In this document: positions 1 through 64,000 of the stretch, piece after piece
How the letters are laid out: the number at the start of each line of letters is the position of its first letter
Position numbering within the stretch: the first letter of the stretch is position 1
Assembly: GCA_041659845.1 (NCBI GenBank)
Contig: JBAZXM010000002.1
Location: forward strand, 4 to 64,003
Source: Minisyncoccota bacterium
GTDB taxonomy: Bacteria > Patescibacteriota > Minisyncoccia > Phycocordibacterales > UBA9973
Direction of reading: 5' to 3'
Length of the DNA: 64,000 nt
Program-made: the position numbers and the translations under genes
The notes under the pieces: generated by a model
Databases searched by the model: none
Told to the model about the DNA's origin: nothing
What the model saw: only the letters and a program-made list of their open reading frames with translations

Positions 1-956
1 ATGTCGTCTCAAATCGTTTCGGATTGACTGAAGACGCAGAGCGAAAAACACTGGAAGCGATAGGTGAAAAATACGGCATCACCCGCGAACGTGTTCGCCA
101 GATTGAGAATGCAGCGCTTGCTTCAATCAAAAAAGGAGATGCTTATAAGGGCGACAAAGCATCTTTTGACGAGCTCAAAGAGATCGTGAAATCACTCGGC
201 GCCATAGTAACCGAAGATGAATTACTCTCCCATATCTCAAAAGATAAATCTATTCAAAATCATATTCATTTCTACCTTGTCCTTGGAGATGAATTTAAAA
301 AGCACAAAGAAGACGAAGGTCACCATTCAAGGTGGACCATCGATGACACTATAGCTGAACAAGTTCATACTGCGATTAAGAAATTGTATGGAGGTCTTTC
401 AGACGATGAACTCGTCCCAGAGAATGACATAATTTCTCGTTTCCTTGGTCAATTGAAGGATATCGCTGATCACTACAAGAATGAAGAAATTGCTCGCCGA
501 TGGCTATCAATCTCGAAATCAATCAGTAAGAATCCACTCGGTGAATGGGGAAAGACTACATCATCCAATGTGAAGACTCGAGGCATTAAAGACTACGCAT
601 ATCTCATAATGCGAAAGCACGGTTCACCGATGCATTTCCGTGAGGTGGCGAAGGCTATCAGTGATACTTTCAGTAAAAAGACTCACGTTGCAACTTGCCA
701 CAATGAACTCATTAAAGACAAACGTTTCGTTCTTGTTGGCCGAGGGTATTACGCACTTGCGGAATGGGGATACAAGCCAGGTGTCGTCCGCGATGTCATC
801 AAAGAAATTTTGAAAAAGGAAGGTCCGCTCTCGAAAGAAGATGTCGTTGACCGCGTACTCAAGGAGCGCTTTCTTAAAAAGAATACTATTTTAGTGAATC
901 TTCAGAATACAAAATACTTCAAAAAGAACAAACAAGGTCTCTATACAGTTGCCTAA
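1..956 (+). CDS. RNA polymerase sigma-70 family factor, 3' portion (gene begins upstream of the window): region 4 followed by a 270-aa C-terminal extension with a HARE-HTH-like domain
   Basis: The frame is open from nt 3 (..VVSNRFGLTEDAERKTLEAIGEKYGITRERVRQIE, a sigma70 region 4.2 signature). The C-terminal MHFREVAKAI..ATCHNELIKDKRFVLVGRGYYALAEWG resembles the HARE-HTH of RNAP delta (RpoE). A terminator hairpin follows at 968-1006. Confidence 0.7.
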   Translation, partial: VVSNRFGLTEDAERKTLEAIGEKYGITRERVRQIENAALASIKKGDAYKGDKASFDELKEIVKSLGAIVTEDELLSHISKDKSIQNHIHFYLVLGDEFKKHKEDEGHHSRWTIDDTIAEQVHTAIKKLYGGLSDDELVPENDIISRFLGQLKDIADHYKNEEIARRWLSISKSISKNPLGEWGKTTSSNVKTRGIKDYAYLIMRKHGSPMHFREVAKAISDTFSKKTHVATCHNELIKDKRFVLVGRGYYALAEWGYKPGVVRDVIKEILKKEGPLSKEDVVDRVLKERFLKKNTILVNLQNTKYFKKNKQGLYTVA

Positions 957-967
957 ATCAAAAATGT

Positions 968-1006
968 AGAAAGAACGCACTCTAGTAGTGCGTTCTTTCT
1001 TTTTAG
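968..1006 (+). terminator. rho-independent terminator after the sigma factor gene
   Basis: AGAAAGAACGCACT-ctagt-AGTGCGTTCTTTCT followed by TTTT. Confidence 0.6.
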
Positions 1007-1041
1007 AATTGGTTTTATGATATAATAAATTACACGAATAT

Positions 1042-2439
1042 ATGAAAACAAGAGGTTTTATTCACAACATAATTTTAATTATTTTCGGCATAATTTTATC
1101 GATACTCGCTGTCGGTCTTGTCTTGCTGTCTTTCTTGCCGACCGCTCCGATCGCCTCGATTAAAGGCGATTTGATTAATACTTATCTTCAATCTGGGGGT
1201 TTTTACATATTGAAATTTATTTGGGATCTCGCTCCTTTTTGGGTGCCGCCATTGCTTATTATTGCAGCTTGGAGATTATGGAAGTACTACATCAATTACG
1301 CTTTCCTTACAAAAATGAATTGGGTTTTACTCGAAGTCCGCATCCCGAAGGATGTTCACAAATCTCCACTCGCGATGGAAGTCGTGCTTACCAATGCTTT
1401 TTATCAAGCTGGTGGTACAGGTACTTGGTATGCAAAACATTGGGAAGGCAAACTGCGTAATTGGTTTTCGCTTGAGATGGTCTCAATCGAGGGTAAAATC
1501 TTTTTTTTCATTCGCACACCGGTACAATTCAAAAACATCATCGAAGCGCAAATTTATTCTCAATATCCGAAAGCCGAAATCAATGAAGTGGATGATTATA
1601 CCAATCTCGTACCACTTCACGCAAACACAGATGCATGGGAGCTGACTGGTACTGAATTTGTTTTAAGTAAAGAGGATCCATACCCGATTAAGACATACAT
1701 TGATTATGGCCTAGATAAGGCATCGGGTTTGCTTGAGGCTGAACAGCAGATCGATCCTATTTCTTCGACTATGGAATTACTGGGCTCAATAGGTAAAGAT
1801 GAGCAGATTTGGATCCAGATCATCATTCGCGCTACGACAGAGCGCTTCCACAAACCGGGGACATGGTTCGGCAAGCAAGACTGGAAAAAGGAGGGAGAGG
1901 CCTTGATTAAAAAATTGAAGGATGAGCTTAAACCTAAACCGAAAGACAAAGACGACAAGCCAGCACCGCAAATGGCCACTAAAGGTGAACAGGAAAAGAT
2001 TAATGCTGTTGAGCGCAGTATAGACAAGTTTGGATTCGACTGCGGTATCCGTACTCTCTATGTAGCTAAAAAGGACGCATTCAAAGGTATGAATCTCGTT
2101 GCTCTTCTGGGAGCATTTCGCCAGTACAATTCAGCAAATCTGAATGGCTTTAAACCAGCGAACGTAACATCTTTTGATTATCCTTGGCAGGATTTTTCCG
2201 GACGGCGCATTCAAGCGCTCAAACGTGAAATATTTGATGCGTATCGAGCACGATCTTATTTTTATATGCCACACAGCAGTTCGTTTGTTGCCGGTAAAAG
2301 TATTACTCGCAAACAATTTGTATTGAATACTGAGGAGCTTGCGACGATTTTTCATTTCCCGGGCCGTGTTTCAGAGACACCATCCTTCAAGCGTATCGAA
2401 TCAAAGAAGGCCGAACCACCAGTCAACCTTCCAATGTAA
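1042..2439 (+). CDS. hypothetical membrane protein (N-terminal TM helices, Lys/Pro-rich low-complexity segment)
   Basis: 465-aa ORF with hydrophobic N-terminus (IILIIFGIILSILAVGLVLL) and a KPKPKDKDDKPAP stretch. I do not recognise a family. Confidence 0.5.
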   Translation: MKTRGFIHNIILIIFGIILSILAVGLVLLSFLPTAPIASIKGDLINTYLQSGGFYILKFIWDLAPFWVPPLLIIAAWRLWKYYINYAFLTKMNWVLLEVRIPKDVHKSPLAMEVVLTNAFYQAGGTGTWYAKHWEGKLRNWFSLEMVSIEGKIFFFIRTPVQFKNIIEAQIYSQYPKAEINEVDDYTNLVPLHANTDAWELTGTEFVLSKEDPYPIKTYIDYGLDKASGLLEAEQQIDPISSTMELLGSIGKDEQIWIQIIIRATTERFHKPGTWFGKQDWKKEGEALIKKLKDELKPKPKDKDDKPAPQMATKGEQEKINAVERSIDKFGFDCGIRTLYVAKKDAFKGMNLVALLGAFRQYNSANLNGFKPANVTSFDYPWQDFSGRRIQALKREIFDAYRARSYFYMPHSSSFVAGKSITRKQFVLNTEELATIFHFPGRVSETPSFKRIESKKAEPPVNLPM

Positions 2440-2442
2440 TAT

Positions 2443-3411
2443 ATGGAAAACATTTCATCTCAATCGAAAGAGTCAGTGTGCATCTCGCCGGATTTTCGCT
2501 ACTGTCATCCAACGGAGCATTTTAATAAAAAGAAAAATATATTTAAATTTTTTTTCATCATAATTATTATTGCTTTATGCTTCGGAACATACTCCTATGC
2601 TTTTCGCGCACCGGAAGATTTCCCGCTAGGCACTATTGTCCATATTAAATCGGGAGAAAATCTGGGTTCTATAGCAAATACTCTTAAAGAAATGCATACG
2701 ATACAATCTCGATTTATTTTCGAAACGTTTGTCATGACACTTACGAGTGACCGCAAGATTCCTTCAGGCGATTACACACTAGATGAGCGAGTATCCGTAT
2801 TTAGCCTTGCTCGGCGTTTTGCTGAAGGCGATTACCGTACTGCAAAAATAAAGATTACATTTCCCGAGGGTATAACGCGCCAAGAAATAAAATCATTGCT
2901 CATGGAGAAAATCTCCGGATTTGATGGTGAACAATTTCTCTTATTAACCGCACAAGAAGAAGGATATCTTTTCCCTGAAACTTATTTCTTTTTTCCGAAA
3001 ACAGAGCCTTCTGAAGTCAGAGAAGTATTTCGTGATACTTTTAATAAAAAAATAGATGAACTTTCCAGTGAAATCTCGCGTTCAGGTAGGAGTGAACGCC
3101 AAATCGTAATCATGGCATCTCTTATCGAAGGGGAGGCAAAAGGTAATTCTGATCGCGATGTCGTATCCGGAATTCTTTGGAATCGAATTGTGCGTGGAGA
3201 AAAACTTCAAGTTGATGTAGCGCCGGATACATACGACCATACAGGTCTTCCAGTAGAACCGATTTCAAATCCCGGCTTTGAGGCAATGTTCGCCGCTATA
3301 CATCCGAAGGATACGCCTTATTTGTTCTACCTTCATGATAAAGGCGGAATTATTCACTATGCGAAGACATTCGCCGAACATAAGGCAAATATTGCAAAAT
3401 ACTTGAAATAA
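2443..3411 (+). CDS. mltG: endolytic murein transglycosylase MltG (YceG-like)
   Basis: N-terminal TM helix, and YceG-like motifs (..GDYTL.., ..SLIEGEA.., C-terminal HYAKTFAEH). Confidence 0.7.
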   Translation: MENISSQSKESVCISPDFRYCHPTEHFNKKKNIFKFFFIIIIIALCFGTYSYAFRAPEDFPLGTIVHIKSGENLGSIANTLKEMHTIQSRFIFETFVMTLTSDRKIPSGDYTLDERVSVFSLARRFAEGDYRTAKIKITFPEGITRQEIKSLLMEKISGFDGEQFLLLTAQEEGYLFPETYFFFPKTEPSEVREVFRDTFNKKIDELSSEISRSGRSERQIVIMASLIEGEAKGNSDRDVVSGILWNRIVRGEKLQVDVAPDTYDHTGLPVEPISNPGFEAMFAAIHPKDTPYLFYLHDKGGIIHYAKTFAEHKANIAKYLK

Positions 3412-3417
3412 ATTTCC

Positions 3418-3981
3418 ATGGCAGACATTAAAAAACAAAAACTCGCATTCTTAGATACGGAAACTACCGGATTAAATCCAGACAAACATGAGCTGATTGA
3501 AATCGGTTGCGTGATTGTCGAACAAGACTGGACTGGAGACGATAAGAAGCCCACATTTGAAATAGTTGAAGAAATAGAAATTAAGATAAAGCCAGAACAT
3601 ATTGAAGATGCCGATCCTGTGGCACTGCGGGTCAACCACTATGATCCTGTTGATTGGGTATTTGCATACACTCTGCCAGAGGCTATGAAAATTCTTTCGG
3701 AAAAAACCAAAGGAGCTATTATGGTAGGACACAATATATGTTTTGATAATGGGTTTATAGAGCATGCTTTTAGAATATCCGGAGTAGATAATACAATGCA
3801 CTACCACAAGTTAGATACTATTTCCATAGCGTTCGCAAAACTTCATAATCACGAAGATATCGATAAGTTTTCTCTTCACGCACTCGGAGAATACTTCAAT
3901 ATTGAGAATAAGCACGCCCACTCGGCACTTTCCGACGCTCGGGCGACTTTTGAGCTTTATGAAAAGCTTATGAGAATTTAG
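3418..3981 (+). CDS. 3'-5' exonuclease, DnaQ/DEDDh family
   Basis: Exo I FLDTETTG, Exo II MVGHNICFDNGF and Exo III HSALSDARAT motifs. Confidence 0.7.
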   Translation: MADIKKQKLAFLDTETTGLNPDKHELIEIGCVIVEQDWTGDDKKPTFEIVEEIEIKIKPEHIEDADPVALRVNHYDPVDWVFAYTLPEAMKILSEKTKGAIMVGHNICFDNGFIEHAFRISGVDNTMHYHKLDTISIAFAKLHNHEDIDKFSLHALGEYFNIENKHAHSALSDARATFELYEKLMRI

Positions 3982-4053
3982 CTATTGCTTATTTTTGAAT
4001 ATGTGATATAGTTTCAAGTAGATATTTTAACATTTAAAAATAGGAGGTTATTC

Positions 4054-4710
4054 ATGATCTACATTTCAAATGGCGGTCAGGATAATCTTGACCAATTTTT
4101 ACTCGCTAAAGAGCGCCTTATCAATATTTTAGAAGAATTCAAATCTGTCGGTATAATTATTTCTTTCAGCGAATGTCCGATAAAGGGCCTTGAAGGAAAG
4201 ACTTTTATGAAAGTTTTCCATCTGGAAAATCTTTATATTAAAATTTTCCTGGGAATGGATAAGTTGGATGTTACTGAAAAATATATAAATTCAGGATCGG
4301 ATTTTATAAATCTAGACGCGGAAGATGATGTCATTCGCGCGCTCATTATGAAGCATATAGAGCACGGGCGTTATGGATATGCGATTGAAAAGCGCGTACA
4401 GAAAGTATTAGAAAATCTAAACAATTACCAGAAAGGTTTCTCGTGCTCAATTCTCCCACAATCGGTGGTTGATGACAGCAAGGGGAGGGATTTTGTAATC
4501 GAACTTGATTACTTGGCTTTGGGATATCGCATATGGGGGCGAATACCTTTGCAAATCAAATCGAATGAATATCATCAGAAAAAGCACATTGAGAAGTATC
4601 CTAGTGTTCCGTCTGTTGTGATAGACATTAATGATTCTGATGAGATAATTTTGAAAAAAATAATTCAAGTCGTAGAAGGGTATTTTGAAGGAAAAATCCT
4701 TCATATCTGA
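4054..4710 (+). CDS. hypothetical protein (possible PD-(D/E)xK-like core DFVIELDY..IPLQIKS)
   Basis: 218-aa ORF with an AGGAGG RBS at 4040-4046. The nuclease-fold suggestion is speculative. Confidence 0.4.
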   Translation: MIYISNGGQDNLDQFLLAKERLINILEEFKSVGIIISFSECPIKGLEGKTFMKVFHLENLYIKIFLGMDKLDVTEKYINSGSDFINLDAEDDVIRALIMKHIEHGRYGYAIEKRVQKVLENLNNYQKGFSCSILPQSVVDDSKGRDFVIELDYLALGYRIWGRIPLQIKSNEYHQKKHIEKYPSVPSVVIDINDSDEIILKKIIQVVEGYFEGKILHI

Positions 4711-4780
4711 ACATCCTGCATATTCTGCAGGATGTTTTTTATTGACAATAAGTGTTGTTCTTGCGAAGATACAAGCGATT

Positions 4781-5896
4781 GTGAAAAATCTACAAATAAA
4801 AAAGAAGAAAGTTGTTTTTGTTGGCGTGTCCGGTGGTGTGGATTCTTCCGTCTCTGCGGCTTTATTAAAAGATTTAGGCTATGAAGTTTTTGGGGTATTT
4901 ATTAAAGTCTGGCAGCCCGATTTCATAACTTGTACATGGCGCGAAGAAAAGCGCGACGCTATGCGCGTCTGTGCACATTTGGATATTCCATTTATATTTC
5001 TCGACTTGGAAAAAGAGTATAAAGAAGGAGTGGCGGATTATATGATTAACGAATACAAAGCCGGTCGCACTCCGAATCCAGATGTTATGTGTAATAAAGA
5101 GGTTAAATTCGGTGCGTTTTTGAAATGGGCACTTCTCCATGGGGCGGACTATATTGCCACGGGGCACTATGCAAGAAATGAAGAATTACGAATTACGAAT
5201 TACGAATTAAAGAATAAAAAACAATATAAACTTCTTGCAGGCAAAGATCAAAATAAAGATCAATCTTATTTTCTCTGGACGCTGACACAAGAAAAATTAA
5301 ATCATGTGCTTTTTCCTGTAGGAAATTTAACTAAACCTGCAGTCAGGAAGCTTGCGGGGAAATTCGGTTTACCAACTGCAGAAAAAAAGGATAGCCAGGG
5401 TGTATGCTTCTTGGGGAAATTGGACATGAAAGATTTCTTGAAGCATTACATCAAAGAGAAAAAAGGAAATATTCTCGATGAAAAAGGCAAGGTTATCGGT
5501 ACGCATAATGGCGCGCTTTTCTATACGCTTGGTGAGCGTCACGGATTTGAAATTATAAAAAAGGGAATTAATGATAAGCCGTACTATGTAGTCGGAAAAG
5601 ATATTTTAAAAAACACTCTCATTGTCTCACAAACTATTAAACGCTCGGCTTCTGATAGTTTTAAAAATAATGAATTTTTACTTGAAGGCGTAAGCATAAC
5701 AAATAAAGTTCCAGTAATTGGCAAAAAATACCATGCACGCATCCGTTATCGCCAAGTTCTTGAAGAGTGCGTTGTGTTGGAATGGGGTATTAAAACTGCT
5801 AAAGTCCACTTCAAAAATCCGCAGACGGTTGCATCTGGCCAGTCGTTAGTACTTTATGATAAATATGAATGTTTAGGCGGGGGAATTGTTGTTTAA
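4781..5896 (+). CDS. mnmA: tRNA-specific 2-thiouridylase MnmA
   Basis: PP-loop VVFVGVSGGVDSS, then ..ATGHYAR.. and DQSYFLW. The long ORF begins at 4685, but an in-frame GTG at 4781 gives the canonical MnmA N-terminus (M-KNLQIKKKKVVFVG). Start is uncertain. Confidence 0.75.
   Translation: MKNLQIKKKKVVFVGVSGGVDSSVSAALLKDLGYEVFGVFIKVWQPDFITCTWREEKRDAMRVCAHLDIPFIFLDLEKEYKEGVADYMINEYKAGRTPNPDVMCNKEVKFGAFLKWALLHGADYIATGHYARNEELRITNYELKNKKQYKLLAGKDQNKDQSYFLWTLTQEKLNHVLFPVGNLTKPAVRKLAGKFGLPTAEKKDSQGVCFLGKLDMKDFLKHYIKEKKGNILDEKGKVIGTHNGALFYTLGERHGFEIIKKGINDKPYYVVGKDILKNTLIVSQTIKRSASDSFKNNEFLLEGVSITNKVPVIGKKYHARIRYRQVLEECVVLEWGIKTAKVHFKNPQTVASGQSLVLYDKYECLGGGIVV
5183..5210 (+). repeat. 7-bp tandem repeat (GAATTAC) x about 4 inside the mnmA coding region
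   Basis: Direct read: gaattac gaattac gaattac gaatta, encoding ELRITNYEL. Confidence 0.8.
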
Positions 5897-5956
5897 TTTT
5901 TAATTATAAAAGTATGGTATATTTGTTTTAAATACAGATATTTAAAATTATGCATA

Positions 5957-6265
5957 ATGAAAGAAGCAGAAAGAAGAACCGAGTTAATTAGAAAAGCCGT
6001 TGAAAGTGTAATTTCGCACTATAAAGTAGACAGATTTTATTCCGGTGAGATAGAAAAATTAATAGATGAAGTTTCAGATTCAATTGTTAAAACTGTTGGT
6101 GTGGATACTGAAGTTGATGTTAATAATGTTGCGAATCATGCCTACATAGGAGCTAACCTCATACTTGATCCTCTTGAGCATGCAGGTTCACTCAAGCTTA
6201 ATAGTCATCATTTATCACGGTACATTGCCAGCGCAGTTATTAGTGAGTTTATATTAAAAATGTGA
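5957..6265 (+). CDS. hypothetical protein
   Basis: 102-aa ORF followed by a terminator. Confidence 0.4.
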   Translation: MKEAERRTELIRKAVESVISHYKVDRFYSGEIEKLIDEVSDSIVKTVGVDTEVDVNNVANHAYIGANLILDPLEHAGSLKLNSHHLSRYIASAVISEFILKM

Positions 6266-6271
6266 ACTAGT

Positions 6272-6300
6272 AAAAGCCCTTTTTCTGGGCTTTTTTATTT
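6272..6300. terminator. bidirectional rho-independent terminator
   Basis: AAAAGCCC-tttttct-GGGCTTTTTT. Confidence 0.65.
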
Positions 6301-6370
6301 TATTCAAGTATTTTATTCATTGGAGATTTTTGCTATACTAGCCGCATAGCATTTTAATTTACAGAAATTT

Positions 6371-6856
6371 ATGGAATCACTTTTTTTTTCAAATACAGAT
6401 ATTTTTATCAGACTAGCAGTAGCTATGAGTCTTGGTATGCTTGTCGGGGTGGAACGCCTTCTTGCTCAAAAAACGGCTGGTATGCGCACTTATGCGTTAG
6501 TAGCAATGGGCTCATCTCTTTTTGTGATTATATCTGAAATGATGATAGCTTCTCGAGGTGATCTTATAGGGCTCGATCCGCTTCGTATGGCATCACAAAT
6601 AGTAGTCGGGGTCGGATTTTTGGGTGCTGGATTGATAGTATTCAAAGACGAGCGTGTCGTCGGGCTCACAAGTGCCAGCGGGCTTTGGGTTGCGGCGGGT
6701 ATCGGTGTTGCGGCGGGGTTTGGCCTTTTTTGGCTTTCGATAATGGCAACGATTCTCACACTATTTATTTTCACCGTACTTTGGTTTATTGAAGAATATT
6801 TGAAACGTTTTTCCAGATATAAAAATAATTCAACTAACAACACGGATACTTTGTAA
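6371..6856 (+). CDS. mgtC: MgtC/SapB family membrane protein
   Basis: LAVAMSLGMLVGVERLLAQKTAGMRTYALVAMGSSLF..VGVGFLGAGLI are typical MgtC-family motifs. Confidence 0.65.
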   Translation: MESLFFSNTDIFIRLAVAMSLGMLVGVERLLAQKTAGMRTYALVAMGSSLFVIISEMMIASRGDLIGLDPLRMASQIVVGVGFLGAGLIVFKDERVVGLTSASGLWVAAGIGVAAGFGLFWLSIMATILTLFIFTVLWFIEEYLKRFSRYKNNSTNNTDTL

Positions 6857-6869
6857 TTTTTATTTTTGT

Positions 6870-8633
6870 ATGCAATCTTTGGAAATCAGATCACGATTTT
6901 TAAAATTTTTCGAAAAACGCGGACATGCGATTATTCCCTCGGCATCACTGGTTCCCGAGAATGATCCTTCTGTGCTTTTTAACACTGCGGGTATGCAGCC
7001 TCTTGTTCCATATCTTTTGGGTACGAAGCATCCGATGGGTGCTCGCTTAGCGGATGTACAGAAATGCGTACGCACAGGTGACCTCGATGATATTGGGGAT
7101 AATCGCCACTTTTCTTTTTTTGAAATGCTTGGAAATTGGTCGCTTGGAGATTATTTCAAAGAAGATACTATTAAATGGAGTTATAATTTTTTAACAAATG
7201 GAGACGATAAAAAAGAAGGAGATAAGGGATTAGGTCTCGATGTGAAGCGTTTATATTTTACAATTTTCGAAGGTGATGAAAATGCGCCTTTCGACCAAGA
7301 AGCAAAAGATTTGTGGATGAGTTTGGGTATTCCAGAACATCGCATTTATCCGCTTCCCGCAGAAGATAATTGGTGGAGCCCCGGAGATAACGGACCTTGT
7401 GGTCCTTGTAGCGAAATGTTTTATGACATGAGTGGAGATGTTGGAGATCTTTCAAAAGAAGCTTTTCTTGATGCTGTAAAAAAAGAAGATGTGATTGAAA
7501 TCTGGAATGATGTCTTTATGGAGTATGAAAAGAAAGATGGAAAAGTAATTGGGAAATTAAAACAAAAAAATGTGGATACTGGTGCGGGACTTGAGCGCAT
7601 CACAGCGGTAATGCAAGGTAATCGTACTGCATACGACACTGATATTTTTAAGTCAATTTTCGGGAAGATTAATGAATTTACTTTAAGTAAAGATGAAAAG
7701 GCTAAGCGTATTGTTGCTGACCATGTCCGCACCAGTGTATTTATGATTGCTGATGGTGTTGTTCCAGCAAATACTGATCGAGGATATATTCTACGCCGAT
7801 TGCTTCGCCGTGCGGTCAGATATGCTGATCAGCTTGGGATGAAGCACAGCTCGCTTTTTTGGATTGCGCAAACTGTAATTGAAAAATATAAAGATACGTA
7901 TTCAAATCTAGAATCTGAATCTGAAAAAATAAAGTCTGAAATTGATAAAGAAGAAAGTAAATTCCGTCAGACACTGGAAAAAGGTATGAAAGAGTTTGAA
8001 AAAGGTATTGACCCATTTACTCTTGCGACGACCTATGGCTTTCCGATTGAGCTCACTCTTGAAATTGCGAAAGAAAAAGGGATGGAGATAAATCTCGACG
8101 ATTTTTACACAAAGATGACAGAACATCAAAATCTTTCTCGTACCGCGTCCGCAGGAATGTTTAAAGGCGGATTAGCGAATCATAATGAAAAGACCATACG
8201 ATTACATACTGCACACCACCTCTTGCTTGCAGCATTACAGAAAGTGCTTGGTCGGAGCGTCAAACAGCGGGGGAGTAATATCACTGAAGAGCGCTTGCGT
8301 ATCGACTTTTCTTTTGAAAGAAAGATGACCGATGAAGAAAAAAAACAGGTGGAAGAGATTGTGAATGAAAAAATTCAAGAAGGATTGAATGTAATACGAA
8401 AGGAAATGCCGAAAGAAGAAGCTGAGAAACTGGGTGCCGAGATGGAATTCGGCGCAAAGTACGCAGACACTGTTTCCGTCTATTTTATTGAAGAAAAAAA
8501 TGGCAGCCCATTCTCAAAAGAATTTTGCGGTGGTCCACATGTCACCAATACTCACGAACTCGGTCAGTTTAAAATCCAAAAAGAAGAAGCCGTGGCGCAA
8601 GGAGTGCGAAGAATCAAAGCTATATTGTTATAA
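6870..8633 (+). CDS. alaS: alanyl-tRNA synthetase, short form (catalytic plus editing-like HxxxH segment, no long C-terminal domain)
   Basis: N-terminus RFLKFFEKRGHAIIPSASLVPENDPSVLFNTAGMQPLVPYLLG is the AlaRS signature. HTAHHLLLAALQKVLG..ITEERLRIDFSF is an editing/Zn-type motif. 587 aa, against about 870 for the canonical enzyme. Confidence 0.8.
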   Translation: MQSLEIRSRFLKFFEKRGHAIIPSASLVPENDPSVLFNTAGMQPLVPYLLGTKHPMGARLADVQKCVRTGDLDDIGDNRHFSFFEMLGNWSLGDYFKEDTIKWSYNFLTNGDDKKEGDKGLGLDVKRLYFTIFEGDENAPFDQEAKDLWMSLGIPEHRIYPLPAEDNWWSPGDNGPCGPCSEMFYDMSGDVGDLSKEAFLDAVKKEDVIEIWNDVFMEYEKKDGKVIGKLKQKNVDTGAGLERITAVMQGNRTAYDTDIFKSIFGKINEFTLSKDEKAKRIVADHVRTSVFMIADGVVPANTDRGYILRRLLRRAVRYADQLGMKHSSLFWIAQTVIEKYKDTYSNLESESEKIKSEIDKEESKFRQTLEKGMKEFEKGIDPFTLATTYGFPIELTLEIAKEKGMEINLDDFYTKMTEHQNLSRTASAGMFKGGLANHNEKTIRLHTAHHLLLAALQKVLGRSVKQRGSNITEERLRIDFSFERKMTDEEKKQVEEIVNEKIQEGLNVIRKEMPKEEAEKLGAEMEFGAKYADTVSVYFIEEKNGSPFSKEFCGGPHVTNTHELGQFKIQKEEAVAQGVRRIKAILL

Positions 8634-8727
8634 AATCTTAAATGCCAACTATTCATTGACTTGTCAATTATGAAATGGTATTGTCTTGTCAGTTAAATAA
8701 ATTGTTCAAACCTAAAAAACTTTAAAA

Positions 8728-8961
8728 ATGAGCCACATAGACGTAACTGAAGTAAAATTCAGGCAGGAAACCTTTAGGCAGAGGAATCTCTTTATTTCAG
8801 ATAGAGATGCTCTTATGGTTAAAATTTCTTCTCTAAAAAAAAGATTATCTGCTTCTGACGAAAAAGATAAGTTACAAAAAGAAATTAATTTTTCGCAAGG
8901 GAAATTAGACAAACTTGCAAAGCAAATCTATGATTTGAGTGATGCTTTAAAACTCGATTGA
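8728..8961 (+). CDS. hypothetical small coiled-coil protein
   Basis: 77-aa ORF preceded by a TTGACT..TATTGT promoter-like region and followed by a terminator. Confidence 0.35.
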   Translation: MSHIDVTEVKFRQETFRQRNLFISDRDALMVKISSLKKRLSASDEKDKLQKEINFSQGKLDKLAKQIYDLSDALKLD

Positions 8962-8968
8962 GTAAATA

Positions 8969-9006
8969 ACCCCGCTACTGGTAAATCCATAGCGGGCTTT
9001 TTTATT
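8969..9006 (+). terminator. rho-independent terminator
   Basis: CCCGCTA-ctggtaaatcca-TAGCGGG-CTTTTTTA. Confidence 0.6.
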
Positions 9007-9039
9007 TGTCATTATCTCTTGTAAACTGATATACTAGAG

Positions 9040-10236
9040 ATGTATATTATGTCTCTCTTTTCATCATTTTTAAAAAAGAAAAAAGAAATTGTCGCGATTT
9101 TTGATATCGGTAGCGGGAGTGTCGGTGGCGCAATAATTGAGATTGATCACACAGGCAAAGTGCCGCGGTCAAAAATTCTCTACACTACACGCGCGCAGAT
9201 TGTTCTTCAGATGAATCTCAATTTTGAGCAATTTCTATCTTCTATGCTTCGTTCACTCGCAGAAGTTACAGAAGACATTGAGAAAAAGGCTCTCGGAGCT
9301 CCTGATCGAGTACATTGCTTTCTTGCATCGCCATGGTATGGGTCACAGACGCGTGTTGTGACTTATTCGAAAAACACAGATTTTATCGTAACGGAAAAAA
9401 TCCTGAATAATTTGATGGAAAAAGAAATTAAGGCTTTTGAGCAAGATGAACTTAAAAAGTATACCGGTCTCGGTACTCACGCCCGTATTATCGAGCATCA
9501 AAATATTAAAGTCTCTATGAATGGGTATATGACCGCATCTCCTGTCGGTAAAAAAGCACGCAGTCTCGAGCTTGTTCTTTTTGTCAGTATGAGTCCGGAA
9601 AATGTTCTTCGCGCTATTGAAAAAAGTATTAAAAATAAATTCTCAATATCTAAGATCAGATTTTCTTCATTTATCTTCGCCTCATTCATTGTTGCGCGTG
9701 ACGCATTCATCGGGCAGAAAAATTTCCTTTTGCTCGATATCGGCGGGGAAATCACAGATGTTGCAATTGTGAAGAATGAAGTCATTGTCGAATCACTCTC
9801 TTTTCCATTGGGGAAAAACTTTCTGATTCGCCGAATTGCTTCACTTTTAAATGTTACTCCGGCAAATGCGCTACCATTGCTTAAACTATACATTTCAAGC
9901 CAACTCGAGGAGACGGTCATGCTCAAGTTCTCCGGTACATTGCAAAAAGCCAGGATTGAGTGGTTGACGCATTTCCAGAATGCCCTAGCTGCAGTTTCAA
10001 GCGATTTATATCTTCCAGACAATATCTTTATGACGGTTGATTCTGACGTGGCTTCTTGGTTTTCCGATTCAATCAAAAAGGAGGAGTATAATCAATACAC
10101 ACTCACGGAAAGGCAGTTTAATGTTATAGTATTAGAAGAGAGTCCGCTCGGGGACGATGTGGATTTTGCCCCAGGGGCAGAGAGAGATCAATTTCTTATG
10201 ATCGAAGCGATTTGTGCCGTTAAACTTTCAAATTAA
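9040..10236 (+). CDS. actin-like ATPase fold protein (FtsA/PilM-like)
   Basis: N-terminal IVAIFDIGSGSVGGAIIE phosphate-1-like motif, and ..LLLDIGGEITDVAIV.. phosphate-2-like motif. The family assignment is tentative. Confidence 0.4.
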   Translation: MYIMSLFSSFLKKKKEIVAIFDIGSGSVGGAIIEIDHTGKVPRSKILYTTRAQIVLQMNLNFEQFLSSMLRSLAEVTEDIEKKALGAPDRVHCFLASPWYGSQTRVVTYSKNTDFIVTEKILNNLMEKEIKAFEQDELKKYTGLGTHARIIEHQNIKVSMNGYMTASPVGKKARSLELVLFVSMSPENVLRAIEKSIKNKFSISKIRFSSFIFASFIVARDAFIGQKNFLLLDIGGEITDVAIVKNEVIVESLSFPLGKNFLIRRIASLLNVTPANALPLLKLYISSQLEETVMLKFSGTLQKARIEWLTHFQNALAAVSSDLYLPDNIFMTVDSDVASWFSDSIKKEEYNQYTLTERQFNVIVLEESPLGDDVDFAPGAERDQFLMIEAICAVKLSN

Positions 10237-10246
10237 TTTTTTAATC

Positions 10247-11566
10247 ATGCCTAAAAAAAATTTTCTTCAAGACATTGTTAGAATGTCATCTCCAGATAAA
10301 GGATCACCTCCTTCTTCGAAGCTGCCTAACAAAATCACTGATAACCCGATTGAATCGTTGGTGATTATTTCTCCACCTGTTTCTATCCACAAAGAAAATA
10401 TGATAGATGAACCACCTCGCCAACATCGCGCAATATGGGGACTCGCAATATTCTCAATAATATCTTTATTTTTTGCACTCTCTTTTCTTTTTTCTGGTGC
10501 TAAAGTCACTGTCGTGCCTAAAATTGAAACATTTTTACTCGATGATACATTTTCTGCCAAGCGTAATCCAAGTGAAGGCGATATTCCATTCCAGTTAATG
10601 GCACTAAAAGGTGAAGAGACGAAAAATATCACCGGTACCGGAACAAAGGCTGTAGAGCAAAAAGCAACGGGCCGCGTAGTCATTTATAATTCATACAGTT
10701 CATCACCACAAAGGCTTTTGATAAATACTCGCCTTGAATCACCAATAGGGAAAATTTATAAAACTCTTACTCCGACAACAGTCCCGGGTATGACCATAAA
10801 AGATGGGCAGCAGGTTCCTGGATCAGTCGAAGTGACCATAGTTGCCGATGCCTCAGGAGAGGAATATAACAGTCCAATGACTGATTTTACTATCGTTGGG
10901 TTTAAGGGAAATCCTAAATATCAGAAATTCTATGCTCGTTCTAAAACTGACATCACTGGTGGATTCAAGGGAACTATCGGTATTATTGACGATAAGGACA
11001 AATCTGATGCCGCTATCGAACTCAAACAAACTCTCAAGGATAAATTGATTAAACAGGCGCGTGCTCAGATCCCAGATGGCTTCATTCTATACGATGAGGC
11101 GACTATTCTCAGTCCTTCGAATTCTGAGCCGACTATCGGGAAGATGGCAAATGATGGCCTGGTTCCAATGACTGAAGAAGCTACCCTTTACGCATTTTTA
11201 TTACCCGAACAAGCACTGACAAAAAAAATCGCTGAAAACGGAATCAGTCAATTTGATGATAGTTCTGTTTACATAGAGGAACTGAAAAATATCACTTTCG
11301 TTCTTGATAATAAAGAAACCATTGTTCCAGAGGATGCATCTCAAATCTCGTTCAAGCTTTCAAGCGATGTGCATGTCATATGGAATGTCGACCAAGATAA
11401 GCTTACAAATGATCTAGTGGGTACGTATAAAAAAGATTTCCAGAAAATATTATCGAATTATAAAAATATCGACTCGGCTGAAGTCACCGTCCGTCCGTTC
11501 TGGAAACGAACAATTCCCGATGATAAGAAAAAGATCACGATTATAATCAAAACGAGCAAGAATTAA
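10247..11566 (+). CDS. hypothetical membrane-anchored protein (Pro-rich N-terminus, one TM, large extracytoplasmic domain)
   Basis: TM helix AIWGLAIFSIISLFFALSFLFSGA. The start is chosen at M12 to avoid overlap. Confidence 0.45.
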   Translation: MPKKNFLQDIVRMSSPDKGSPPSSKLPNKITDNPIESLVIISPPVSIHKENMIDEPPRQHRAIWGLAIFSIISLFFALSFLFSGAKVTVVPKIETFLLDDTFSAKRNPSEGDIPFQLMALKGEETKNITGTGTKAVEQKATGRVVIYNSYSSSPQRLLINTRLESPIGKIYKTLTPTTVPGMTIKDGQQVPGSVEVTIVADASGEEYNSPMTDFTIVGFKGNPKYQKFYARSKTDITGGFKGTIGIIDDKDKSDAAIELKQTLKDKLIKQARAQIPDGFILYDEATILSPSNSEPTIGKMANDGLVPMTEEATLYAFLLPEQALTKKIAENGISQFDDSSVYIEELKNITFVLDNKETIVPEDASQISFKLSSDVHVIWNVDQDKLTNDLVGTYKKDFQKILSNYKNIDSAEVTVRPFWKRTIPDDKKKITIIIKTSKN

Positions 11567-11609
11567 TTGACGCAATCATTTTTTTTTGTTAGGATAAAAA
11601 GGTTCACTA

Positions 11610-11831
11610 ATGATTGAAAAAAATAAAGAAAAAAATACAGCCATGGGTGTAGTAACGGAAGCACTACCAAATACTCTTTTCAGAGTAGAACTCAATGGAG
11701 AAGAGAACAAGACTCTCGCGTACCTTTCCGGAAAAATGCGGATGAACCGAATCAAGGTGTTGGTAGGTGATAAGGTTGAGGTTCTAATTGATCCATATGG
11801 AGGTAAGGGCCGCATATTGAAACGCCTTTAA
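11610..11831 (+). CDS. infA: translation initiation factor IF-1
   Basis: [57 protein letters not shown]. Confidence 0.85.
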
Positions 11832-11917
11832 ACTACTTTTCCTAAAGGCTCTCTTGTGTTCTCTTTAGTAATATGTTAGCATGGTGTTCTCTGGTTTATT
11901 GTAAGTTTATTCAAATA

Positions 11918-11942
11918 TTAAGGGCTTAAACCCTTAATTTTT
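11918..11942 (+). terminator. rho-independent terminator after infA
   Basis: TTAAGGG-cttaaa-CCCTTAA-TTTTT. Confidence 0.65.
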
Positions 11943-11968
11943 GACTTAGAAATTAATTTTAATATAAA
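11941..11968 (+). promoter_or_regulatory. sigma70-like promoter for the rpmJ-rpsM-rpsK-rpsD-rpoA-rplQ operon
   Basis: -35 TTGACT, a 16-nt spacer, -10 TATAAA, then an AAGGG RBS and the rpmJ ATG at 11977. Confidence 0.45.
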
Positions 11969-11976
11969 GGGTTTAT

Positions 11977-12087
11977 ATGAAAGTTCGCGCTGCTGTTAAA
12001 AAAATGTGTGAAAAATGTAAAATGGTCAAGCGAAAGGGCCACCTCCGCGTTATTTGTGTGAACCCGAAACATAAGCAAAAACAATAA
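11977..12087 (+). CDS. rpmJ: 50S ribosomal protein L36
   Basis: Translates as [36 protein letters not shown]. It is absent from the ORF track (under 60 aa) but unmistakable. Confidence 0.9.
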
Positions 12088-12092
12088 TTATT

Positions 12093-12473
12093 ATGAGAAT
12101 TCTCGGTATCAACATCCCAAATGAAAAGAGGCTTGAAATTGGCTTGACTGCCCTCTACGGTATCGGCATTTCCCGTGCGCGAAAAATCCTAAATGATGTC
12201 AAAATTGAACACAGCACCAAAGCGAAGGATCTTTCCGTCGACGAAGAAAACAAGATTCGTAAAGTCATCGAAGAGATGAAAATTGAAGGAAACCTAAAAC
12301 GCGAAGTCGCAGCAAACGTTAAACGTTTGAAAGACATCAAAGCATACCGAGGAATCCGCCACATGAGAAAGCTCCCAGTCCGAGGCCAGCGCACAAAGAC
12401 TAATTCTCGTACCGTTCGTGGCAATGTCAGAAAGACGATGGGATCCGGACGACGCAAGGAATCAAAGACATAA
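12093..12473 (+). CDS. rpsM: 30S ribosomal protein S13
   Basis: MRILGINIPNEKRLEIGLTALYGIGISRARKIL.. Confidence 0.9.
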   Translation: MRILGINIPNEKRLEIGLTALYGIGISRARKILNDVKIEHSTKAKDLSVDEENKIRKVIEEMKIEGNLKREVAANVKRLKDIKAYRGIRHMRKLPVRGQRTKTNSRTVRGNVRKTMGSGRRKESKT

Positions 12474-12501
12474 TAATCACAAAAACTACTAAAATAATAT
12501 C

Positions 12502-12936
12502 ATGGGTAAAAAAAGAATTATAAAAAAAGAAGGGGGCAGCGTAAACAGCGAGATGAAAGCTCGCTCACTTGCGCGTGTCCCGAAGAAAAAGATTACTTCC
12601 GGAACCCTTCATATCGAAGCGACTTTCAACAACACTAAAGTCGTTTTTTCTGATCAACAGGGTAATACACTCTTTTGGTCTTCAGCTGGTTCACTCGGAT
12701 TCAAGGGGGCAAAGAAGGGCACACCATTCGCAGCTTCTAAGGTTGGCGATTTGATCGGTGAAAAGGCTCAGACTCTTGGCATTAAAGAAGCTGATGTAGT
12801 GATCAAAGGCGTTGGTTCCGGCCGTGAGCCTGTGGTGCGAGCATTTATGGCTCGAGGTATCGAGATTACTGGTGTTAAAGACCAAACTCCGATTCCGCAC
12901 AACGGTCCTAAGCCTAAGAAACCTCGTCGAGTATAA
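12502..12936 (+). CDS. rpsK: 30S ribosomal protein S11
   Basis: ..VVFSDQQGNTLFWSSAGSLGFKGAKKGTPFAA.. Confidence 0.9.
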   Translation: MGKKRIIKKEGGSVNSEMKARSLARVPKKKITSGTLHIEATFNNTKVVFSDQQGNTLFWSSAGSLGFKGAKKGTPFAASKVGDLIGEKAQTLGIKEADVVIKGVGSGREPVVRAFMARGIEITGVKDQTPIPHNGPKPKKPRRV

Positions 12937-12953
12937 TAATTTTTAAATTTTTT

Positions 12954-13559
12954 ATGATTATCAAGTCAAAATATAAAATCTGCCGACGTCTCGGTCCTAT
13001 CTATGAAAAGTGTCAAACTCAGAAGTTTGTGCTTTCAAGCGGACGAAAAGCAAAAGCCACAAAAGGCAAGCGCCCGAAACAGCTTTCTGACTTCGGTGCG
13101 CAGTTGATAGAGAAGCAGAAAATTCGCTTCAGCTACGGCATGTCGGAAAAGCAGTTTTCTAACTATGTTAAAGAAGCTGAAACAACAAAGGGTATGGCTA
13201 TCGCTGATAAACTTTTTGAACTATTAGAAACTCGTCTCGACAATGTCGTTTATCGTCTCGGTCTTGCCAACACACGCGCTCTTGCCCGACAGATGGTTTC
13301 TCACGGTCACTTTACAGTCAATGGTAAAAAGACAACAGTCCCTTCATATCATGTACGAGCAGGCGATATAATTTCCGCCCGCGAGGGAAGCAGAAAGAGT
13401 GTCCTCTTCGCTGATATCGAGAAGAAGCTGAAAAATTACAGTATTCCGGCATGGCTTTCATTTGATGCTGTAAAGATTGAAGCGGCTGTGAAAGAAAAAC
13501 CAAAGAATACCGAGACTTTCCTTGATTTCAATACCGTTCTCGAATATTACAGCCGATAA
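12954..13559 (+). CDS. rpsD: 30S ribosomal protein S4
   Basis: KYKICRRLGP.. N-terminus and an S4 RNA-binding domain. Confidence 0.9.
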   Translation: MIIKSKYKICRRLGPIYEKCQTQKFVLSSGRKAKATKGKRPKQLSDFGAQLIEKQKIRFSYGMSEKQFSNYVKEAETTKGMAIADKLFELLETRLDNVVYRLGLANTRALARQMVSHGHFTVNGKKTTVPSYHVRAGDIISAREGSRKSVLFADIEKKLKNYSIPAWLSFDAVKIEAAVKEKPKNTETFLDFNTVLEYYSR

Positions 13560-13608
13560 AAATTATTTATTATTTACGTCGATTTTATTAAAGTAACCTA
13601 AAAAATAT

Positions 13609-14595
13609 ATGTCCAATCACAACATTATTTTGCCATCAAAACCTCGTGTAGTTTCTGAAGAAGAAATGAAAGGGGTATACGAAATAGACGGTTTGTATCC
13701 AGGGTATGGCCACACCTTGGGTAATTCACTTCGCCGCATCATCCTTTCATCCCTCCCAGGAGCAGCGATTACTTCGGTAAAGATCGACGGTGTTTCTCAC
13801 GAATTTTCAGTCGTAGACGGAATCAAAGAAGACGTTATAACTATGCTTCTTCATTTGAAACAGGTTAGATTTAAAATGTCATCTGATGAGCCTCAGGTTG
13901 TTACACTTTCAGTTAAAGGTCCAAAGCTAGTCACTGCTGGTGATATCAAAACAGGTGGACAAGTAGAAGTACTTAATCCTGAATTGTATATCGTTGAAGT
14001 TACAGACAAAAACACTCATTTCAACATTGAAATGACTATTGAAAAAGGCCTTGGTTTCGTACCAAAGGATGTACATCAGAAAGGCAAAGTCGATATCGGT
14101 ACTATTGCTCTTGATGCAATATTTACACCGATCCGTCGCGTCAGCTACGAAGTTGAGAATATGCGCGTGGGCGACAAGACTAACCACAATCGCCTTCGCA
14201 TGATTATCGAAACTGATGGAACTATTTCCCCTCGCGAAGCCCTTGAAACGTCTATAAAGACAATGATAGAACAACTAGGATCAATTCTTGATTTTAAAGT
14301 TGATATCGCTTCAGAAATGGTTTCTTCTCCAGAAGTTGAAGAAGAGACGGGTGAGATGATGGCTGAAATGGATGAAAAGAAATCAGACGAAATTGCTGAT
14401 ATTCTAAAGACTCGCATCGATACTCTCGATCTCTCAACTCGTACTCTGAATGCTCTCTCAGCTGCAAATATCCGCACCGTCGGAGGTGTTGCCCGCAAAA
14501 AGAGTGAAGACCTTCTTGAGCTTGCTGGTATGGGTGAGAAGGGTATACAGGAAATCAAACGCGCACTTTCTAATTTCGGTATTACGTTAAAGTAA
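13609..14595 (+). CDS. rpoA: DNA-directed RNA polymerase alpha subunit
   Basis: Typical RpoA N-terminal domain (..GYGHTLGNSLRRILLSS..) and an alpha-CTD (..RTLNALSAANIRTVGGV..). Confidence 0.9.
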   Translation: MSNHNIILPSKPRVVSEEEMKGVYEIDGLYPGYGHTLGNSLRRIILSSLPGAAITSVKIDGVSHEFSVVDGIKEDVITMLLHLKQVRFKMSSDEPQVVTLSVKGPKLVTAGDIKTGGQVEVLNPELYIVEVTDKNTHFNIEMTIEKGLGFVPKDVHQKGKVDIGTIALDAIFTPIRRVSYEVENMRVGDKTNHNRLRMIIETDGTISPREALETSIKTMIEQLGSILDFKVDIASEMVSSPEVEEETGEMMAEMDEKKSDEIADILKTRIDTLDLSTRTLNALSAANIRTVGGVARKKSEDLLELAGMGEKGIQEIKRALSNFGITLK

Positions 14596-14617
14596 GTTAT
14601 CAGATTTAATCATTCCT

Positions 14618-14971
14618 ATGAGACACAACAATACAGTTCGAAAATTTGGCAGAAAAACAAACGTGAGAAACGCGCTTATTAAATCTCTTGCACTCTCGCT
14701 TATTATCCATGACCGAATTACTACGACTGAAGCAAAGGCAAAAGAGCTTCGTCCTTTTGTTGAGAAGCTCGTAACTACGGCTAAAAAGGGTGATCTTGCT
14801 TCCAAGCGTATGGTAGTGTCTCGCTTGATTAATCGAAAGCCGGAAGCAAAAAAGCTTATTGATGAAATCGCGCCGAAATATGCTGATCGTAAAGGAGGCT
14901 ACACACGAGTGCTCAAGCTCCCTCGCCGATTATCAGATGGCAGTCCGATGGCAATCATCGAATTTGTATAA
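14618..14971 (+). CDS. rplQ: 50S ribosomal protein L17
   Basis: MRHNNTVRKFGRKTNVRNALIKSLA.. Confidence 0.9.
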   Translation: MRHNNTVRKFGRKTNVRNALIKSLALSLIIHDRITTTEAKAKELRPFVEKLVTTAKKGDLASKRMVVSRLINRKPEAKKLIDEIAPKYADRKGGYTRVLKLPRRLSDGSPMAIIEFV

Positions 14972-15000
14972 TTATTGAAAATACGCTAGTATAAAAGTCC

Positions 15001-15345
15001 ATGACACACACAATTGACGCAAAAGGAAAAGCAATCGGCAGAGTCGCAAGCGAAGCGGCGATAATTTTGATGGGTAAAAACGAAACCGATTTCGCGAAGA
15101 ATGTCGTTTCTAAGAATAAAGTTATCATCATAAATGCATCAAAGGCTAAAATCTCTGCAAAAAAGCTTACTGAGGTGGAATACGAGCGTTACTCTGGCTA
15201 CCCAGGCGGCTTAACAAAGCAGAAAATGGGTGATGTGATCTACAAGAAGGGCTACGGCGAACTATTTAAAATGGCGGTCAACGGCATGCTTCCGAAGAAC
15301 AAGCTTCAGAGCCTTATGATGAAGAATTTAACTATTACCGAATAA
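15001..15345 (+). CDS. rplM: 50S ribosomal protein L13
   Basis: IDAKGKAIGRVASEAAIILMGKN.. Confidence 0.85.
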   Translation: MTHTIDAKGKAIGRVASEAAIILMGKNETDFAKNVVSKNKVIIINASKAKISAKKLTEVEYERYSGYPGGLTKQKMGDVIYKKGYGELFKMAVNGMLPKNKLQSLMMKNLTITE

Positions 15346-15346
15346 T

Positions 15347-15763
15347 ATGGAAAAAACAGTAAAAAAAGCAAAAGGAGGATACATTGAGGCTGTCGGACGA
15401 CGCAAGACTTCAACTGCGCGCGTACGCATCACCGAGGCTGCAAAGCAGACCTTCTCGGTGAATGACAAAGATGCTGAAAAGTATTTCATGACGAAAGACC
15501 TTTACAATACTGTCGTTGCTCCTTTTGAGAAATCAAAATTAGAGGTACATTTTATAATCACTGCAAAAGTTTCAGGTGGAGGAATCCATTCTCAAGCTGA
15601 AGCTGTACGACACGGTATCTCACGAGCACTTTTAATTTTCGATACTGAACTCCACGACAATCTTAAAAAGTCTGGTTTCCTCAAGCGTGATCCTCGAGCG
15701 AAAGAGCGTCGCAAGTTTGGTCTCAAGAAAGCTCGTAAAGCTCCACAGTGGTCTAAGCGTTAA
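15347..15763 (+). CDS. rpsI: 30S ribosomal protein S9
   Basis: ..GGGIHSQAEAVRHGISRALL.. with C-terminal ..PQWSKR. Confidence 0.9.
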   Translation: MEKTVKKAKGGYIEAVGRRKTSTARVRITEAAKQTFSVNDKDAEKYFMTKDLYNTVVAPFEKSKLEVHFIITAKVSGGGIHSQAEAVRHGISRALLIFDTELHDNLKKSGFLKRDPRAKERRKFGLKKARKAPQWSKR

Positions 15764-15770
15764 TTTACTC

Positions 15771-15806
15771 AAAAAAATCCCAATCAATCGATTGGGATTT
15801 TTTTAT
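15771..15806 (+). terminator. rho-independent terminator after rpsI
   Basis: AAATCCCAATC-aatc-GATTGGGATTTTTTTA. Confidence 0.7.
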
Positions 15807-15842
15807 CATCTACAAGATTCGCCATGGCGAATCTTGTAGATG
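15807..15842. repeat. perfect 36-bp palindrome CATCTACAAGATTCGCCATGGCGAATCTTGTAGATG (family member 1)
   Basis: Direct read. The reverse complement is identical. It lies immediately downstream of the rpsI terminator. Confidence 0.9.
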
Positions 15843-15863
15843 TGGTTTTAGGTTTATATTTTT

Positions 15864-15879
15864 CGTGCTAGACTGTTTC
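15864..15879 (+). promoter_or_regulatory. extended -10-like promoter motif CGTGCTAGACTGTTT upstream of the small zinc-ribbon ORF
   Basis: TGnTAGAcT. An almost identical GTGCTAGAATGTTT occurs at 30763-30777. Confidence 0.35.
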
Positions 15880-15899
15880 AGAAATAAAAAATTTAAATA

Positions 15900-16097
15900 A
15901 TGGAAAAAGATTTTTTCTTATCGCGACAGAGCGAACCGCTAGTACAAATGAGGTATGTATGTACAGATTGCGGAAATGAAAAAATCCGCTTCCAAAAGTT
16001 ACCTAGCGAACAAAATTCTGATTTCAGAAGATTTTGCCCAGTATGTAAAAAGGTCACGGAGCATACTCAGTACCTACCCAAACCACCCATAAAATAG
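15900..16097 (+). CDS. small zinc-ribbon protein (CxxC..CxxC)
   Basis: CTDCGNEKIRF...CPVCKKVTEH, and a terminator follows. Confidence 0.45.
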   Translation: MEKDFFLSRQSEPLVQMRYVCTDCGNEKIRFQKLPSEQNSDFRRFCPVCKKVTEHTQYLPKPPIK

Positions 16098-16110
16098 GGT
16101 GGTTTTATAT
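16079..16110 (+). terminator. rho-independent terminator
   Basis: AACCACCC-ataaaata-GGGTGGTTTTAT. Confidence 0.6.
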
Positions 16111-16207
16111 TGACAAATCAATCAATTAATGTAATGATGAGCTTGCTAAATAAATTAGCGACTGTTTCGGCAGGAAAATCCGAAGTTCTTTTTTAAAATC
16201 TAGTGTT

Positions 16208-16471
16208 ATGAGATATATACCCATTTCTTTAGTGCTTATATTATTTAGTCTATTTATTCATTGGGGTTCTGAGCGAGCCGATAAAATTTTTGATGAACAG
16301 ACATCTGCAAGAGTTGTTTCTGAAAATTCTGAAACCATTACCTTTAAGCAAGGCTTTGGGGGTGATCGTTGGGACAACAGAAATGAATTTATAAAGGAAG
16401 AATATTGGACTGTTAGCAAAAAAAAGCACGGGGAATACCTTGTGTTAATAGCTGCAACAAACAAAATGTAG
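16208..16471 (+). CDS. hypothetical small secreted or membrane protein
   Basis: N-terminal hydrophobic segment IPISLVLILFSLFIHWG. Confidence 0.4.
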   Translation: MRYIPISLVLILFSLFIHWGSERADKIFDEQTSARVVSENSETITFKQGFGGDRWDNRNEFIKEEYWTVSKKKHGEYLVLIAATNKM

Positions 16472-16487
16472 ACCTTGTAATTAAGGG

Positions 16488-16517
16488 AAAAAGCCGTTTC
16501 GATAGAAGCGGCTTTTT
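16488..16517. terminator. bidirectional terminator between convergent genes
   Basis: AAAAAGCCG-tttcgatagaa-CGGCTTTTT. Confidence 0.65.
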
Positions 16518-17166
16518 ATATCACCCCAAACTGTTTCAAGATTGATTCTGAAGTTTCATGGTCGAGGTCGTTTGTGTTGAAGGTAATGATTCGCCCTTCT
16601 GGGAATTCTTCTTGCAGGCGATTGGTTATATGAGGGAATGGATAGATGGTGACATATGCTCCGGTAGCGAAGGGGATGAAGCGAGCCTTTTTTAATATAT
16701 AGCGAACACGCTCGCGATCTGATTTTTCATCTTCCGAGAAATTTAAAATTACAATTTGGAAAACTCCATTCCAAGAGAGGGGAATCATTGCTTTTTCTTC
16801 TGTGAAGAGCGCTTCTTCTAATTTTTTAAATCCCTCGGGTGTCAACTTCGCGTAGTTTGTTTTTTCCTGGCCTTCGATCATCAGCATTCCGCCTTCCGTC
16901 ATTTTCTTGATTGTGCGGTTAATGACATACGATGGTTTGGTTTTCCTATCTGCAAAAGAATTTTCATTACCGAGCATTTTTTCAACCTCCGGAACGAGGT
17001 CTTCAATGCTCATACGTTTTCCGATAGATACTGCTCGCAGGATAAAATATTGTACCGGCTGGCGTTCAGCTTTCCCCAAAGGACTTTCCTTTGGGGGCAC
17101 AAAGGAAAGTCCTTTGGGAGATTTCTTAGCCTTTTTTATGCTCAGCTTTTTGGGGATTCTTGACAT
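16516..17166 (-). CDS. putative winged-HTH transcriptional regulator, divergent from grpE-dnaK-dnaJ
   Basis: A wHTH-like stretch (YFILRAVSIGKRMSIEDLVPEVEKMLG...SYVINRTIKKMTEGGMLMIEG) and a Lys-rich N-terminus whose codons form a 44-bp palindrome. The start is uncertain. Confidence 0.45.
   Translation of the reverse strand: MSRIPKKLSIKKAKKSPKGLSFVPPKESPLGKAERQPVQYFILRAVSIGKRMSIEDLVPEVEKMLGNENSFADRKTKPSYVINRTIKKMTEGGMLMIEGQEKTNYAKLTPEGFKKLEEALFTEEKAMIPLSWNGVFQIVILNFSEDEKSDRERVRYILKKARFIPFATGAYVTIYPFPHITNRLQEEFPEGRIITFNTNDLDHETSESILKQFGVI
17075..17118. repeat. 44-bp near-perfect palindrome CCCAAAGGACTTTCCTTTGGGGGCACAAAGGAAAGTCCTTTGGG
   Basis: Direct read. Each arm contains its own CAAAGG-N6-CCTTTGG sub-palindrome. 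It lies at the 5' end, or just upstream, of the divergent regulator gene. Confidence 0.85.
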
Positions 17167-17192
17167 ACCCCAATCCTAGCATGTATATTGTC

Positions 17193-17232
17193 TTTGACAA
17201 GTTTTTCGCATGTGCAAAATACTTGTCAAAAG
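17193..17232. promoter_or_regulatory. inverted-repeat operator candidate TTTGACAAGT-N18-ACTTGTCAAA in the grpE promoter region
   Basis: Perfect 10-bp arms. It overlaps -35-like hexamers, with a TATATAAT -10 at 17243-17250 and the grpE ATG at 17257. Confidence 0.5.
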
Positions 17233-17256
17233 ATTTTAAACCTATATAATAGTCCT

Positions 17257-17838
17257 ATGTTAAACAATGATGACCAGATTGAAGACGAAATTGTCGAAGA
17301 ACCGGAACTTTCTTACGAAGAATCCTCTGAAGATGGCGAAGAGTCGAGTACGAAGGATAAGCTGAAAGACCTTCGTGAAAAGCTCAAAAAATGCGTAGCC
17401 GAAAAACAAGAATATCTCACTGGCTGGCAGAAAGAAAGAGCAGACTTCGTTAATTTCAAATCCGAAGAAGACAAGCGCAAAGCTGAGCTTGTCACTTATA
17501 CGAAAGAAAAGACAATTCACGAATTTCTTGGAGTCCTCGATAGTTTCGATATGGCATTCGCCAACAAAGAAGCCTGGGAAAAAGTAGACAAGAATTGGCG
17601 CATAGGAGTGGAATACATTTATGCGCAATTCCTCGGAGTTCTCGGAGATCACGGCGTGAAGCAGATCAATGAAATCGATGTAGAATTCAATCCTGAATTT
17701 CATCAATCACTGGAGACTGTAGATACGACTGATGAAAAGAAAGATCATCTCGTTGCCGAAGTTATTCAGAAAGGCTACATCATGAATGACAAAGTAATCC
17801 GACCAGCGAGAGTGCATATTTATCATTATAAACAATAA
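17257..17838 (+). CDS. grpE: nucleotide exchange factor GrpE
   Basis: ..[27 protein letters not shown].. is the GrpE signature, and dnaK follows downstream. Confidence 0.85.
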
Positions 17839-17903
17839 TTAATTTTTTAAAATTACGCCGCGTTTCAATGGACGTTACGCGGCATGATTTCGCAAAATCA
17901 CAT

Positions 17904-19805
17904 ATGTCAAAAATAATTGGAATTGATTTGGGTACAACAAATTCAGCGGTCGCAATCATTGAAGGCGGCCAGCCGAAGATCATAGAGAACATTGAAGGCG
18001 CACGCACGACGCCCTCTATTGCTGCGATTGCCAAGAATGGTGATCGGCTCGTCGGTCTTCTTGCAAAGCGTCAAGCAGTGACCAATCCTGAAAATACTAT
18101 TTACGGTATCAAACGCTTCATGGGTCACAACTTTGAAGATCCTGAAATTCAGAACAATATAAAAAGCATTTCTTTCAAAATGGAAAAAGGCCCGGATAGC
18201 GGCGTTTTGGTAAAAATGGGAGATAAAGCATATCGTCCTGAAGAGGTCTCTGCGATGATCCTCCAAAAAATCAAAGCCGATGTGGAGGCAAAGCTTGGTG
18301 AGAAGATTACTGAAGCTATCATCACCGTGCCTGCATATTTCAATGACGCACAGCGTAAGGCAACTACAGACGCTGGTGCGATTGCAGGCCTTAATGTGAA
18401 GCGCATCATCAACGAGCCTACGGCTGCAGCCCTCGCATACGGTTTCAATACTCGCAAGAATGAAAAGATTGTTGTTTACGATTTTGGCGGTGGAACATTT
18501 GATATTTCAGTACTCGAAGTCGGTGATGATGTCATTGAAGTGAAGTCTACTGACGGAGACTCACACATGGGTGGGCGCGATATCGATTACAAAATCATGG
18601 CGTATATTGCCGATGAATATAAAAAGGAATCCGGTATCGATGTCTCTAAGGATCCTCTAGCAAAGCAACGTCTCGATGAAGCTGCAGAAAAGGCAAAGCT
18701 CGAGCTTTCAACCACAATGGAGACGGAAATCAACATTCCATTCATCACTTCAGATGCATCGGGTCCGAAGCACCTTTTAATGAAGCTCACTCGCGCTAAG
18801 CTCGAAGAATTGGCTGCTGATTACATCAAACGCTCAATTGAGATCACAAAGAGAGCTATGGAAGCTTCTCCATTTAAAATAGCGGACATTAATGAAATTA
18901 TCATGGTCGGCGGGCAGACCCGCATGCCAGCGATTTTGAATGCTGTGAAGAGTTACTTCGGTAAAGAACCAAATCTCTCTATCAATCCTGATGAAGTCGT
19001 AGCACTCGGCGCAGCAGTACAAGGTGGTGTTCTTCAAGGCGAAGTCCGTGATGTACTCTTGCTTGATGTCATCCCACTTTCTCTCGGTATTGAAACGCTT
19101 GGAGGTGTAGGTACAAAATTGATTGAAAAGAATACTACGATTCCAGCATCTCGTTCGCAGGTATTCTCGACAGCAGCTGATAATCAGACATCTGTTGAGA
19201 TTCATATCGTGCAAGGCGAACGCCCGATGGCAAGCGACAATAAATCGCTCGGACGTTTTATTCTCGACGGTGTTCCACCAGCACCACGTGGTATGCCACA
19301 GGTGGAAGTTACTTTTGATGTGGACGCCAACGGAATCTTGAATGTGAAGGCGAAAGAAAAGACTTCTGGTAAAGAACAGAGTATTCGTATCGAAGCTGGT
19401 GGCGGACTTTCTAAAGACGACATCGCTCGTATGCAGGCAGATGCAGAATCACATGCAGAAGAAGACAAGAAAAAGAAGGATGCGGTTGATGCTAAGAATA
19501 CTGCCGAAATGATTATTTACAGTGCTGAGAAATCTCTCGCTGATGCGGGTGATAAAGTTCCTGCGGAAATTAAAACTTCAGTTGAAGAAAAGATTACTTC
19601 ACTTAAAGCTGTTAAAGACGGTGCGGATGTCGAAGCGATCACCAAAGCAACTTCTGAACTCTCAAATGAAATGCAAAAAATAGGCGAAGCTATGATGAAA
19701 AACCAGCAAACTGAACAGCCAGCTGGTGAACAAGCAACTCCCGAAAATCCTGAAGGTAATGTTCGTGATGCAGAAACAAAAGAAGGAGATGCTAGTGCAC
19801 AATAA
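17904..19805 (+). CDS. dnaK: molecular chaperone DnaK (Hsp70)
   Basis: [17 protein letters not shown].., DLGGGTFD, VPAYFND and a Glu-rich C-terminus. Confidence 0.95.
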
Positions 19806-19813
19806 ATAATTTA

Positions 19814-20896
19814 ATGAAGAAAGATTATTATGAAGTTTTAGGCATATCAAAGACTGCCTCAAAAGACGAAATCAAAAAAGCTTTTCACAAGCTTGCGCAC
19901 AAATACCATCCCGACAAAAAGGGAGGGGACGAAGCGCGCTTCAAAGAGGCGAGTGAGGCGTACCAGACACTCTCTGATGATACTAAGCGAAGTCAGTACG
20001 ATACATACGGACACAATTCTGCTGGCGCGCAAGGCAGCGGCTTTCAGGGCGGATTCGGAGGCAATGGCCAAGGATTCGGTTTTGATTTTTCTGGTGCGCA
20101 GGGCTTCGATATGGGTGACCTCGGCGATATTTTTGGTGACTTTTTTGGTGGAGGTATGGGCGGTAGGCAACAGAAAAGAGGACGAGATATTTCTACAGAA
20201 ATCCGTATTCCTTTTAAGGATGCGATTTTCGGCGCAGAGCGCGATATTGTGATTTCTAAAACTTCCACTTGTGATACTTGTAGTGGAACTGGTGGCAAGC
20301 CGGGCACAAAGATGAAAAAGTGTTCCACTTGCGATGGCAAGGGTCGCACTCGTCAAGCACAGCGCACTATTTTAGGTAGTGTGATGACTGAGCGCGTATG
20401 TGATGCTTGTCACGGTGTTGGGCAAATTCCTGAAGAAAAGTGCACCACTTGTCGTGGTTCCGGTGTTTACAATAAAAAAGAAGAAATTCATATCACAATT
20501 CCTGCAGGAATTCAAAATGGACAAATGCTCCGTATGAACGGCATGGGTGAAGCAATTTCGCATGGTGGATCAGGTGATCTTTATATTAAAATTCTCGCTG
20601 AAAATCATCTTGTCTTCCGACGAGAAGGTGCGAATTTGTTGATGGATTTGAATATCAAACTCTCTGATGCGCTTCTAGGCACAGAGTATAAACTTGAAAC
20701 ACTCGATGGTCCGCTTACGGTAAAAATTCCCGAAGGTATTTCTCCGAATGAAATTCTGCGCGTCAAAGAAAAAGGCGTGCCAATTTCCAAATCAAAACGT
20801 GGTGATATTCTCATCACTATTCATATTAAACTCCCACACAAACTTTCCAAAAACTCCCGCGAACTGATTGAGAAATTAAAAGAAGAAGGAGTATAG
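19814..20896 (+). CDS. dnaJ: chaperone DnaJ
   Basis: J-domain with HPD (YHPDKK), a G/F-rich region and four CxxCxGxG zinc-finger repeats. Confidence 0.95.
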   Translation: MKKDYYEVLGISKTASKDEIKKAFHKLAHKYHPDKKGGDEARFKEASEAYQTLSDDTKRSQYDTYGHNSAGAQGSGFQGGFGGNGQGFGFDFSGAQGFDMGDLGDIFGDFFGGGMGGRQQKRGRDISTEIRIPFKDAIFGAERDIVISKTSTCDTCSGTGGKPGTKMKKCSTCDGKGRTRQAQRTILGSVMTERVCDACHGVGQIPEEKCTTCRGSGVYNKKEEIHITIPAGIQNGQMLRMNGMGEAISHGGSGDLYIKILAENHLVFRREGANLLMDLNIKLSDALLGTEYKLETLDGPLTVKIPEGISPNEILRVKEKGVPISKSKRGDILITIHIKLPHKLSKNSRELIEKLKEEGV

Positions 20897-20899
20897 AAA

Positions 20900-20941
20900 C
20901 CTCATCTACAATCTACGCCATGGCGTAGATTGTAGATGAGG
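20900..20941. repeat. perfect 42-bp palindrome CCTCATCTACAATCTACGCCATGGCGTAGATTGTAGATGAGG (family member 2)
   Basis: Direct read. It shares the outer CATCTACAA..TTGTAGATG arms and the CGCCATGGCG core with the 15807-15842 element. It lies immediately after the dnaJ stop. Confidence 0.9.
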
Positions 20942-21017
20942 TTGGTTGTATTTATAAAAAGTGATACGATAGGAGGGTTATTAAATAATATAAGTTGGAC
21001 GCATTTATTTTTATTTT

Positions 21018-24000
21018 ATGCATCATGTATATATTTTTAGCCATCGATTAAAAAAATATTTCTCCACTAAATTGCCAGCGTTTTTGCTGGCCTTTTTATT
21101 TATTTTTTCACCGGTAGCTCAAATTTTTGCAGAAGAAGTATCACAATCTTCAACTGCAGAAAATATTGAAACACAAGCACCAGAAATTAATCAAACTGAA
21201 ACAACACCAACACCTGAACCCGAACCTCAAAGCCAAGAATCTAACTCAAGCCAATCTTTATCTCAAGCACCAATCTCAAGTTCAACTGCAAATACAAATC
21301 TACCGCCATCAAGTATTAAAGTATTGCTTCCGGAGGCAGACCAAACGACAGGTGCTCTTGTATACAGTTATCCAATAGCTATTCCGTCAGGACGAAATGG
21401 TTTACAACCAGATTTAGGACTTACATATAATAGCCAAAACATGCAGGAGGGTAGTATTTTTGGATCAGGATGGTCGGTAAATATTCCGCAAATTGAACGG
21501 ATTAATCGAAAAGGTTCTGAAAAGCTATATACAGAAAATTATTTCTCCTCCTCACTTGATAGTGAGCTGGTGGAAGTATTCTCAAATGTTTATGCTCCAA
21601 AGGTTGAGAATGGTAGTTTTAATAAATATGAATTTTCTAACAATATTTGGACAGTAACGGATAAAAAAGGAACTGTATATAAATTCGGTCAGACTGCAGT
21701 TTCCCGACAAGATGATCCAAACGATAGTACTAAAGTCTACACATGGACGCTTGAAGAGATAAGAGACACAAACGATAATTATATAAAATATGAATACTAT
21801 AAAGATGATGGACAGATTTATCCTTCTCGCATAATTTACACTGGGAATGGAATAACTGATGGCATTTTTGAAATCAATTTCCTTCGCCAATCGCGAACAG
21901 ATATTGCTCCGATAAACAAGACAGGCTTCAGTGTAAGTACTAATTATCGTGTTTACGAAGTTGATATAAAGACAAGCGGAATATTAACTCATAAATATGA
22001 AATTAGTTACACAACAGGAGATAACGGTGTCCGCTCGCTAGTAAATAGTATTACTGAATCAGGTATCAACCAGGCGACAGGTATAATAACTACACTTCCT
22101 CCGACATCTTTTTCTTATCAAACTAGTACTGCCGGATGGACGCAAGATACTTCCTTAACCGTTCCTGTGACATTTGTTTGGCCGTCTGGTCAAGATGCTG
22201 CAGTCCGTATTCTTGATGTAAATTCTGACGGCTTGCAAGATCTTGTCGTTTCGAGTGGATCATCAGGTGTGAAATCTGTGTATTTAAATAATGGCGGTGG
22301 CTGGGTAGAAGATACTTCTTGGGTAATACCGGAATATATTGTTGATGCCGGGAATAGTGATACAGGTTTTCGATTTTTGGATATAAACGGAGATAATTTG
22401 CCAGATATTATTTTATCAAGATTATGGGATTATAACGGCGATAATACCAAGCATGTGTATATCAATAATGGCAGTGGTTGGGTAGAAGATTTCACTTGGA
22501 CAATACCGGTATATTTTTCAATCCCAGGAGGCGTTGATCCAGGTTCTCGAATTGCCGATATAAATGGTGATGGTCTTCCTGATTTATTAGTTTCAGAAAG
22601 GATGAGTGATACTCAAAAAGTCTATATCAATAATGGTACTAATTGGGTATATGATCAAGCGTGGGTTATTCCGATGTATTTTACTAATATATTTTCGCGT
22701 GACGAAGGTACTATCCTTACTGATATTAACGGCGATGGGCAAGCAGATATTCTTTGGTCGAATAATGCCTTGTCGATGAAGTCTGTTTACATTAATACCG
22801 GCACAGGGTGGACTGAAGATACTACATGGGGGACTATTCCGGAATATTTTCTTGACGGGTCTCGTAAAGACAGAGGGGTACGATTCGCAGATATAAATAG
22901 TGATGGACTGATGGATATTTTGATTTCATATCTCGTGCAAGATAATCAATATGGTCGTACAGAAGAAAAGCATGTTTACATAAATACTGGCAAGGGCTGG
23001 ACGGAAAATACTTCAATCACCATCCCAGTTTTCTTTGTTGATCCTGGCAATGGCGACACTGGCGCTCGTATCAGCGATAATAAGGGTTCAAATTTGTCAG
23101 GTATTATTTTATCAAAACACTTACAGCCTAATTTAGACCAAAAGGAAGCATACAATAAAAATGGTAAAAGGTCAGATCTTCTTTCGCGTATTACATATTC
23201 TACAGGAGGAACAACTGACATCACATATAAATCATCAACACAATATAAAGATGGAAGTACAATATCAAACCCTAATCTTCCATTCGCATTTGATACGGTG
23301 CATCAATTATCTACAAATGATAATAATGGAAATATTTCAACCACTACATACGATTACGAAAATGGTAAGTATTATTTCAATACGCCTTTTGATAGAAAGT
23401 TCGCAGGGTTCGGCGCAATTACAAAAATAGATTCTGTAGGAAATACTGTAAAAACATATTTTCACCAAGGGGATGCCACCAATTCTTCACAAGGAGAATA
23501 CGATGATCATTCTTCAAAAATTGGCAAACCATATCTTATCGAATTCGCTGATGCATCGGGGAATATTTATTCTCGCACTATTAATAAATGGGAAAAGACT
23601 AGCTTAGGAACTGGTCGTGATTTTATTTACCAAAGTCAAAAGATTGATATGGTTTATGACGGCAATGCAACACACAAAGATATTGCCACGGAGTATACCT
23701 ACGATACAGTAAATGGTAACCTTCTCACCCAAGTAAATAGAGGGGAAGTAAATGCTTTACTGAACGGTACATTTACAGATACTGGTAGTGATATGAGCAC
23801 TGCAACTTATACATATAACCAAAATACATCAACAAATGTTTATGCTCCTCAAAATATTATTGTAACGGACGGTCTTTCAAATAAAATTCAAGAATCAAAA
23901 TATTATTATGATGCTTTGGCATATGGGTCAATTAGTAAAGGTAATCCCACAAAAGTAGAGAATTGGAAATCCGGCACATCATATATCTCAACAGAAAAGA

Positions 24001-27000
24001 CATACAATAATTATGGTCTCGTGACTTCTGATAAAGATGCTCGCGGCAAGATTACTTCATATACTTATGATTCGAATAATCTTTACCCGATAACAATTAC
24101 TAACCCACTCAACCACACTATTCAATACACACATGATTCTAGTACGGGCAAAGTCCTTACTACGACAGACCAAAACGGTGTCGTATATATAAATACTTAT
24201 GACGGTTTAGGGAGAATCAAGGAAGAAAAAATTCCGGGCACTATCGCTCCGTATTCTCCGGTTCTAAAAACAGACTATGTTTATACAGACACCTCCGGAG
24301 CAGTCGCAATTCAAAAAACCGAGTATCTCGATGCCTCAAATACCGTTGATACTTATCAGTATTTTGATGGATTGAATCGTCTTACACAAGAAAGGACGGA
24401 AGCGGAAATGGCGGGCGATTTTAATGTTCGTGATATTATTTACAACAATCTCGGCCTTCTTGAAAAAGAATCGTTAAAATATCAAAGTACTGGAAGTGTA
24501 AAGACCACACCGACAACTATACAAGCTCTTTATACCTCGAATACCTACGATCTGTTACAGCGCGTTTTGACTGCAACTAATGCATCCGGTACGACAAGCA
24601 ATATATATGACGGTTGGAAGGTATCTATTACTGATGCAAAAGGTAATGTAAAAAATTTCTACAAAGATGCTTACGGCAATCTCATAAAAGTCGAAGAAAA
24701 AAACGGAACAAGTACATATACGACACTCTATGAATGGAATCTCAACCAGAAACTTACAAAGATTACTGATGCTTTGGGGAATATTCGTAATTTCACCTAC
24801 GATGCTCTGGGTCAGCGTTTAACTGCGGAAGATCTTCACACTCCTACGGATACTACATTCGGCACGTGGACATATACATATGATGACGCTGGTAATATCA
24901 CTCAGACAACGAATCCAAGAGGCCAGATCATTACTTCTACTTATGATGACCTCAATCGAATTCTTACTGAAAGTGTCACTGGCGCACCTCTCGTGGGCGC
25001 TATATATGTGTACGATGTTTGTCTAAATGGTATAGGGAAACTGTGCAATGCTCTGGTGAAAGAAGGATCGACAAACACAGCGTATGCCTATGATTCTCGA
25101 GGGGGAGTCGCACTTGAAACGAAAACAATCAGTGCAATTGCATATCCTACTTCATATACTTACAATCACCAAAATAATATTCTCTCAATCACAACTCCCG
25201 ATTTGGCGGTCACGCAGTACACCTACAATCAAGGCGGGCTATTGGAAAAAATTGAAGTCAAAGAAGCCGGCGGCGCATTTGCAAATATCATTTCAAATTT
25301 TGATTATAATCCGATGGGTCAGATTACTACGCAGAATTTTGCAAACGGTGTTATTACGACCAATACTTATGATTCAGCAAATTTGTACCGCCTAACTCGT
25401 CGTCTAACTCAGAATTCCGCTCTGGAGAAATTACAAGATCTCAATTATACATATGACAATGTCGGAAATATTACCCAGATTATAGATTCATCCAATACCA
25501 ACGGAGCCAAGACTTCAGTATTTGCATATGATGATTTGTATCGTCTTATTTCTACTACAGTTACAAATTCAGCAAACGCTCAAAATTACGCGCAGGCCTA
25601 CACATACGATGCTCTAGGGAATATTCTCACTGGGCCGGCGGGGGCGTATCTTTATCAAGGTAGTACTGGAACAAGTAAAGCTAATTCGCATGCTGTGACT
25701 TCTATAAACGGCGCTGTAATTACTTATGACAATGATGGTAATGTATTAACGAGTGGTGCGCTTACTAACACATGGAATTATCGTGATCAATTAAGTCAGA
25801 CGATAAAACAAACGCCAAGCGTGGTCATAAGTGTTCCAGAAGTGCTAGTATCAGGAATGTCTTTGAGTGCTGTGCCTGTAAAAAACAGTCTTTTAAATAC
25901 TAGAACGTTTGAATCTGCTTCAACTGCCAAAATAATCCAGCCAATTAATGTTTCTGTTCCAATCACAATGAATTATTACTATGACCACACAGGTAGCCGA
26001 GTCTGGTATAAGGTGGATGCAGTAAGTACATATTATCCAAACAAGTTTTATAATACGAGTGGTACGAAAAAAACTAAGAAAATTTTTGCCGGCAATACTC
26101 TCGTCGCGAGCATTGAAACTGTAATCTCAGGGATGACGCCCGTATTAGAAATCAAAACACTGAGTTCTTTGACCAGTTTGGGCGGTTCTTCTGTCGGTGG
26201 TGTTACTACTCCAACAAAGACTATTACCCTGTATTATGTCCACACAGATCATGTTTTGGGTTCAAGCGTCATATCCAATCAATCAGGTACAAAAGTAGAA
26301 CTTCTAGACTACTATCCTTTCGGTCAAATCCGCCTTGATGAGAAAACTGGGAGTTTCAGCGAGCAAAGGAAATTCGGGGGACATATCTACGACCAAGAAA
26401 CAGATTTGAACTATTTGGGCGCAAGGTATTATAATGGAACATGGGGGAGATTTGCATCACAGGATTCCATGTTTTGGAGTCTACCAGATAGTTACCTGCT
26501 TGATCCTCAACAGCAAAATAGCTATAGTTATGCGAGAAATAATCCTGTGGTTTATGTTGATCCAGATGGGAATAGTGCACAATTACCTGCGGGACTCATA
26601 AGTGTCTATCAGTCAATTAAGCAAATATTTACCAATGCTTTTGGTGGACAAAAAAATAATAGTACTCCAGCCCAAGTTACAACTCCAACCCCTAAAGCTC
26701 AACAGGCACAAACTTCAAAAGTAGGACCAGGAGATTATCCGGGTGATGGACATATAAAAAGTGATTATATCAAAATAACTTTTGATCCTGGAGCAGATAA
26801 TTCCCTAAACCAAAAGGCTGTAAATGGTTATGAACAAATATTCGAACAAGCAAGTCAAAGAGGTATAACTTCTGTTAATTTTTCTTCTACGGCTAGATTA
26901 GATAAAGAAAAATTTTCTTGGCATAATTATGGTCTTGCTGGAGATATAAATATTGTTAATGGAATTCATGTTTCAAAAGATAATTCTTATGCAAAAACAT

Positions 27001-27149
27001 TACAGAATGTAATAGATAAAACTCCTGGAGTAAGGGAAAATTTTGGCCCCTTCATAATTAATCATAGTAGTAAAGTGTACTCAATGGAGCAATATGATAC
27101 TTTAAGCAAGGGACATCAAGATCATGTTCATACTTCGTTTAATAAGTAG
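21018..27149 (+). CDS. giant secreted polymorphic toxin combining TcB-like and TcC/RHS-like parts with a C-terminal LAS/M15-type zinc-peptidase toxin domain
   Basis: In order along the protein: a signal peptide; a T/P/S/Q-rich linker; an SpvB-like domain (GALVYSYPIAIPSGRNGLQPDLGLTYNSQN..GSGWSVNIPQIERINRKG); at least five DxNxDGxxD FG-GAP/VCBS loops (LDVNSDGLQDLV, DINGDNLPDII, ADINGDGLPDLL, TDINGDGQADIL, ADINSDGLMDIL); many YD repeats (YTYDALGN, YDGLGR, YDDLNR..); and the RHS core (LYYVHTDHVLGSS..YYPFGQIR..RKFGGHIYDQETDLNYLGARYYNGTWGRFASQDS..YVDPDGN). The tip carries SWHNYGLAGD ... DHVH. Confidence 0.85.
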   Translation: MHHVYIFSHRLKKYFSTKLPAFLLAFLFIFSPVAQIFAEEVSQSSTAENIETQAPEINQTETTPTPEPEPQSQESNSSQSLSQAPISSSTANTNLPPSSIKVLLPEADQTTGALVYSYPIAIPSGRNGLQPDLGLTYNSQNMQEGSIFGSGWSVNIPQIERINRKGSEKLYTENYFSSSLDSELVEVFSNVYAPKVENGSFNKYEFSNNIWTVTDKKGTVYKFGQTAVSRQDDPNDSTKVYTWTLEEIRDTNDNYIKYEYYKDDGQIYPSRIIYTGNGITDGIFEINFLRQSRTDIAPINKTGFSVSTNYRVYEVDIKTSGILTHKYEISYTTGDNGVRSLVNSITESGINQATGIITTLPPTSFSYQTSTAGWTQDTSLTVPVTFVWPSGQDAAVRILDVNSDGLQDLVVSSGSSGVKSVYLNNGGGWVEDTSWVIPEYIVDAGNSDTGFRFLDINGDNLPDIILSRLWDYNGDNTKHVYINNGSGWVEDFTWTIPVYFSIPGGVDPGSRIADINGDGLPDLLVSERMSDTQKVYINNGTNWVYDQAWVIPMYFTNIFSRDEGTILTDINGDGQADILWSNNALSMKSVYINTGTGWTEDTTWGTIPEYFLDGSRKDRGVRFADINSDGLMDILISYLVQDNQYGRTEEKHVYINTGKGWTENTSITIPVFFVDPGNGDTGARISDNKGSNLSGIILSKHLQPNLDQKEAYNKNGKRSDLLSRITYSTGGTTDITYKSSTQYKDGSTISNPNLPFAFDTVHQLSTNDNNGNISTTTYDYENGKYYFNTPFDRKFAGFGAITKIDSVGNTVKTYFHQGDATNSSQGEYDDHSSKIGKPYLIEFADASGNIYSRTINKWEKTSLGTGRDFIYQSQKIDMVYDGNATHKDIATEYTYDTVNGNLLTQVNRGEVNALLNGTFTDTGSDMSTATYTYNQNTSTNVYAPQNIIVTDGLSNKIQESKYYYDALAYGSISKGNPTKVENWKSGTSYISTEKTYNNYGLVTSDKDARGKITSYTYDSNNLYPITITNPLNHTIQYTHDSSTGKVLTTTDQNGVVYINTYDGLGRIKEEKIPGTIAPYSPVLKTDYVYTDTSGAVAIQKTEYLDASNTVDTYQYFDGLNRLTQERTEAEMAGDFNVRDIIYNNLGLLEKESLKYQSTGSVKTTPTTIQALYTSNTYDLLQRVLTATNASGTTSNIYDGWKVSITDAKGNVKNFYKDAYGNLIKVEEKNGTSTYTTLYEWNLNQKLTKITDALGNIRNFTYDALGQRLTAEDLHTPTDTTFGTWTYTYDDAGNITQTTNPRGQIITSTYDDLNRILTESVTGAPLVGAIYVYDVCLNGIGKLCNALVKEGSTNTAYAYDSRGGVALETKTISAIAYPTSYTYNHQNNILSITTPDLAVTQYTYNQGGLLEKIEVKEAGGAFANIISNFDYNPMGQITTQNFANGVITTNTYDSANLYRLTRRLTQNSALEKLQDLNYTYDNVGNITQIIDSSNTNGAKTSVFAYDDLYRLISTTVTNSANAQNYAQAYTYDALGNILTGPAGAYLYQGSTGTSKANSHAVTSINGAVITYDNDGNVLTSGALTNTWNYRDQLSQTIKQTPSVVISVPEVLVSGMSLSAVPVKNSLLNTRTFESASTAKIIQPINVSVPITMNYYYDHTGSRVWYKVDAVSTYYPNKFYNTSGTKKTKKIFAGNTLVASIETVISGMTPVLEIKTLSSLTSLGGSSVGGVTTPTKTITLYYVHTDHVLGSSVISNQSGTKVELLDYYPFGQIRLDEKTGSFSEQRKFGGHIYDQETDLNYLGARYYNGTWGRFASQDSMFWSLPDSYLLDPQQQNSYSYARNNPVVYVDPDGNSAQLPAGLISVYQSIKQIFTNAFGGQKNNSTPAQVTTPTPKAQQAQTSKVGPGDYPGDGHIKSDYIKITFDPGADNSLNQKAVNGYEQIFEQASQRGITSVNFSSTARLDKEKFSWHNYGLAGDINIVNGIHVSKDNSYAKTLQNVIDKTPGVRENFGPFIINHSSKVYSMEQYDTLSKGHQDHVHTSFNK
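26574..27149 (+). other. C-terminal toxin domain of the RHS protein, predicted LAS-family (M15/VanY/L-Ala-D-Glu peptidase-like) zinc peptidase
   Basis: It starts right after the DPDGN autoproteolysis motif. An SxHxxGxAxD motif (KFSWHNYGLAGD) and a C-terminal DxxH plus H (HQDHVH) match the His-Asp-His zinc ligands of LAS enzymes. Confidence 0.6.
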
Positions 27150-27158
27150 ATAAAAAAT

Positions 27159-27593
27159 ATGAAAAATATATTAAAAATTTTGTTTCTTATATTAATAATA
27201 CTGGGAATATATATCATTACTAAACCAAAGCTATCATTTGGTACTTTTACAAATATCCCGGAAAATTTAAAAGATTCTGGCTGTACTTTTTATTGGACAG
27301 AACAAGATGTAAGCAATAAAAATTATGCACTAGTCTCTACTTTTGGAAATACAGAAAATTTAGAACCCAATGCTATTATTTTTATAAATAATAAATTAGA
27401 AGAATTAAATACAAAAGACAGTGATTATCTTTATAAATATAAATATGAAAATAGTAAATATGCTATCAATATAAAAGTTATTAGAAGTACTCTTAACGGG
27501 AATGAAAGTTATTATGAAGAGGGCATTTTAACAGCCAAAGACAATAAGGGAAACAGCATATTACGTAATATTATAGGATATTGCGGAGTTTAA
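27159..27593 (+). CDS. candidate immunity protein for the peptidase toxin (small exported/membrane-anchored protein)
   Basis: 144 aa with a signal anchor (MKNILKILFLILIILGIYIITKP). It starts 10 nt after the toxin stop and is very AT-rich. Confidence 0.45.
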   Translation: MKNILKILFLILIILGIYIITKPKLSFGTFTNIPENLKDSGCTFYWTEQDVSNKNYALVSTFGNTENLEPNAIIFINNKLEELNTKDSDYLYKYKYENSKYAINIKVIRSTLNGNESYYEEGILTAKDNKGNSILRNIIGYCGV

Positions 27594-27638
27594 ATATTAA
27601 TTTAACCGAGTATAAATTGAGCCAGTTGTTTCTAGATT

Positions 27639-28256
27639 ATGTATAAAATAGGAAAGAAAATAGGAATAAATGATAAAAATATATACAGCACAGTTTTTAT
27701 TGTAATTGTTTTTATTACTCTATCAACGTTTTTCTTAAAAAGTTCTTCTAAAAATAATCAACCTATAGAAATTATTAATAACAATCAATTTAAAGAATGG
27801 AATAATTTTTTTGTTAAAAATACAGAAATTTTTACAACCAGTGATTGGTTTACATATGAAGGTAAAAATATAGGCGAATTTTCAATCGCCCTTCCAAATG
27901 ATTGGAAATTAGAAGGAAGTGTTTTTACAAATAACAATGATCAAAAAGTTGCAGAATTTTCTCCAGGTCTGGTTCAATTAAAAAATAATCAGAGTTGTTT
28001 TGATGTTGAATGGAGTAATGAAGATGGAGAGAGTGAAATGATCTCCCTAAATGATATTGAGATAGGGTCATTAAAAGGCAAACTACTTGTTGAAAAAGCG
28101 CCCGCATGGGAGGAAAGTGCTAATAAATATTTATATCCATATTTTTATTGTTTATCAAATGGACATAACGCTTTTGTAATGACTTTTTATGAATGGAATT
28201 TGGAATTAACTGATACAGAGTTACATAATAAAATTCTTAGTACATTGAGGTTCTAA
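27639..28256 (+). CDS. hypothetical membrane-anchored protein (possible orphan immunity gene)
   Basis: 205 aa with an N-terminal TM (IYSTVFIVIVFITLSTFFL). AT-rich. Confidence 0.4.
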   Translation: MYKIGKKIGINDKNIYSTVFIVIVFITLSTFFLKSSSKNNQPIEIINNNQFKEWNNFFVKNTEIFTTSDWFTYEGKNIGEFSIALPNDWKLEGSVFTNNNDQKVAEFSPGLVQLKNNQSCFDVEWSNEDGESEMISLNDIEIGSLKGKLLVEKAPAWEESANKYLYPYFYCLSNGHNAFVMTFYEWNLELTDTELHNKILSTLRF

Positions 28257-28289
28257 AATAGATCGCTGCCGTTAAACAATTTTTCTTAT

Positions 28290-29252
28290 ATGATCGCGAA
28301 TATTAAAATGAAAAAGTCAAAAATTATTAAATCAGCAATTATAGTCGTATTAATAGTTTTAGTTCTTGCTAGTTATTATTTACATCAAATAAACATTATC
28401 AATAATATTGATCAAAAAGTTCATTCTATGAATGGTGGAACTTTTAGGTATGGCATAGAAAATCTAAATAACGAAGAATTTTTGGAGAATATGACGGATG
28501 GTGGTGGGGGGCTTGTTGGATATTTTAGAGGTAGTGAGTTGATAAAAATGGTCGAACGGGTTGGTCTTTCCTATGGCACCCAAAATTTTCAGTTTTATTA
28601 TGAAAATGAAAAATTAATCTTTGCCTACCATGAACATAGATTTTTTAATCATAATGAAGATGGCTCAAAAGATTATGACCACCCGGGATTTCTTTTGGCC
28701 ACCAAATATTATTTCAAGGATGGAAAGTTATTTAAAAAAGAATTTCACAGAGAAAAGAATTTCCCAACAGGTTATGACATTACTATAGAATTTTTATTAG
28801 CACAATCAGAAAGAAATTCTAAAATTATTTCAGAATTCAAAAACAAGGAGTATTACGGAGAATGGATGGTATACAAATCTATGTCTCCTCAAAATATGGT
28901 GACTTTCGAAGAAGAGCCCTTAACTAAAGAACAAATTAATGAATTTTCAAATTCTAAAATTATTTTAGAGAAAGAAAAAGCGATTTTATCAGGAAATATT
29001 TGCAATAATCCAGAATATGTTAAGGTTGAAGAAACTCCTTTTGATTATTTTCTAAATAATTATAAAGTTGTTATTAATGAAGAAACTGGAAGTACAACCG
29101 CTTTAGATAAAAAATCTTTAGGCATAAACTCGGAATTTTCTGATATTGTAGAAATAAAATGTAATAACGATTACTATACTCTCTTAATCACTAACTCAAA
29201 AGAATCATTGCTTGAGTATAAAAATACTTTTTTCTTTTTAACAAAAAACTGA
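28290..29252 (+). CDS. hypothetical membrane-anchored protein (possible orphan immunity gene)
   Basis: 320 aa with an N-terminal TM (IIKSAIIVVLIVLVLASYYL). AT-rich. Confidence 0.4.
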   Translation: MIANIKMKKSKIIKSAIIVVLIVLVLASYYLHQINIINNIDQKVHSMNGGTFRYGIENLNNEEFLENMTDGGGGLVGYFRGSELIKMVERVGLSYGTQNFQFYYENEKLIFAYHEHRFFNHNEDGSKDYDHPGFLLATKYYFKDGKLFKKEFHREKNFPTGYDITIEFLLAQSERNSKIISEFKNKEYYGEWMVYKSMSPQNMVTFEEEPLTKEQINEFSNSKIILEKEKAILSGNICNNPEYVKVEETPFDYFLNNYKVVINEETGSTTALDKKSLGINSEFSDIVEIKCNNDYYTLLITNSKESLLEYKNTFFFLTKN

Positions 29253-29336
29253 CTATGGGTTAAGTTAAGTAATGAATTTTTCAAAACTAACTAAGCTTTT
29301 ATAGTAAGGTTAATTTTTAAATGGTAAAATATAGTA

Positions 29337-30638
29337 ATGAATAAAAACACAATCGCTATTATCAGTGCTCTTGGAATAATTATTCTCACTGGAGTAGTTG
29401 GATATTTTCTTCTTACTTCAAAAACACAGCCACAGCCCATTAAGGTTATAAGTTCTTTTGAGGAATGCGCACAAGCCGGCTATCCGATTTTAGAGAGCTA
29501 TCCCGAACAATGCCAAACTCCCGACGGGCAATCGTTTACAAAAGGACTCACTCCTCAAGAAGCAGTTTTGGGAAATCAGGTCACACTTCGCGTAAATGAG
29601 CAGGTAAAATTTGATGACGGCTTAGTAATAACGCTCACGGAAATCAATGACTCGCGCTGCAAACAAGGCGTGCAGTGCATATGGCAGGGTGAGCTTTCAT
29701 CTACATTCATTATTCTTGGTGGAAATGTTTCTGAGTTTAAAGAAATACAATTAGGAACAGTAACCGCTAAAAGCGCAACACAAAACGGGTACACGTTTAC
29801 ATTAAAAGAGGCGACTGAAATCAATGCGACGATCACGGTAACTAAGAAGGCGACTATTTCTCCGCCCACTCCAACACCAACCCCAATTCCACCAGTTGCG
29901 TGCACCGCTGATGCAAAACAATGTTCTGATGGATCGTATGTGGGAAGAACAGGACCAAAATGCGAATTCACAGCATGTCCGGGGGAAAACTCCGCTCAAG
30001 TATCTTTACGAGAGGGGCAACGTGAGGGACCATTGCTCGTTCAAAAAATTTATCCTACATATATCACCGGGCAAGTCTATAGAGAATATCCGGTAGCAAC
30101 CGATCAGGGCTCGCCGATAACAATGTACATCGGAGATAGTGCTTCAAATGGATGTACGGTAACACTGACGCTTATCAGAATCCAAAATGGAATAGCCGTG
30201 TTCACGAAAACAACAGATTATAATCGTCCGTGTCCGATATGTCTTGCTGAAAATACTTTTATCGATACGCCCGCAGGGGAGATAGCAGTCCAGAATCTTA
30301 CGGCAGGAATGGAAGTTTGGACAGTAAATAATTCTGGGATAAAAGTTTCAGCAAAGATTCTTAAAACCGGAAGAACATTGGTGCCAGAAACTCATCGCGT
30401 AATGCATTTTGTTTTGAGTGATAACCGCGAGCTTTTTGTCTCACCCGGGCATCCGACAAGTGATGGCCGACTCGCCGGCACTGTTTTGGCTGGAGACACG
30501 CTCGATGGTGCAAAAGTACTCAGCGCTATACTCGTCCCTTATGAAGACGAATATACCTACGATATACTTCCAGCTGGAGAAACTGGACAGTACTGGTCTA
30601 ACGGAATTCTCATGAGTAGTACGTTAATAACTAGCTAG
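29337..30638 (+). CDS. secreted Cys-rich protein with a C-terminal Hint (hedgehog/intein-like, BIL-type) autoprocessing domain
   Basis: A signal anchor, Cys-containing modules and a PPTPTPTPIPP linker. The protein then runs CLAENTFIDTPAGEIAVQNL..GMEVWT..TGRTLVPETHRVMHF..SPGHPTSDGRLAGTVLAGDTL (Hint block A Cys, block B TxxH) and ends at the Hint domain. Confidence 0.6.
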   Translation: MNKNTIAIISALGIIILTGVVGYFLLTSKTQPQPIKVISSFEECAQAGYPILESYPEQCQTPDGQSFTKGLTPQEAVLGNQVTLRVNEQVKFDDGLVITLTEINDSRCKQGVQCIWQGELSSTFIILGGNVSEFKEIQLGTVTAKSATQNGYTFTLKEATEINATITVTKKATISPPTPTPTPIPPVACTADAKQCSDGSYVGRTGPKCEFTACPGENSAQVSLREGQREGPLLVQKIYPTYITGQVYREYPVATDQGSPITMYIGDSASNGCTVTLTLIRIQNGIAVFTKTTDYNRPCPICLAENTFIDTPAGEIAVQNLTAGMEVWTVNNSGIKVSAKILKTGRTLVPETHRVMHFVLSDNRELFVSPGHPTSDGRLAGTVLAGDTLDGAKVLSAILVPYEDEYTYDILPAGETGQYWSNGILMSSTLITS

Positions 30639-30761
30639 AAAGGTCGCAAGACCGTCCTCGCGCAACTATTATTACAACACATTTTAAAATTACTGAGGCC
30701 TTGCCTAGGTAATTACAAGAACTGTTCTCATCTATCTATCGGTATAGACTTATTATATTTT

Positions 30762-30779
30762 ATGTGCTAGAATGTTTTT
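30762..30779 (+). promoter_or_regulatory. extended -10 promoter TGTGCTAGAAT upstream of the M16 peptidase gene
   Basis: A TGnTAGAAT match 30 nt upstream of the ATG at 30810. Compare the motif at 15864-15879. Confidence 0.4.
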
Positions 30780-30809
30780 TAGTAATTTCACAATTTAATA
30801 CTAAAAATC

Positions 30810-32078
30810 ATGCTAAAAGTAAAAGATCGCTTGGTCTTTGAGACCACTAAACTCAGCAACGGCATCACAGTCCATACAAAGAAAACTGATGACCCTTTTG
30901 TAATGATTCGTATTATGATTCCTGTGGGCAGTGCCCATAATACAGGAGGCATTTTGCCGGGATCATTTCATTTTCTCGAACATCTTGTCTGCTGCCGTTC
31001 TGAAATGCATCCTCAATACAAAGCATTTCAAAAAGAATTAGCACTTCATGGTGGTGGATTTAATGCGCAAACATGGATGTTGAATACGACATACATAGTT
31101 GATATACCATCCTCATTTTTTCATGAGGCACTTACAGGATTAATATCCATGGTATTTAATCCGCGTTTTAATGAGGATGATGTAGCACGTGAGCGCACCG
31201 TTATCATTAACGAGCGGAAAATGAGAGAGCCATATTTTCCAGGCGAAAATGAGCTTGAAGAGTATAAAGGAAATAAGTGGATGCGGAAACATAGCTTGGA
31301 CCTGCAGACAATTTTTGGTTCTGATCAGGACTTAGAATCTATGACACTCTCAATGATGGATTATCTGCATATGAACAACTACCGTGATAGTGGAATTAAT
31401 GTAATTATCGCCGGTGGAATCAAGGAAGAGGATATAGCAAAAATACTTCCTCAATTTGAATTGATTACTACTTATGTAAGAAATAATCTTGTTCATTACA
31501 ACCCATCACAATGGGTACATCAGGATTACCATGAGAAAATCTCAAAAGATACTAATCGTTTTCAATATTGCTTAGGGCTCGTATTGCCTAGATTAAGTAT
31601 TGAGGAATTTTGCATGTTGGCGTTTATGGGTAAGTTTTTGACGAATCATGTCCAAGGCCCGCTCTACAAATGGCTGCGAGAGGAAAATGGATGGGTGTAT
31701 GGTTTGCCCACAGATATGAAACGAAGTATGTGGGACACCAATTTTGAATTAAGAATTCCTTTGAGCAAGCGTGAACATGTTGATACCGTCCGCTCTGAAC
31801 TTTCTGAGCGTGTAGTTAATGCATTTCGCGACCAAGATCTGATTCAAAGGGAATTTTCCAGACAAGTAGCAAATTCTGTATTTGATTTTCAGACGCTCCA
31901 ATCTGTTGTTAGTATGGCTCACAGCCACCTTATGCATGTTGGTAGGGTAATTACTGAGAGTTCTATAGATGAATCAATGAAACAAGTCTGCGAAACCGGC
32001 TACCTATCAAGTCTTTTTGAGAAATATGTAACTCCTGAGACTTTAGGAACAATACTCGTTGTGCCTGAGCATGAATAA
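30810..32078 (+). CDS. peptidase M16 (insulinase/pitrilysin-like) family protein
   Basis: Inverted zinc motif HFLEHL (HxxEH). Confidence 0.6.
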   Translation: MLKVKDRLVFETTKLSNGITVHTKKTDDPFVMIRIMIPVGSAHNTGGILPGSFHFLEHLVCCRSEMHPQYKAFQKELALHGGGFNAQTWMLNTTYIVDIPSSFFHEALTGLISMVFNPRFNEDDVARERTVIINERKMREPYFPGENELEEYKGNKWMRKHSLDLQTIFGSDQDLESMTLSMMDYLHMNNYRDSGINVIIAGGIKEEDIAKILPQFELITTYVRNNLVHYNPSQWVHQDYHEKISKDTNRFQYCLGLVLPRLSIEEFCMLAFMGKFLTNHVQGPLYKWLREENGWVYGLPTDMKRSMWDTNFELRIPLSKREHVDTVRSELSERVVNAFRDQDLIQREFSRQVANSVFDFQTLQSVVSMAHSHLMHVGRVITESSIDESMKQVCETGYLSSLFEKYVTPETLGTILVVPEHE

Positions 32079-32082
32079 AAGC

Positions 32083-32116
32083 AACAGCCTTTTCTTACGA
32101 AAGGGCTGTTTTTATT
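32083..32116 (+). terminator. rho-independent terminator
   Basis: AACAGCC-ttttcttacgaaag-GGCTGTT-TTTATTT. Confidence 0.55.
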
Positions 32117-32166
32117 TGTTTCAAAATACAGAAAGAGGATTTTAATGTAAATTTGTAATAATCAAA

Positions 32167-32949
32167 TTAGACTTCATTTAAAAAATTCATTGTTTTTTCA
32201 AATAATTCTTTTTTAGCCTTTTTACCTTTAAAAAAATGATCGGTATTTTTTATAATAAAAAGTTCTGAAGTCTTTTTATTTTTAATCTTTGAAAAATACT
32301 TTTTTGCATCTTTATCAGCACTATTTTTTGCTGCAATAATGCATGTTTTTTTATTTAATGAAGAAAAAACATTCACAGTATTTATCGTGATTAATTCTTT
32401 GTAAAAGACTTTATTTATTATTGATCCACTAACTTTCTCACAATAATTTTTTTTATCAGCGGTTAATATAAAGTCCTCCAGCATCCACTCCTTCTTCCAT
32501 GGTAAAAGGCTAGGATCCCATAAAACTAAAGATGTATTCTTTTTATATTTTTTATATTTGTGTAAAAATAAAATAGAGACGACTGCCCCAAAACTATGGC
32601 CGATAAGCACTATTCGGGAATATTTACTATCAAAAAAATCCACTATATTTTTTAATTCCTCGATGTAAACGGAAAATGACATTTCTTCAAGATTAAGAGC
32701 ATCAAATTCCTGTTTCTTATCATCACTATCTCCACAGAAATTAAATTTAAGTGTGCTAAAATTATTTTTTAAAAAAATAGCAGAAGCATCTTTAAAAAGC
32801 GGCAACTCTCTGCTTCCGGAAAAACCACTCAAGAATATAACAAGAGTATTCGCCTTCTTATTTTCTAAAAGATCTCCATATATAAATTTATTCTTTATTT
32901 TTTTTGATTTTATTTTCATATTCATGATTTTATAAAAAAATCTCACCAA
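32167..32949 (-). CDS. alpha/beta-fold hydrolase (esterase/lipase-like)
   Basis: GxSxG nucleophile elbow LIGHSFGAV, and a later His. Confidence 0.55.
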   Translation of the reverse strand: MVRFFYKIMNMKIKSKKIKNKFIYGDLLENKKANTLVIFLSGFSGSRELPLFKDASAIFLKNNFSTLKFNFCGDSDDKKQEFDALNLEEMSFSVYIEELKNIVDFFDSKYSRIVLIGHSFGAVVSILFLHKYKKYKKNTSLVLWDPSLLPWKKEWMLEDFILTADKKNYCEKVSGSIINKVFYKELITINTVNVFSSLNKKTCIIAAKNSADKDAKKYFSKIKNKKTSELFIIKNTDHFFKGKKAKKELFEKTMNFLNEV

Positions 32950-32984
32950 AATATAGTGAGATTATTCAAAGTGATGCGTGCCCG

Positions 32985-33245
32985 TCATGACCCTAGGTCA
33001 AATTCTCCTTTTTTTACACCAGCAATAAAAGCTTTCCACTCAGCGTGGTTAAATTTCAAGGTTGTCTTGCTAGAGTCTTTTGTGTCCCGAATCTGGACAC
33101 TGTCTTCGTTAATTTTAACAGATACACATGTTCGTCTAACTGTAATGTAGGTTTGTGATGATGTTCTAAACCCATCTTCGTCTACTTTTTGCCCATGTTC
33201 GTTTGTCACGAAAGAGCATCCATTCAAAAATTTACCTTTATTCAT
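32985..33245 (-). CDS. DUF397-like small protein
   Basis: NGCSFVTNEHGQ..VQIRDTKDSSKTTLKFNHAEWKAFIAGVKKGEFD matches the DUF397 pattern (C..V.....V.vRDSKdp.gp.L.f...eW.aF...vk.GefD). Confidence 0.45.
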   Translation of the reverse strand: MNKGKFLNGCSFVTNEHGQKVDEDGFRTSSQTYITVRRTCVSVKINEDSVQIRDTKDSSKTTLKFNHAEWKAFIAGVKKGEFDLGS

Positions 33246-33480
33246 CTTTTCAATAGCTGTGTATTATCTCTGAAACACTCAAAGATCTTGCCTATTTAAC
33301 TATAACACTCTTTTTACAAAAAACAATGTATCCTAAAATTTAAAATGAAATATTAAATCTGTCAATTAATTTGGGTAATGTGCACATACAAATACTAACA
33401 AGGACTGTCCTTACTGGATTTCAATGGCAAGCTTGCAAAATATGGTAATTTTATATAATTTATGAGATAATCATTTTGTA

Positions 33481-33822
33481 ATGAGTAAGATTCATATTTG
33501 GTTTTATATTATTGCCGCTGTCGCAATTGCCGTATCGGCAAATTATATAAGTGTAATTTGGGCGAACAAAGAAAACAGATTTTCGTCACCTTGGCTTTTG
33601 GCTGTCATTTTTATTTCTCCTTTTGTTTTTATTACCTTTGGACTAGTAGCGTCAAAATTAGGACTAGCTGTAAGTTCCGCGACGATTGATTTATTATTGA
33701 CCGTAAGTACAGTTTTGGTTGGACTTTTTGTGCTGGGTGAATGGCATAGTATTTCTTTGTATCAGTATTTTGGAATAGCCTTAGCGTTTGGTGGAATTAT
33801 TTTAATGCAATTTCATAAATAA
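33481..33822 (+). CDS. small 4-TM membrane protein, SMR/DMT-like
   Basis: 113 aa with four hydrophobic helices and a C-terminal ..YQYFGIALAFGGIILMQF. Confidence 0.4.
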   Translation: MSKIHIWFYIIAAVAIAVSANYISVIWANKENRFSSPWLLAVIFISPFVFITFGLVASKLGLAVSSATIDLLLTVSTVLVGLFVLGEWHSISLYQYFGIALAFGGIILMQFHK

Positions 33823-33830
33823 ATTTCTCA

Positions 33831-35675
33831 ATGCAAAATTTAAAGACAATTAAAAAAAACAAGAAGTCTTCGGAAGCCGTATTTATTCCATACACACCTC
33901 TTAATTTTTCTGAAATTGATAGAAAGGCCAAGAATTTGGCAGATATTATCGAAGCTCGTTTTGAAGATCTATCAGAAATTTTACTAGAATATGAAAGTTA
34001 TGAAGTAGTAGAAGATGAAACAGCTCGAACCCTAGATCTTTTAAGGAGTCTTAAGGAAAATAAAGAATATTTTAAATTACGAGTAGGTGCAATCACTGCA
34101 TTTTTACCAAGGAATCAGCCTCTTTATGCTTTTACATGTTTTGTAATTATTCCTTCACTTATGGCAAGCGAAGCGCACTTCCGCATTCCTCATAGTATGC
34201 GAAGCTTCTTTCCAAAGATGTTTGCTCTGCTGGATATAAATAAATTGTTTCCAAATATTTTTATTTCTTCCAAGCAAAGAATCGAATTTTTAACAGACAG
34301 ATCTGCAATTATTGTAAATTCAAAAACCAAGGAGAGTACTCCTGTTACTGATACCGTTATTTTTACCGGAACTTCTGCTCATGCAGATCAATTGCGTTTA
34401 GTTTTTGATAAACAAACATTATTTATTGCAAATGGATCAGGCCATAATCCAATAGTCATAAACAAAGATGCTGATCTTCGGAAAGCGGTTGAGGCCGTCA
34501 TAACTCTTCAATTTTATAATCAAGGGCAGGATTGCGCAGCTCCAAATGCCGTTCTTGTTCAGAAATCCATATTGCCAAATTTTCTTAAAATGCTCCGTGC
34601 CGAAGTCAGCTCTGTTAAGGTCGGGCATTATCGGGATAAGTCATGCAGAATTGGTCCAATAAGCGACCCAAAAGATCTCGTAAGAATACAAGATTTTCTC
34701 ATTGAACATCGCGAATGGCTTGATCCTCAAACTCAGGGGATAATCAGAGCACACGATGCAATTGTAGAGCCGACTATTATAAACAAGCCGCTTGTATTAG
34801 GAGGCAATTTCAGGGAAATATTTGCTCCAATTATCTTTGTCCAAGAATATAAGAACGATACTGATCTAAAATATTATTTTGAGGATTCACATTATGCGCA
34901 TGGCGCTATGTATGTGACTTTATATGGTACAAGTAAATATGTTAAAAATTTAATTGGTCAGAACATAGGAGGGAAAGTTCTTCATAAAAATTCTTCTTTC
35001 ATTCACAATACTCATCTACATGCTCTAGGATTGGAGAGGGGAACAAAGCCGTACGGAGGATATGGTTACGGAGCTTCTAGTATAAGTATTAATGAAAAAC
35101 TTATACCTATGCCGACACTGCCTCAGCGTGATATTTATGAGCATGTTGCTAAATTAATACTTCGCAAAAAAACAGCCAAAATGTACAAGGCGGAATTTAA
35201 ACAATTTACAAAAATAGAGTATAAAAATGTACAAAAATTATTACGACTCCAATCTTCAAAAGAAAACAAACAGGATGAAGTCGGCAAATTCAGTGATGCC
35301 GCCTATTTTGATTTACATTCAATCAAAACAGGCAGTGTACGTTATATAAAAATAGAAGAAGATAATATTTATTATCTTCTAAATGAGCCCAATGTAAAAC
35401 ATATCGCCGCCTTGAGATCAGAAGATATGAAAATGATTCGCGCTTTAAAGAAATTACTTCTCCGAAAATCCACTATTTCTTTAGACGAATTTCGTACTTT
35501 AATGTATGCTATAGCTAAAGATCCAAAGGCAACAGAGAAGGGTAATAGAGAAAACCAAATTAACTTTTTTCAACATGTTTATCAATTATTGTTTGGTGAA
35601 AAGTCGGGACCTCAACTCGCACCATTTCTCTTGGATGTAGAACAAGGAAAAATAGATAAGCTTTTAGCTATCTAA
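33831..35675 (+). CDS. aldehyde dehydrogenase superfamily protein with a 200-aa C-terminal extension
   Basis: FTGTSAHADQL.. and catalytic-Cys motif FYNQGQDCAAPNAVLVQKSI. The usual ELGGK general-base position reads ANGSGHNP. Confidence 0.55.
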   Translation: MQNLKTIKKNKKSSEAVFIPYTPLNFSEIDRKAKNLADIIEARFEDLSEILLEYESYEVVEDETARTLDLLRSLKENKEYFKLRVGAITAFLPRNQPLYAFTCFVIIPSLMASEAHFRIPHSMRSFFPKMFALLDINKLFPNIFISSKQRIEFLTDRSAIIVNSKTKESTPVTDTVIFTGTSAHADQLRLVFDKQTLFIANGSGHNPIVINKDADLRKAVEAVITLQFYNQGQDCAAPNAVLVQKSILPNFLKMLRAEVSSVKVGHYRDKSCRIGPISDPKDLVRIQDFLIEHREWLDPQTQGIIRAHDAIVEPTIINKPLVLGGNFREIFAPIIFVQEYKNDTDLKYYFEDSHYAHGAMYVTLYGTSKYVKNLIGQNIGGKVLHKNSSFIHNTHLHALGLERGTKPYGGYGYGASSISINEKLIPMPTLPQRDIYEHVAKLILRKKTAKMYKAEFKQFTKIEYKNVQKLLRLQSSKENKQDEVGKFSDAAYFDLHSIKTGSVRYIKIEEDNIYYLLNEPNVKHIAALRSEDMKMIRALKKLLLRKSTISLDEFRTLMYAIAKDPKATEKGNRENQINFFQHVYQLLFGEKSGPQLAPFLLDVEQGKIDKLLAI

Positions 35676-35682
35676 AATTAAA

Positions 35683-37176
35683 ATGAATCAAAATAAAACT
35701 ATATTTAAAAAATTAATGAAGCCAACCGTGATCGGTGTGGTGATTTTATTTATTTCAATCGCTATCATAATCTTTACATCTTGGATGCTCTATAATCGCA
35801 CAGTAGACATTTTAACTCAAAATTTGAGAGATCGTTTGCTGACTATATCAATTACAGGAGCAGCCAATATTGACTCAAAAGATCTTGAAGCACTTCAAGA
35901 AGAAACTGATTGGAAAAAACCAGAATGGGCGCGTGTAGTAAACCAACTACATAAAATAAAATACAGCAATAAAGACATTGTTTTTATGTATATTTTTCGA
36001 AAAATAAAAAGTGACCCTACAAACATGGAGTTTGTAGTAGATGCTGATTCTATTGATCCTTATGCTAATACGAGTGGTGATCCATTAAAATATGTTGATG
36101 TTAACAGAGATGGTAAGGTAGAACCTGATGGTGCTGATAAACTTCAATGGCCTGGACAACCCTATCCTGAAGCAATAGATATCCCAGAAGCATATGAAGC
36201 ATATAATGGACCCATCACAGTTAAAGATCTTTATACTGATGAATACGGTACTGTTTTAACGGGTTATGCTCCAATTAGGGATGAAAATGGAAATACTGTG
36301 GCAATCCTAGCAACAGATGTTAAAGCTGATGATTTTTTCACAATAACAAAACAAACACTACAGCCATTTTTGATATTTATCATACTTCTTTCACTTATTA
36401 TTTCAATCCTCATAATAGTTATTATTCATTCATGGAATAAACATGAAAAGTATCTTAAAGAAGTGAATGAAAAACTTAAAGGTCTCGATAAGCTTAAGAC
36501 TGAATTTCTTTCGCTTGCGTCACACCAGCTTAGGAGCCCGCTTACTGCGATTAAGGGCTATACTTCCATGCTTTTGGAGGGAGATTTCGGAAAGGTGACA
36601 GCTCAGCAAAAAGAAATGATTGATCGAGTATTCCAATCAAGTCAACATCTGACAAAAGTCGTGGAAGACTTGCTAAATGTTTCGAAAATTGAACAAGGTG
36701 GTATGAAGTACGAAATGGCGCCATTTGATATGAATAAAGTCGCTTGTGATCTCTCGAACGATCTTACAGTTAGCGCACAAAAGAAAGGTCTTGAACTTAC
36801 CTGTGAAAACGATCACCAAGAGTCATATATGATAAACGGCGATATGGAAAAAATTCGCCAAGTTGTTCTCAATTTGATTGATAATTCTATCAAGTATACT
36901 GAAAAAGGATTTATTAAAGTCTCGCTATCCAAAAACAATGGTAAGGTTCTATTTGCAGTCTCTGATTCCGGAATGGGCATGACTCCGGAAATTAAAGCAT
37001 CGCTATTCCAGAAATTCTCTCGAGGTGAAGGTGGAAAGGTGAATACTGGCGGATCAGGCTTGGGGCTATATTTGGCAAAAGAAATCGTTGAGGCTCACCA
37101 CGGCCGCGTATGGGTGGAATCCGCAGGCCTGGGGCTTGGTTCTACATTTATCGTTGAACTGAAGGGGGTGGAGTAG
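35683..37176 (+). CDS. sensor histidine kinase (two TM helices flanking a periplasmic Cache-like domain, then HisKA plus HATPase)
   Basis: H-box LASHQLRSPLTAIKGYTSML and G-boxes GGSGLGLYLAKEIVEAHHGRVWVES. No response regulator lies adjacent. Confidence 0.8.
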   Translation: MNQNKTIFKKLMKPTVIGVVILFISIAIIIFTSWMLYNRTVDILTQNLRDRLLTISITGAANIDSKDLEALQEETDWKKPEWARVVNQLHKIKYSNKDIVFMYIFRKIKSDPTNMEFVVDADSIDPYANTSGDPLKYVDVNRDGKVEPDGADKLQWPGQPYPEAIDIPEAYEAYNGPITVKDLYTDEYGTVLTGYAPIRDENGNTVAILATDVKADDFFTITKQTLQPFLIFIILLSLIISILIIVIIHSWNKHEKYLKEVNEKLKGLDKLKTEFLSLASHQLRSPLTAIKGYTSMLLEGDFGKVTAQQKEMIDRVFQSSQHLTKVVEDLLNVSKIEQGGMKYEMAPFDMNKVACDLSNDLTVSAQKKGLELTCENDHQESYMINGDMEKIRQVVLNLIDNSIKYTEKGFIKVSLSKNNGKVLFAVSDSGMGMTPEIKASLFQKFSRGEGGKVNTGGSGLGLYLAKEIVEAHHGRVWVESAGLGLGSTFIVELKGVE

Positions 37177-37195
37177 GAATATTTGTATAAATAAA

Positions 37196-37690
37196 ATGAT
37201 AATAAATAAAATAATAGTAGAAAAAGAATTTGAATTTCGTGTTGCTAATAAGAAAGACGTTGATTTTTTATTAGGTTTAATAAACGAACCTGAAATAAAT
37301 GAATATTTGGTTAATCCAGCTGAGCAACCTATATCAAAAAAACAAGAATTAGATTGGATACAAGATTATATCAATTCTAATACAAGTATCGCCCTCATTG
37401 TTAAATTTAAAAATAAACGAGTGGGTGTAATTTCTGTTGACGACATAAACAAAAAAGATGGAAGTGCAAGTTTTGGTTTAATTATTAAAAAAGATTCTAG
37501 AGGTATGGGAATAGGTAAAGATGTGATAAAAATTCTTACAAATAAAGTTTCAAAAAAAATAAAAGTTAAAAAATTCTATTCTTTTATTAAGAAAACTAAC
37601 ACAAGAAGTATTGCTTTAGTTAAAAGTGTTGGTTTTGTTTTAAATAAAGAAAAATCTAAAAAGAATCTTGTCTATTTCGAATTTATATAG
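37196..37690 (+). CDS. GNAT family N-acetyltransferase
   Basis: ..RVGVISV.. and RGMGIGKDVIKIL (acetyl-CoA binding motif A). Confidence 0.55.
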   Translation: MIINKIIVEKEFEFRVANKKDVDFLLGLINEPEINEYLVNPAEQPISKKQELDWIQDYINSNTSIALIVKFKNKRVGVISVDDINKKDGSASFGLIIKKDSRGMGIGKDVIKILTNKVSKKIKVKKFYSFIKKTNTRSIALVKSVGFVLNKEKSKKNLVYFEFI

Positions 37691-37694
37691 AAAT

Positions 37695-37727
37695 AAAAAA
37701 ACACCTACTATTTATAGTAGGTGTTTG
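37695..37727. terminator. bidirectional terminator between the convergent GNAT and queC genes
   Basis: AAAACACCTACTA-tttat-AGTAGGTGTTT. Confidence 0.6.
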
Positions 37728-37740
37728 ACATAGTAATGAA

Positions 37741-38451
37741 TTAAAAAGATTTTTGAAGTACTCTTTTTTTATTTTGTTTTATATTTAGAGCATTAATCGC
37801 TGATTGTCTTTCAATACAACCTTGGCATTTACCACAATGATTTTCTCTGCTATGTAAGCAACTCCATGTGTCCTCATTGTTCATTCCAGCTTCAATACCT
37901 TTTTTGATTAATTCAGACTTACTTATTCCAATAAATGGAATTACAATAGTAACCTGGTAACCTGAAACATGCAGCATTTTATTGAAAGTATCAATATAAT
38001 CAGTTATTGAATTATCCCAATTGTCGTCCTTATGAACAGCCCAAACAATTTCGTTGAATCCATGCGATACTGCATATACGGCACTTAATAAATGCATTGT
38101 TTGAAGACTAAGTGGTGCTTCAATTTTTCCATCAGGAGTACACGAGGTTTTACCTAAAAAACCAAAAGGTTTACGTTTCCCAGGCTTATTTCCCCCACCC
38201 ATTCCAATTGTTATTAAGGGAATATCAGAAAATAACTGGTCTAATTGAGATACATCAATAATTTTATGCTGTACATTACATTGATTTGCAATAATTTTTG
38301 CACAGTCAATTTCCCTTGAATTATCAGTCATTTTGCTTGCTAAGAAGCTTAAGCACTGAATTTCATCTGAAGTTTCTTTTTGCATATTTAAAATAAAAAT
38401 TGCAGCAGAAGAATCTGGTCCCCCAGACAGTAAAATAATGGTCTTTTTCAT
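37741..38451 (-). CDS. queC: 7-cyano-7-deazaguanine synthase QueC
   Basis: PP-loop LLSGGPDSS and a C-terminal Zn motif HCGKCQGCIERQ. Confidence 0.6.
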   Translation of the reverse strand: MKKTIILLSGGPDSSAAIFILNMQKETSDEIQCLSFLASKMTDNSREIDCAKIIANQCNVQHKIIDVSQLDQLFSDIPLITIGMGGGNKPGKRKPFGFLGKTSCTPDGKIEAPLSLQTMHLLSAVYAVSHGFNEIVWAVHKDDNWDNSITDYIDTFNKMLHVSGYQVTIVIPFIGISKSELIKKGIEAGMNNEDTWSCLHSRENHCGKCQGCIERQSAINALNIKQNKKRVLQKSF

Positions 38452-38513
38452 ACTTATTTATATTTAAGAGAACTCTTACGATATGTAAGTTTATTCTAGT
38501 ATCACTATACAGA

Positions 38514-38531
38514 TTGACAAATATCTGTCAA
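38514..38531. promoter_or_regulatory. TTGACA-aatatc-TGTCAA inverted repeat upstream of queC (overlapping -35-like hexamers)
   Basis: Direct read. It may be nothing more than the queC promoter -35 element. Confidence 0.3.
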
Positions 38532-39877
38532 TGGGAGTATACCAAGGGCCCACCCGGTGCATCTTTCACTTCAAATCCCAAATCGTTTATCTTTTTTCGT
38601 AGCTCGTCTGATCGATTGAAGTCTTTTGTAATTCTGGCAGATTCTCGTTCGTCTATAAGTTTTTGAACTTCTTCTGGGATGATTGTTTTTTTAAGTGTGG
38701 AAAATCCAAGCCCGAGTACTTGATCTAAATCAAGCACTGTCGCACGACGGTCAGCATTGGGAACCTTCTCGTCTTTAATTACATCCCAAAGCACGGTAAG
38801 CGCGCGAGGAGTATCAAGGTCATTTGCTAAGTATTCTTTAAATTTGTTTTTATATTCTTCATTAACAGTACCAGTATCTTCTCCAAGCTCGAGGAAAAGA
38901 TTGTATAGGCGTTTAAGCGCAGTTTCCGTACCTACAAGAGCTTCCCATGTGAAATTAATTGGCGTTCTGTAACTTGCCATAAGCATTAGGTATCGGAAGG
39001 CTAGGGGATTTATATTTTTTTCAATAATATCTCGAAGCGTGTAAAAATTCCCTAAGGATTTTGACATTTTTTTGCCGTCTACAAGTAGCCAGGCATTGTG
39101 CATCCAGTAATTGACGAAATGCTCGCCGGTAGCGCATTCAGACTGTGCAATTTCATTTTCATGGTGGGGGAACATATTATCTATACCGCCGGTGTGGATG
39201 TCAAAATGATTCCCAAGCTCTTTAGTGCTCATTGCCGAGCATTCTATGTGCCAGCCCGGGCGTCCTTTGCCGAGAGACGTCTCCCAAAAGACATCTCCAT
39301 CACTCTCATCCCACATTTTCCACAGTGCGAAGTCTCGAGCGTCATCTTTTTCATATTCATCTTTTATAATTCGTCCTCCGGCATTTTCCTTCAGCGCATC
39401 AAGTGAGAGATTATTAAGTTCTCCGTATTTTGGAAATTTTTTAATTGAAAAATAAATACTACCGTCTTCGCCCTTATAAGCAAAACCTTTTTCAAGAAGC
39501 TTTTCAATCATTACAACCATTTCTTTCACATAATCCGTCGCCTTTGTGTATTTCGTCGCAGGCAATATATTCAAAATATCGCGGTCTTTGAAAAATTCAT
39601 TAGTGTAGTATTCAGTAAATTCCTTAAGTGATTTACCAGTAGCCTTTGAATCACGGATTGTTTTATCATCTATGTCTGTGATATTCATTATGTGGTTTAC
39701 GTCATACCCCACGTAGACAAGTGCGCGCTTCAGTACGTCGCCGAATATGTACGCTCGATAATTACCGATATGCGGGAAGTTGTAGACTGTCGGCCCACAG
39801 GTATACATGCCGACTTTATTGCCATTAATCGGTTTGAATTCCTCCTCTTTCTTTGTCAGAGTATTATAGAGCTTCAT
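38528..39877 (-). CDS. cysS: cysteinyl-tRNA synthetase
   Basis: CGPTVYNFPHIGNYRAY (HIGH) and KMSKSLGN. Confidence 0.9.
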   Translation of the reverse strand: MKLYNTLTKKEEEFKPINGNKVGMYTCGPTVYNFPHIGNYRAYIFGDVLKRALVYVGYDVNHIMNITDIDDKTIRDSKATGKSLKEFTEYYTNEFFKDRDILNILPATKYTKATDYVKEMVVMIEKLLEKGFAYKGEDGSIYFSIKKFPKYGELNNLSLDALKENAGGRIIKDEYEKDDARDFALWKMWDESDGDVFWETSLGKGRPGWHIECSAMSTKELGNHFDIHTGGIDNMFPHHENEIAQSECATGEHFVNYWMHNAWLLVDGKKMSKSLGNFYTLRDIIEKNINPLAFRYLMLMASYRTPINFTWEALVGTETALKRLYNLFLELGEDTGTVNEEYKNKFKEYLANDLDTPRALTVLWDVIKDEKVPNADRRATVLDLDQVLGLGFSTLKKTIIPEEVQKLIDERESARITKDFNRSDELRKKINDLGFEVKDAPGGPLVYSH

Positions 39878-40713
39878 TTGAAGTAAATACCTACGATGCT
39901 GAAGGCTAGCGTCAAAATGAAAATGATTATGGAAAAGATGGTTAGGCGCTTGATTGTCCGGTTTGTCTTTGCTGTGAGTAGGGAGTCATTTGTTTCGCGT
40001 AAATCAACCAGCATTTCCTTGTCTCCATCGACGACATTTCTTATTTTATTGTACTCACCGGTAATTGCTGAGAGATAATATGAGAAATCTTCACCGAAGA
40101 ATTTTTTCCCAGCAGATTCAAATGATGAAAGCACTTCATGATGGAAGCGGACAGCCTGCTTGAAGTCGAGGAGCTTCCTGTGTACGTAAGAAATCTTTTT
40201 AACCATTTGAGCCTCCTTACCTTCAAAGATATTCATTTCAATCGCTTTCAAATCACTAGTGATACCGTCGAGCTGGCTCATGAGCGAGCTGTAGAGTTCC
40301 TTGATGATATGGTAAAAGAGGAAGCCGGCATGAGGGCCGATGAAATTATTATTGAGCATTGAATTAGTTTCAAAAACTTTTCCGAAATCATGCAATGCGT
40401 CCACCATTTCATAATGCGTAGTGATGAGGAAATTCTTGCCTAATATGAAGTCGATTTCTTGCTCGTCCTGACGGCCGTCATTTTGGCGCATGGTAGGGAA
40501 GTGAAGGATGACATAAATGCAATTAGAGTAGACATCCACCTTTGATCGCAAGGTTTTTTTAAGCATTTCTTCGACTACTAGCGGGGGGATGCTGTATTCG
40601 TCAATTAGAGCGATAATCTCTTCGCGTTTTGGAGATCCAGCATCAATCCAAGTCAAATCCTTATAAGTATATTTTGAAATCATAATAGTTCTATTATAAA
40701 GGAAAATCAGCAA
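39874..40713 (-). CDS. CorA-like Mg/Co transporter homolog truncated after TM1 (no GMN motif, no TM2)
   Basis: A cytoplasmic domain and a CorA-like TM1 (RLTIFSIIIFILTLAFSIVGIYFK*). The ORF stops where YGMNF would be, in an ATGA overlap with the cysS start. Confidence 0.4.
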   Translation of the reverse strand: MLIFLYNRTIMISKYTYKDLTWIDAGSPKREEIIALIDEYSIPPLVVEEMLKKTLRSKVDVYSNCIYVILHFPTMRQNDGRQDEQEIDFILGKNFLITTHYEMVDALHDFGKVFETNSMLNNNFIGPHAGFLFYHIIKELYSSLMSQLDGITSDLKAIEMNIFEGKEAQMVKKISYVHRKLLDFKQAVRFHHEVLSSFESAGKKFFGEDFSYYLSAITGEYNKIRNVVDGDKEMLVDLRETNDSLLTAKTNRTIKRLTIFSIIIFILTLAFSIVGIYFK

Positions 40714-40759
40714 ACACCAAAGCTTGCCTTATCTGGATTTTCTTGCTATTATGCCATAC

Positions 40760-41077
40760 ATGGAATTTGCTGTTATAAAAACAGGCGGAAAGCAGTATAA
40801 AGTCTCAGTTGGTGAAGTTATCACTATTGAGAAGCTTCCTGGTGCCCACGTTGTGGGTGATAAAATCACGTTTGAAAGCGTGCTTCTTGTTGATAATGGC
40901 AAAGACACTACTATCGGTACTCCTTACATTAAGGGTGCGAAAGTTGAGGCTACATTTCAAGCCGAAGGCCGAGCAAAGACTGTTATGGTCATGAAATACA
41001 AGGCAAAAAGCCGATACCTCAAGAAAAACGGCCACCGCCAGCCATTTGCGAAAGTCAAAATCACAGCAATTAAGTAA
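40760..41077 (+). CDS. rplU: 50S ribosomal protein L21
   Basis: MEFAVIKTGGKQYKVSVGEVITIEKL.. The start is chosen at M13 of the longer ORF. Confidence 0.8.
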   Translation: MEFAVIKTGGKQYKVSVGEVITIEKLPGAHVVGDKITFESVLLVDNGKDTTIGTPYIKGAKVEATFQAEGRAKTVMVMKYKAKSRYLKKNGHRQPFAKVKITAIK

Positions 41078-41162
41078 AAATCTCTCAATAAAATGAGAGA
41101 TTTTTACTACTATTGACAAAATACTACTTTCGTGTTTAATTGAAGTAAATAAACTTAGCACA

Positions 41163-41843
41163 TTGAAAAAACTATCCATCTTCTTATTATTAGCAGGGAT
41201 GCTGGTCTTAAGCGCTTGTGGTTCAGGCGAAATCAAAAACCAAAAGAAAGTAGAAAAATTTCCAACTCTTTTTCTAGAGGGTAGAGATACTCTCATTGAA
41301 GAAGAAAACCAGGCATGGCACCAAGTAGATCATTCATACACAAAATGTAATGGCAGTCCCGGAGTTCGTAAAGTTTGGGAGCCTGCTGCCGATGTGGACG
41401 GGGTGCCGTATGTACGAGCCCATCAATTAAAAGTTCAGGGCGACACCTTGAGCTTGGATTCATTAAAGAAAATTTTTAATGTTTCAGGCATGGGGAAAAG
41501 TAATCCAAAGAATAGTATTGCCGGTCTATGGGATGGCATTCAATGGAATTGGCTAGGCTTTATAATTTTTTGGGGACTCTTGGCTTTGCTGGCGCTACTT
41601 CTTTTAGCACTACTCATTTGGTTACTGAATTTATTAAGTAGCTTTTTTACCAGAAAGTCTTCGTCTCAACCAGCACCAGCTCCGGCACCTATTCCTGCTC
41701 CACAAGCAGCGCCTAATCAATGTACGCCTGGTAATTGTAATTGTGGTAGAAATGGATGCTATATGAATCCGCATCCCATGTTGAAAAAGAGGACTACTAC
41801 TATTGTTGAAGAGTTCTATCCACCCACATCGGAAAAAAGATGA
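41163..41843 (+). CDS. hypothetical lipoprotein with an internal TM and a Cys-rich C-terminus
   Basis: Lipobox LVLSACGSG, hydrophobic segment LGFIIFWGLLALLALLLLALLIWLL, and PAPAPAPIPAPQAAP..CTPGNCNCGRNGC. Confidence 0.45.
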   Translation: MKKLSIFLLLAGMLVLSACGSGEIKNQKKVEKFPTLFLEGRDTLIEEENQAWHQVDHSYTKCNGSPGVRKVWEPAADVDGVPYVRAHQLKVQGDTLSLDSLKKIFNVSGMGKSNPKNSIAGLWDGIQWNWLGFIIFWGLLALLALLLLALLIWLLNLLSSFFTRKSSSQPAPAPAPIPAPQAAPNQCTPGNCNCGRNGCYMNPHPMLKKRTTTIVEEFYPPTSEKR

Positions 41844-41858
41844 CGATCTTAAAACGTG

Positions 41859-41890
41859 AAAACCTTCCAAATTTTTGGAAGGTTTTTTTA
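41859..41890. terminator. bidirectional rho-independent terminator
   Basis: AAAACCTTCCAAA-ttt-TTGGAAGGTTTTTTT. Confidence 0.65.
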
Positions 41891-41898
41891 TTTCCCGA

Positions 41899-42336
41899 TT
41901 AAAAAGGAATCATCTCTCCTTTTTCATCACGGACTCTTTTTATTGTGTCCTCAACGCTAAGTTTCCTGGCTCTTTGAAACTGATCGTAATCTAAACTAAA
42001 AATGTAGCCATTTTTATAGATTGTCCATAAAATTGTTTTTTTGTTTCTTTTGAAAAACCATTCAGCTTCTCCGTACACTCCGGCACCCCAGGCTCCATCA
42101 CTAAAGGGAAGGAAAATGCCAGTATCGCATTTAGGTAGTACAACTTTGAAAAAGTAATCCATTCCATTACCAGTATCTTTTTTCCACTGCTGATAGCCCT
42201 CTTGGTGGTGCAACTGATTTGGATTTTCAATTTTAAAATCAGGACGAGCTTGTTTAATTATTTTCAGTAATTTTTCTTCAAATTTGGTTCCATATGTATT
42301 TATAGGATGCCCAAAGTACATAACTCTTTTTTTCAT
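41899..42336 (-). CDS. hypothetical protein
   Basis: 145-aa ORF. No family recognised. Confidence 0.4.
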   Translation of the reverse strand: MKKRVMYFGHPINTYGTKFEEKLLKIIKQARPDFKIENPNQLHHQEGYQQWKKDTGNGMDYFFKVVLPKCDTGIFLPFSDGAWGAGVYGEAEWFFKRNKKTILWTIYKNGYIFSLDYDQFQRARKLSVEDTIKRVRDEKGEMIPF

Positions 42337-42431
42337 GGGAACAGGTTTTGATTTACCAGAATACTACTCTTTTTATTCAAAAAATCAAACTACCCCAAAA
42401 GTGCGCTATAGCGCACTTTTGGGGTAAAAGA

Positions 42432-43046
42432 TTATTGTCTATTCTTCAACGCATTTTTGATTGTGTCTGAATCAGAGTATTCGAGCTCTGTACCGGTGGA
42501 GAGTCCGCGGCCGAGGCTTGAGATTTTAATTTGATATTCTTCTCTAAGCGAGGAGAGCATTTGGCGAGTGTAAATATCAGTATTGTCGCCTTGCGGGTTT
42601 AACGAGAAAGCAAGAATGATTTCCTTCAGTCCACTCGCTACATCCTTTTTAACTTTTTCAAAAAGTTCCTTAGAGCGTACAAGTTTCTCGGTATTCTTTT
42701 CTACGATTGGCACTAATCCGCCCAGAATAAAATAAAGCCCATTGTATGATTTACTTTTACGAATGCTTTCGAGATCGCTATCCTTCTCGACGATCATCAA
42801 TATGCTTTTATCCGTCGCGGAGCTTGCACAGATATCACAGAGCTCATTGCCATCTGTCTGGAAGAAGCGATGACAAGATGTACATTCAGAAATATTTTGT
42901 TTAAGTGTTTTTACAGATTCAATCAATGATTGTAAATATGATTGATCTTGCTTAAGAAGGAAATACACAAAACGCCTCGATTGGCGTTCACCGATGCCGG
43001 GGAATTTTGCAAACAGTTCTGCAAGTTTTTCGATTGAATTATTCAT
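42432..43046 (-). CDS. recR: recombination protein RecR
   Basis: HhH FPGIGERQSRRFVYFLLK, a C4 zinc finger (CTSCHRF..CDIC) and a Toprim-like C-terminus. Confidence 0.85.
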   Translation of the reverse strand: MNNSIEKLAELFAKFPGIGERQSRRFVYFLLKQDQSYLQSLIESVKTLKQNISECTSCHRFFQTDGNELCDICASSATDKSILMIVEKDSDLESIRKSKSYNGLYFILGGLVPIVEKNTEKLVRSKELFEKVKKDVASGLKEIILAFSLNPQGDNTDIYTRQMLSSLREEYQIKISSLGRGLSTGTELEYSDSDTIKNALKNRQ

Positions 43047-44461
43047 TAAAAATCATCAAGTGAGCCGGCTTTAGACCGAGCCATTTTGCCATAGCCATCA
43101 TCTTTTTCGAGGTCAAGAAATGTGGACTTGTCTTTGTCGAAATAAAGCTCGACTCTTCCGACTGGGCCGTTTCTATGCTTTTCAATGAGAATTTCGGCAA
43201 TATTAGTCTGCTCGGATTCTTCCTTTCCTTTATCTTCGCGATGAATAAACATCACCACATCAGCATCTTGTTCGATTGATCCGGAATCACGCAGGTCGGA
43301 AAGGCGTGGCTTGCCTCCGCGTGCTTCAACTGCTCGAGAGAGCTGTGAGAGTGCGAGCACGGGCACATTGAATTCTTTTGCCAAACCTTTCAATGAGCGA
43401 GAAATTTCAGTCACTTGGTTGACCATTGAATCATAATTTTTACTCGTTGACATGAGCTGTAGATAGTCGACAATAACAAGTCCAAGCCCATTTTCAGCCT
43501 TGAGTCTTCGGATAATCGTACGCATTTGTATGATGTTAGTCGCGGATTTGTCATAAATGAATATCGGCGCTTTGGAAAATTTATCAAGAGATTCACGAAG
43601 CTTGGAAAATTCACTGTCAGCCGAGAGTTTGCCTGTGCGCAGATTCCACGCGTTCACCCGCGATTCGGCCGCGAGCATTCTATCCACTAATTGCTGAATC
43701 GACATTTCAAGAGAGAAAATACCGACAGGAATATTATGTCTAACCGCAGCATGGCGAGCAATATCGAGAGCGAGAGTTGTTTTACCGACGGATGGGCGCG
43801 CTGCGAGTATGATAAGGTCAGATTCTTGGAATCCGGAAAGCATTGCGTCCAAATCACGGAAGCCAGTGGAAATACCCCGGAGTTCGCCTTTGTTTTCGTG
43901 TAATTTTTCTAATCGCTCCCATGCTTCTGGTAAGGTTTCTTTGATGTGAACAAACCTTTGGCTTTTACTCTGATTTGAAGTAACATCATAAATTTTCTTC
44001 CCTGCTTCATCCAGAATTTCATCAATATGAGTGTCGCCCTCATTAAAGCCGAGCTCGACGACTCGATCGGCCGCTTCAATCAGTTTTCGTAATGTATATT
44101 TTTTATAAACGATTTCCGCGTAGTGCCTGATGTTGGCGGAGGAGGGAACGGTCTGTGAAATTTCTGTCAGATATGAAGTTCCACCGACATTATCGAGTAT
44201 CTTTTTTTCTTTTAATTTTGTCGAGAGCGAAATCAGATCGATAGGTTCGTTCTTATTCGAAAGGTCGAGCATTGATTGGTATATCATTGCATGCTTGTCC
44301 GCATAAAATGATTCCGGGGTGAGCACATCAGCAATTTCATATACAGCTCCTGGGCGGAGCATGATAGAGCCCAAGACCGCCTTCTCGGAATCCAAGCTTT
44401 GCGGAGGAACGCGTAGGACTGGCGCCGATCTCTGTGTATTTTTATTGAAGTCTTTGGACAT
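43046..44461 (-). CDS. dnaB: replicative DNA helicase DnaB
   Basis: DnaB N-domain and Walker A ARPSVGKTTLALDIA. Length is normal at 471 aa, so there is no intein. Confidence 0.9.
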   Translation of the reverse strand: MSKDFNKNTQRSAPVLRVPPQSLDSEKAVLGSIMLRPGAVYEIADVLTPESFYADKHAMIYQSMLDLSNKNEPIDLISLSTKLKEKKILDNVGGTSYLTEISQTVPSSANIRHYAEIVYKKYTLRKLIEAADRVVELGFNEGDTHIDEILDEAGKKIYDVTSNQSKSQRFVHIKETLPEAWERLEKLHENKGELRGISTGFRDLDAMLSGFQESDLIILAARPSVGKTTLALDIARHAAVRHNIPVGIFSLEMSIQQLVDRMLAAESRVNAWNLRTGKLSADSEFSKLRESLDKFSKAPIFIYDKSATNIIQMRTIIRRLKAENGLGLVIVDYLQLMSTSKNYDSMVNQVTEISRSLKGLAKEFNVPVLALSQLSRAVEARGGKPRLSDLRDSGSIEQDADVVMFIHREDKGKEESEQTNIAEILIEKHRNGPVGRVELYFDKDKSTFLDLEKDDGYGKMARSKAGSLDDF

Positions 44462-44552
44462 ACAGTGATACTACCACAGCGCGTCTACCATTCAAAAATC
44501 AAAATCCTTAAGAACCTGTGCGTACCCTGTGGATTAATGTTATAATCTTCGC

Positions 44553-45503
44553 ATGTCACAAAAAATTCTTATTTCCGGGGTTAAGCCTACAGGCACAGTA
44601 CATATTGGCAATTATTTCGGTGCAATGAAGCAGTTTATCGATCTTGAAAGTTCCTACGAAAGCTATGTTTTCATAGCTGATTTACATGCTTTGACTAGTG
44701 TGCAAAATAGAGAGCAAATGACACAAGGAATACTTGATGTCGCGCTTGATTATCTTGCTATAGGCCTCGATCCGAAGAAAACCTGCCTCTTTAAGCAGTC
44801 TGACCTTCCGGAAGTCACTGAGCTTGCTTGGACTTTCAACTGCATCACTACTATGCCTTACCTTATGCGCGCTCATGCCTTCAAAGATGCGGAAGCGAAG
44901 AATAAAGAAATAAATGTCGGAGTTTTTGATTATCCGATTCTCATGGCTGCCGATATCTTAATTCAAAATGCGGATGTAGTACCTGTCGGGCTTGATCAAA
45001 AACAGCATATTGAGTACACACGCGACATAGCGGAGAAATTCAACCACATTTTCGGCGAGACATTCAAATTACCAGAACCGCTCATCATGGAGAGTGTAGC
45101 GACTGTGCTCGGAACAGATGGGCGCAAGATGTCTAAAAGCTATGGCAACACAATTCCTCTTTTCGCTGAAGAAGATGAATTACGGAAACTTGTGATGGGT
45201 ATCGTGACAGATTCAAGCGGGGGAATTCCAGAAAATGTTTATGTTATTCACAAGTTAATCAAGCCTGAATCAGAACTGAAAGATTTATATGAATCAAAGA
45301 AGGGTAAGTATAAAGAATTAAAGGAGGCACTGGCTGACGACCTCGAAGCATTTATCGCTCCTATGCGTGAACGCCGTAAAGAGTTGGCGAAAAATAAAGA
45401 CGAAGTACTGGCCATGCTTGCCGAAAATGCTTTGAAAATAAAAGCCCGCATCGCTCCAAAAATGAATGAGGTTAGGGAAAAGATAGGAGTTAAATTGGAT
45501 TAA
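44553..45503 (+). CDS. trpS: tryptophanyl-tRNA synthetase
   Basis: ISGVKPTGTVHIGNYFGA (HIGH) and KMSKSYGN. A TGTTATAAT extended -10 lies at 44536-44546. Confidence 0.85.
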   Translation: MSQKILISGVKPTGTVHIGNYFGAMKQFIDLESSYESYVFIADLHALTSVQNREQMTQGILDVALDYLAIGLDPKKTCLFKQSDLPEVTELAWTFNCITTMPYLMRAHAFKDAEAKNKEINVGVFDYPILMAADILIQNADVVPVGLDQKQHIEYTRDIAEKFNHIFGETFKLPEPLIMESVATVLGTDGRKMSKSYGNTIPLFAEEDELRKLVMGIVTDSSGGIPENVYVIHKLIKPESELKDLYESKKGKYKELKEALADDLEAFIAPMRERRKELAKNKDEVLAMLAENALKIKARIAPKMNEVREKIGVKLD

Positions 45504-45522
45504 GGTTTTTAGAAATCCAAAA

Positions 45523-47364
45523 ATGAAAATAAAAAATACAGAAGACAATTATACATTGCAAGGACTTCTTGATTTTTCTAAGATTTTACAAAACTTAAAA
45601 AAATCTATTTCTTTTGCATTCAAATCCGACAAGGCGCGAGTAATCGTCCTTATTACTATTGCCGTGATCACTGCGGTTATTCCGTATCTGCAAAACGGAC
45701 TTTTCGGAAAGCTTATTGATTCGACAATCAATTACAAAGTTGAGGGTACTGGGTTACAGGGAATTTTATTCACAGTAGTGCTATTGATTATTGCTACTGC
45801 TATTCCTAATATAGCCAGCCTTATTAAAAGTTTTGTTGATACGAATTTTCGCTTTAATCTTACTCAATTTATAGAAATTTATTTTTTGAAGAAAATAAGT
45901 TCTCTGGATATTGCAACAATAGAAAGTACGGAATATCAGGAATTAACTCAAAAGGCCAATGAACGAGGGTCGATGAGTATTTATCAACTCATTAGTTTTT
46001 CTATTGATAATTTCTCTAACCTTATTGGGGTTATTGTTTCTCTTGTTATTCTGGGTTTTATAGATCAAACACTTTTGTTATACGCATTCTTGGGGGCAAT
46101 TCCTGCACTTTACGTTCAACTTAAATATGGAAAAGATATTTATTGGATTTGGGACCTTAACTCCGGAAATCGAAGAAAGTATTTTAATCGCCGACACCAT
46201 TTTCAAAATACGACTGCATTGATTGAGGTTAAGCTTTATCAGCTTGCAAAAAATTTCCTTGGTGAGATAAAGAATATTCTAAGTAGTTTTAATGATGAAT
46301 TGAAATCAACCGAACGCAATAAGCTCACATGGGAGCTCTTGGCTCTTGGGGTGTTTGTTGTTTTTCTTGGAATGGGTATGTGGCGTATTGTTCACCTTAC
46401 GATAAGCGGTACTATGCCTATTGGCCAAATGTTTTTCGCATATACCACATATAGAGGATTTAAGGGGACGCTTATAGAATTTTTCCGAAAGATTGGCTGG
46501 ATGTCAGAGTTTTCTAATTATGTTGGCTACTGGTTTAAAATAGATGATTTGGTTCCTAAAATTCAAAATGAAAAAGACGCTTACAATCTCCATATCAAAG
46601 ACTTACCACCTCGTATTGAGTTTAAAAATGTCAGCTTCAGATATGATGTTGCAAGCAATAAAAGTTATGCCATCAAAGATCTTTCTTTTGTAGTTGAACC
46701 TGGGCAAAAGATTGCTATTGTTGGGCTCTCTGGAGCAGGAAAGACAACACTCATAAAGCTTTTGTGCAGAATTTATGATCCAGAGTCTGGTCATATTTTG
46801 ATTAACGGAAAAGATTTGCGGGAAATCAATCTTGATTCTTGGCAAGAACAATTGGCTGTAATGTTTCAAGATTTTGCCACATATGAATTTACAGTTCGTG
46901 AATCTATTGCTTTCGGTAATCCAAACATTGAACCTAATGAAAAGAAAATAAAACAAGCTGCCGAAATGGCAAAGGCACATGATTTTATTGACCGGTTACC
47001 CAAAAAGTATGACCAGCTATTATGGAAGGGATTTGAAGATGGAGTAGATCTTTCAAAGGGTGAACGCCAGCGTATGGCGCTTGCGCGAGTTCTTTATCGT
47101 GAATCACCAATTACGATCCTAGATGAGCCAACTGCATCTGTCGACGCTCTAGCTGAACAGGAAATATTCGGAACACTTGAGAAACTTCCAGGTGATAGAA
47201 CAGTAATTCTTATTTCTCACCGCTTCAGTACTGTAAAAAATACAGACAATATTCTTGTTATTGAGCATGGTCAATTGATTGAAGAAGGAAGTCATTTGAA
47301 ATTGATGAAAGAAAAAGGTAAATATGCTGAGCTGTACAAACTTCAAAAAGAGTCCTACGATTAA
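45523..47364 (+). CDS. ABC transporter, fused permease and ATPase (exporter, MsbA-like)
   Basis: Six-TM N-terminus, Walker A GLSGAGKTT, signature LSKGERQRMALAR and Walker B ILDEPT. Confidence 0.85.
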   Translation: MKIKNTEDNYTLQGLLDFSKILQNLKKSISFAFKSDKARVIVLITIAVITAVIPYLQNGLFGKLIDSTINYKVEGTGLQGILFTVVLLIIATAIPNIASLIKSFVDTNFRFNLTQFIEIYFLKKISSLDIATIESTEYQELTQKANERGSMSIYQLISFSIDNFSNLIGVIVSLVILGFIDQTLLLYAFLGAIPALYVQLKYGKDIYWIWDLNSGNRRKYFNRRHHFQNTTALIEVKLYQLAKNFLGEIKNILSSFNDELKSTERNKLTWELLALGVFVVFLGMGMWRIVHLTISGTMPIGQMFFAYTTYRGFKGTLIEFFRKIGWMSEFSNYVGYWFKIDDLVPKIQNEKDAYNLHIKDLPPRIEFKNVSFRYDVASNKSYAIKDLSFVVEPGQKIAIVGLSGAGKTTLIKLLCRIYDPESGHILINGKDLREINLDSWQEQLAVMFQDFATYEFTVRESIAFGNPNIEPNEKKIKQAAEMAKAHDFIDRLPKKYDQLLWKGFEDGVDLSKGERQRMALARVLYRESPITILDEPTASVDALAEQEIFGTLEKLPGDRTVILISHRFSTVKNTDNILVIEHGQLIEEGSHLKLMKEKGKYAELYKLQKESYD

Positions 47365-47375
47365 CCCAAATTTCG

Positions 47376-47404
47376 TTGACAAAATAATTTATAACTTATA
47401 CAAT
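47376..47404 (+). promoter_or_regulatory. consensus sigma70-like promoter TTGACA-17-TACAAT upstream of ORF 47428
   Basis: Direct read. Confidence 0.55.
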
Positions 47405-47427
47405 TTGGATAAATAAAAATCTTTAAC

Positions 47428-48174
47428 ATGATGGAACCAACAGGGGCACTATTTATTATTTTAATGATAGTGGTCGTACTCTTCATTGTTTGGAGAGTAG
47501 AGATTGCCAAATGTAAAATACGTAAAGCCTCAACATTAGCCGAACTTTCTATATGTCATAATTCGCTTTCAGGATTCATTAAAAATCTCATACAAGCTTC
47601 ATATCTTACAAAGAGGATAAGATTAGTACGCAGTTTCATCGCGACAACGCCTTCATTTCTTGAGCTTATCAAGAAAATGCGTTCCTGTGCACATGAGGCG
47701 AGAATGCTTTTTGAAATATCTGAAAATGAAATTCTTGATTCTGCTTATGACGCGCTTGAGCACTGTTTCAATTATAATGAAGTAGAAAAGTTACGAACAC
47801 ATTTGGAACATCCTCATATTTTGCACAAAATCTTTCATGAAGAGGGAAGTCTTTGCAATGATTTTTACAAAAGTCTTATTGCAAAGGAGAACTATTTTTC
47901 TTTGAAAGATGCAGAGAATGCGAAATACAGTATTCGTGAGTTGTTTACGATTTACGAACGCGCGCATTTGAGCGAAATGGTGAGGAGGACGCTTGCAGAC
48001 CACCTTTCAAATTTGCTTGAAAAAGTGAATAGGGGAATAATCCTAAATACATTCACTGAAGAAGAAAAAGAAAGATGGAAAAAGGTGATCAGTTACAAAC
48101 ATCACTACGAGCAGAAAGTATTTGCGAAATATATGCATTTGTTTGCATCGGCGAAAAAGCCACCTGAACAATAG
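47428..48174 (+). CDS. hypothetical protein with an N-terminal TM helix
   Basis: 248-aa ORF. No family recognised. Confidence 0.4.
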   Translation: MMEPTGALFIILMIVVVLFIVWRVEIAKCKIRKASTLAELSICHNSLSGFIKNLIQASYLTKRIRLVRSFIATTPSFLELIKKMRSCAHEARMLFEISENEILDSAYDALEHCFNYNEVEKLRTHLEHPHILHKIFHEEGSLCNDFYKSLIAKENYFSLKDAENAKYSIRELFTIYERAHLSEMVRRTLADHLSNLLEKVNRGIILNTFTEEEKERWKKVISYKHHYEQKVFAKYMHLFASAKKPPEQ

Positions 48175-48227
48175 TACGGTGGTTTTTTTTATTTTCTAAA
48201 AATCGCTTTTATGCTATTATCTAGGGC

Positions 48228-49640
48228 ATGACAGAGCGAACTTATATTAAAGATTTATCTGCTAAAAAAGACGAGGAAGTCTCTATTTCCGGCTGGGTCA
48301 ATGTCCGTCGTGATCAGGGGAAATTGATTTTTCTTGATTTTCGAGATATGTCGGGCCTAGTGCAGGGTGTCGTTTTGCCGAATCATACGGAAGCGATGGA
48401 AGTAGCAAAGACTCTCCGCACAGAGTGGGTGGTGGAAGTGGAAGGTATCGTTAATGCTCGCCCAGAGAAAAATGTGCAGGCTGATAGGCAGAACGGCACC
48501 ATTGAGCTTGAGATTACATCTATTAAAGTATTAAACGAAGCTGAAACTCCGGTTTTTGATATTACTACTGATACTCGCGAAGTCGGTGAAGAAGTGCGAT
48601 TAAAATATCGTTACCTTGATCTTCGAAGCGAACGCATGCAGAAGAATCTCCGCATGCGTCATAAGATGATCAAGCTCATTCGTGATTTCTTAGACAAAGA
48701 AAATTTCATTGAAGTTGAAACTCCGATTCTTACCAAATCTACTCCTGAAGGCGCACGCGACTATGTCGTGCCCTCACGTCTCTATAAAGGTAAATTCTAT
48801 GCGCTTCCGCAGTCTCCTCAGCAATACAAACAGCTATTGATGGCTTCCGGCGCAGAGCGATACTTCCAAGTAGCACGCTGTATGCGTGATGAAGATACTC
48901 GTGGCGATCGCCAGCCGGAATTTACTCAGATTGATATGGAAATGAGTTTTGTGAAGCAAGAAGACGTCATGGCGGTGAATGAAAAGCTTTTGATTGATAT
49001 AGTGCAGACGCTCTATCCTGAAAAAAAGATTCAACAAATTCCATTCCCAAGAATCACATATAAAGACGCGATGGAAAAATACGGCAATGACCGCCCGGAT
49101 ATCCGCGAGGACAAGAATGATCCGAATCTGCTCGCATTCTGCTGGGTAATCGCTTTCCCATTCTTTGAAAGGACTGATACGTCGGACAATCCTGATACTC
49201 ACGGCGAATGGACATTCACTCACAATCCTTTTTCCGCACCGAAAGAAGAGCATATGGAATGGCTCATGAATAAGGAAAATCTCGGAGAAATTTTAACCAC
49301 GCAATACGATATTGCTCTCAATGGTTATGAAATAGGCGGGGGAAGTATTCGTAATCACCGTCCTGAAGCGCTTAAAAAAGTTTTTGAAATCATCGGGCAT
49401 AAGGAAGAAGATATTGAAAAGAATTTCGGCCACATGCTTCACGCGCTCGCTTCGGGTACGCCTCCTCACGGAGGAATCGCTTGGGGTTTTGATCGTTTGC
49501 TTATGTTACTACAAGGCGAGCCGAATATCCGTGAGGTGATCCCATTCCCGAAGACTGGCGAAGGCAAGGATCTGATGATGGAATCTCCATCTGAAATTTC
49601 CGAAGCGCAGATGAAAGAGCTTGGTATTAAGATTATTTAA
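48228..49640 (+). CDS. aspS: aspartyl-tRNA synthetase, short form lacking the GAD insertion
   Basis: N-terminal OB fold, motif 2 FQVARCMRDEDTRGDRQPEFTQIDMEM and motif 3 GGGSIR. 470 aa. Confidence 0.8.
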   Translation: MTERTYIKDLSAKKDEEVSISGWVNVRRDQGKLIFLDFRDMSGLVQGVVLPNHTEAMEVAKTLRTEWVVEVEGIVNARPEKNVQADRQNGTIELEITSIKVLNEAETPVFDITTDTREVGEEVRLKYRYLDLRSERMQKNLRMRHKMIKLIRDFLDKENFIEVETPILTKSTPEGARDYVVPSRLYKGKFYALPQSPQQYKQLLMASGAERYFQVARCMRDEDTRGDRQPEFTQIDMEMSFVKQEDVMAVNEKLLIDIVQTLYPEKKIQQIPFPRITYKDAMEKYGNDRPDIREDKNDPNLLAFCWVIAFPFFERTDTSDNPDTHGEWTFTHNPFSAPKEEHMEWLMNKENLGEILTTQYDIALNGYEIGGGSIRNHRPEALKKVFEIIGHKEEDIEKNFGHMLHALASGTPPHGGIAWGFDRLLMLLQGEPNIREVIPFPKTGEGKDLMMESPSEISEAQMKELGIKII

Positions 49641-49650
49641 TAAGAAAGAT

Positions 49651-49684
49651 AAAAACTCCGAAATTGTTCGGAGTTTTTGTTTTA
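49651..49684 (+). terminator. rho-independent terminator after aspS
   Basis: AAAAACTCCGAA-attg-TTCGGAGTTTTTGTTTT. Confidence 0.7.
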
Positions 49685-49927
49685 TAAATATTCTATAAAT
49701 ATTAAACAAACCACTGTTAAAATAATAATGGCTCCAGCGAATATGATTTTGTTTCTCAAATTTTCGTCAGATTTTATCTTCTCAACTTTCCTATCTATCC
49801 ATTTCATGACACTTGTTTTTTTATTTAAGCTCTAGTGTTAAGAACACTGTCAGCTAATATAATACCACGCATTCTAAAAGAGGTAAATTCATATTTTTCC
49901 AACAATACGTTAGAATATGAGTAATAA

Positions 49928-50695
49928 ATGGAATCAATCGAAACAATAGAATACAAAGTCAAAACCTCAGTTTTTGAAGGGCCGTTGGAACTTCTGCTTG
50001 ATTTGATTGAGAGGAGAAAGCTTTTCGTGAATGATGTTTCGCTCGCACAGGTAACAGAGGATTACATCAATCACATAAAAACAATGAATGATGGCGCAAA
50101 TATGAGCGACATCACTAGCTTCATCGTTGTCGCAGCTACGCTTATTTTAATCAAATCCAAGTCACTCCTGCCAAATATTAATCTGACTGAAGATGAGGAG
50201 AGTCAAATCACAAATTTAGAAGATCGTTTGCGCTTGTATCAGATTATCCGCGATGCGACTGTCGGTATTAAAGAGCGTTTTGGTAAACAAATTATTTTTG
50301 AAGGTGGTGCGCTTGTAAACAACCAGCCGATATGGAGCCCGGATTCCGCTATAACTACGCCTCGTATGCATCAGGCAATTAACGATGTTTTAAATTCAAT
50401 TCCGAAAAAGGAATTTTTACCGAAGGTGAATATGAAAAAGGTGGTGAGTATCGAAGAGATGATAGATAGCCTCACAGCACGCATCCAAGCTGGCATAAAG
50501 ATGAGCTTTAAAGAATTCTCTCGCTCTAAAGATGCAGAGACTATAAAAGAGCAAAAAGTCTATGTAATTGTCGGTTTTCTTGCTATGCTGGAGCTTATCA
50601 GAGAAGGGATTTTAGAAGCAGTGCAGAATGACAATTTTTCAGATATTGAAATTGAGAAGAGGGTAATTGACGAAACGCTACCAGAAGCAGAATGA
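49928..50695 (+). CDS. scpA: segregation and condensation protein A
   Basis: FEGPLELLLDLIERRKLFVNDVSLAQVTEDY.. is the ScpA signature. Confidence 0.8.
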   Translation: MESIETIEYKVKTSVFEGPLELLLDLIERRKLFVNDVSLAQVTEDYINHIKTMNDGANMSDITSFIVVAATLILIKSKSLLPNINLTEDEESQITNLEDRLRLYQIIRDATVGIKERFGKQIIFEGGALVNNQPIWSPDSAITTPRMHQAINDVLNSIPKKEFLPKVNMKKVVSIEEMIDSLTARIQAGIKMSFKEFSRSKDAETIKEQKVYVIVGFLAMLELIREGILEAVQNDNFSDIEIEKRVIDETLPEAE

Positions 50696-50805
50696 TGTAA
50701 TTTCTCGAGGTCCTCGGGTCGCCCGCGCGGTTTTTTTGAGAAGTGCGGGCTCGACCAGACCGTCTCGAAATCACATCATCCTGCTTCTGGGTAATCAAAT
50801 TTTTT

Positions 50806-51357
50806 ATGAACTTAGACGCAAAAATTGAAGGACTTTTATTTTTTAAAGGTGAACCGATTTCTCGAAAAGAGCTCGGCAAGCTTTTGAAAGCGAACATGAG
50901 CGAAATAAACGACGCTCTCGCTTTGCTTACCGAAAAATTAAATGACCGCGGCCTCACGCTTGTGTTTAAAGAAGACGACGTCATACTCGGCACTAATTCG
51001 GAACTTTCTACATTGATTGAAGACCTTCGAAAAGAAGAAATTAACAAAGAGCTTTCAAAGGCAAGCTTGGAAACGATTGCGATAATACTATATAAAGAGT
51101 TTGTGACCAGAAGCGAGATTGACTACATTCGCGGAGTAAATTCCAGCTTCATTTTGCGTAATCTTTTGATTCGCGGATTAATTGAAAAAGTTAACCATCC
51201 GGAAGATAATCGTAAATTCGCGTACAAGCCAAGCTTTGAACTTTTACAATTCATGGGCGTTTCTAAGATTGAAGATTTGCCTGATTTTGAATCAATCAAG
51301 CAAACGCTTGCGAAAAATATCTCTGAACAATCAGAGGGCGATGAGGAAATAAAATAA
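50806..51357 (+). CDS. scpB: segregation and condensation protein B
   Basis: MNLDAKIEGLLFFKGEPISRKELGKLL.. with two wHTH repeats. The start is chosen at an internal Met of the longer ORF. Confidence 0.75.
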   Translation: MNLDAKIEGLLFFKGEPISRKELGKLLKANMSEINDALALLTEKLNDRGLTLVFKEDDVILGTNSELSTLIEDLRKEEINKELSKASLETIAIILYKEFVTRSEIDYIRGVNSSFILRNLLIRGLIEKVNHPEDNRKFAYKPSFELLQFMGVSKIEDLPDFESIKQTLAKNISEQSEGDEEIK

Positions 51358-51358
51358 T

Positions 51359-52363
51359 ATGGCACGAAAACAAAAGCTCGATGTTAATAAGCTCGTTTTC
51401 TCTTACGCGAAGAATGTGAAAAAAACTTTGCGTGCAGATACGAAAAAGTGGAAGACTCTCCGCGGGGATCTTCTATTTATACTTATTTTATCTGTAACAC
51501 TCTCTGCTTTTTATTTTATCCAGGCTCATTTGGTATTGGCTAAAGAGCGTGCTCTTGTCGTAGAACAGATTAAAGAAGCGTCACAGCGCGCAGCTTTTTT
51601 CAAAGATATGAATCTACAGGCAAAGGCTGTGTATGTGTTTGATATTACAGAACAAAAAGAAATTTTTATGTTACGAGCGGATGATCCGCTTCCACTCGCA
51701 TCTATTACGAAGGTCATGACTGCTCTTATTGCTCTCGATACTGCAGGCAGGGATGCAATGGTAACTATCTCAGATGCATCACTCAAAGCAGAAGGTAATA
51801 GCGGGCTTTTAATTAATGAAAAATGGAAACTTGCCAATCTGCTCAAGCTCACACTCGTTTCTTCATCAAATGATGGCGCAGAAGCGGTTGCGCAATCTGT
51901 GCAAGTAGAAAATAGAAATTTTACATATATTATGAACAAAAAAGCTCGCGAGCTCGGTCTTTCTCAGACTCATTTTGAAAATTCGACTGGGCTTGATCTC
52001 GACCAAGCGTACGCAGGCGCTCATGGTTCCGCTCGTGATATGGCGTACCTGCTCGCATATAGTTACCAGAAGTATCCTGATATTTTCAGAGTTACCGCAT
52101 CTTCTGCTATAACAGTCGCTTCGGCTTACAATTTCAACCACACAGTGAAAAATACAAATACTTTTACTTCAGATATTAGGAATCTGCGCGCATCAAAGAC
52201 CGGCTTCACGGATCTTGCCGGGGGGAATCTAGTAATTATCACTGAGCCATCTCCTGGGCATTTGGTCGCAATTGCGGTGCTTGGTTCTACTTATGATGGC
52301 AGATTTCAGGATATTAAAATTCTTGCGGAAAGAGCTGAAAAGTATATACTACGCTTATTATGA
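51359..52363 (+). CDS. D-alanyl-D-alanine carboxypeptidase (peptidase S11, PBP5/6-like)
   Basis: SxxK (ASITKVMTAL), SxN (SSN) and KTG (KTGFT) motifs. N-terminal TM. Confidence 0.75.
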   Translation: MARKQKLDVNKLVFSYAKNVKKTLRADTKKWKTLRGDLLFILILSVTLSAFYFIQAHLVLAKERALVVEQIKEASQRAAFFKDMNLQAKAVYVFDITEQKEIFMLRADDPLPLASITKVMTALIALDTAGRDAMVTISDASLKAEGNSGLLINEKWKLANLLKLTLVSSSNDGAEAVAQSVQVENRNFTYIMNKKARELGLSQTHFENSTGLDLDQAYAGAHGSARDMAYLLAYSYQKYPDIFRVTASSAITVASAYNFNHTVKNTNTFTSDIRNLRASKTGFTDLAGGNLVIITEPSPGHLVAIAVLGSTYDGRFQDIKILAERAEKYILRLL

Positions 52364-53421
52364 CCATAGATGTCGTCAAAGTTTTTCTCCCCGCCATTCT
52401 CGCATTCTTCATCGGTATTGGCATCACGCCGATTCTTTCGCATTACTTTTTTAAATATAAACTTTGGAAAAAATCTTCTCGCAGTACGAACAATATAGAT
52501 GTTATCTCTGAAGATTTTAAAAAAATTCACAACGAAGAAGGGGAGCTTGGTACTCCGCGCGTAGGCGGTATGCTTATCTGGCTCTCAGCGCTTCTTACAA
52601 TTTCCGCACTTTTTATACTTTTTGTTTTATTTCCGAATTCAATCACAGGTAAGCTTGAATTTGTAAGCCGCAACCAGACACTCATTCCTATCGTGGCATT
52701 TATTCTAGCCGCATTGATAGGCCTTGTGGATGATTTACTGCAAGTTTCAGGGCGCGGTGTATATGCGCGCGATGGTGAAGTTTTTCGTTGGATTAAAATC
52801 GGTACTTTGATTGTAATCGGTTTATTTGTTTCTTTTTGGTTTTATTTCAAGCTTGATATGCATTCCATCCATATTCCATTCGGTGGGGAATTAAATTTAG
52901 GGATCTTATTTATTCCATTTTTCATTCTCGTTATGCTTGCAGTATTTTCTTCAAGCGTTATTGACGGCATAGATGGCCTCTCTGGCGGTGTTCTCGCACC
53001 TATTTTCCTCGCATATGCAGGCATCGCATTTTCTAATAATCAGATAGACCTCGCGGCATTCAGCGCAGTGATTGCCGGGGCAACCTTGGCATTCCTTTGG
53101 TTCAATATCCCGCCTGCGCGCTTCTACATGGGGGAGACGGGGATGCTTTCGCTTACTGTGGTACTCGCAGTGATAGCTTTTATGACGAATTCAGTGCTTA
53201 TATTACCGATAGTTGCTATGCCACTTGTACTTACATCTCTTTCAGTTATCCTTCAAATGCTTTCGCGTAAATTCCGCAACAACAAACGCATTTTCAAAAT
53301 CGCGCCACTTCACCACCACTTTGAAGCTATCGGCTGGCCGAAATACAAAGTTACAATGCGCTTTTGGGTTCTCTCAATAGTCTTCGCTCTTGTTGGTATG
53401 GTTCTCTATCTCATCAGTTAG
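52360..53421 (+). CDS. mraY: phospho-N-acetylmuramoyl-pentapeptide transferase MraY
   Basis: 10-TM protein with the DDxxQ-like LVDDLLQ motif and the IDGIDGLSGG motif. Confidence 0.85.
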   Translation: MTIDVVKVFLPAILAFFIGIGITPILSHYFFKYKLWKKSSRSTNNIDVISEDFKKIHNEEGELGTPRVGGMLIWLSALLTISALFILFVLFPNSITGKLEFVSRNQTLIPIVAFILAALIGLVDDLLQVSGRGVYARDGEVFRWIKIGTLIVIGLFVSFWFYFKLDMHSIHIPFGGELNLGILFIPFFILVMLAVFSSSVIDGIDGLSGGVLAPIFLAYAGIAFSNNQIDLAAFSAVIAGATLAFLWFNIPPARFYMGETGMLSLTVVLAVIAFMTNSVLILPIVAMPLVLTSLSVILQMLSRKFRNNKRIFKIAPLHHHFEAIGWPKYKVTMRFWVLSIVFALVGMVLYLIS

Positions 53422-53435
53422 TATATACTGACTAT

Positions 53436-55106
53436 ATGCATTCAAAGAAAATATTTAAAGGTTTACTTACCGCTATTTTTCTGTTTGTTATTTTTCCTAC
53501 TACTATACACGCACTACCATTTCTGCAAGGCAAGGTAGTTGATTATGATGCAACTAATGTAATTGTCTCGTATTCAGATATGAAGACTGAAAAGACTTAT
53601 CATTGCCCTTTTACGACCCTTGTATGCGAGAAGGTGGGCGAGCGTGAAATTCCTCCTCCTAGTATTGAAAAGGTGGCAACTCCCACACCACCCACAGCTA
53701 CTACAATAACTCCAAAGCCATCAATCGGCATACTCCAAGCCTATTCATCGAGTGGACGCTACACAGCAGCTTATAGCGGTATTCACCCTACGAAAAAGAC
53801 TCGATCGTTTAAATTATTAGATACTTCAACAAATACTTCGTATGACTTTGGTAAATCAACATCTAAAAGCACTTGGGATCTAATGCGAGAAGGAAATCGT
53901 CTTATTTCATTTGCGCCGAGTGAAAAGTTTTTTGTTTATATGGATGATCGTTCCGGCTTCCAGACTTTGTATAAAGTTAGTTTGCCAATTCAAGATAAAG
54001 TTACAGAAACACAGCTAATCAGTAAAAAGTATACAGTTACTGATTTCATAGTCTGGGATGACAATACTATTTTCTTTACCGCGAACAGAGAAGCGCCTTA
54101 TGAATGGAATCTTTATAAATATGATATTGAAAAAGAGACTGTAAAAAAGGTTATTGGAAATGTTTCCTACGGACCTTCGCTTCTCCGCGTACACGACATG
54201 CTCATGTTTAGTGTTATTCATAGTACACAGGCGGATCCAACTTTCTATGATCCAGCGACAAATAAAATCCGTGAGCTTTCTCTCGTCCAAGCATCTAATG
54301 CTCCGATAAATCAAAAGGCGGTAAAAATCGGATCAGTTTCCGGAGTGTTGATGCCCTCAGGTGTTGCGAAATCGCACCCTTTAATCATCTGGCTCCATGG
54401 CGGACCGTACAGGCAGACGAGCCTAGGCTATCATTCTTTTGTAAACTACAACCGTTTTGAATATATTTTACAAGAAGCGCAGAGTGCCGGCGCGAGCGTG
54501 CTCAAGCTTGATTACAGCGGAAGCTTCGGCTATGGCAGAGCATTTTCTGAAAATTTATATAAAAACGTCGGCATGAGCGATGTCTCCGGTGTGAAAAATG
54601 CGATTGATTATATGAAGAAGCCTGCCCGACCAGATAATCCTTTGGGCGGGAAAGAAAAGATTAATAAAGTTTATGTAATGGGCAATAGTTATGGCGGGTA
54701 CCTGGCTATGCGCTCGCTCGTTGCGTACCCGGGAACTATTAATGGCGCAATAACTATCAGTGGCGTCTCTGATTGGAAAAAACTTCTTGATGACCTTCAG
54801 ACTTCAATTTTCAATGCATTGTTCGATGGCCGTCCTTTGAAGAAAAATCCTACTATCTACAACAATGCATCAATAGTCAATCGCCTCAGCCGTCTTAAAG
54901 GCCAGAAGATCATGATAGTTCACGGCGTAGAAGACAAAACAATCCCACTCGAGCAATCAGCCCTGCTCTACGAAGCAACTAAAAACTCCACCCTAATCAC
55001 ATACCCCCTCGAAGACCATGTTTTCGTACAAGAATCGACCATTCTCGATTTGTGTAAGAAAACGATTGAGTTTGTTGGATTATCTGTAGGTGGTAGGTGC
55101 AAATAG
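53436..55106 (+). CDS. secreted peptidase S9 family protein (prolyl oligopeptidase/dipeptidyl-peptidase-like)
   Basis: Signal peptide and a C-terminal alpha/beta hydrolase domain with the nucleophile elbow VMGNSYGGYLAM. Confidence 0.65.
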   Translation: MHSKKIFKGLLTAIFLFVIFPTTIHALPFLQGKVVDYDATNVIVSYSDMKTEKTYHCPFTTLVCEKVGEREIPPPSIEKVATPTPPTATTITPKPSIGILQAYSSSGRYTAAYSGIHPTKKTRSFKLLDTSTNTSYDFGKSTSKSTWDLMREGNRLISFAPSEKFFVYMDDRSGFQTLYKVSLPIQDKVTETQLISKKYTVTDFIVWDDNTIFFTANREAPYEWNLYKYDIEKETVKKVIGNVSYGPSLLRVHDMLMFSVIHSTQADPTFYDPATNKIRELSLVQASNAPINQKAVKIGSVSGVLMPSGVAKSHPLIIWLHGGPYRQTSLGYHSFVNYNRFEYILQEAQSAGASVLKLDYSGSFGYGRAFSENLYKNVGMSDVSGVKNAIDYMKKPARPDNPLGGKEKINKVYVMGNSYGGYLAMRSLVAYPGTINGAITISGVSDWKKLLDDLQTSIFNALFDGRPLKKNPTIYNNASIVNRLSRLKGQKIMIVHGVEDKTIPLEQSALLYEATKNSTLITYPLEDHVFVQESTILDLCKKTIEFVGLSVGGRCK

Positions 55107-55144
55107 GGTTTGGAAAAAGCCTGAAAATATGAGAGAATTCGAGA

Positions 55145-57865
55145 ATGATAAGCCTAAATGAAATTAGAAATCGTTCAGTTACTTTTGCTCATGAGTGGGA
55201 GCGCGAAGTTAATGAAGACGCAGAAGCTAAGAGTTTTTGGGATGATTTTTTTAATGTTTTTGGGATGTCTAGACGCCGTGTTGCTTCTTTTGAATATCAA
55301 GTAAAGAAACAAGATGGTTCACAGGGTTATATTGATGTTTTATGGAAGGGTGTAATGCTTGCGGAGCACAAATCTCGTGGCAAAAGTCTAGACAAAGCAT
55401 ATTCTCAGGCTAAAGGGTATTTTCCAGGATTAAAAGATGAAGAATTACCTAGATATATAGTTGTCTCTGATTTCGAAAAAATTCGTCTATACGATTCAGA
55501 AAAAGACACCCAAGAAGAGTTTTTACTCAAAGATCTGCATAAGCACATAGATCTTTTTAATTTTATTTCTGGATATACATCTGTAAATTATGAAAAAGAA
55601 GAAGAAGCAAGTATTAAAGCAGCACAACTCATGGCTGATTTTCATAATGAAATTGCAAAAACAGGATACAGTGGCCATGATCTAGAAGTTTTCCTTATTC
55701 GTATTTTATTTTGTTTATTTGCTGATGACACAGGAATTTTTCCTAAAAATCATTTTCGTACTTACATAGAAAAAAGAATAAACCAAGATGGTTCTGATCT
55801 TGGCATAAAACTTTTAGAAATTTTTCATGTTCTTAATACCCCCAGAGAAAAAAGGCAAACAAACTTAGATGAACAACTAATGGCATTTGATTATATTGAT
55901 GGAGGTGTTTTTAAAGAACAAATTGCATCTATATCACTTGACGCTACTGCGTATTTAAAATTATTAAAATGCTGCAGTTTTAACTGGTCTCAAATATCAG
56001 TATCTATTTTCGGATCCTTGTTTCAGGGAGTAATGGAGGAAAAAGAAAGAAGACAGTTAGGAGCACACTATACTTCTGAGAAAAATATTATTAAAGTTAT
56101 TCAACCACTTTTTCTTGATGAACTATATGTTGAATTTGACAGAGTTAAATACGACAAGAAAAAACTCGATATATTTCATGAAAAATTATCAAAATTGAAC
56201 TTTTTAGATCCAGCTTGTGGGTGTGGAAATTTCTTAGTTATTGCTTACAGAGAACTTCGCAAGCTTGAAATTGAAATCTTACTTAAAAAAAGAACAAAAA
56301 AAGATGCAAGTATGAGAATGTTTGGAGCTGAAGAACTTTCTATCATAAATGTAAATCAATTTTATGGGATTGAAATAGAAGAATTTCCTGTTCTTGTTGC
56401 ACGTGTAGCGATGTACTTAGTTGACCATCAGATGAATCAATTACTTTCAGAAAAATTTGGGGTTATTTACGCGCGTATTCCACTTCGTGAACCAGCTACC
56501 ATTGTACACGCTGATGCTCTCACTACTGACTGGGAAAGTGTTGTCCCAAAAAATGATCTATCTTATATCCTAGGTAATCCACCATTTGTGGGTGCTCGTC
56601 TCATGGGAAAGGAACAGAAAAAAAATTTTTTGAGGATTTTTGATAATATGAAGGGTGCCGGAAATCTTGATTTTGTAACAGCATGGTATGAAAAAGCATC
56701 AAGATATATGGAAAATACACATATTAAAACTGCCTTTGTTTCTACTAATAGCATTTGCCAAGGTGAGCAAGTTGCTATTTTATGGAAAAGATTAAAAGAA
56801 AAATATCATGTAAGTATTCATTTTGCGCACCAAACATTTAAGTGGAGTAATGATGCTCCAGGAGTGGCTGCAGTTTATTGTATTATTGTCGGGTTTGCCC
56901 ACGAAGATTCTTTAAAAAATTATTTATATGAATACGAAACAGTAAGAAGTGAACCTAAAGAAAAGCAAGTCGCACATATTAATGGTTATTTAGTAGCAGG
57001 GGATGACATATTTATTGAAAATAGAACTGAGTCAATTTCCAATGCACCAAAAATTAATTATGGAAGTTTTGCTCTAGATGATGGAAATTATACTCTATCA
57101 GAATCAGATAAAGATGAAATAATTGAGTCTAGTTCTTTAGCAGAAAAATATATACGGCCATTTATTGGTGGAAGAGAATTGCTTCATAACGAGAAAAGAT
57201 ATTGTTTATGGTTAAAAGGTGCTGACCCAACGGAATTAAAAAAAATTCCGAAAATAATCGAGCGAATAGAAAAAGTAAAGATATGGAGGCAGAATAGTGA
57301 AAGAAAAAATACAGTTGAATTAGCAAGAACTCCAACTCTTTTTGCTGAGATAAGACAGCCTGAAACTTCTTATATTGCTTTTCCCACAGTTTCATCAGAA
57401 AATAGAGACTATATTCCTATTGCCTACTTAGATAAAAATATAATTGCCTCAAATCAAGTTTATGTCATTCCTAACGCTACCCTTTTTGATTTTGGTATTT
57501 TAGAATCAGTAATGCATATGACATGGGTATTCTATGTTTGTGGTAAATTAGAAAGTCGTTTTCGATATTCTAGTAAATTAGTTTATAATAACTTTCCTTG
57601 GCCAGAAAGAATTTCTGATGAGCAAAATAAGAAAGTTGAAGTTTGTGCACAAGGAGTTCTTGATGCACGCCTAAAGTTTACTCATAGCTCACTCGCTGAT
57701 TTATATGATCCTAATACAATGCCTCCTGAGCTTGTAAAAGCACACGAAAACCTTGACATAGCAGTAGATGCTTGTTATGGAAAGAAATTTAAAAACAAAG
57801 AAGAAAGAATTGAGTTTTTGTTTGAGTTGTATAAGAGGTATACTAAAACGACATGGCAAGAGTAA
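55145..57865 (+). CDS. MmeI-family Type IIL restriction-modification enzyme (single-chain endonuclease plus N6-adenine methyltransferase, with a target-recognition region)
   Basis: N-terminus MISLNEIRNRSVTFAHEWERE..AKSFWDDFFNVFG; PD-(D/E)xK motif YIDVLWKGVMLAEHKSRGKSL (D..ExK); methyltransferase motif I LDPACGCGNFL and motif IV ILGNPPFVGA. 906 aa. Confidence 0.7.
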   Translation: MISLNEIRNRSVTFAHEWEREVNEDAEAKSFWDDFFNVFGMSRRRVASFEYQVKKQDGSQGYIDVLWKGVMLAEHKSRGKSLDKAYSQAKGYFPGLKDEELPRYIVVSDFEKIRLYDSEKDTQEEFLLKDLHKHIDLFNFISGYTSVNYEKEEEASIKAAQLMADFHNEIAKTGYSGHDLEVFLIRILFCLFADDTGIFPKNHFRTYIEKRINQDGSDLGIKLLEIFHVLNTPREKRQTNLDEQLMAFDYIDGGVFKEQIASISLDATAYLKLLKCCSFNWSQISVSIFGSLFQGVMEEKERRQLGAHYTSEKNIIKVIQPLFLDELYVEFDRVKYDKKKLDIFHEKLSKLNFLDPACGCGNFLVIAYRELRKLEIEILLKKRTKKDASMRMFGAEELSIINVNQFYGIEIEEFPVLVARVAMYLVDHQMNQLLSEKFGVIYARIPLREPATIVHADALTTDWESVVPKNDLSYILGNPPFVGARLMGKEQKKNFLRIFDNMKGAGNLDFVTAWYEKASRYMENTHIKTAFVSTNSICQGEQVAILWKRLKEKYHVSIHFAHQTFKWSNDAPGVAAVYCIIVGFAHEDSLKNYLYEYETVRSEPKEKQVAHINGYLVAGDDIFIENRTESISNAPKINYGSFALDDGNYTLSESDKDEIIESSSLAEKYIRPFIGGRELLHNEKRYCLWLKGADPTELKKIPKIIERIEKVKIWRQNSERKNTVELARTPTLFAEIRQPETSYIAFPTVSSENRDYIPIAYLDKNIIASNQVYVIPNATLFDFGILESVMHMTWVFYVCGKLESRFRYSSKLVYNNFPWPERISDEQNKKVEVCAQGVLDARLKFTHSSLADLYDPNTMPPELVKAHENLDIAVDACYGKKFKNKEERIEFLFELYKRYTKTTWQE

Positions 57866-58071
57866 ATTTTGATTCAATTTTTATAATACATCCAGATGGA
57901 AGTCTTGAACCACGACAGCGTGTTCGTGTTGGCGGTGTTGAATTTGGACCAGGGGTAAGATTCCAAAATACTAGCTTTGGTGGTATTAATTTTCACGATC
58001 CACAATTTTTTAATAAAGACTTAGAAATTAAAACAGACAATGATACAACAGCTATAACTGGAGTTTATTAA
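57853..58071 (+). CDS. hypothetical small protein
   Basis: 72-aa ORF that overlaps the end of the RM gene. Weak support. Confidence 0.25.
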   Translation: MARVNFDSIFIIHPDGSLEPRQRVRVGGVEFGPGVRFQNTSFGGINFHDPQFFNKDLEIKTDNDTTAITGVY

Positions 58072-58074
58072 ATC

Positions 58075-58374
58075 ATGATCAATGAAAAACCAAAATATAA
58101 AATATTTGATCCTGTTGCTGATATTGCTAGTAAGTTTGATTTTTATATAAAAATTGTAATAGGTGTACTTGTGGTTGGCTTTATTAGCATGCTTTTAATG
58201 GTTGGAGGAATAATTTTAGATGCATGGCATTTCAACTCTGCGACCTATAGAGAATATTCAAAAAAAACGGAGTCAGTTGAAACTATGCAAAAAATTAATC
58301 AAGAATTACTAGAGCAAAATAAAAGAAATCAAGAAATAATTATTGAATTACAAAAACGACTTTTAAATAAATAA
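58075..58374 (+). CDS. hypothetical small membrane protein
   Basis: 99 aa with one TM (IVIGVLVVGFISMLLMVGGIIL). A terminator follows. Confidence 0.4.
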   Translation: MINEKPKYKIFDPVADIASKFDFYIKIVIGVLVVGFISMLLMVGGIILDAWHFNSATYREYSKKTESVETMQKINQELLEQNKRNQEIIIELQKRLLNK

Positions 58375-58401
58375 AAATACCGCACTTAGTGCGGTATTTT
58401 T
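58373..58401. terminator. rho-independent terminator
   Basis: AAAAATACCGCAC-tta-GTGCGGTATTTTT. Confidence 0.7.
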
Positions 58402-58517
58402 ATGAGCGAGGCATACCTTTCTTGCGCCTTCATAGGATGTTGGTTCTGAAAGTCTGTGTTCTGATTATCTCTTCCCATCAAGCTCTCAATAAGCCAGTAT
58501 CTTTTGCTCAAGAACCT

Positions 58518-58694
58518 CTAAACAAGGTCTACTATATCTGTTGTCTTACCATTTGCCTGATTCCAATTAAGCGATTTTTTTACACCTTGTTTTGAATCAT
58601 AGGCCTCACTACTCATACAAACAATTTCTCCATTGCTTGATTTTAGAATCCAATAGTATTGAGCCTTATTATCTTTCTTGATGTAGTATGTTGC
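58518..58694 (-). CDS. YegP-like (DUF1508) small protein
   Basis: YYIKKDNKAQYYWILKSSNGEIVCMSSEAYDSKQGVKKSL fits the DUF1508 repeat pattern. Confidence 0.45.
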   Translation of the reverse strand, partial: ATYYIKKDNKAQYYWILKSSNGEIVCMSSEAYDSKQGVKKSLNWNQANGKTTDIVDLV

Positions 58695-58816
58695 CATATA
58701 ACCGTATAAGTATTTTGTGATAAATACCAGTTCGACCAATCTGGCATACTCACTTTACATTCTTACATTATCCACAGTCAAGTTGCAAAAAGTGGACAAT
58801 ATGTTAATATCTACGC

Positions 58817-59542
58817 ATGTCTATGTGGATTAAAATAAAGCGCAAAGAAGCCGGTTTTTCCCAGTCGGAAACAGCTAAAAGTCTCGGTATTTCTCGCCCA
58901 ACATACACAAAGCTCGAGCAAGGTCTCGCAAAACCTACAGAGGAACAAAAAGTTCTTCTGGCTCGTATTTTCAATACTTCTTATGAATCTGTTGCTAAAA
59001 ATAGTATGGAGAAGAAAATTATTTCTGAAACCATTTATCCTCAAAGTATACCAAAAGAAAGTGAAGCAAAGTTTAAACAAGTCTTGCTTTACATTGTGAG
59101 CAAGGTTGGTAGTCGGCCAAATATTGGTCAAACTGCCATTTATAAAATTCTTTACTTTATTGATTTTGACTTTTACGAGAAGTTTCAAAAATACTTGATT
59201 GGTGCAACATATATCAAAAATACTCATGGACCGAGTCCAATATCTTTTGCGAAAATCTCGCGTGATTTGGAAGGTCAAGGTAAATTAGTTGAAGTACGGA
59301 GTAAATATTTTAACTATGATCAGAAAAAATACCTAATTACTTCCGAGCCTCAGGTCTCGCTTCTCTCTGCAGAAGAATTGAAGCATATTGATGATGAGCT
59401 TGTTCGACTCGCATCAAAATCAGCAAAAGAATTATCAGATATGTCGCATATTGATACACCGTGGCGTGTGGCTAAGGATAGAGAAGTGCTAAATTATCGT
59501 CACGTATTTTACAGACCGGATGAAACATCTGTATTGAATTAA
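58817..59542 (+). CDS. antitoxin: XRE-family HTH fused to a Panacea (DUF4065, SocA-like) domain
   Basis: N-terminal HTH (AGFSQSETAKSLGISRPTYTKLEQG), then QTAIYKILYFIDFDFYEKFQKYLIGATYIKNTHGP, which is Panacea-like. Confidence 0.55.
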   Translation: MSMWIKIKRKEAGFSQSETAKSLGISRPTYTKLEQGLAKPTEEQKVLLARIFNTSYESVAKNSMEKKIISETIYPQSIPKESEAKFKQVLLYIVSKVGSRPNIGQTAIYKILYFIDFDFYEKFQKYLIGATYIKNTHGPSPISFAKISRDLEGQGKLVEVRSKYFNYDQKKYLITSEPQVSLLSAEELKHIDDELVRLASKSAKELSDMSHIDTPWRVAKDREVLNYRHVFYRPDETSVLN

Positions 59543-59546
59543 TACT

Positions 59547-59891
59547 ATGGCAACCTTCAGTCAGTTACCGGAATTTGAGAAAGAATTAAAAAAGCTTTCT
59601 AAAAAATATTCAAGTTTGGAGAACGATATAGATGATATCAAGCCTGTTCTTTTGAGTTGCCCAACAGGCATAGGAAAAAATTTTACTATCATACATTCCG
59701 ATAATGAAATAAAGATAATAAAGGTGCGAATTCATTGCGAATCACTTCATACGAGAACAATCCGACTTATATATGCGTACCATAAAAATAAAATAGAATT
59801 CATTTATATTGAGCTTTATTTTAAAGGAAATAAAGAAAACGAAAACAAAGATAGAATTGAAGAATATTTAAGAGGTATCAAATCATGCTAA
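59547..59891 (+). CDS. HigB/RelE-like type II toxin (candidate PanT partner)
   Basis: 114 aa. ..IKIIKVRI..RLIYAYHKNKIEFIYIELYFKGNKENE.. is a RelE/HigB-like beta-core. It starts 5 nt after the antitoxin gene. Confidence 0.45.
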   Translation: MATFSQLPEFEKELKKLSKKYSSLENDIDDIKPVLLSCPTGIGKNFTIIHSDNEIKIIKVRIHCESLHTRTIRLIYAYHKNKIEFIYIELYFKGNKENENKDRIEEYLRGIKSC

Positions 59892-59900
59892 AATAACCCT

Positions 59901-60650
59901 ATGTCCGAATTCTATAATCCCAATCGAACAAGGAATATATATGATCCGAAGGAGGAGAAGCCTTTTAAGCTGTCTCGGTCAAAGATTGAACTATATATGA
60001 GTTGTCCGAAGTGCCTTTATTTGGATCGCAGGCTTGGCGTAGGTAGACCACCAGGATTTCCATTTGCTCTCAATTCTGCCGTAGACACTCTATTAAAAAA
60101 GGAATTTGATATACATAGAGCGAAGCAGGTTGCGCACCCGCTTATGAAAGCTTACGGCCTCGATGCTGTGCCTTTTAAACACAAAATGATGAATGAGTGG
60201 CGGGAGAATTTCAAAGGCGTGCAATACTTGCATGAACCTACCAACTTCATTATGACTGGAGCGGTGGATGACCTATGGCACGACAAGGACGGGAATATCA
60301 TTGTTGTAGATTACAAAGCGACAAGCAAACCATCTAAAGTTACACTTGATGCTGACTGGCAGATGGGCTACAAACGCCAGATGGAAATGTATCAATGGCT
60401 GTTGCGCAAGAATGGCTTGAAAGTTTCAGACACCGGCTACTTTGTATACTGTAATGGTAAAACAGATCGTGAAGTCTTTGATGGAAAATTGGAATTTGAT
60501 ATTGATATACTGCCTTATACCGGAGACGATTCATGGGTGGAAGGCGTATTGTATGACATCAAAAGTTGTCTTGATGGTGAAATGCCTGAGCCAAGCTCTG
60601 AGTGTGATTATTGCACATACTGTAATGCAAGGGAAGAAATTGAGAAATAA
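59901..60650 (+). CDS. Cas4/RecB-like PD-(D/E)xK nuclease with Fe-S cysteine cluster (stand-alone)
   Basis: N-terminal Cys pair (YMSCPKCLYLD), motif II TGAVDDLWHD, motif III IIVVDYKAT, a QxxxY motif (RQMEMYQ) and C-terminal CDYCTYC. Confidence 0.55.
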   Translation: MSEFYNPNRTRNIYDPKEEKPFKLSRSKIELYMSCPKCLYLDRRLGVGRPPGFPFALNSAVDTLLKKEFDIHRAKQVAHPLMKAYGLDAVPFKHKMMNEWRENFKGVQYLHEPTNFIMTGAVDDLWHDKDGNIIVVDYKATSKPSKVTLDADWQMGYKRQMEMYQWLLRKNGLKVSDTGYFVYCNGKTDREVFDGKLEFDIDILPYTGDDSWVEGVLYDIKSCLDGEMPEPSSECDYCTYCNAREEIEK

Positions 60651-60651
60651 A

Positions 60652-60915
60652 ATGCAATCATTCCAAGAGAAAGTCTTAAGTATTGTTAAAAAAATTCCTA
60701 AGGGTAAGGTCTTAACTTATAAACAGGTTGCAGAGAAGACGGGGAGTGTGAATGCCTCGCGGGCGGTGGGGAGTATATTGAAGAAGAACTATAATCCGGA
60801 TATTCCATGTCATCGAGTGATCAGAAGTAATGGCGTTGCTGGTGAATACAATCGTGGTCGATCTGAAAAAATCCGCAAACTCAAATCCGAAGGTATAATT
60901 TTCCCAAAGCCCTAA
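60652..60915 (+). CDS. O6-alkylguanine-DNA alkyltransferase DNA-binding/active-site domain protein (short Ogt/MGMT-like)
   Basis: ..VLTYKQVAEKTGSVNASRAVGSILKKNYNPDIPCHRVIRSNG.. carries the PCHRV active-site motif. The internal ATG of the longer overlapping ORF was used. Confidence 0.65.
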   Translation: MQSFQEKVLSIVKKIPKGKVLTYKQVAEKTGSVNASRAVGSILKKNYNPDIPCHRVIRSNGVAGEYNRGRSEKIRKLKSEGIIFPKP

Positions 60916-60955
60916 TTTCTTAACCCATCAACATCTTTCTCCTCTCCCAAATCAT

Positions 60956-60986
60956 ATCTCTAATTCGCTCGAATAGGCGAATAGTT
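60956..60986. promoter_or_regulatory. 31-bp operator-like element, copy A (ATCTCTAATTCGCTCGAATAGGCGAATAGTT), upstream of arsR
   Basis: Contains the inverted repeat ATTCGC-N8-GCGAAT. It is 29/31 identical to copy B. TATAAT at 60996-61001. Confidence 0.55.
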
Positions 60987-61040
60987 AAGCTGGGTGTATA
61001 ATTGATAGATAACAAAATGGAGTATATAAAATAAATAAGT

Positions 61041-61307
61041 ATGAAAGAAAAAGAATTGGAAAAAATATTTAAAGCCCTTGCTAACAAACGCCGTCTTGCG
61101 ATTCTTAAATATATCAAATCAAAAAATCGCGCATCCGTAGGGGATATTGCTGGCGCGATCAAACGCTCATTCAAGGCGACATCCAAGCACTTGATGATTT
61201 TGCGTAATGTAGACATTCTCGATCGCGAGCAAGAGAGTTTGCAAATGTATTACAGTCTAAATAAACCACTACCGAGCATTATTAATGCAACTCTCTCTGT
61301 TCTGTAA
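61041..61307 (+). CDS. ArsR/SmtB family transcriptional regulator
   Basis: ..LANKRRLAILKYI..ASVGDIAGAIKRSFKATSKHLMILRNVDIL.. is the ArsR HTH. Confidence 0.7.
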   Translation: MKEKELEKIFKALANKRRLAILKYIKSKNRASVGDIAGAIKRSFKATSKHLMILRNVDILDREQESLQMYYSLNKPLPSIINATLSVL

Positions 61308-61354
61308 ATATTCATAAAACCTTGTTTTTTTCAAGCCCTATTTTTTAGTATTCA

Positions 61355-61385
61355 ATCTCTAATTCGCGCGAATAAGCGAATAGTT
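61355..61385. promoter_or_regulatory. 31-bp operator-like element, copy B (ATCTCTAATTCGCGCGAATAAGCGAATAGTT), upstream of the dehydrogenase gene
   Basis: Same IR architecture. It sits 53 nt before the ATG at 61438, with TATAAT at 61425-61430. Confidence 0.55.
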
Positions 61386-61437
61386 GGTTTGGGTTCAAAT
61401 AATAAAATTAGATTGCCATAATGCTATAATATAAATT

Positions 61438-62685
61438 ATGAAGAACTTTATTTTTTCCAAAGCATTTAAAATAATTATTATCATTCTGGTTATTGCCGGA
61501 ATTGGTTTGTATCTTTTCAAAACTAAAATCGGTAGCATTAATATACCCACACAAACTCCAGTGTCTGAAACAACTCTACCGAAAGAAGTTGAAGATGCAT
61601 TTATTGCTTCCAACTTTTCAATCCCTGAAGGATTTGGGTTAAATATATTCGCCTCAAATGTCACCGGTGCTCGCGCGCTCGAGATTGATTCGAAGGGGAG
61701 GATTCTCGTTAGTCAGACTAGCGAAGGAAGCATTACAGCTCTTACTGATACAGATAGTGATGGTGTGGCTGATGAACATAAAGTACTCATAAAAGGGCTC
61801 AAGAAGCCCCACGGTATGGCATTCCGATGCGATGGTGCTCTTGGTGCTGAAACATGCTTGCTTTATGTTGCTGAATCAAATGCTCTTTCGCAATTTGATT
61901 ATGATTCCGCAAATCCCTCACTTTCAAATAAAAAGAGGCTCGCTAGTATTTCCTCATCTATCTCAGATAATCACTTCACTCGATCTTTACTATTTATGCC
62001 GTCACCAAATGAAGATACACTGCTTATTTCCGTCGGTTCATCATGTAATGTGTGTATTGAAAAAGATACAGAGTATGCAAAAATTTTGGCCTATGATATT
62101 AAGACAAAAAAACTTACTGAATTTGCTCGCGGTCTTCGAAATTCTGTATTTATGAATTTGAACCCCGTTACCGGTGATGTATGGGCGACAGAAATGGGCA
62201 GGGATTTGTTAGGCGACAATATTCCGCCCGATGAAATAAATATTATCAAAAAAGATAAAAATTACGGATGGCCTAATTGCTACGGCAAAAATATCCATGA
62301 TGATAATTTTGATAAAAATGTATACATACGGAATCCCTGCATGGAGCCGTTTGAAACAGAGTCTCATGTAGATCTACAAGCTCATTCTGCGCCGCTCGGC
62401 TTGTCATTTATCCCGGAAGAAGGCTGGCCAGAATCGCATTGGTATAATCTCCTTGTGGCATATCACGGCTCGTGGAACAGATCAGAACCTACAGGATATA
62501 AGATTGTACGGATTAAACTTGATGCGAAAGGGAAGTATCTAGGCACAGAAGATTTCATCACTGGCTGGCTCACGAAAGATGGTAAGAAGCTCGGTAGGCC
62601 TGCGGATATTAAAATTTTCTCTGGTGGTACTGGGTATATTACCGATGATGGAGCTGGAAGAGTGTATCGTCTAATAAAAAAATAA
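61438..62685 (+). CDS. PQQ-dependent soluble sugar (glucose/sorbosone) dehydrogenase family protein, exported
   Basis: N-terminal TM/signal and a beta-propeller with the hallmark ..KNYGWPNCYG.. motif. Confidence 0.65.
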   Translation: MKNFIFSKAFKIIIIILVIAGIGLYLFKTKIGSINIPTQTPVSETTLPKEVEDAFIASNFSIPEGFGLNIFASNVTGARALEIDSKGRILVSQTSEGSITALTDTDSDGVADEHKVLIKGLKKPHGMAFRCDGALGAETCLLYVAESNALSQFDYDSANPSLSNKKRLASISSSISDNHFTRSLLFMPSPNEDTLLISVGSSCNVCIEKDTEYAKILAYDIKTKKLTEFARGLRNSVFMNLNPVTGDVWATEMGRDLLGDNIPPDEINIIKKDKNYGWPNCYGKNIHDDNFDKNVYIRNPCMEPFETESHVDLQAHSAPLGLSFIPEEGWPESHWYNLLVAYHGSWNRSEPTGYKIVRIKLDAKGKYLGTEDFITGWLTKDGKKLGRPADIKIFSGGTGYITDDGAGRVYRLIKK

Positions 62686-62704
62686 AAGGAGAATAGGTGA
62701 GTTT

Positions 62705-62714
62705 TGTGTATAAT
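62705..62714 (+). promoter_or_regulatory. extended -10 promoter TGTGTATAAT giving a near-leaderless helicase mRNA
   Basis: The -10 ends 10 nt before the ATG at 62725. Confidence 0.4.
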
Positions 62715-62724
62715 AGATTTCATT

Positions 62725-64000
62725 ATGACTCAAGCTGAAGCGCTTAATATTTTAAAATCTGGAGCTAATGTGTATTTGACCGGTAATGCCGGATCGGGCA
62801 AAACATATGTGCTTAACCAATACATCGGTTATTTAAAAGCTCATGGCGTAGAGGTGGCAGTAACTGCTTCTACTGGCATCGCCGCGACTCATATGAACGG
62901 TATCACTATCCATTCGTGGTCTGGGCTTGGTATCAGAGACAGTCTTTCTGATTGGGACCTTGAAGTACTTCAGGAAAAACAAAATTTATTTAAAAGATTC
63001 GAGAAAACGAAAGTCTTGATAATCGATGAAGTCTCGATGCTTCATGCGCGGCAATTAGATATGATTGATCGCATTGCACGGGCATTCAAGCGAAGTGACA
63101 AGCCCTTCGGCGGGATGCAAGTAGTGCTTTCCGGTGATTTTTTTCAATTACCACCGATTACGAGAGATGCGAGTGAGGTATGTTTCGTAGATCAATCAAA
63201 TGCTTGGAAATGCATGGATATTAAAATCTGTTATTTGGAAGAGCAACATCGTCAAGAAAAAGGCGGCATATTTACAAAAATTTTAAATGAAATTCGAAGC
63301 GCGAATGTATCAGAAGAAACAATGCAACATTTTCGCAGTCGATATAGAAAAGCGCCCGAAGGAAGCGTGATGCCGACCAAGCTCTACACGCATAATGCAG
63401 ATGTGGATGCACTTAATAATCGAGAACTTGAAAAATTACCAGGTGATATGGAAGTGTATGAAATGACCTCGCGAGGGAAGGGAAACTTAGTGGAAAATTT
63501 AAAGAAAAGCTGTCTCGCTCCGGAGACGCTTCGCTTAAAAGAGGGTGCGGCAGTGATGTTTGTCAAAAATAATTTTGAAAAAGGATATGCGAACGGCACA
63601 CTCGGAACTGTTATTGGTTTTGATGATTCAGATGCAAGTTTGCCTATTGTGAAATTGAAAGACGGAAGGGAAATCACAGTTTCTTCCGAGAGTTGGGCGG
63701 TGGAGGAGGATGGAAAAGTGAAAGCTGAGATTGACCAAATTCCTCTCCGTCTCGCTTGGGCTATTACAGTCCACAAAAGCCAAGGGATGAGCCTCGATGC
63801 CGCCGAAATCGACCTTTCCAAATCATTCGTCGCGGGCCAAGGGTATGTGGCTCTTTCGCGCCTAAGATCACTCGAGGGGCTTTGCCTCATGGGGCTCAAT
63901 AAAACTGCGCTTGAGGTGGATGCTAGAATTCTAGATCTTGACCAAGAACTTAAAAATCGTTCCGAAGAAATAATGGAAGTTTTTGAAAACCTTGATGAAA
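62725..64000 (+). CDS. PIF1/RecD-family ATP-dependent DNA helicase, 5' portion (continues past the window end)
   Basis: Walker A LTGNAGSGKTYVL, Walker B VLIIDEVSM, ..VVLSGDFFQLPPI.., and C-terminal ..AITVHKSQGMSLD... The frame is open to nt 64000. Confidence 0.75.
   Translation, partial: MTQAEALNILKSGANVYLTGNAGSGKTYVLNQYIGYLKAHGVEVAVTASTGIAATHMNGITIHSWSGLGIRDSLSDWDLEVLQEKQNLFKRFEKTKVLIIDEVSMLHARQLDMIDRIARAFKRSDKPFGGMQVVLSGDFFQLPPITRDASEVCFVDQSNAWKCMDIKICYLEEQHRQEKGGIFTKILNEIRSANVSEETMQHFRSRYRKAPEGSVMPTKLYTHNADVDALNNRELEKLPGDMEVYEMTSRGKGNLVENLKKSCLAPETLRLKEGAAVMFVKNNFEKGYANGTLGTVIGFDDSDASLPIVKLKDGREITVSSESWAVEEDGKVKAEIDQIPLRLAWAITVHKSQGMSLDAAEIDLSKSFVAGQGYVALSRLRSLEGLCLMGLNKTALEVDARILDLDQELKNRSEEIMEVFENLDE

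Follow-up and report, generated by a model that had tools for sequence, protein, structure and literature searches.

A predicted MmeI-family Type IIL restriction-modification enzyme and the conserved, unannotated two-gene cassette that follows it in a Paceibacterota bacterium

The gene at positions 55145 to 57865 of the DNA analysed here (a stretch of 64,000 nucleotides, referred to below as the window) is predicted to encode an MmeI-family Type IIL restriction-modification (RM) enzyme on one polypeptide, an assignment that is fully supported by sequence comparison. Very likely the wider reading also holds as a whole, namely that this is a functional MmeI-family (Type IIL / IIG-IIS) enzyme directed at a site other than TCCRAC, encoded in an operon and situated in an acquired defence islet. 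The enzyme itself is ordinary but intact; the unexpected part, and the most interesting feature of the locus, is the pair of small genes orf72 and orf99 directly downstream, which the initial annotation had passed over. The enzyme and its domains are as follows.

55145..57865, + strand: MmeI-family Type IIL RM enzyme, 906 aa (ORF, Pfam, PADLOC, alignment with PDB 5HR4)
55172..55660, + strand: N-terminal PD-(D/E)xK endonuclease domain, aa 10-172, catalytic D64, E74 and K76 (MmeI_N, 2.6e-43)
55676..55912, + strand: helical spacer domain, aa 178-256, which sets the cleavage reach (MmeI_hel, 3.8e-21)
56144..56929, + strand: gamma-class N6-adenine methyltransferase (MTase) domain, aa 334-595 (MmeI_Mtase, 3.6e-91; Eco57I, 2.5e-7; N6_Mtase, 4.5e-6)
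56999..57607, + strand: target recognition domain (TRD), aa 619-821 (MmeI_TRD, 1.6e-72; residues mapped onto MmeI contacts)
57614..57850, + strand: MmeI C-terminal domain, aa 824-902 (MmeI_C, 7.1e-30)

All five MmeI Pfam domains occur in canonical order (nuclease, helical spacer, MTase, TRD, C-terminal domain), each scoring far over its gathering score, and similarity to MmeI extends along the entire protein. The structure of MmeI (PDB 5HR4) is matched by HMMER with 968 bits (E=2.6e-290; residues 2-901 vs 3-904), with 49% identity across 895 aligned residues and without a single indel in the helical spacer, and the PADLOC Type IIG model PDLC03598 (REase_MTase_IIG) covers the full length with 1171 bits. 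Members of the MmeI family are recognised by PD-(D/E)xK residues in the N-terminal region that align with D70, E80 and K82 of MmeI (PMC2731913); here D64, E74 and K76, within the motif IDVLWKGVMLAEHKS at aa 63-77, align with these residues and are intact. The MTase carries the AdoMet-binding motif I (DPACGCGNFL at aa 355) and the catalytic motif NPPF (aa 478) of the gamma class. The protein is self-contained, in that no MTase or S-subunit domain occurs in the neighbours on either side, and the large ORFs elsewhere in the 64-kb window are housekeeping genes among which PADLOC and Pfam detected no MTase, S subunit, brx, pgl or drm gene. An identical protein is already present at NCBI as ‘DNA methyltransferase [Candidatus Paceibacterota bacterium]’, and more than 8000 homologs were found. 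The initial annotation is thus borne out as regards the enzyme: it had described a single 906-aa polypeptide, for which an ATG-initiated ORF lies at exactly these coordinates; it had listed the nuclease, DPACGCGNFL and NPPF motifs, all of which are present; it had combined them into an MmeI-type nuclease, an N6-adenine MTase and a C-terminal TRD, as the domain matches and the 5HR4 alignment also do; and it had held a separate methylase to be unnecessary, in keeping with the lack of a partner MTase or S gene within 64 kb.

Residue-to-base rules published for the family (PMC4833311; PMC2731914) were applied to the TRD specificity residues, which are R720/A734/E735, Y639/F642, T748/N770, Q771/R807, V749/L802 and E803/R805. 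Positions 1, 5 and 6 of the site follow from rules as stated in those papers: C is predicted at position 1 from R720 and E735, the methylated A at position 5, and C at position 6 from E803-x-R805. Positions 2 to 4 were inferred. Position 2 is probably A, with F642 replacing the C-specifying Lys; position 3 is probably C or Y, from T748 and N770; and position 4 is expected to be a purine, probably G, from R807 and the bulky Q771. The predicted site, C-(A?)-(C/Y)-(G)-A-C, is unlike the TCCRAC of MmeI, and CACGAC would be the best single guess. When checked on CstMI (AAGGAG), whose residues are A/G/Q, F/M, K/D, L/R and K/D, the rules gave the correct readout. The Deinococcus radiophilus pRadio4 enzyme was dropped as a DrdIV (TACGAC) calibrator; from its K774/S810 pair C would be expected at position 4 instead of G, which makes its identity as DrdIV doubtful. 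In a test of motif avoidance covering 4096 hexamers under an order-4 Markov model, which has little power in 64 kb, no C-N-Y-R-A-C candidate was significantly depleted; within the limits of that low power, the lowest candidate was CCTGAC, at rank 265 of 4096 (z=-1.7), and the 13 occurrences of CACGAC compare with an expectation of 12.2.

Among the 120 closest homologs, 41 specificity signatures were counted, including some that match known specificities (RGE|FM|RD|TR|KD for CAGRAG and RAE|FM|LN|KN|KD for CATCAG). In P0002, the closest relative at 84% identity, KxD stands in place of ExR, and these differences, read from the residues, indicate natural specificity switching among the homologs. 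The combination Y/F, T/N and Q/R is common to only 17 of the 120 (eight with ExR, nine with KxD) and finds no match among the residue pairs described for characterised MmeI-family enzymes (PMC4833311; PMC2731914; PMC2731913), so that the specificity may be one not yet characterised. The minor-groove MTase residues K487/S488/K489 of MmeI are A/R/L in the 906-aa protein. The TRD as a whole is the most variable region in the Patescibacteria clade; the idea that the specificity residues are the most variable columns in that clade was rejected, as they rank 64-443 of 902 and none falls in the top 5%.

By analogy with the biochemistry of the MmeI family, from which activity, cleavage distance and single-strand methylation are all taken, the site read by the TRD would be asymmetric and 6 bp long, and its penultimate adenine would flip into the MTase pocket. 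On host DNA this adenine would be N6-methylated in one strand only at the expense of AdoMet, and unmodified incoming DNA would be cut by the nuclease domain about 20/18 nt downstream, with AdoMet as cofactor.

The gene for the enzyme is followed closely by two small genes and a terminator.

57853..58071, + strand: orf72, conserved small all-beta protein (homologs, AF2)
58075..58374, + strand: orf99, single-pass membrane protein, TM at about aa 25-49 (24 distinct downstream partners aligned, hydropathy)
58371..58403, no strand assigned: bidirectional intrinsic terminator, perfect 16-nt inverted repeat with A/T runs at the sides (15-pair stem, 100% complementary)

The ATG of orf72 overlaps the stop codon of the MmeI-type gene by 13 nt, which would couple its translation to the 3' end of that gene, and orf99 starts 3 nt after orf72, so placed that the three genes would share one transcript ending at the strong terminator, which closes both this operon and the convergent YegP gene. 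orf72 has 58 close homologs, and a profile search yielded 402 representatives, nearly all of 70-76 aa; it has no match in Pfam, PADLOC, NCBIfam or PHROG, and its AF2 model (pLDDT 86.6) has no fold match in PDB or BFVD. A possible reading of orf72 as a short pentapeptide-repeat DNA mimic, suggested by F/L at every fifth residue, was rejected: Pfam Pentapeptide_3 reached only E=0.058, and the reading is unsupported because the confident AF2 model matches neither the PRP nor any other fold in PDB or BFVD. orf99 carries a conserved juxtamembrane motif, D-x-[WF]-H-F-N-S-A-x-Y-K-E-Y-S, and a C-terminal coiled coil, and was found by tblastn in 35 of 39 orf72-bearing loci (L085-L123).

The two genes form a conserved, unannotated cassette, and this finding is new. 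In 22 of 32 distinct contexts the cassette lies inside or directly after an RM operon, and its partners belong to six unrelated types, namely MmeI-type IIL, PF01555 mod, Type ISP-like, Eco57I-like Type IIG, D12 Dam-like MTase and DpnII endonuclease. The PF01555 mod contexts often include a ResIII res gene, with the cassette between mod and res in six cases. Of about 21 other MmeI loci in Patescibacteria, only 2 have the cassette. RadC was observed upstream of several of the RM operons that contain the cassette. That orf72 and orf99 are an undescribed accessory module of RM operons in Patescibacteria is put forward tentatively, as a possibility somewhat short of even; the pair might act by regulating RM enzymes, by placing them at the membrane, or as an abortive-infection effector that backs them up.

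The features beyond the terminator are as follows.

58518..58739, - strand: YegP-like DUF1508 protein (Pfam DUF1508, 3.6e-9; GC3 0.32)
58817..59542, + strand: HTH_3 + SocA/Panacea-domain antitoxin, PanA-type (SocA_Panacea, 5e-13; HTH_3, 2.1e-11)
59547..59891, + strand: RelE/ParE-superfamily (HigB2-like) toxin, 114 aa (homologs, AF2, Foldseek)
59901..60650, + strand: Cas4-like PD-(D/E)xK nuclease, right-hand flank of the islet (PDDEXK_1, 6.4e-14; GC3 0.43)
Between the Cas4-like and ArsR-type genes: Ogt, an MGMT DNA_binding_1 protein (8.2e-26)
61041-61307: ArsR-type HTH protein
61438-62685: GSDH-like protein (dehydrogenase)
From 62725, running off the window: PIF1 helicase (5.4e-40)

The true start of the YegP-like gene is probably an internal Met, giving about 58 aa. 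Behind it lies a co-directional pair arranged as in Panacea systems, antitoxin first, with 4 nt between the stop of the antitoxin and the start of the toxin. By sequence the 114-aa toxin matches nothing in Pfam or NCBIfam; it has 283 homologs, several labelled RelE by JGI, and its AF2 model (pLDDT 82.9) shows a beta-alpha-alpha-beta4 topology for which the best Foldseek matches are HigB2 (8a0x/5ja8; prob 1.00, TM 0.56-0.61), HigB1, YoeB and ParE2. This RelE/HigB2 fold, together with the SocA_Panacea match, supports the Panacea-type toxin-antitoxin pair proposed in the initial annotation, and toxin-antitoxin function is predicted from sequence and model. The pair recurs downstream of MmeI homologs at two other loci (L076, L016), and the antitoxin is also present at a third (L006).

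Per-gene GC3 is 0.12-0.32 in 55145-59891 and 0.33-0.43 in both flanks. The islet therefore comprises 55145-59891 only, about 4.75 kb between an S9-peptidase gene and the Cas4-like gene, and consists of the MmeI-orf72-orf99 operon, the YegP-like gene and the Panacea/RelE-type toxin-antitoxin pair. The genes to its right (Cas4-like, Ogt, ArsR, dehydrogenase and PIF1 helicase, the last of 558 aa and following the dehydrogenase on short Logan contigs) resemble the host in composition, and they show no synteny with MmeI homologs elsewhere. A Cas4-like homolog of 66% identity lies directly after a Type III RM + orf72/orf99 island at another locus (L121). None of the 80 MmeI-homolog loci has the housekeeping genes that lie upstream here, but the orf72/orf99 pair and the Panacea pair do recur among them. 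No integrase, transposase, tRNA, att site, convincing flanking direct repeat or Rfam match was found, and a small, defence-related islet, probably acquired horizontally by this ultra-small Paceibacterota bacterium, is proposed from composition and variable synteny. The defence/mobile island of 55145-64000 proposed earlier accordingly keeps its named neighbours, all of which are real genes, and loses its extent; ‘mobile’ was not upheld, variable context being its sole basis.

Three other readings of the enzyme were weighed. Its MTase/TRD core is common to the methyltransferases PglX, DrmMI and MAD2, and PADLOC returned partial matches, with 141 bits for mad2 and, over the C-terminal part alone, 125 bits for DrmMI, besides faint ones to PglX, from which it might be taken not for a self-contained enzyme but for a methylation-only specificity subunit of BREX, DISARM or MADS; an ABC-type ATPase at 45523-47364 that matches the PADLOC mad3 model (9e-31) would be in line with this. 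That match, however, is to a generic ABC ATPase domain only, 8 kb away behind housekeeping genes, and was rejected. The same search gives the Type IIG model its 1171 bits over the full length as against 141 or fewer for mad2, DrmMI and PglX, and the NCBIfam scores lie far below their cut-offs (BREX-6 PglX 21.5 against 900, BREX-1 PglX 17.9 against 500, MAD2 15 against 720). The N-terminal nuclease with its DEK triad, which a PglX would lack, is present. No BrxA/B/C/L, PglZ or DrmA-E was found by PADLOC or Pfam among the large ORFs of the window, the DNA past 64000 being seen as far as the PIF1 helicase, and neither the full-length match nor the adjacent drm or mad partners of a DrmMI or MAD2 was seen. 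PglX homology in the company of brx genes, which the initial annotation had named as the finding that would speak against it, comes to 18-21 bits with no brx, pgl or DISARM gene in 64 kb, and a subunit role is exceedingly improbable.

A decaying or domesticated remnant, perhaps an orphan adenine methyltransferase acting as an epigenetic regulator with its nuclease silent, would accord with the bare NCBI name, with the lack of motif avoidance in the 64-kb window, and with the streamlining of CPR genomes and the cost that RM enzymes modifying a single strand can carry. Against it, the frame is uninterrupted through 906 aa, the catalytic residues of nuclease and MTase are all intact, with the DEK triad kept in 120 of 120 close homologs, and variability in the nuclease domain ranks among the lowest of all the domains (mean entropy 0.85 bits vs 1.54 for TRD-N), which suggests purifying selection on it; a remnant of this kind is very unlikely. 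It has been proposed, in a 2026 preprint on the methyltransferases of CPR bacteria (10.64898/2026.07.13.738296), that their restriction enzymes provide nucleotides, and it may be speculated that the main role here is nutritional, the enzyme cutting DNA taken up by a nucleotide-auxotrophic cell for salvage, and membrane-anchored orf99 with orf72 tying it to the site of DNA entry. The co-transcription of a membrane protein with the enzyme and the RadC genes upstream of several cassette-bearing operons are in its favour; an enzyme that makes one cut per site pair would not degrade DNA, however, the toxin-antitoxin pair is classic defence-island content, and the cassette is shared by so few of the Patescibacteria MmeI loci, all of which leaves this role improbable. 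A self-contained MmeI-family enzyme serving defence is the reading retained here.

The value of this enzyme, a probably active MmeI-family member (as judged from its sequence) from the CPR radiation, is modest. Its TRD residue combination lies outside those in the cited MmeI-family papers, and for this reason a new long-reach Type IIS specificity could be gained from it; the enzyme also adds a data point to the residue-to-base code used in engineering these enzymes. It further suggests that ultra-small bacteria, which are mostly CRISPR-poor, exchange single-gene RM enzymes and give them new targets through the same ExR/KxD-type swaps that have been engineered in the laboratory. Should it be confirmed, the orf72/orf99 cassette would matter more, since a two-gene module joined to six kinds of RM gene would point to regulation of RM systems at a level so far overlooked, or else to a new small module for defence or addiction.

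The Type IIL prototype, MmeI of Methylophilus methylotrophus (PDB 5HR4), shares the five-domain order at a similar length (919 aa, against 906), and the two have identical nuclease triads and MTase motifs I and IV, the ExR pair for C at position 6 and an Arg for the purine at position 4. They differ in host (a proteobacterium for MmeI, a CPR bacterium here), in the minor-groove triplet (K-S-K in MmeI, A-R-L here), in TRD-N, which is only 39% identical, and in the TRD residues (R/A/E vs A/F/Y, Y/F vs Y/K, T/N vs E/N and Q/R vs A/R, MmeI second), and because of these differences at positions 1-4 the site should not be TCCRAC. BREX PglX and DISARM DrmMI are distantly related in the MTase and TRD core, as the weak PADLOC matches indicate. 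They methylate N6-adenine in a single strand at asymmetric 6-bp sites. Neither has an N-terminal PD-ExK nuclease and both rely on multi-gene systems, in contrast to the present enzyme, which has its nuclease and no partner genes. Among characterised MmeI-family enzymes, SdeAI (CAGRAG), PlaDI (CATCAG), NlaCI (CATCAC) and PspPRI (CCYCAG) have C as the first base of their sites (PMC2731913); R at 723 and E at 738, which go with this C, are shared with the present enzyme, and the residue code is the same in the Patescibacteria clade, with CAGRAG- and CATCAG-type signatures among the 120 closest homologs. Like the PanA/PanT pairs (PMC8832971) and HigB2/RelE toxins, the islet has an HTH + Panacea antitoxin followed 4 nt on by a toxin of RelE/ParE fold; as a point of difference, this toxin is without a Pfam or NCBIfam match by sequence and belongs to a RelE-like family that is specific to Paceibacterota and numbers at least 283 members.

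The open reading frame at exactly 55145-57865 on the forward strand (ATG start, 906 aa) encodes a protein with five MmeI-specific Pfam domains in canonical order:

aa 10-172, MmeI_N (Pfam 2.6e-43)
aa 178-256, MmeI_hel (Pfam 3.8e-21)
aa 334-595, MmeI_Mtase (Pfam 3.6e-91)
aa 619-821, MmeI_TRD (Pfam 1.6e-72)
aa 824-902, MmeI_C (Pfam 7.1e-30)

The MmeI-family assignment made in the initial annotation was confirmed by these coordinates and domains and by the sole PDB sequence match, MmeI itself (5HR4; E=2.6e-290; residues 2-901 against 3-904 of the chain; 49% identical across the 895 positions aligned). The three motifs quoted there were also found (IDVLWKGVMLAEHKS at aa 63-77, DPACGCGNFL at aa 355 and NPPF at aa 478), and the match to PADLOC Type IIG model PDLC03598 is full-length (1171 bits). 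Family membership was judged by the two features defined by Morgan et al. (PMC2731913), a PD-(D/E)xK motif aligned with MmeI D70/E80/K82 and likeness along the entire length of MmeI; the query possesses both, since D64, E74 and K76 align with that triad, and it passes every test of membership that sequence can address. The triad is kept in 120/120 of the closest homologs, and few regions vary as little as the nuclease domain (mean entropy 0.85 bits vs 1.54 for TRD-N). No separate methyltransferase, S subunit or partner gene was found in either flank or among the other large ORFs of the window, in agreement with the earlier statement that no separate methylase is needed. The enzyme, of Type IIL, is intact and probably active.

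The same protein is already deposited at NCBI, annotated merely as a methyltransferase ('MAG: DNA methyltransferase [Candidatus Paceibacterota bacterium]', on a contig of 71,885 bp). At E<1e-50 it has over 8000 protein matches; the closest one short of full identity shares 84% of residues, relatives in about 20 other Patescibacteria genomes are 61-76% identical, and those in Bacteroidota and other groups about 50%. Restriction-modification (RM) enzymes are expected in CPR bacteria (literature including a preprint), and the query is a further instance of a known family.

A BREX origin, with PglX-type homology and accompanying brx genes, had been named as the reading that would displace this assignment, and it fails: the query scores 17.9 and 21.5 bits against curated PglX cut-offs of 500 and 900. 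MAD2 fares no better (15 bits against 720), and PADLOC aligns the query only in part with DrmMI (125 bits) and mad2 (141 bits). A 613-aa ABC-type ATPase (45523-47364) matches PADLOC mad3 of MADS at 9e-31; this match is limited to the ABC domain and was judged generic, and the gene sits 8 kb from the query with housekeeping genes between. The remaining genes of the window are housekeeping (DnaK, AlaRS, CysRS, DnaB, AspRS, ScpA/B, MraY-like), together with an RHS-type giant protein. The latter (21018-27149; 2043 aa, with SpvB, FG-GAP and RHS repeats) looks like a polymorphic toxin, and next to it GC content falls to its minimum for the window (0.28 at 27-29 kb), in a stretch with three small ORFs (27159-29252) that are possibly toxin-tip/immunity cassettes. 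A second low-GC block (31000-38500; 0.30-0.35) may likewise have been acquired; it encodes a histidine kinase (35683-37176) and a 614-aa protein whose aldehyde-dehydrogenase domain is partial.

The enzyme had been placed at the head of a defense/mobile island spanning 55145-64000, an extent that did not survive analysis; GC3 and synteny delimit instead a compositional and variable islet at about 55145-59891 (4.75 kb). The border in per-gene GC3 is sharp: values within are 0.20 (MmeI), 0.12 (orf72), 0.17 (orf99), 0.32 (YegP), 0.29 (Panacea) and 0.27 (orf114), against 0.35-0.43 for the genes upstream and host-like values downstream (Cas4-like 0.43, Ogt 0.40, ArsR 0.39, dehydrogenase 0.33, PIF1 0.39). 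None of the 80 homolog loci shares the housekeeping genes upstream, nor YegP, Ogt, the dehydrogenase or the Cas4-like gene; in this set, an MmeI homolog is followed by orf72, with or without orf99, at two loci (L014, L019), by the Panacea/orf114 pair at two (L076, L016, with a related Panacea protein at L006) and by different toxin-antitoxin (TA) pairs at two more (L004, L012). These last are RelB/DinJ-like plus YafQ/RelE-like pairs 3' of Patescibacteria MmeI homologs (L004 13100-13722; L012 13139-13682), and differing TA modules therefore recur beside this RM family. As for mobility, the islet ends have no tRNA, convincing flanking repeats or structured RNA, and a Pfam domain search found no integrase or transposase, so that the 'mobile' character of the islet is no more than inferred.

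Beyond the border, the Cas4-like PDDEXK_1 nuclease (59901-60650; phrog_31195, 1.3e-19) has a 66%-identical homolog at L121 (6597-7349) directly downstream of an island carrying a Type III RM system and orf72/orf99, which suggests that this gene is the conserved flank of a variable defense spot. At the adjacent Ogt locus the listed 157-aa TTG ORF (60442-60915) overlaps the Cas4-like gene; the true gene is probably an 87-aa ATG ORF (60652-60915), which comprises the MGMT DNA-binding/active-site domain alone and keeps the PCHR cysteine.

Within the islet, the TA reading of the Panacea pair gained support from orf114, the 114-aa partner of the antitoxin, which has no match in Pfam/NCBIfam-type searches and comes from a family that numbers at least 283, sometimes labeled RelE by JGI. 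Its predicted fold (beta-alpha-alpha-beta4, pLDDT 82.9) best matches HigB2 in the PDB (prob 1.00, TM 0.56-0.61), followed by HigB1, YoeB and ParE2.

Directly 3' of the enzyme lies a conserved, unannotated cassette (57853-58374) encoding a ~72-aa all-beta protein and a ~100-aa membrane coiled-coil protein. The 13 nt from the orf72 ATG to the end of the MmeI stop codon belong to both genes, and 3 nt separate the orf72 stop from the start of orf99. The operon is closed by a perfect hairpin of 16 nt with T-runs (58371-58403), with the YegP gene converging on it from the other side. Close homologs of orf72 number 58 (70-76 aa, mean column identity 69%), and a profile search against 1.84 billion representatives yielded 402 relatives, almost all of them stand-alone; the AF2 model of orf72, confident at pLDDT 86.6, is all-beta, with no fold match in PDB or BFVD. 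The orf99 protein spans the membrane once, has a coiled coil and a conserved juxtamembrane motif, and accompanies orf72 almost everywhere.

Among the cassette loci compared (including L014, L019 and L085-L123), the cassette lies directly 3' of or inside a same-strand RM operon in 22/32 distinct contexts, usually 2-12 nt away where a methyltransferase directly precedes orf72. Six unrelated kinds of RM gene are covered: PF01555 mod-like methyltransferases (15/22, six of these with the cassette between methyltransferase and ResIII helicase gene), MmeI-type enzymes (3/22), and one each of Type ISP-like, Eco57I-like Type IIG, D12 Dam-like methyltransferase and DpnII endonuclease. Two further contexts are defense-like (SMODS nucleotidyltransferase; Fic/DUF3800) and eight are housekeeping or ambiguous. 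Only 2 of ~21 other Patescibacteria MmeI loci carry it; on both counts together, the cassette appears to seek RM operons, while RM enzymes do not appear to need the cassette. The association is suggestive rather than proven, because 22/32 is a raw count without a background rate over phylogenetically non-independent contexts. The closest copy (L093 5970-6569; 93% and 72% aa identity for orf72 and orf99) follows a mod-res-AAA ATPase operon in place of an MmeI gene, and its 77% nucleotide identity to 57824-58375 covers the cassette alone, from ~30 nt before the orf72 ATG, which would fit a cassette that is transferred in one piece. It could serve RM enzymes as a regulator or membrane anchor, act independently as a TA/Abi-like module, or hitchhike with RM genes as an addiction cassette. 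Several independent contigs (L087, L088, L120, L122) carry a RadC-family gene a few genes 5' of the RM and cassette operon, sometimes with a Phd/ParE TA pair between.

The enzyme would most likely work like MmeI, whose methyltransferase motifs are identical to its own. Domain content and catalytic residues are observed, and family biochemistry (PMC2582602, PMC2731913, PMC4833311) supplies the steps: through the major groove, the TRD would read an asymmetric site whose penultimate adenine would be flipped into the methyltransferase pocket and N6-methylated on one strand only, and the N-terminal nuclease would cut unmodified DNA ~20/18 nt downstream, with AdoMet as cofactor. Since the alignment with MmeI shows no indels in the helical spacer, a similar cleavage reach is expected.

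For the site itself, base-contacting residues of MmeI (Callahan et al.; Morgan and Luyten) were transferred by alignment and read with published rules (PMC4833311/PMC2731914). At position 1, A723/F737/Y738 correspond to R720/A734/E735, and C is predicted because Arg/Lys at 723 and Glu at 738 accompany C:G. At position 2 (Y642/K645 to Y639/F642) the C-specifying Lys is gone; A is plausible, as MmeI K645M gives A and F/M pairs with A in CstMI. Position 3 (E751/N773 to T748/N770) is predicted to be C or Y, since a Glu or Ser paired with Asn specifies C, a Val in that place specifies Y, and Thr combines features of Ser and Val. Position 4 (A774/R810 to Q771/R807) is probably G, given that Arg specifies a purine, a choice narrowed to G by bulk at residue 774. 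Position 5 is predicted to be the methylated A (V749/L802), and position 6 (E806/R808 to E803/R805) C from the ExR pair. The best guess is thus C-A-(C/Y)-G-A-C. The rules give correct bases at 5/5 variable positions of CstMI from pTP10 (AAGGAG), and clade signatures reproduce known specificities, e.g., CAGRAG and CATCAG. The check on site avoidance suggested in the initial annotation found no significant depletion of candidate sites in the window (CACGAC, 13 observed vs 12.2 expected; lowest CCTGAC, z=-1.7), whose 64 kb give such a check little power and leave it uninformative. In a plasmid-borne MmeI-family enzyme (L084, Deinococcus radiophilus pRadio4, NZ_CP086383.1 12882-15701), at the stop codon of which an overlapping TIR-domain gene begins, the position-4 residues K/S predict ...CAC, not the TACGAC of DrdIV.

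The query specificity may be new, as its combination of TRD residues had no match in the literature found. Across the 120 closest homologs there are 41 different specificity signatures; eight homologs have the query signature, and a further nine, among them its closest relative, differ solely by KxD for ExR, a natural counterpart among relatives of the query to the engineered MmeI E806K/R808D switch.
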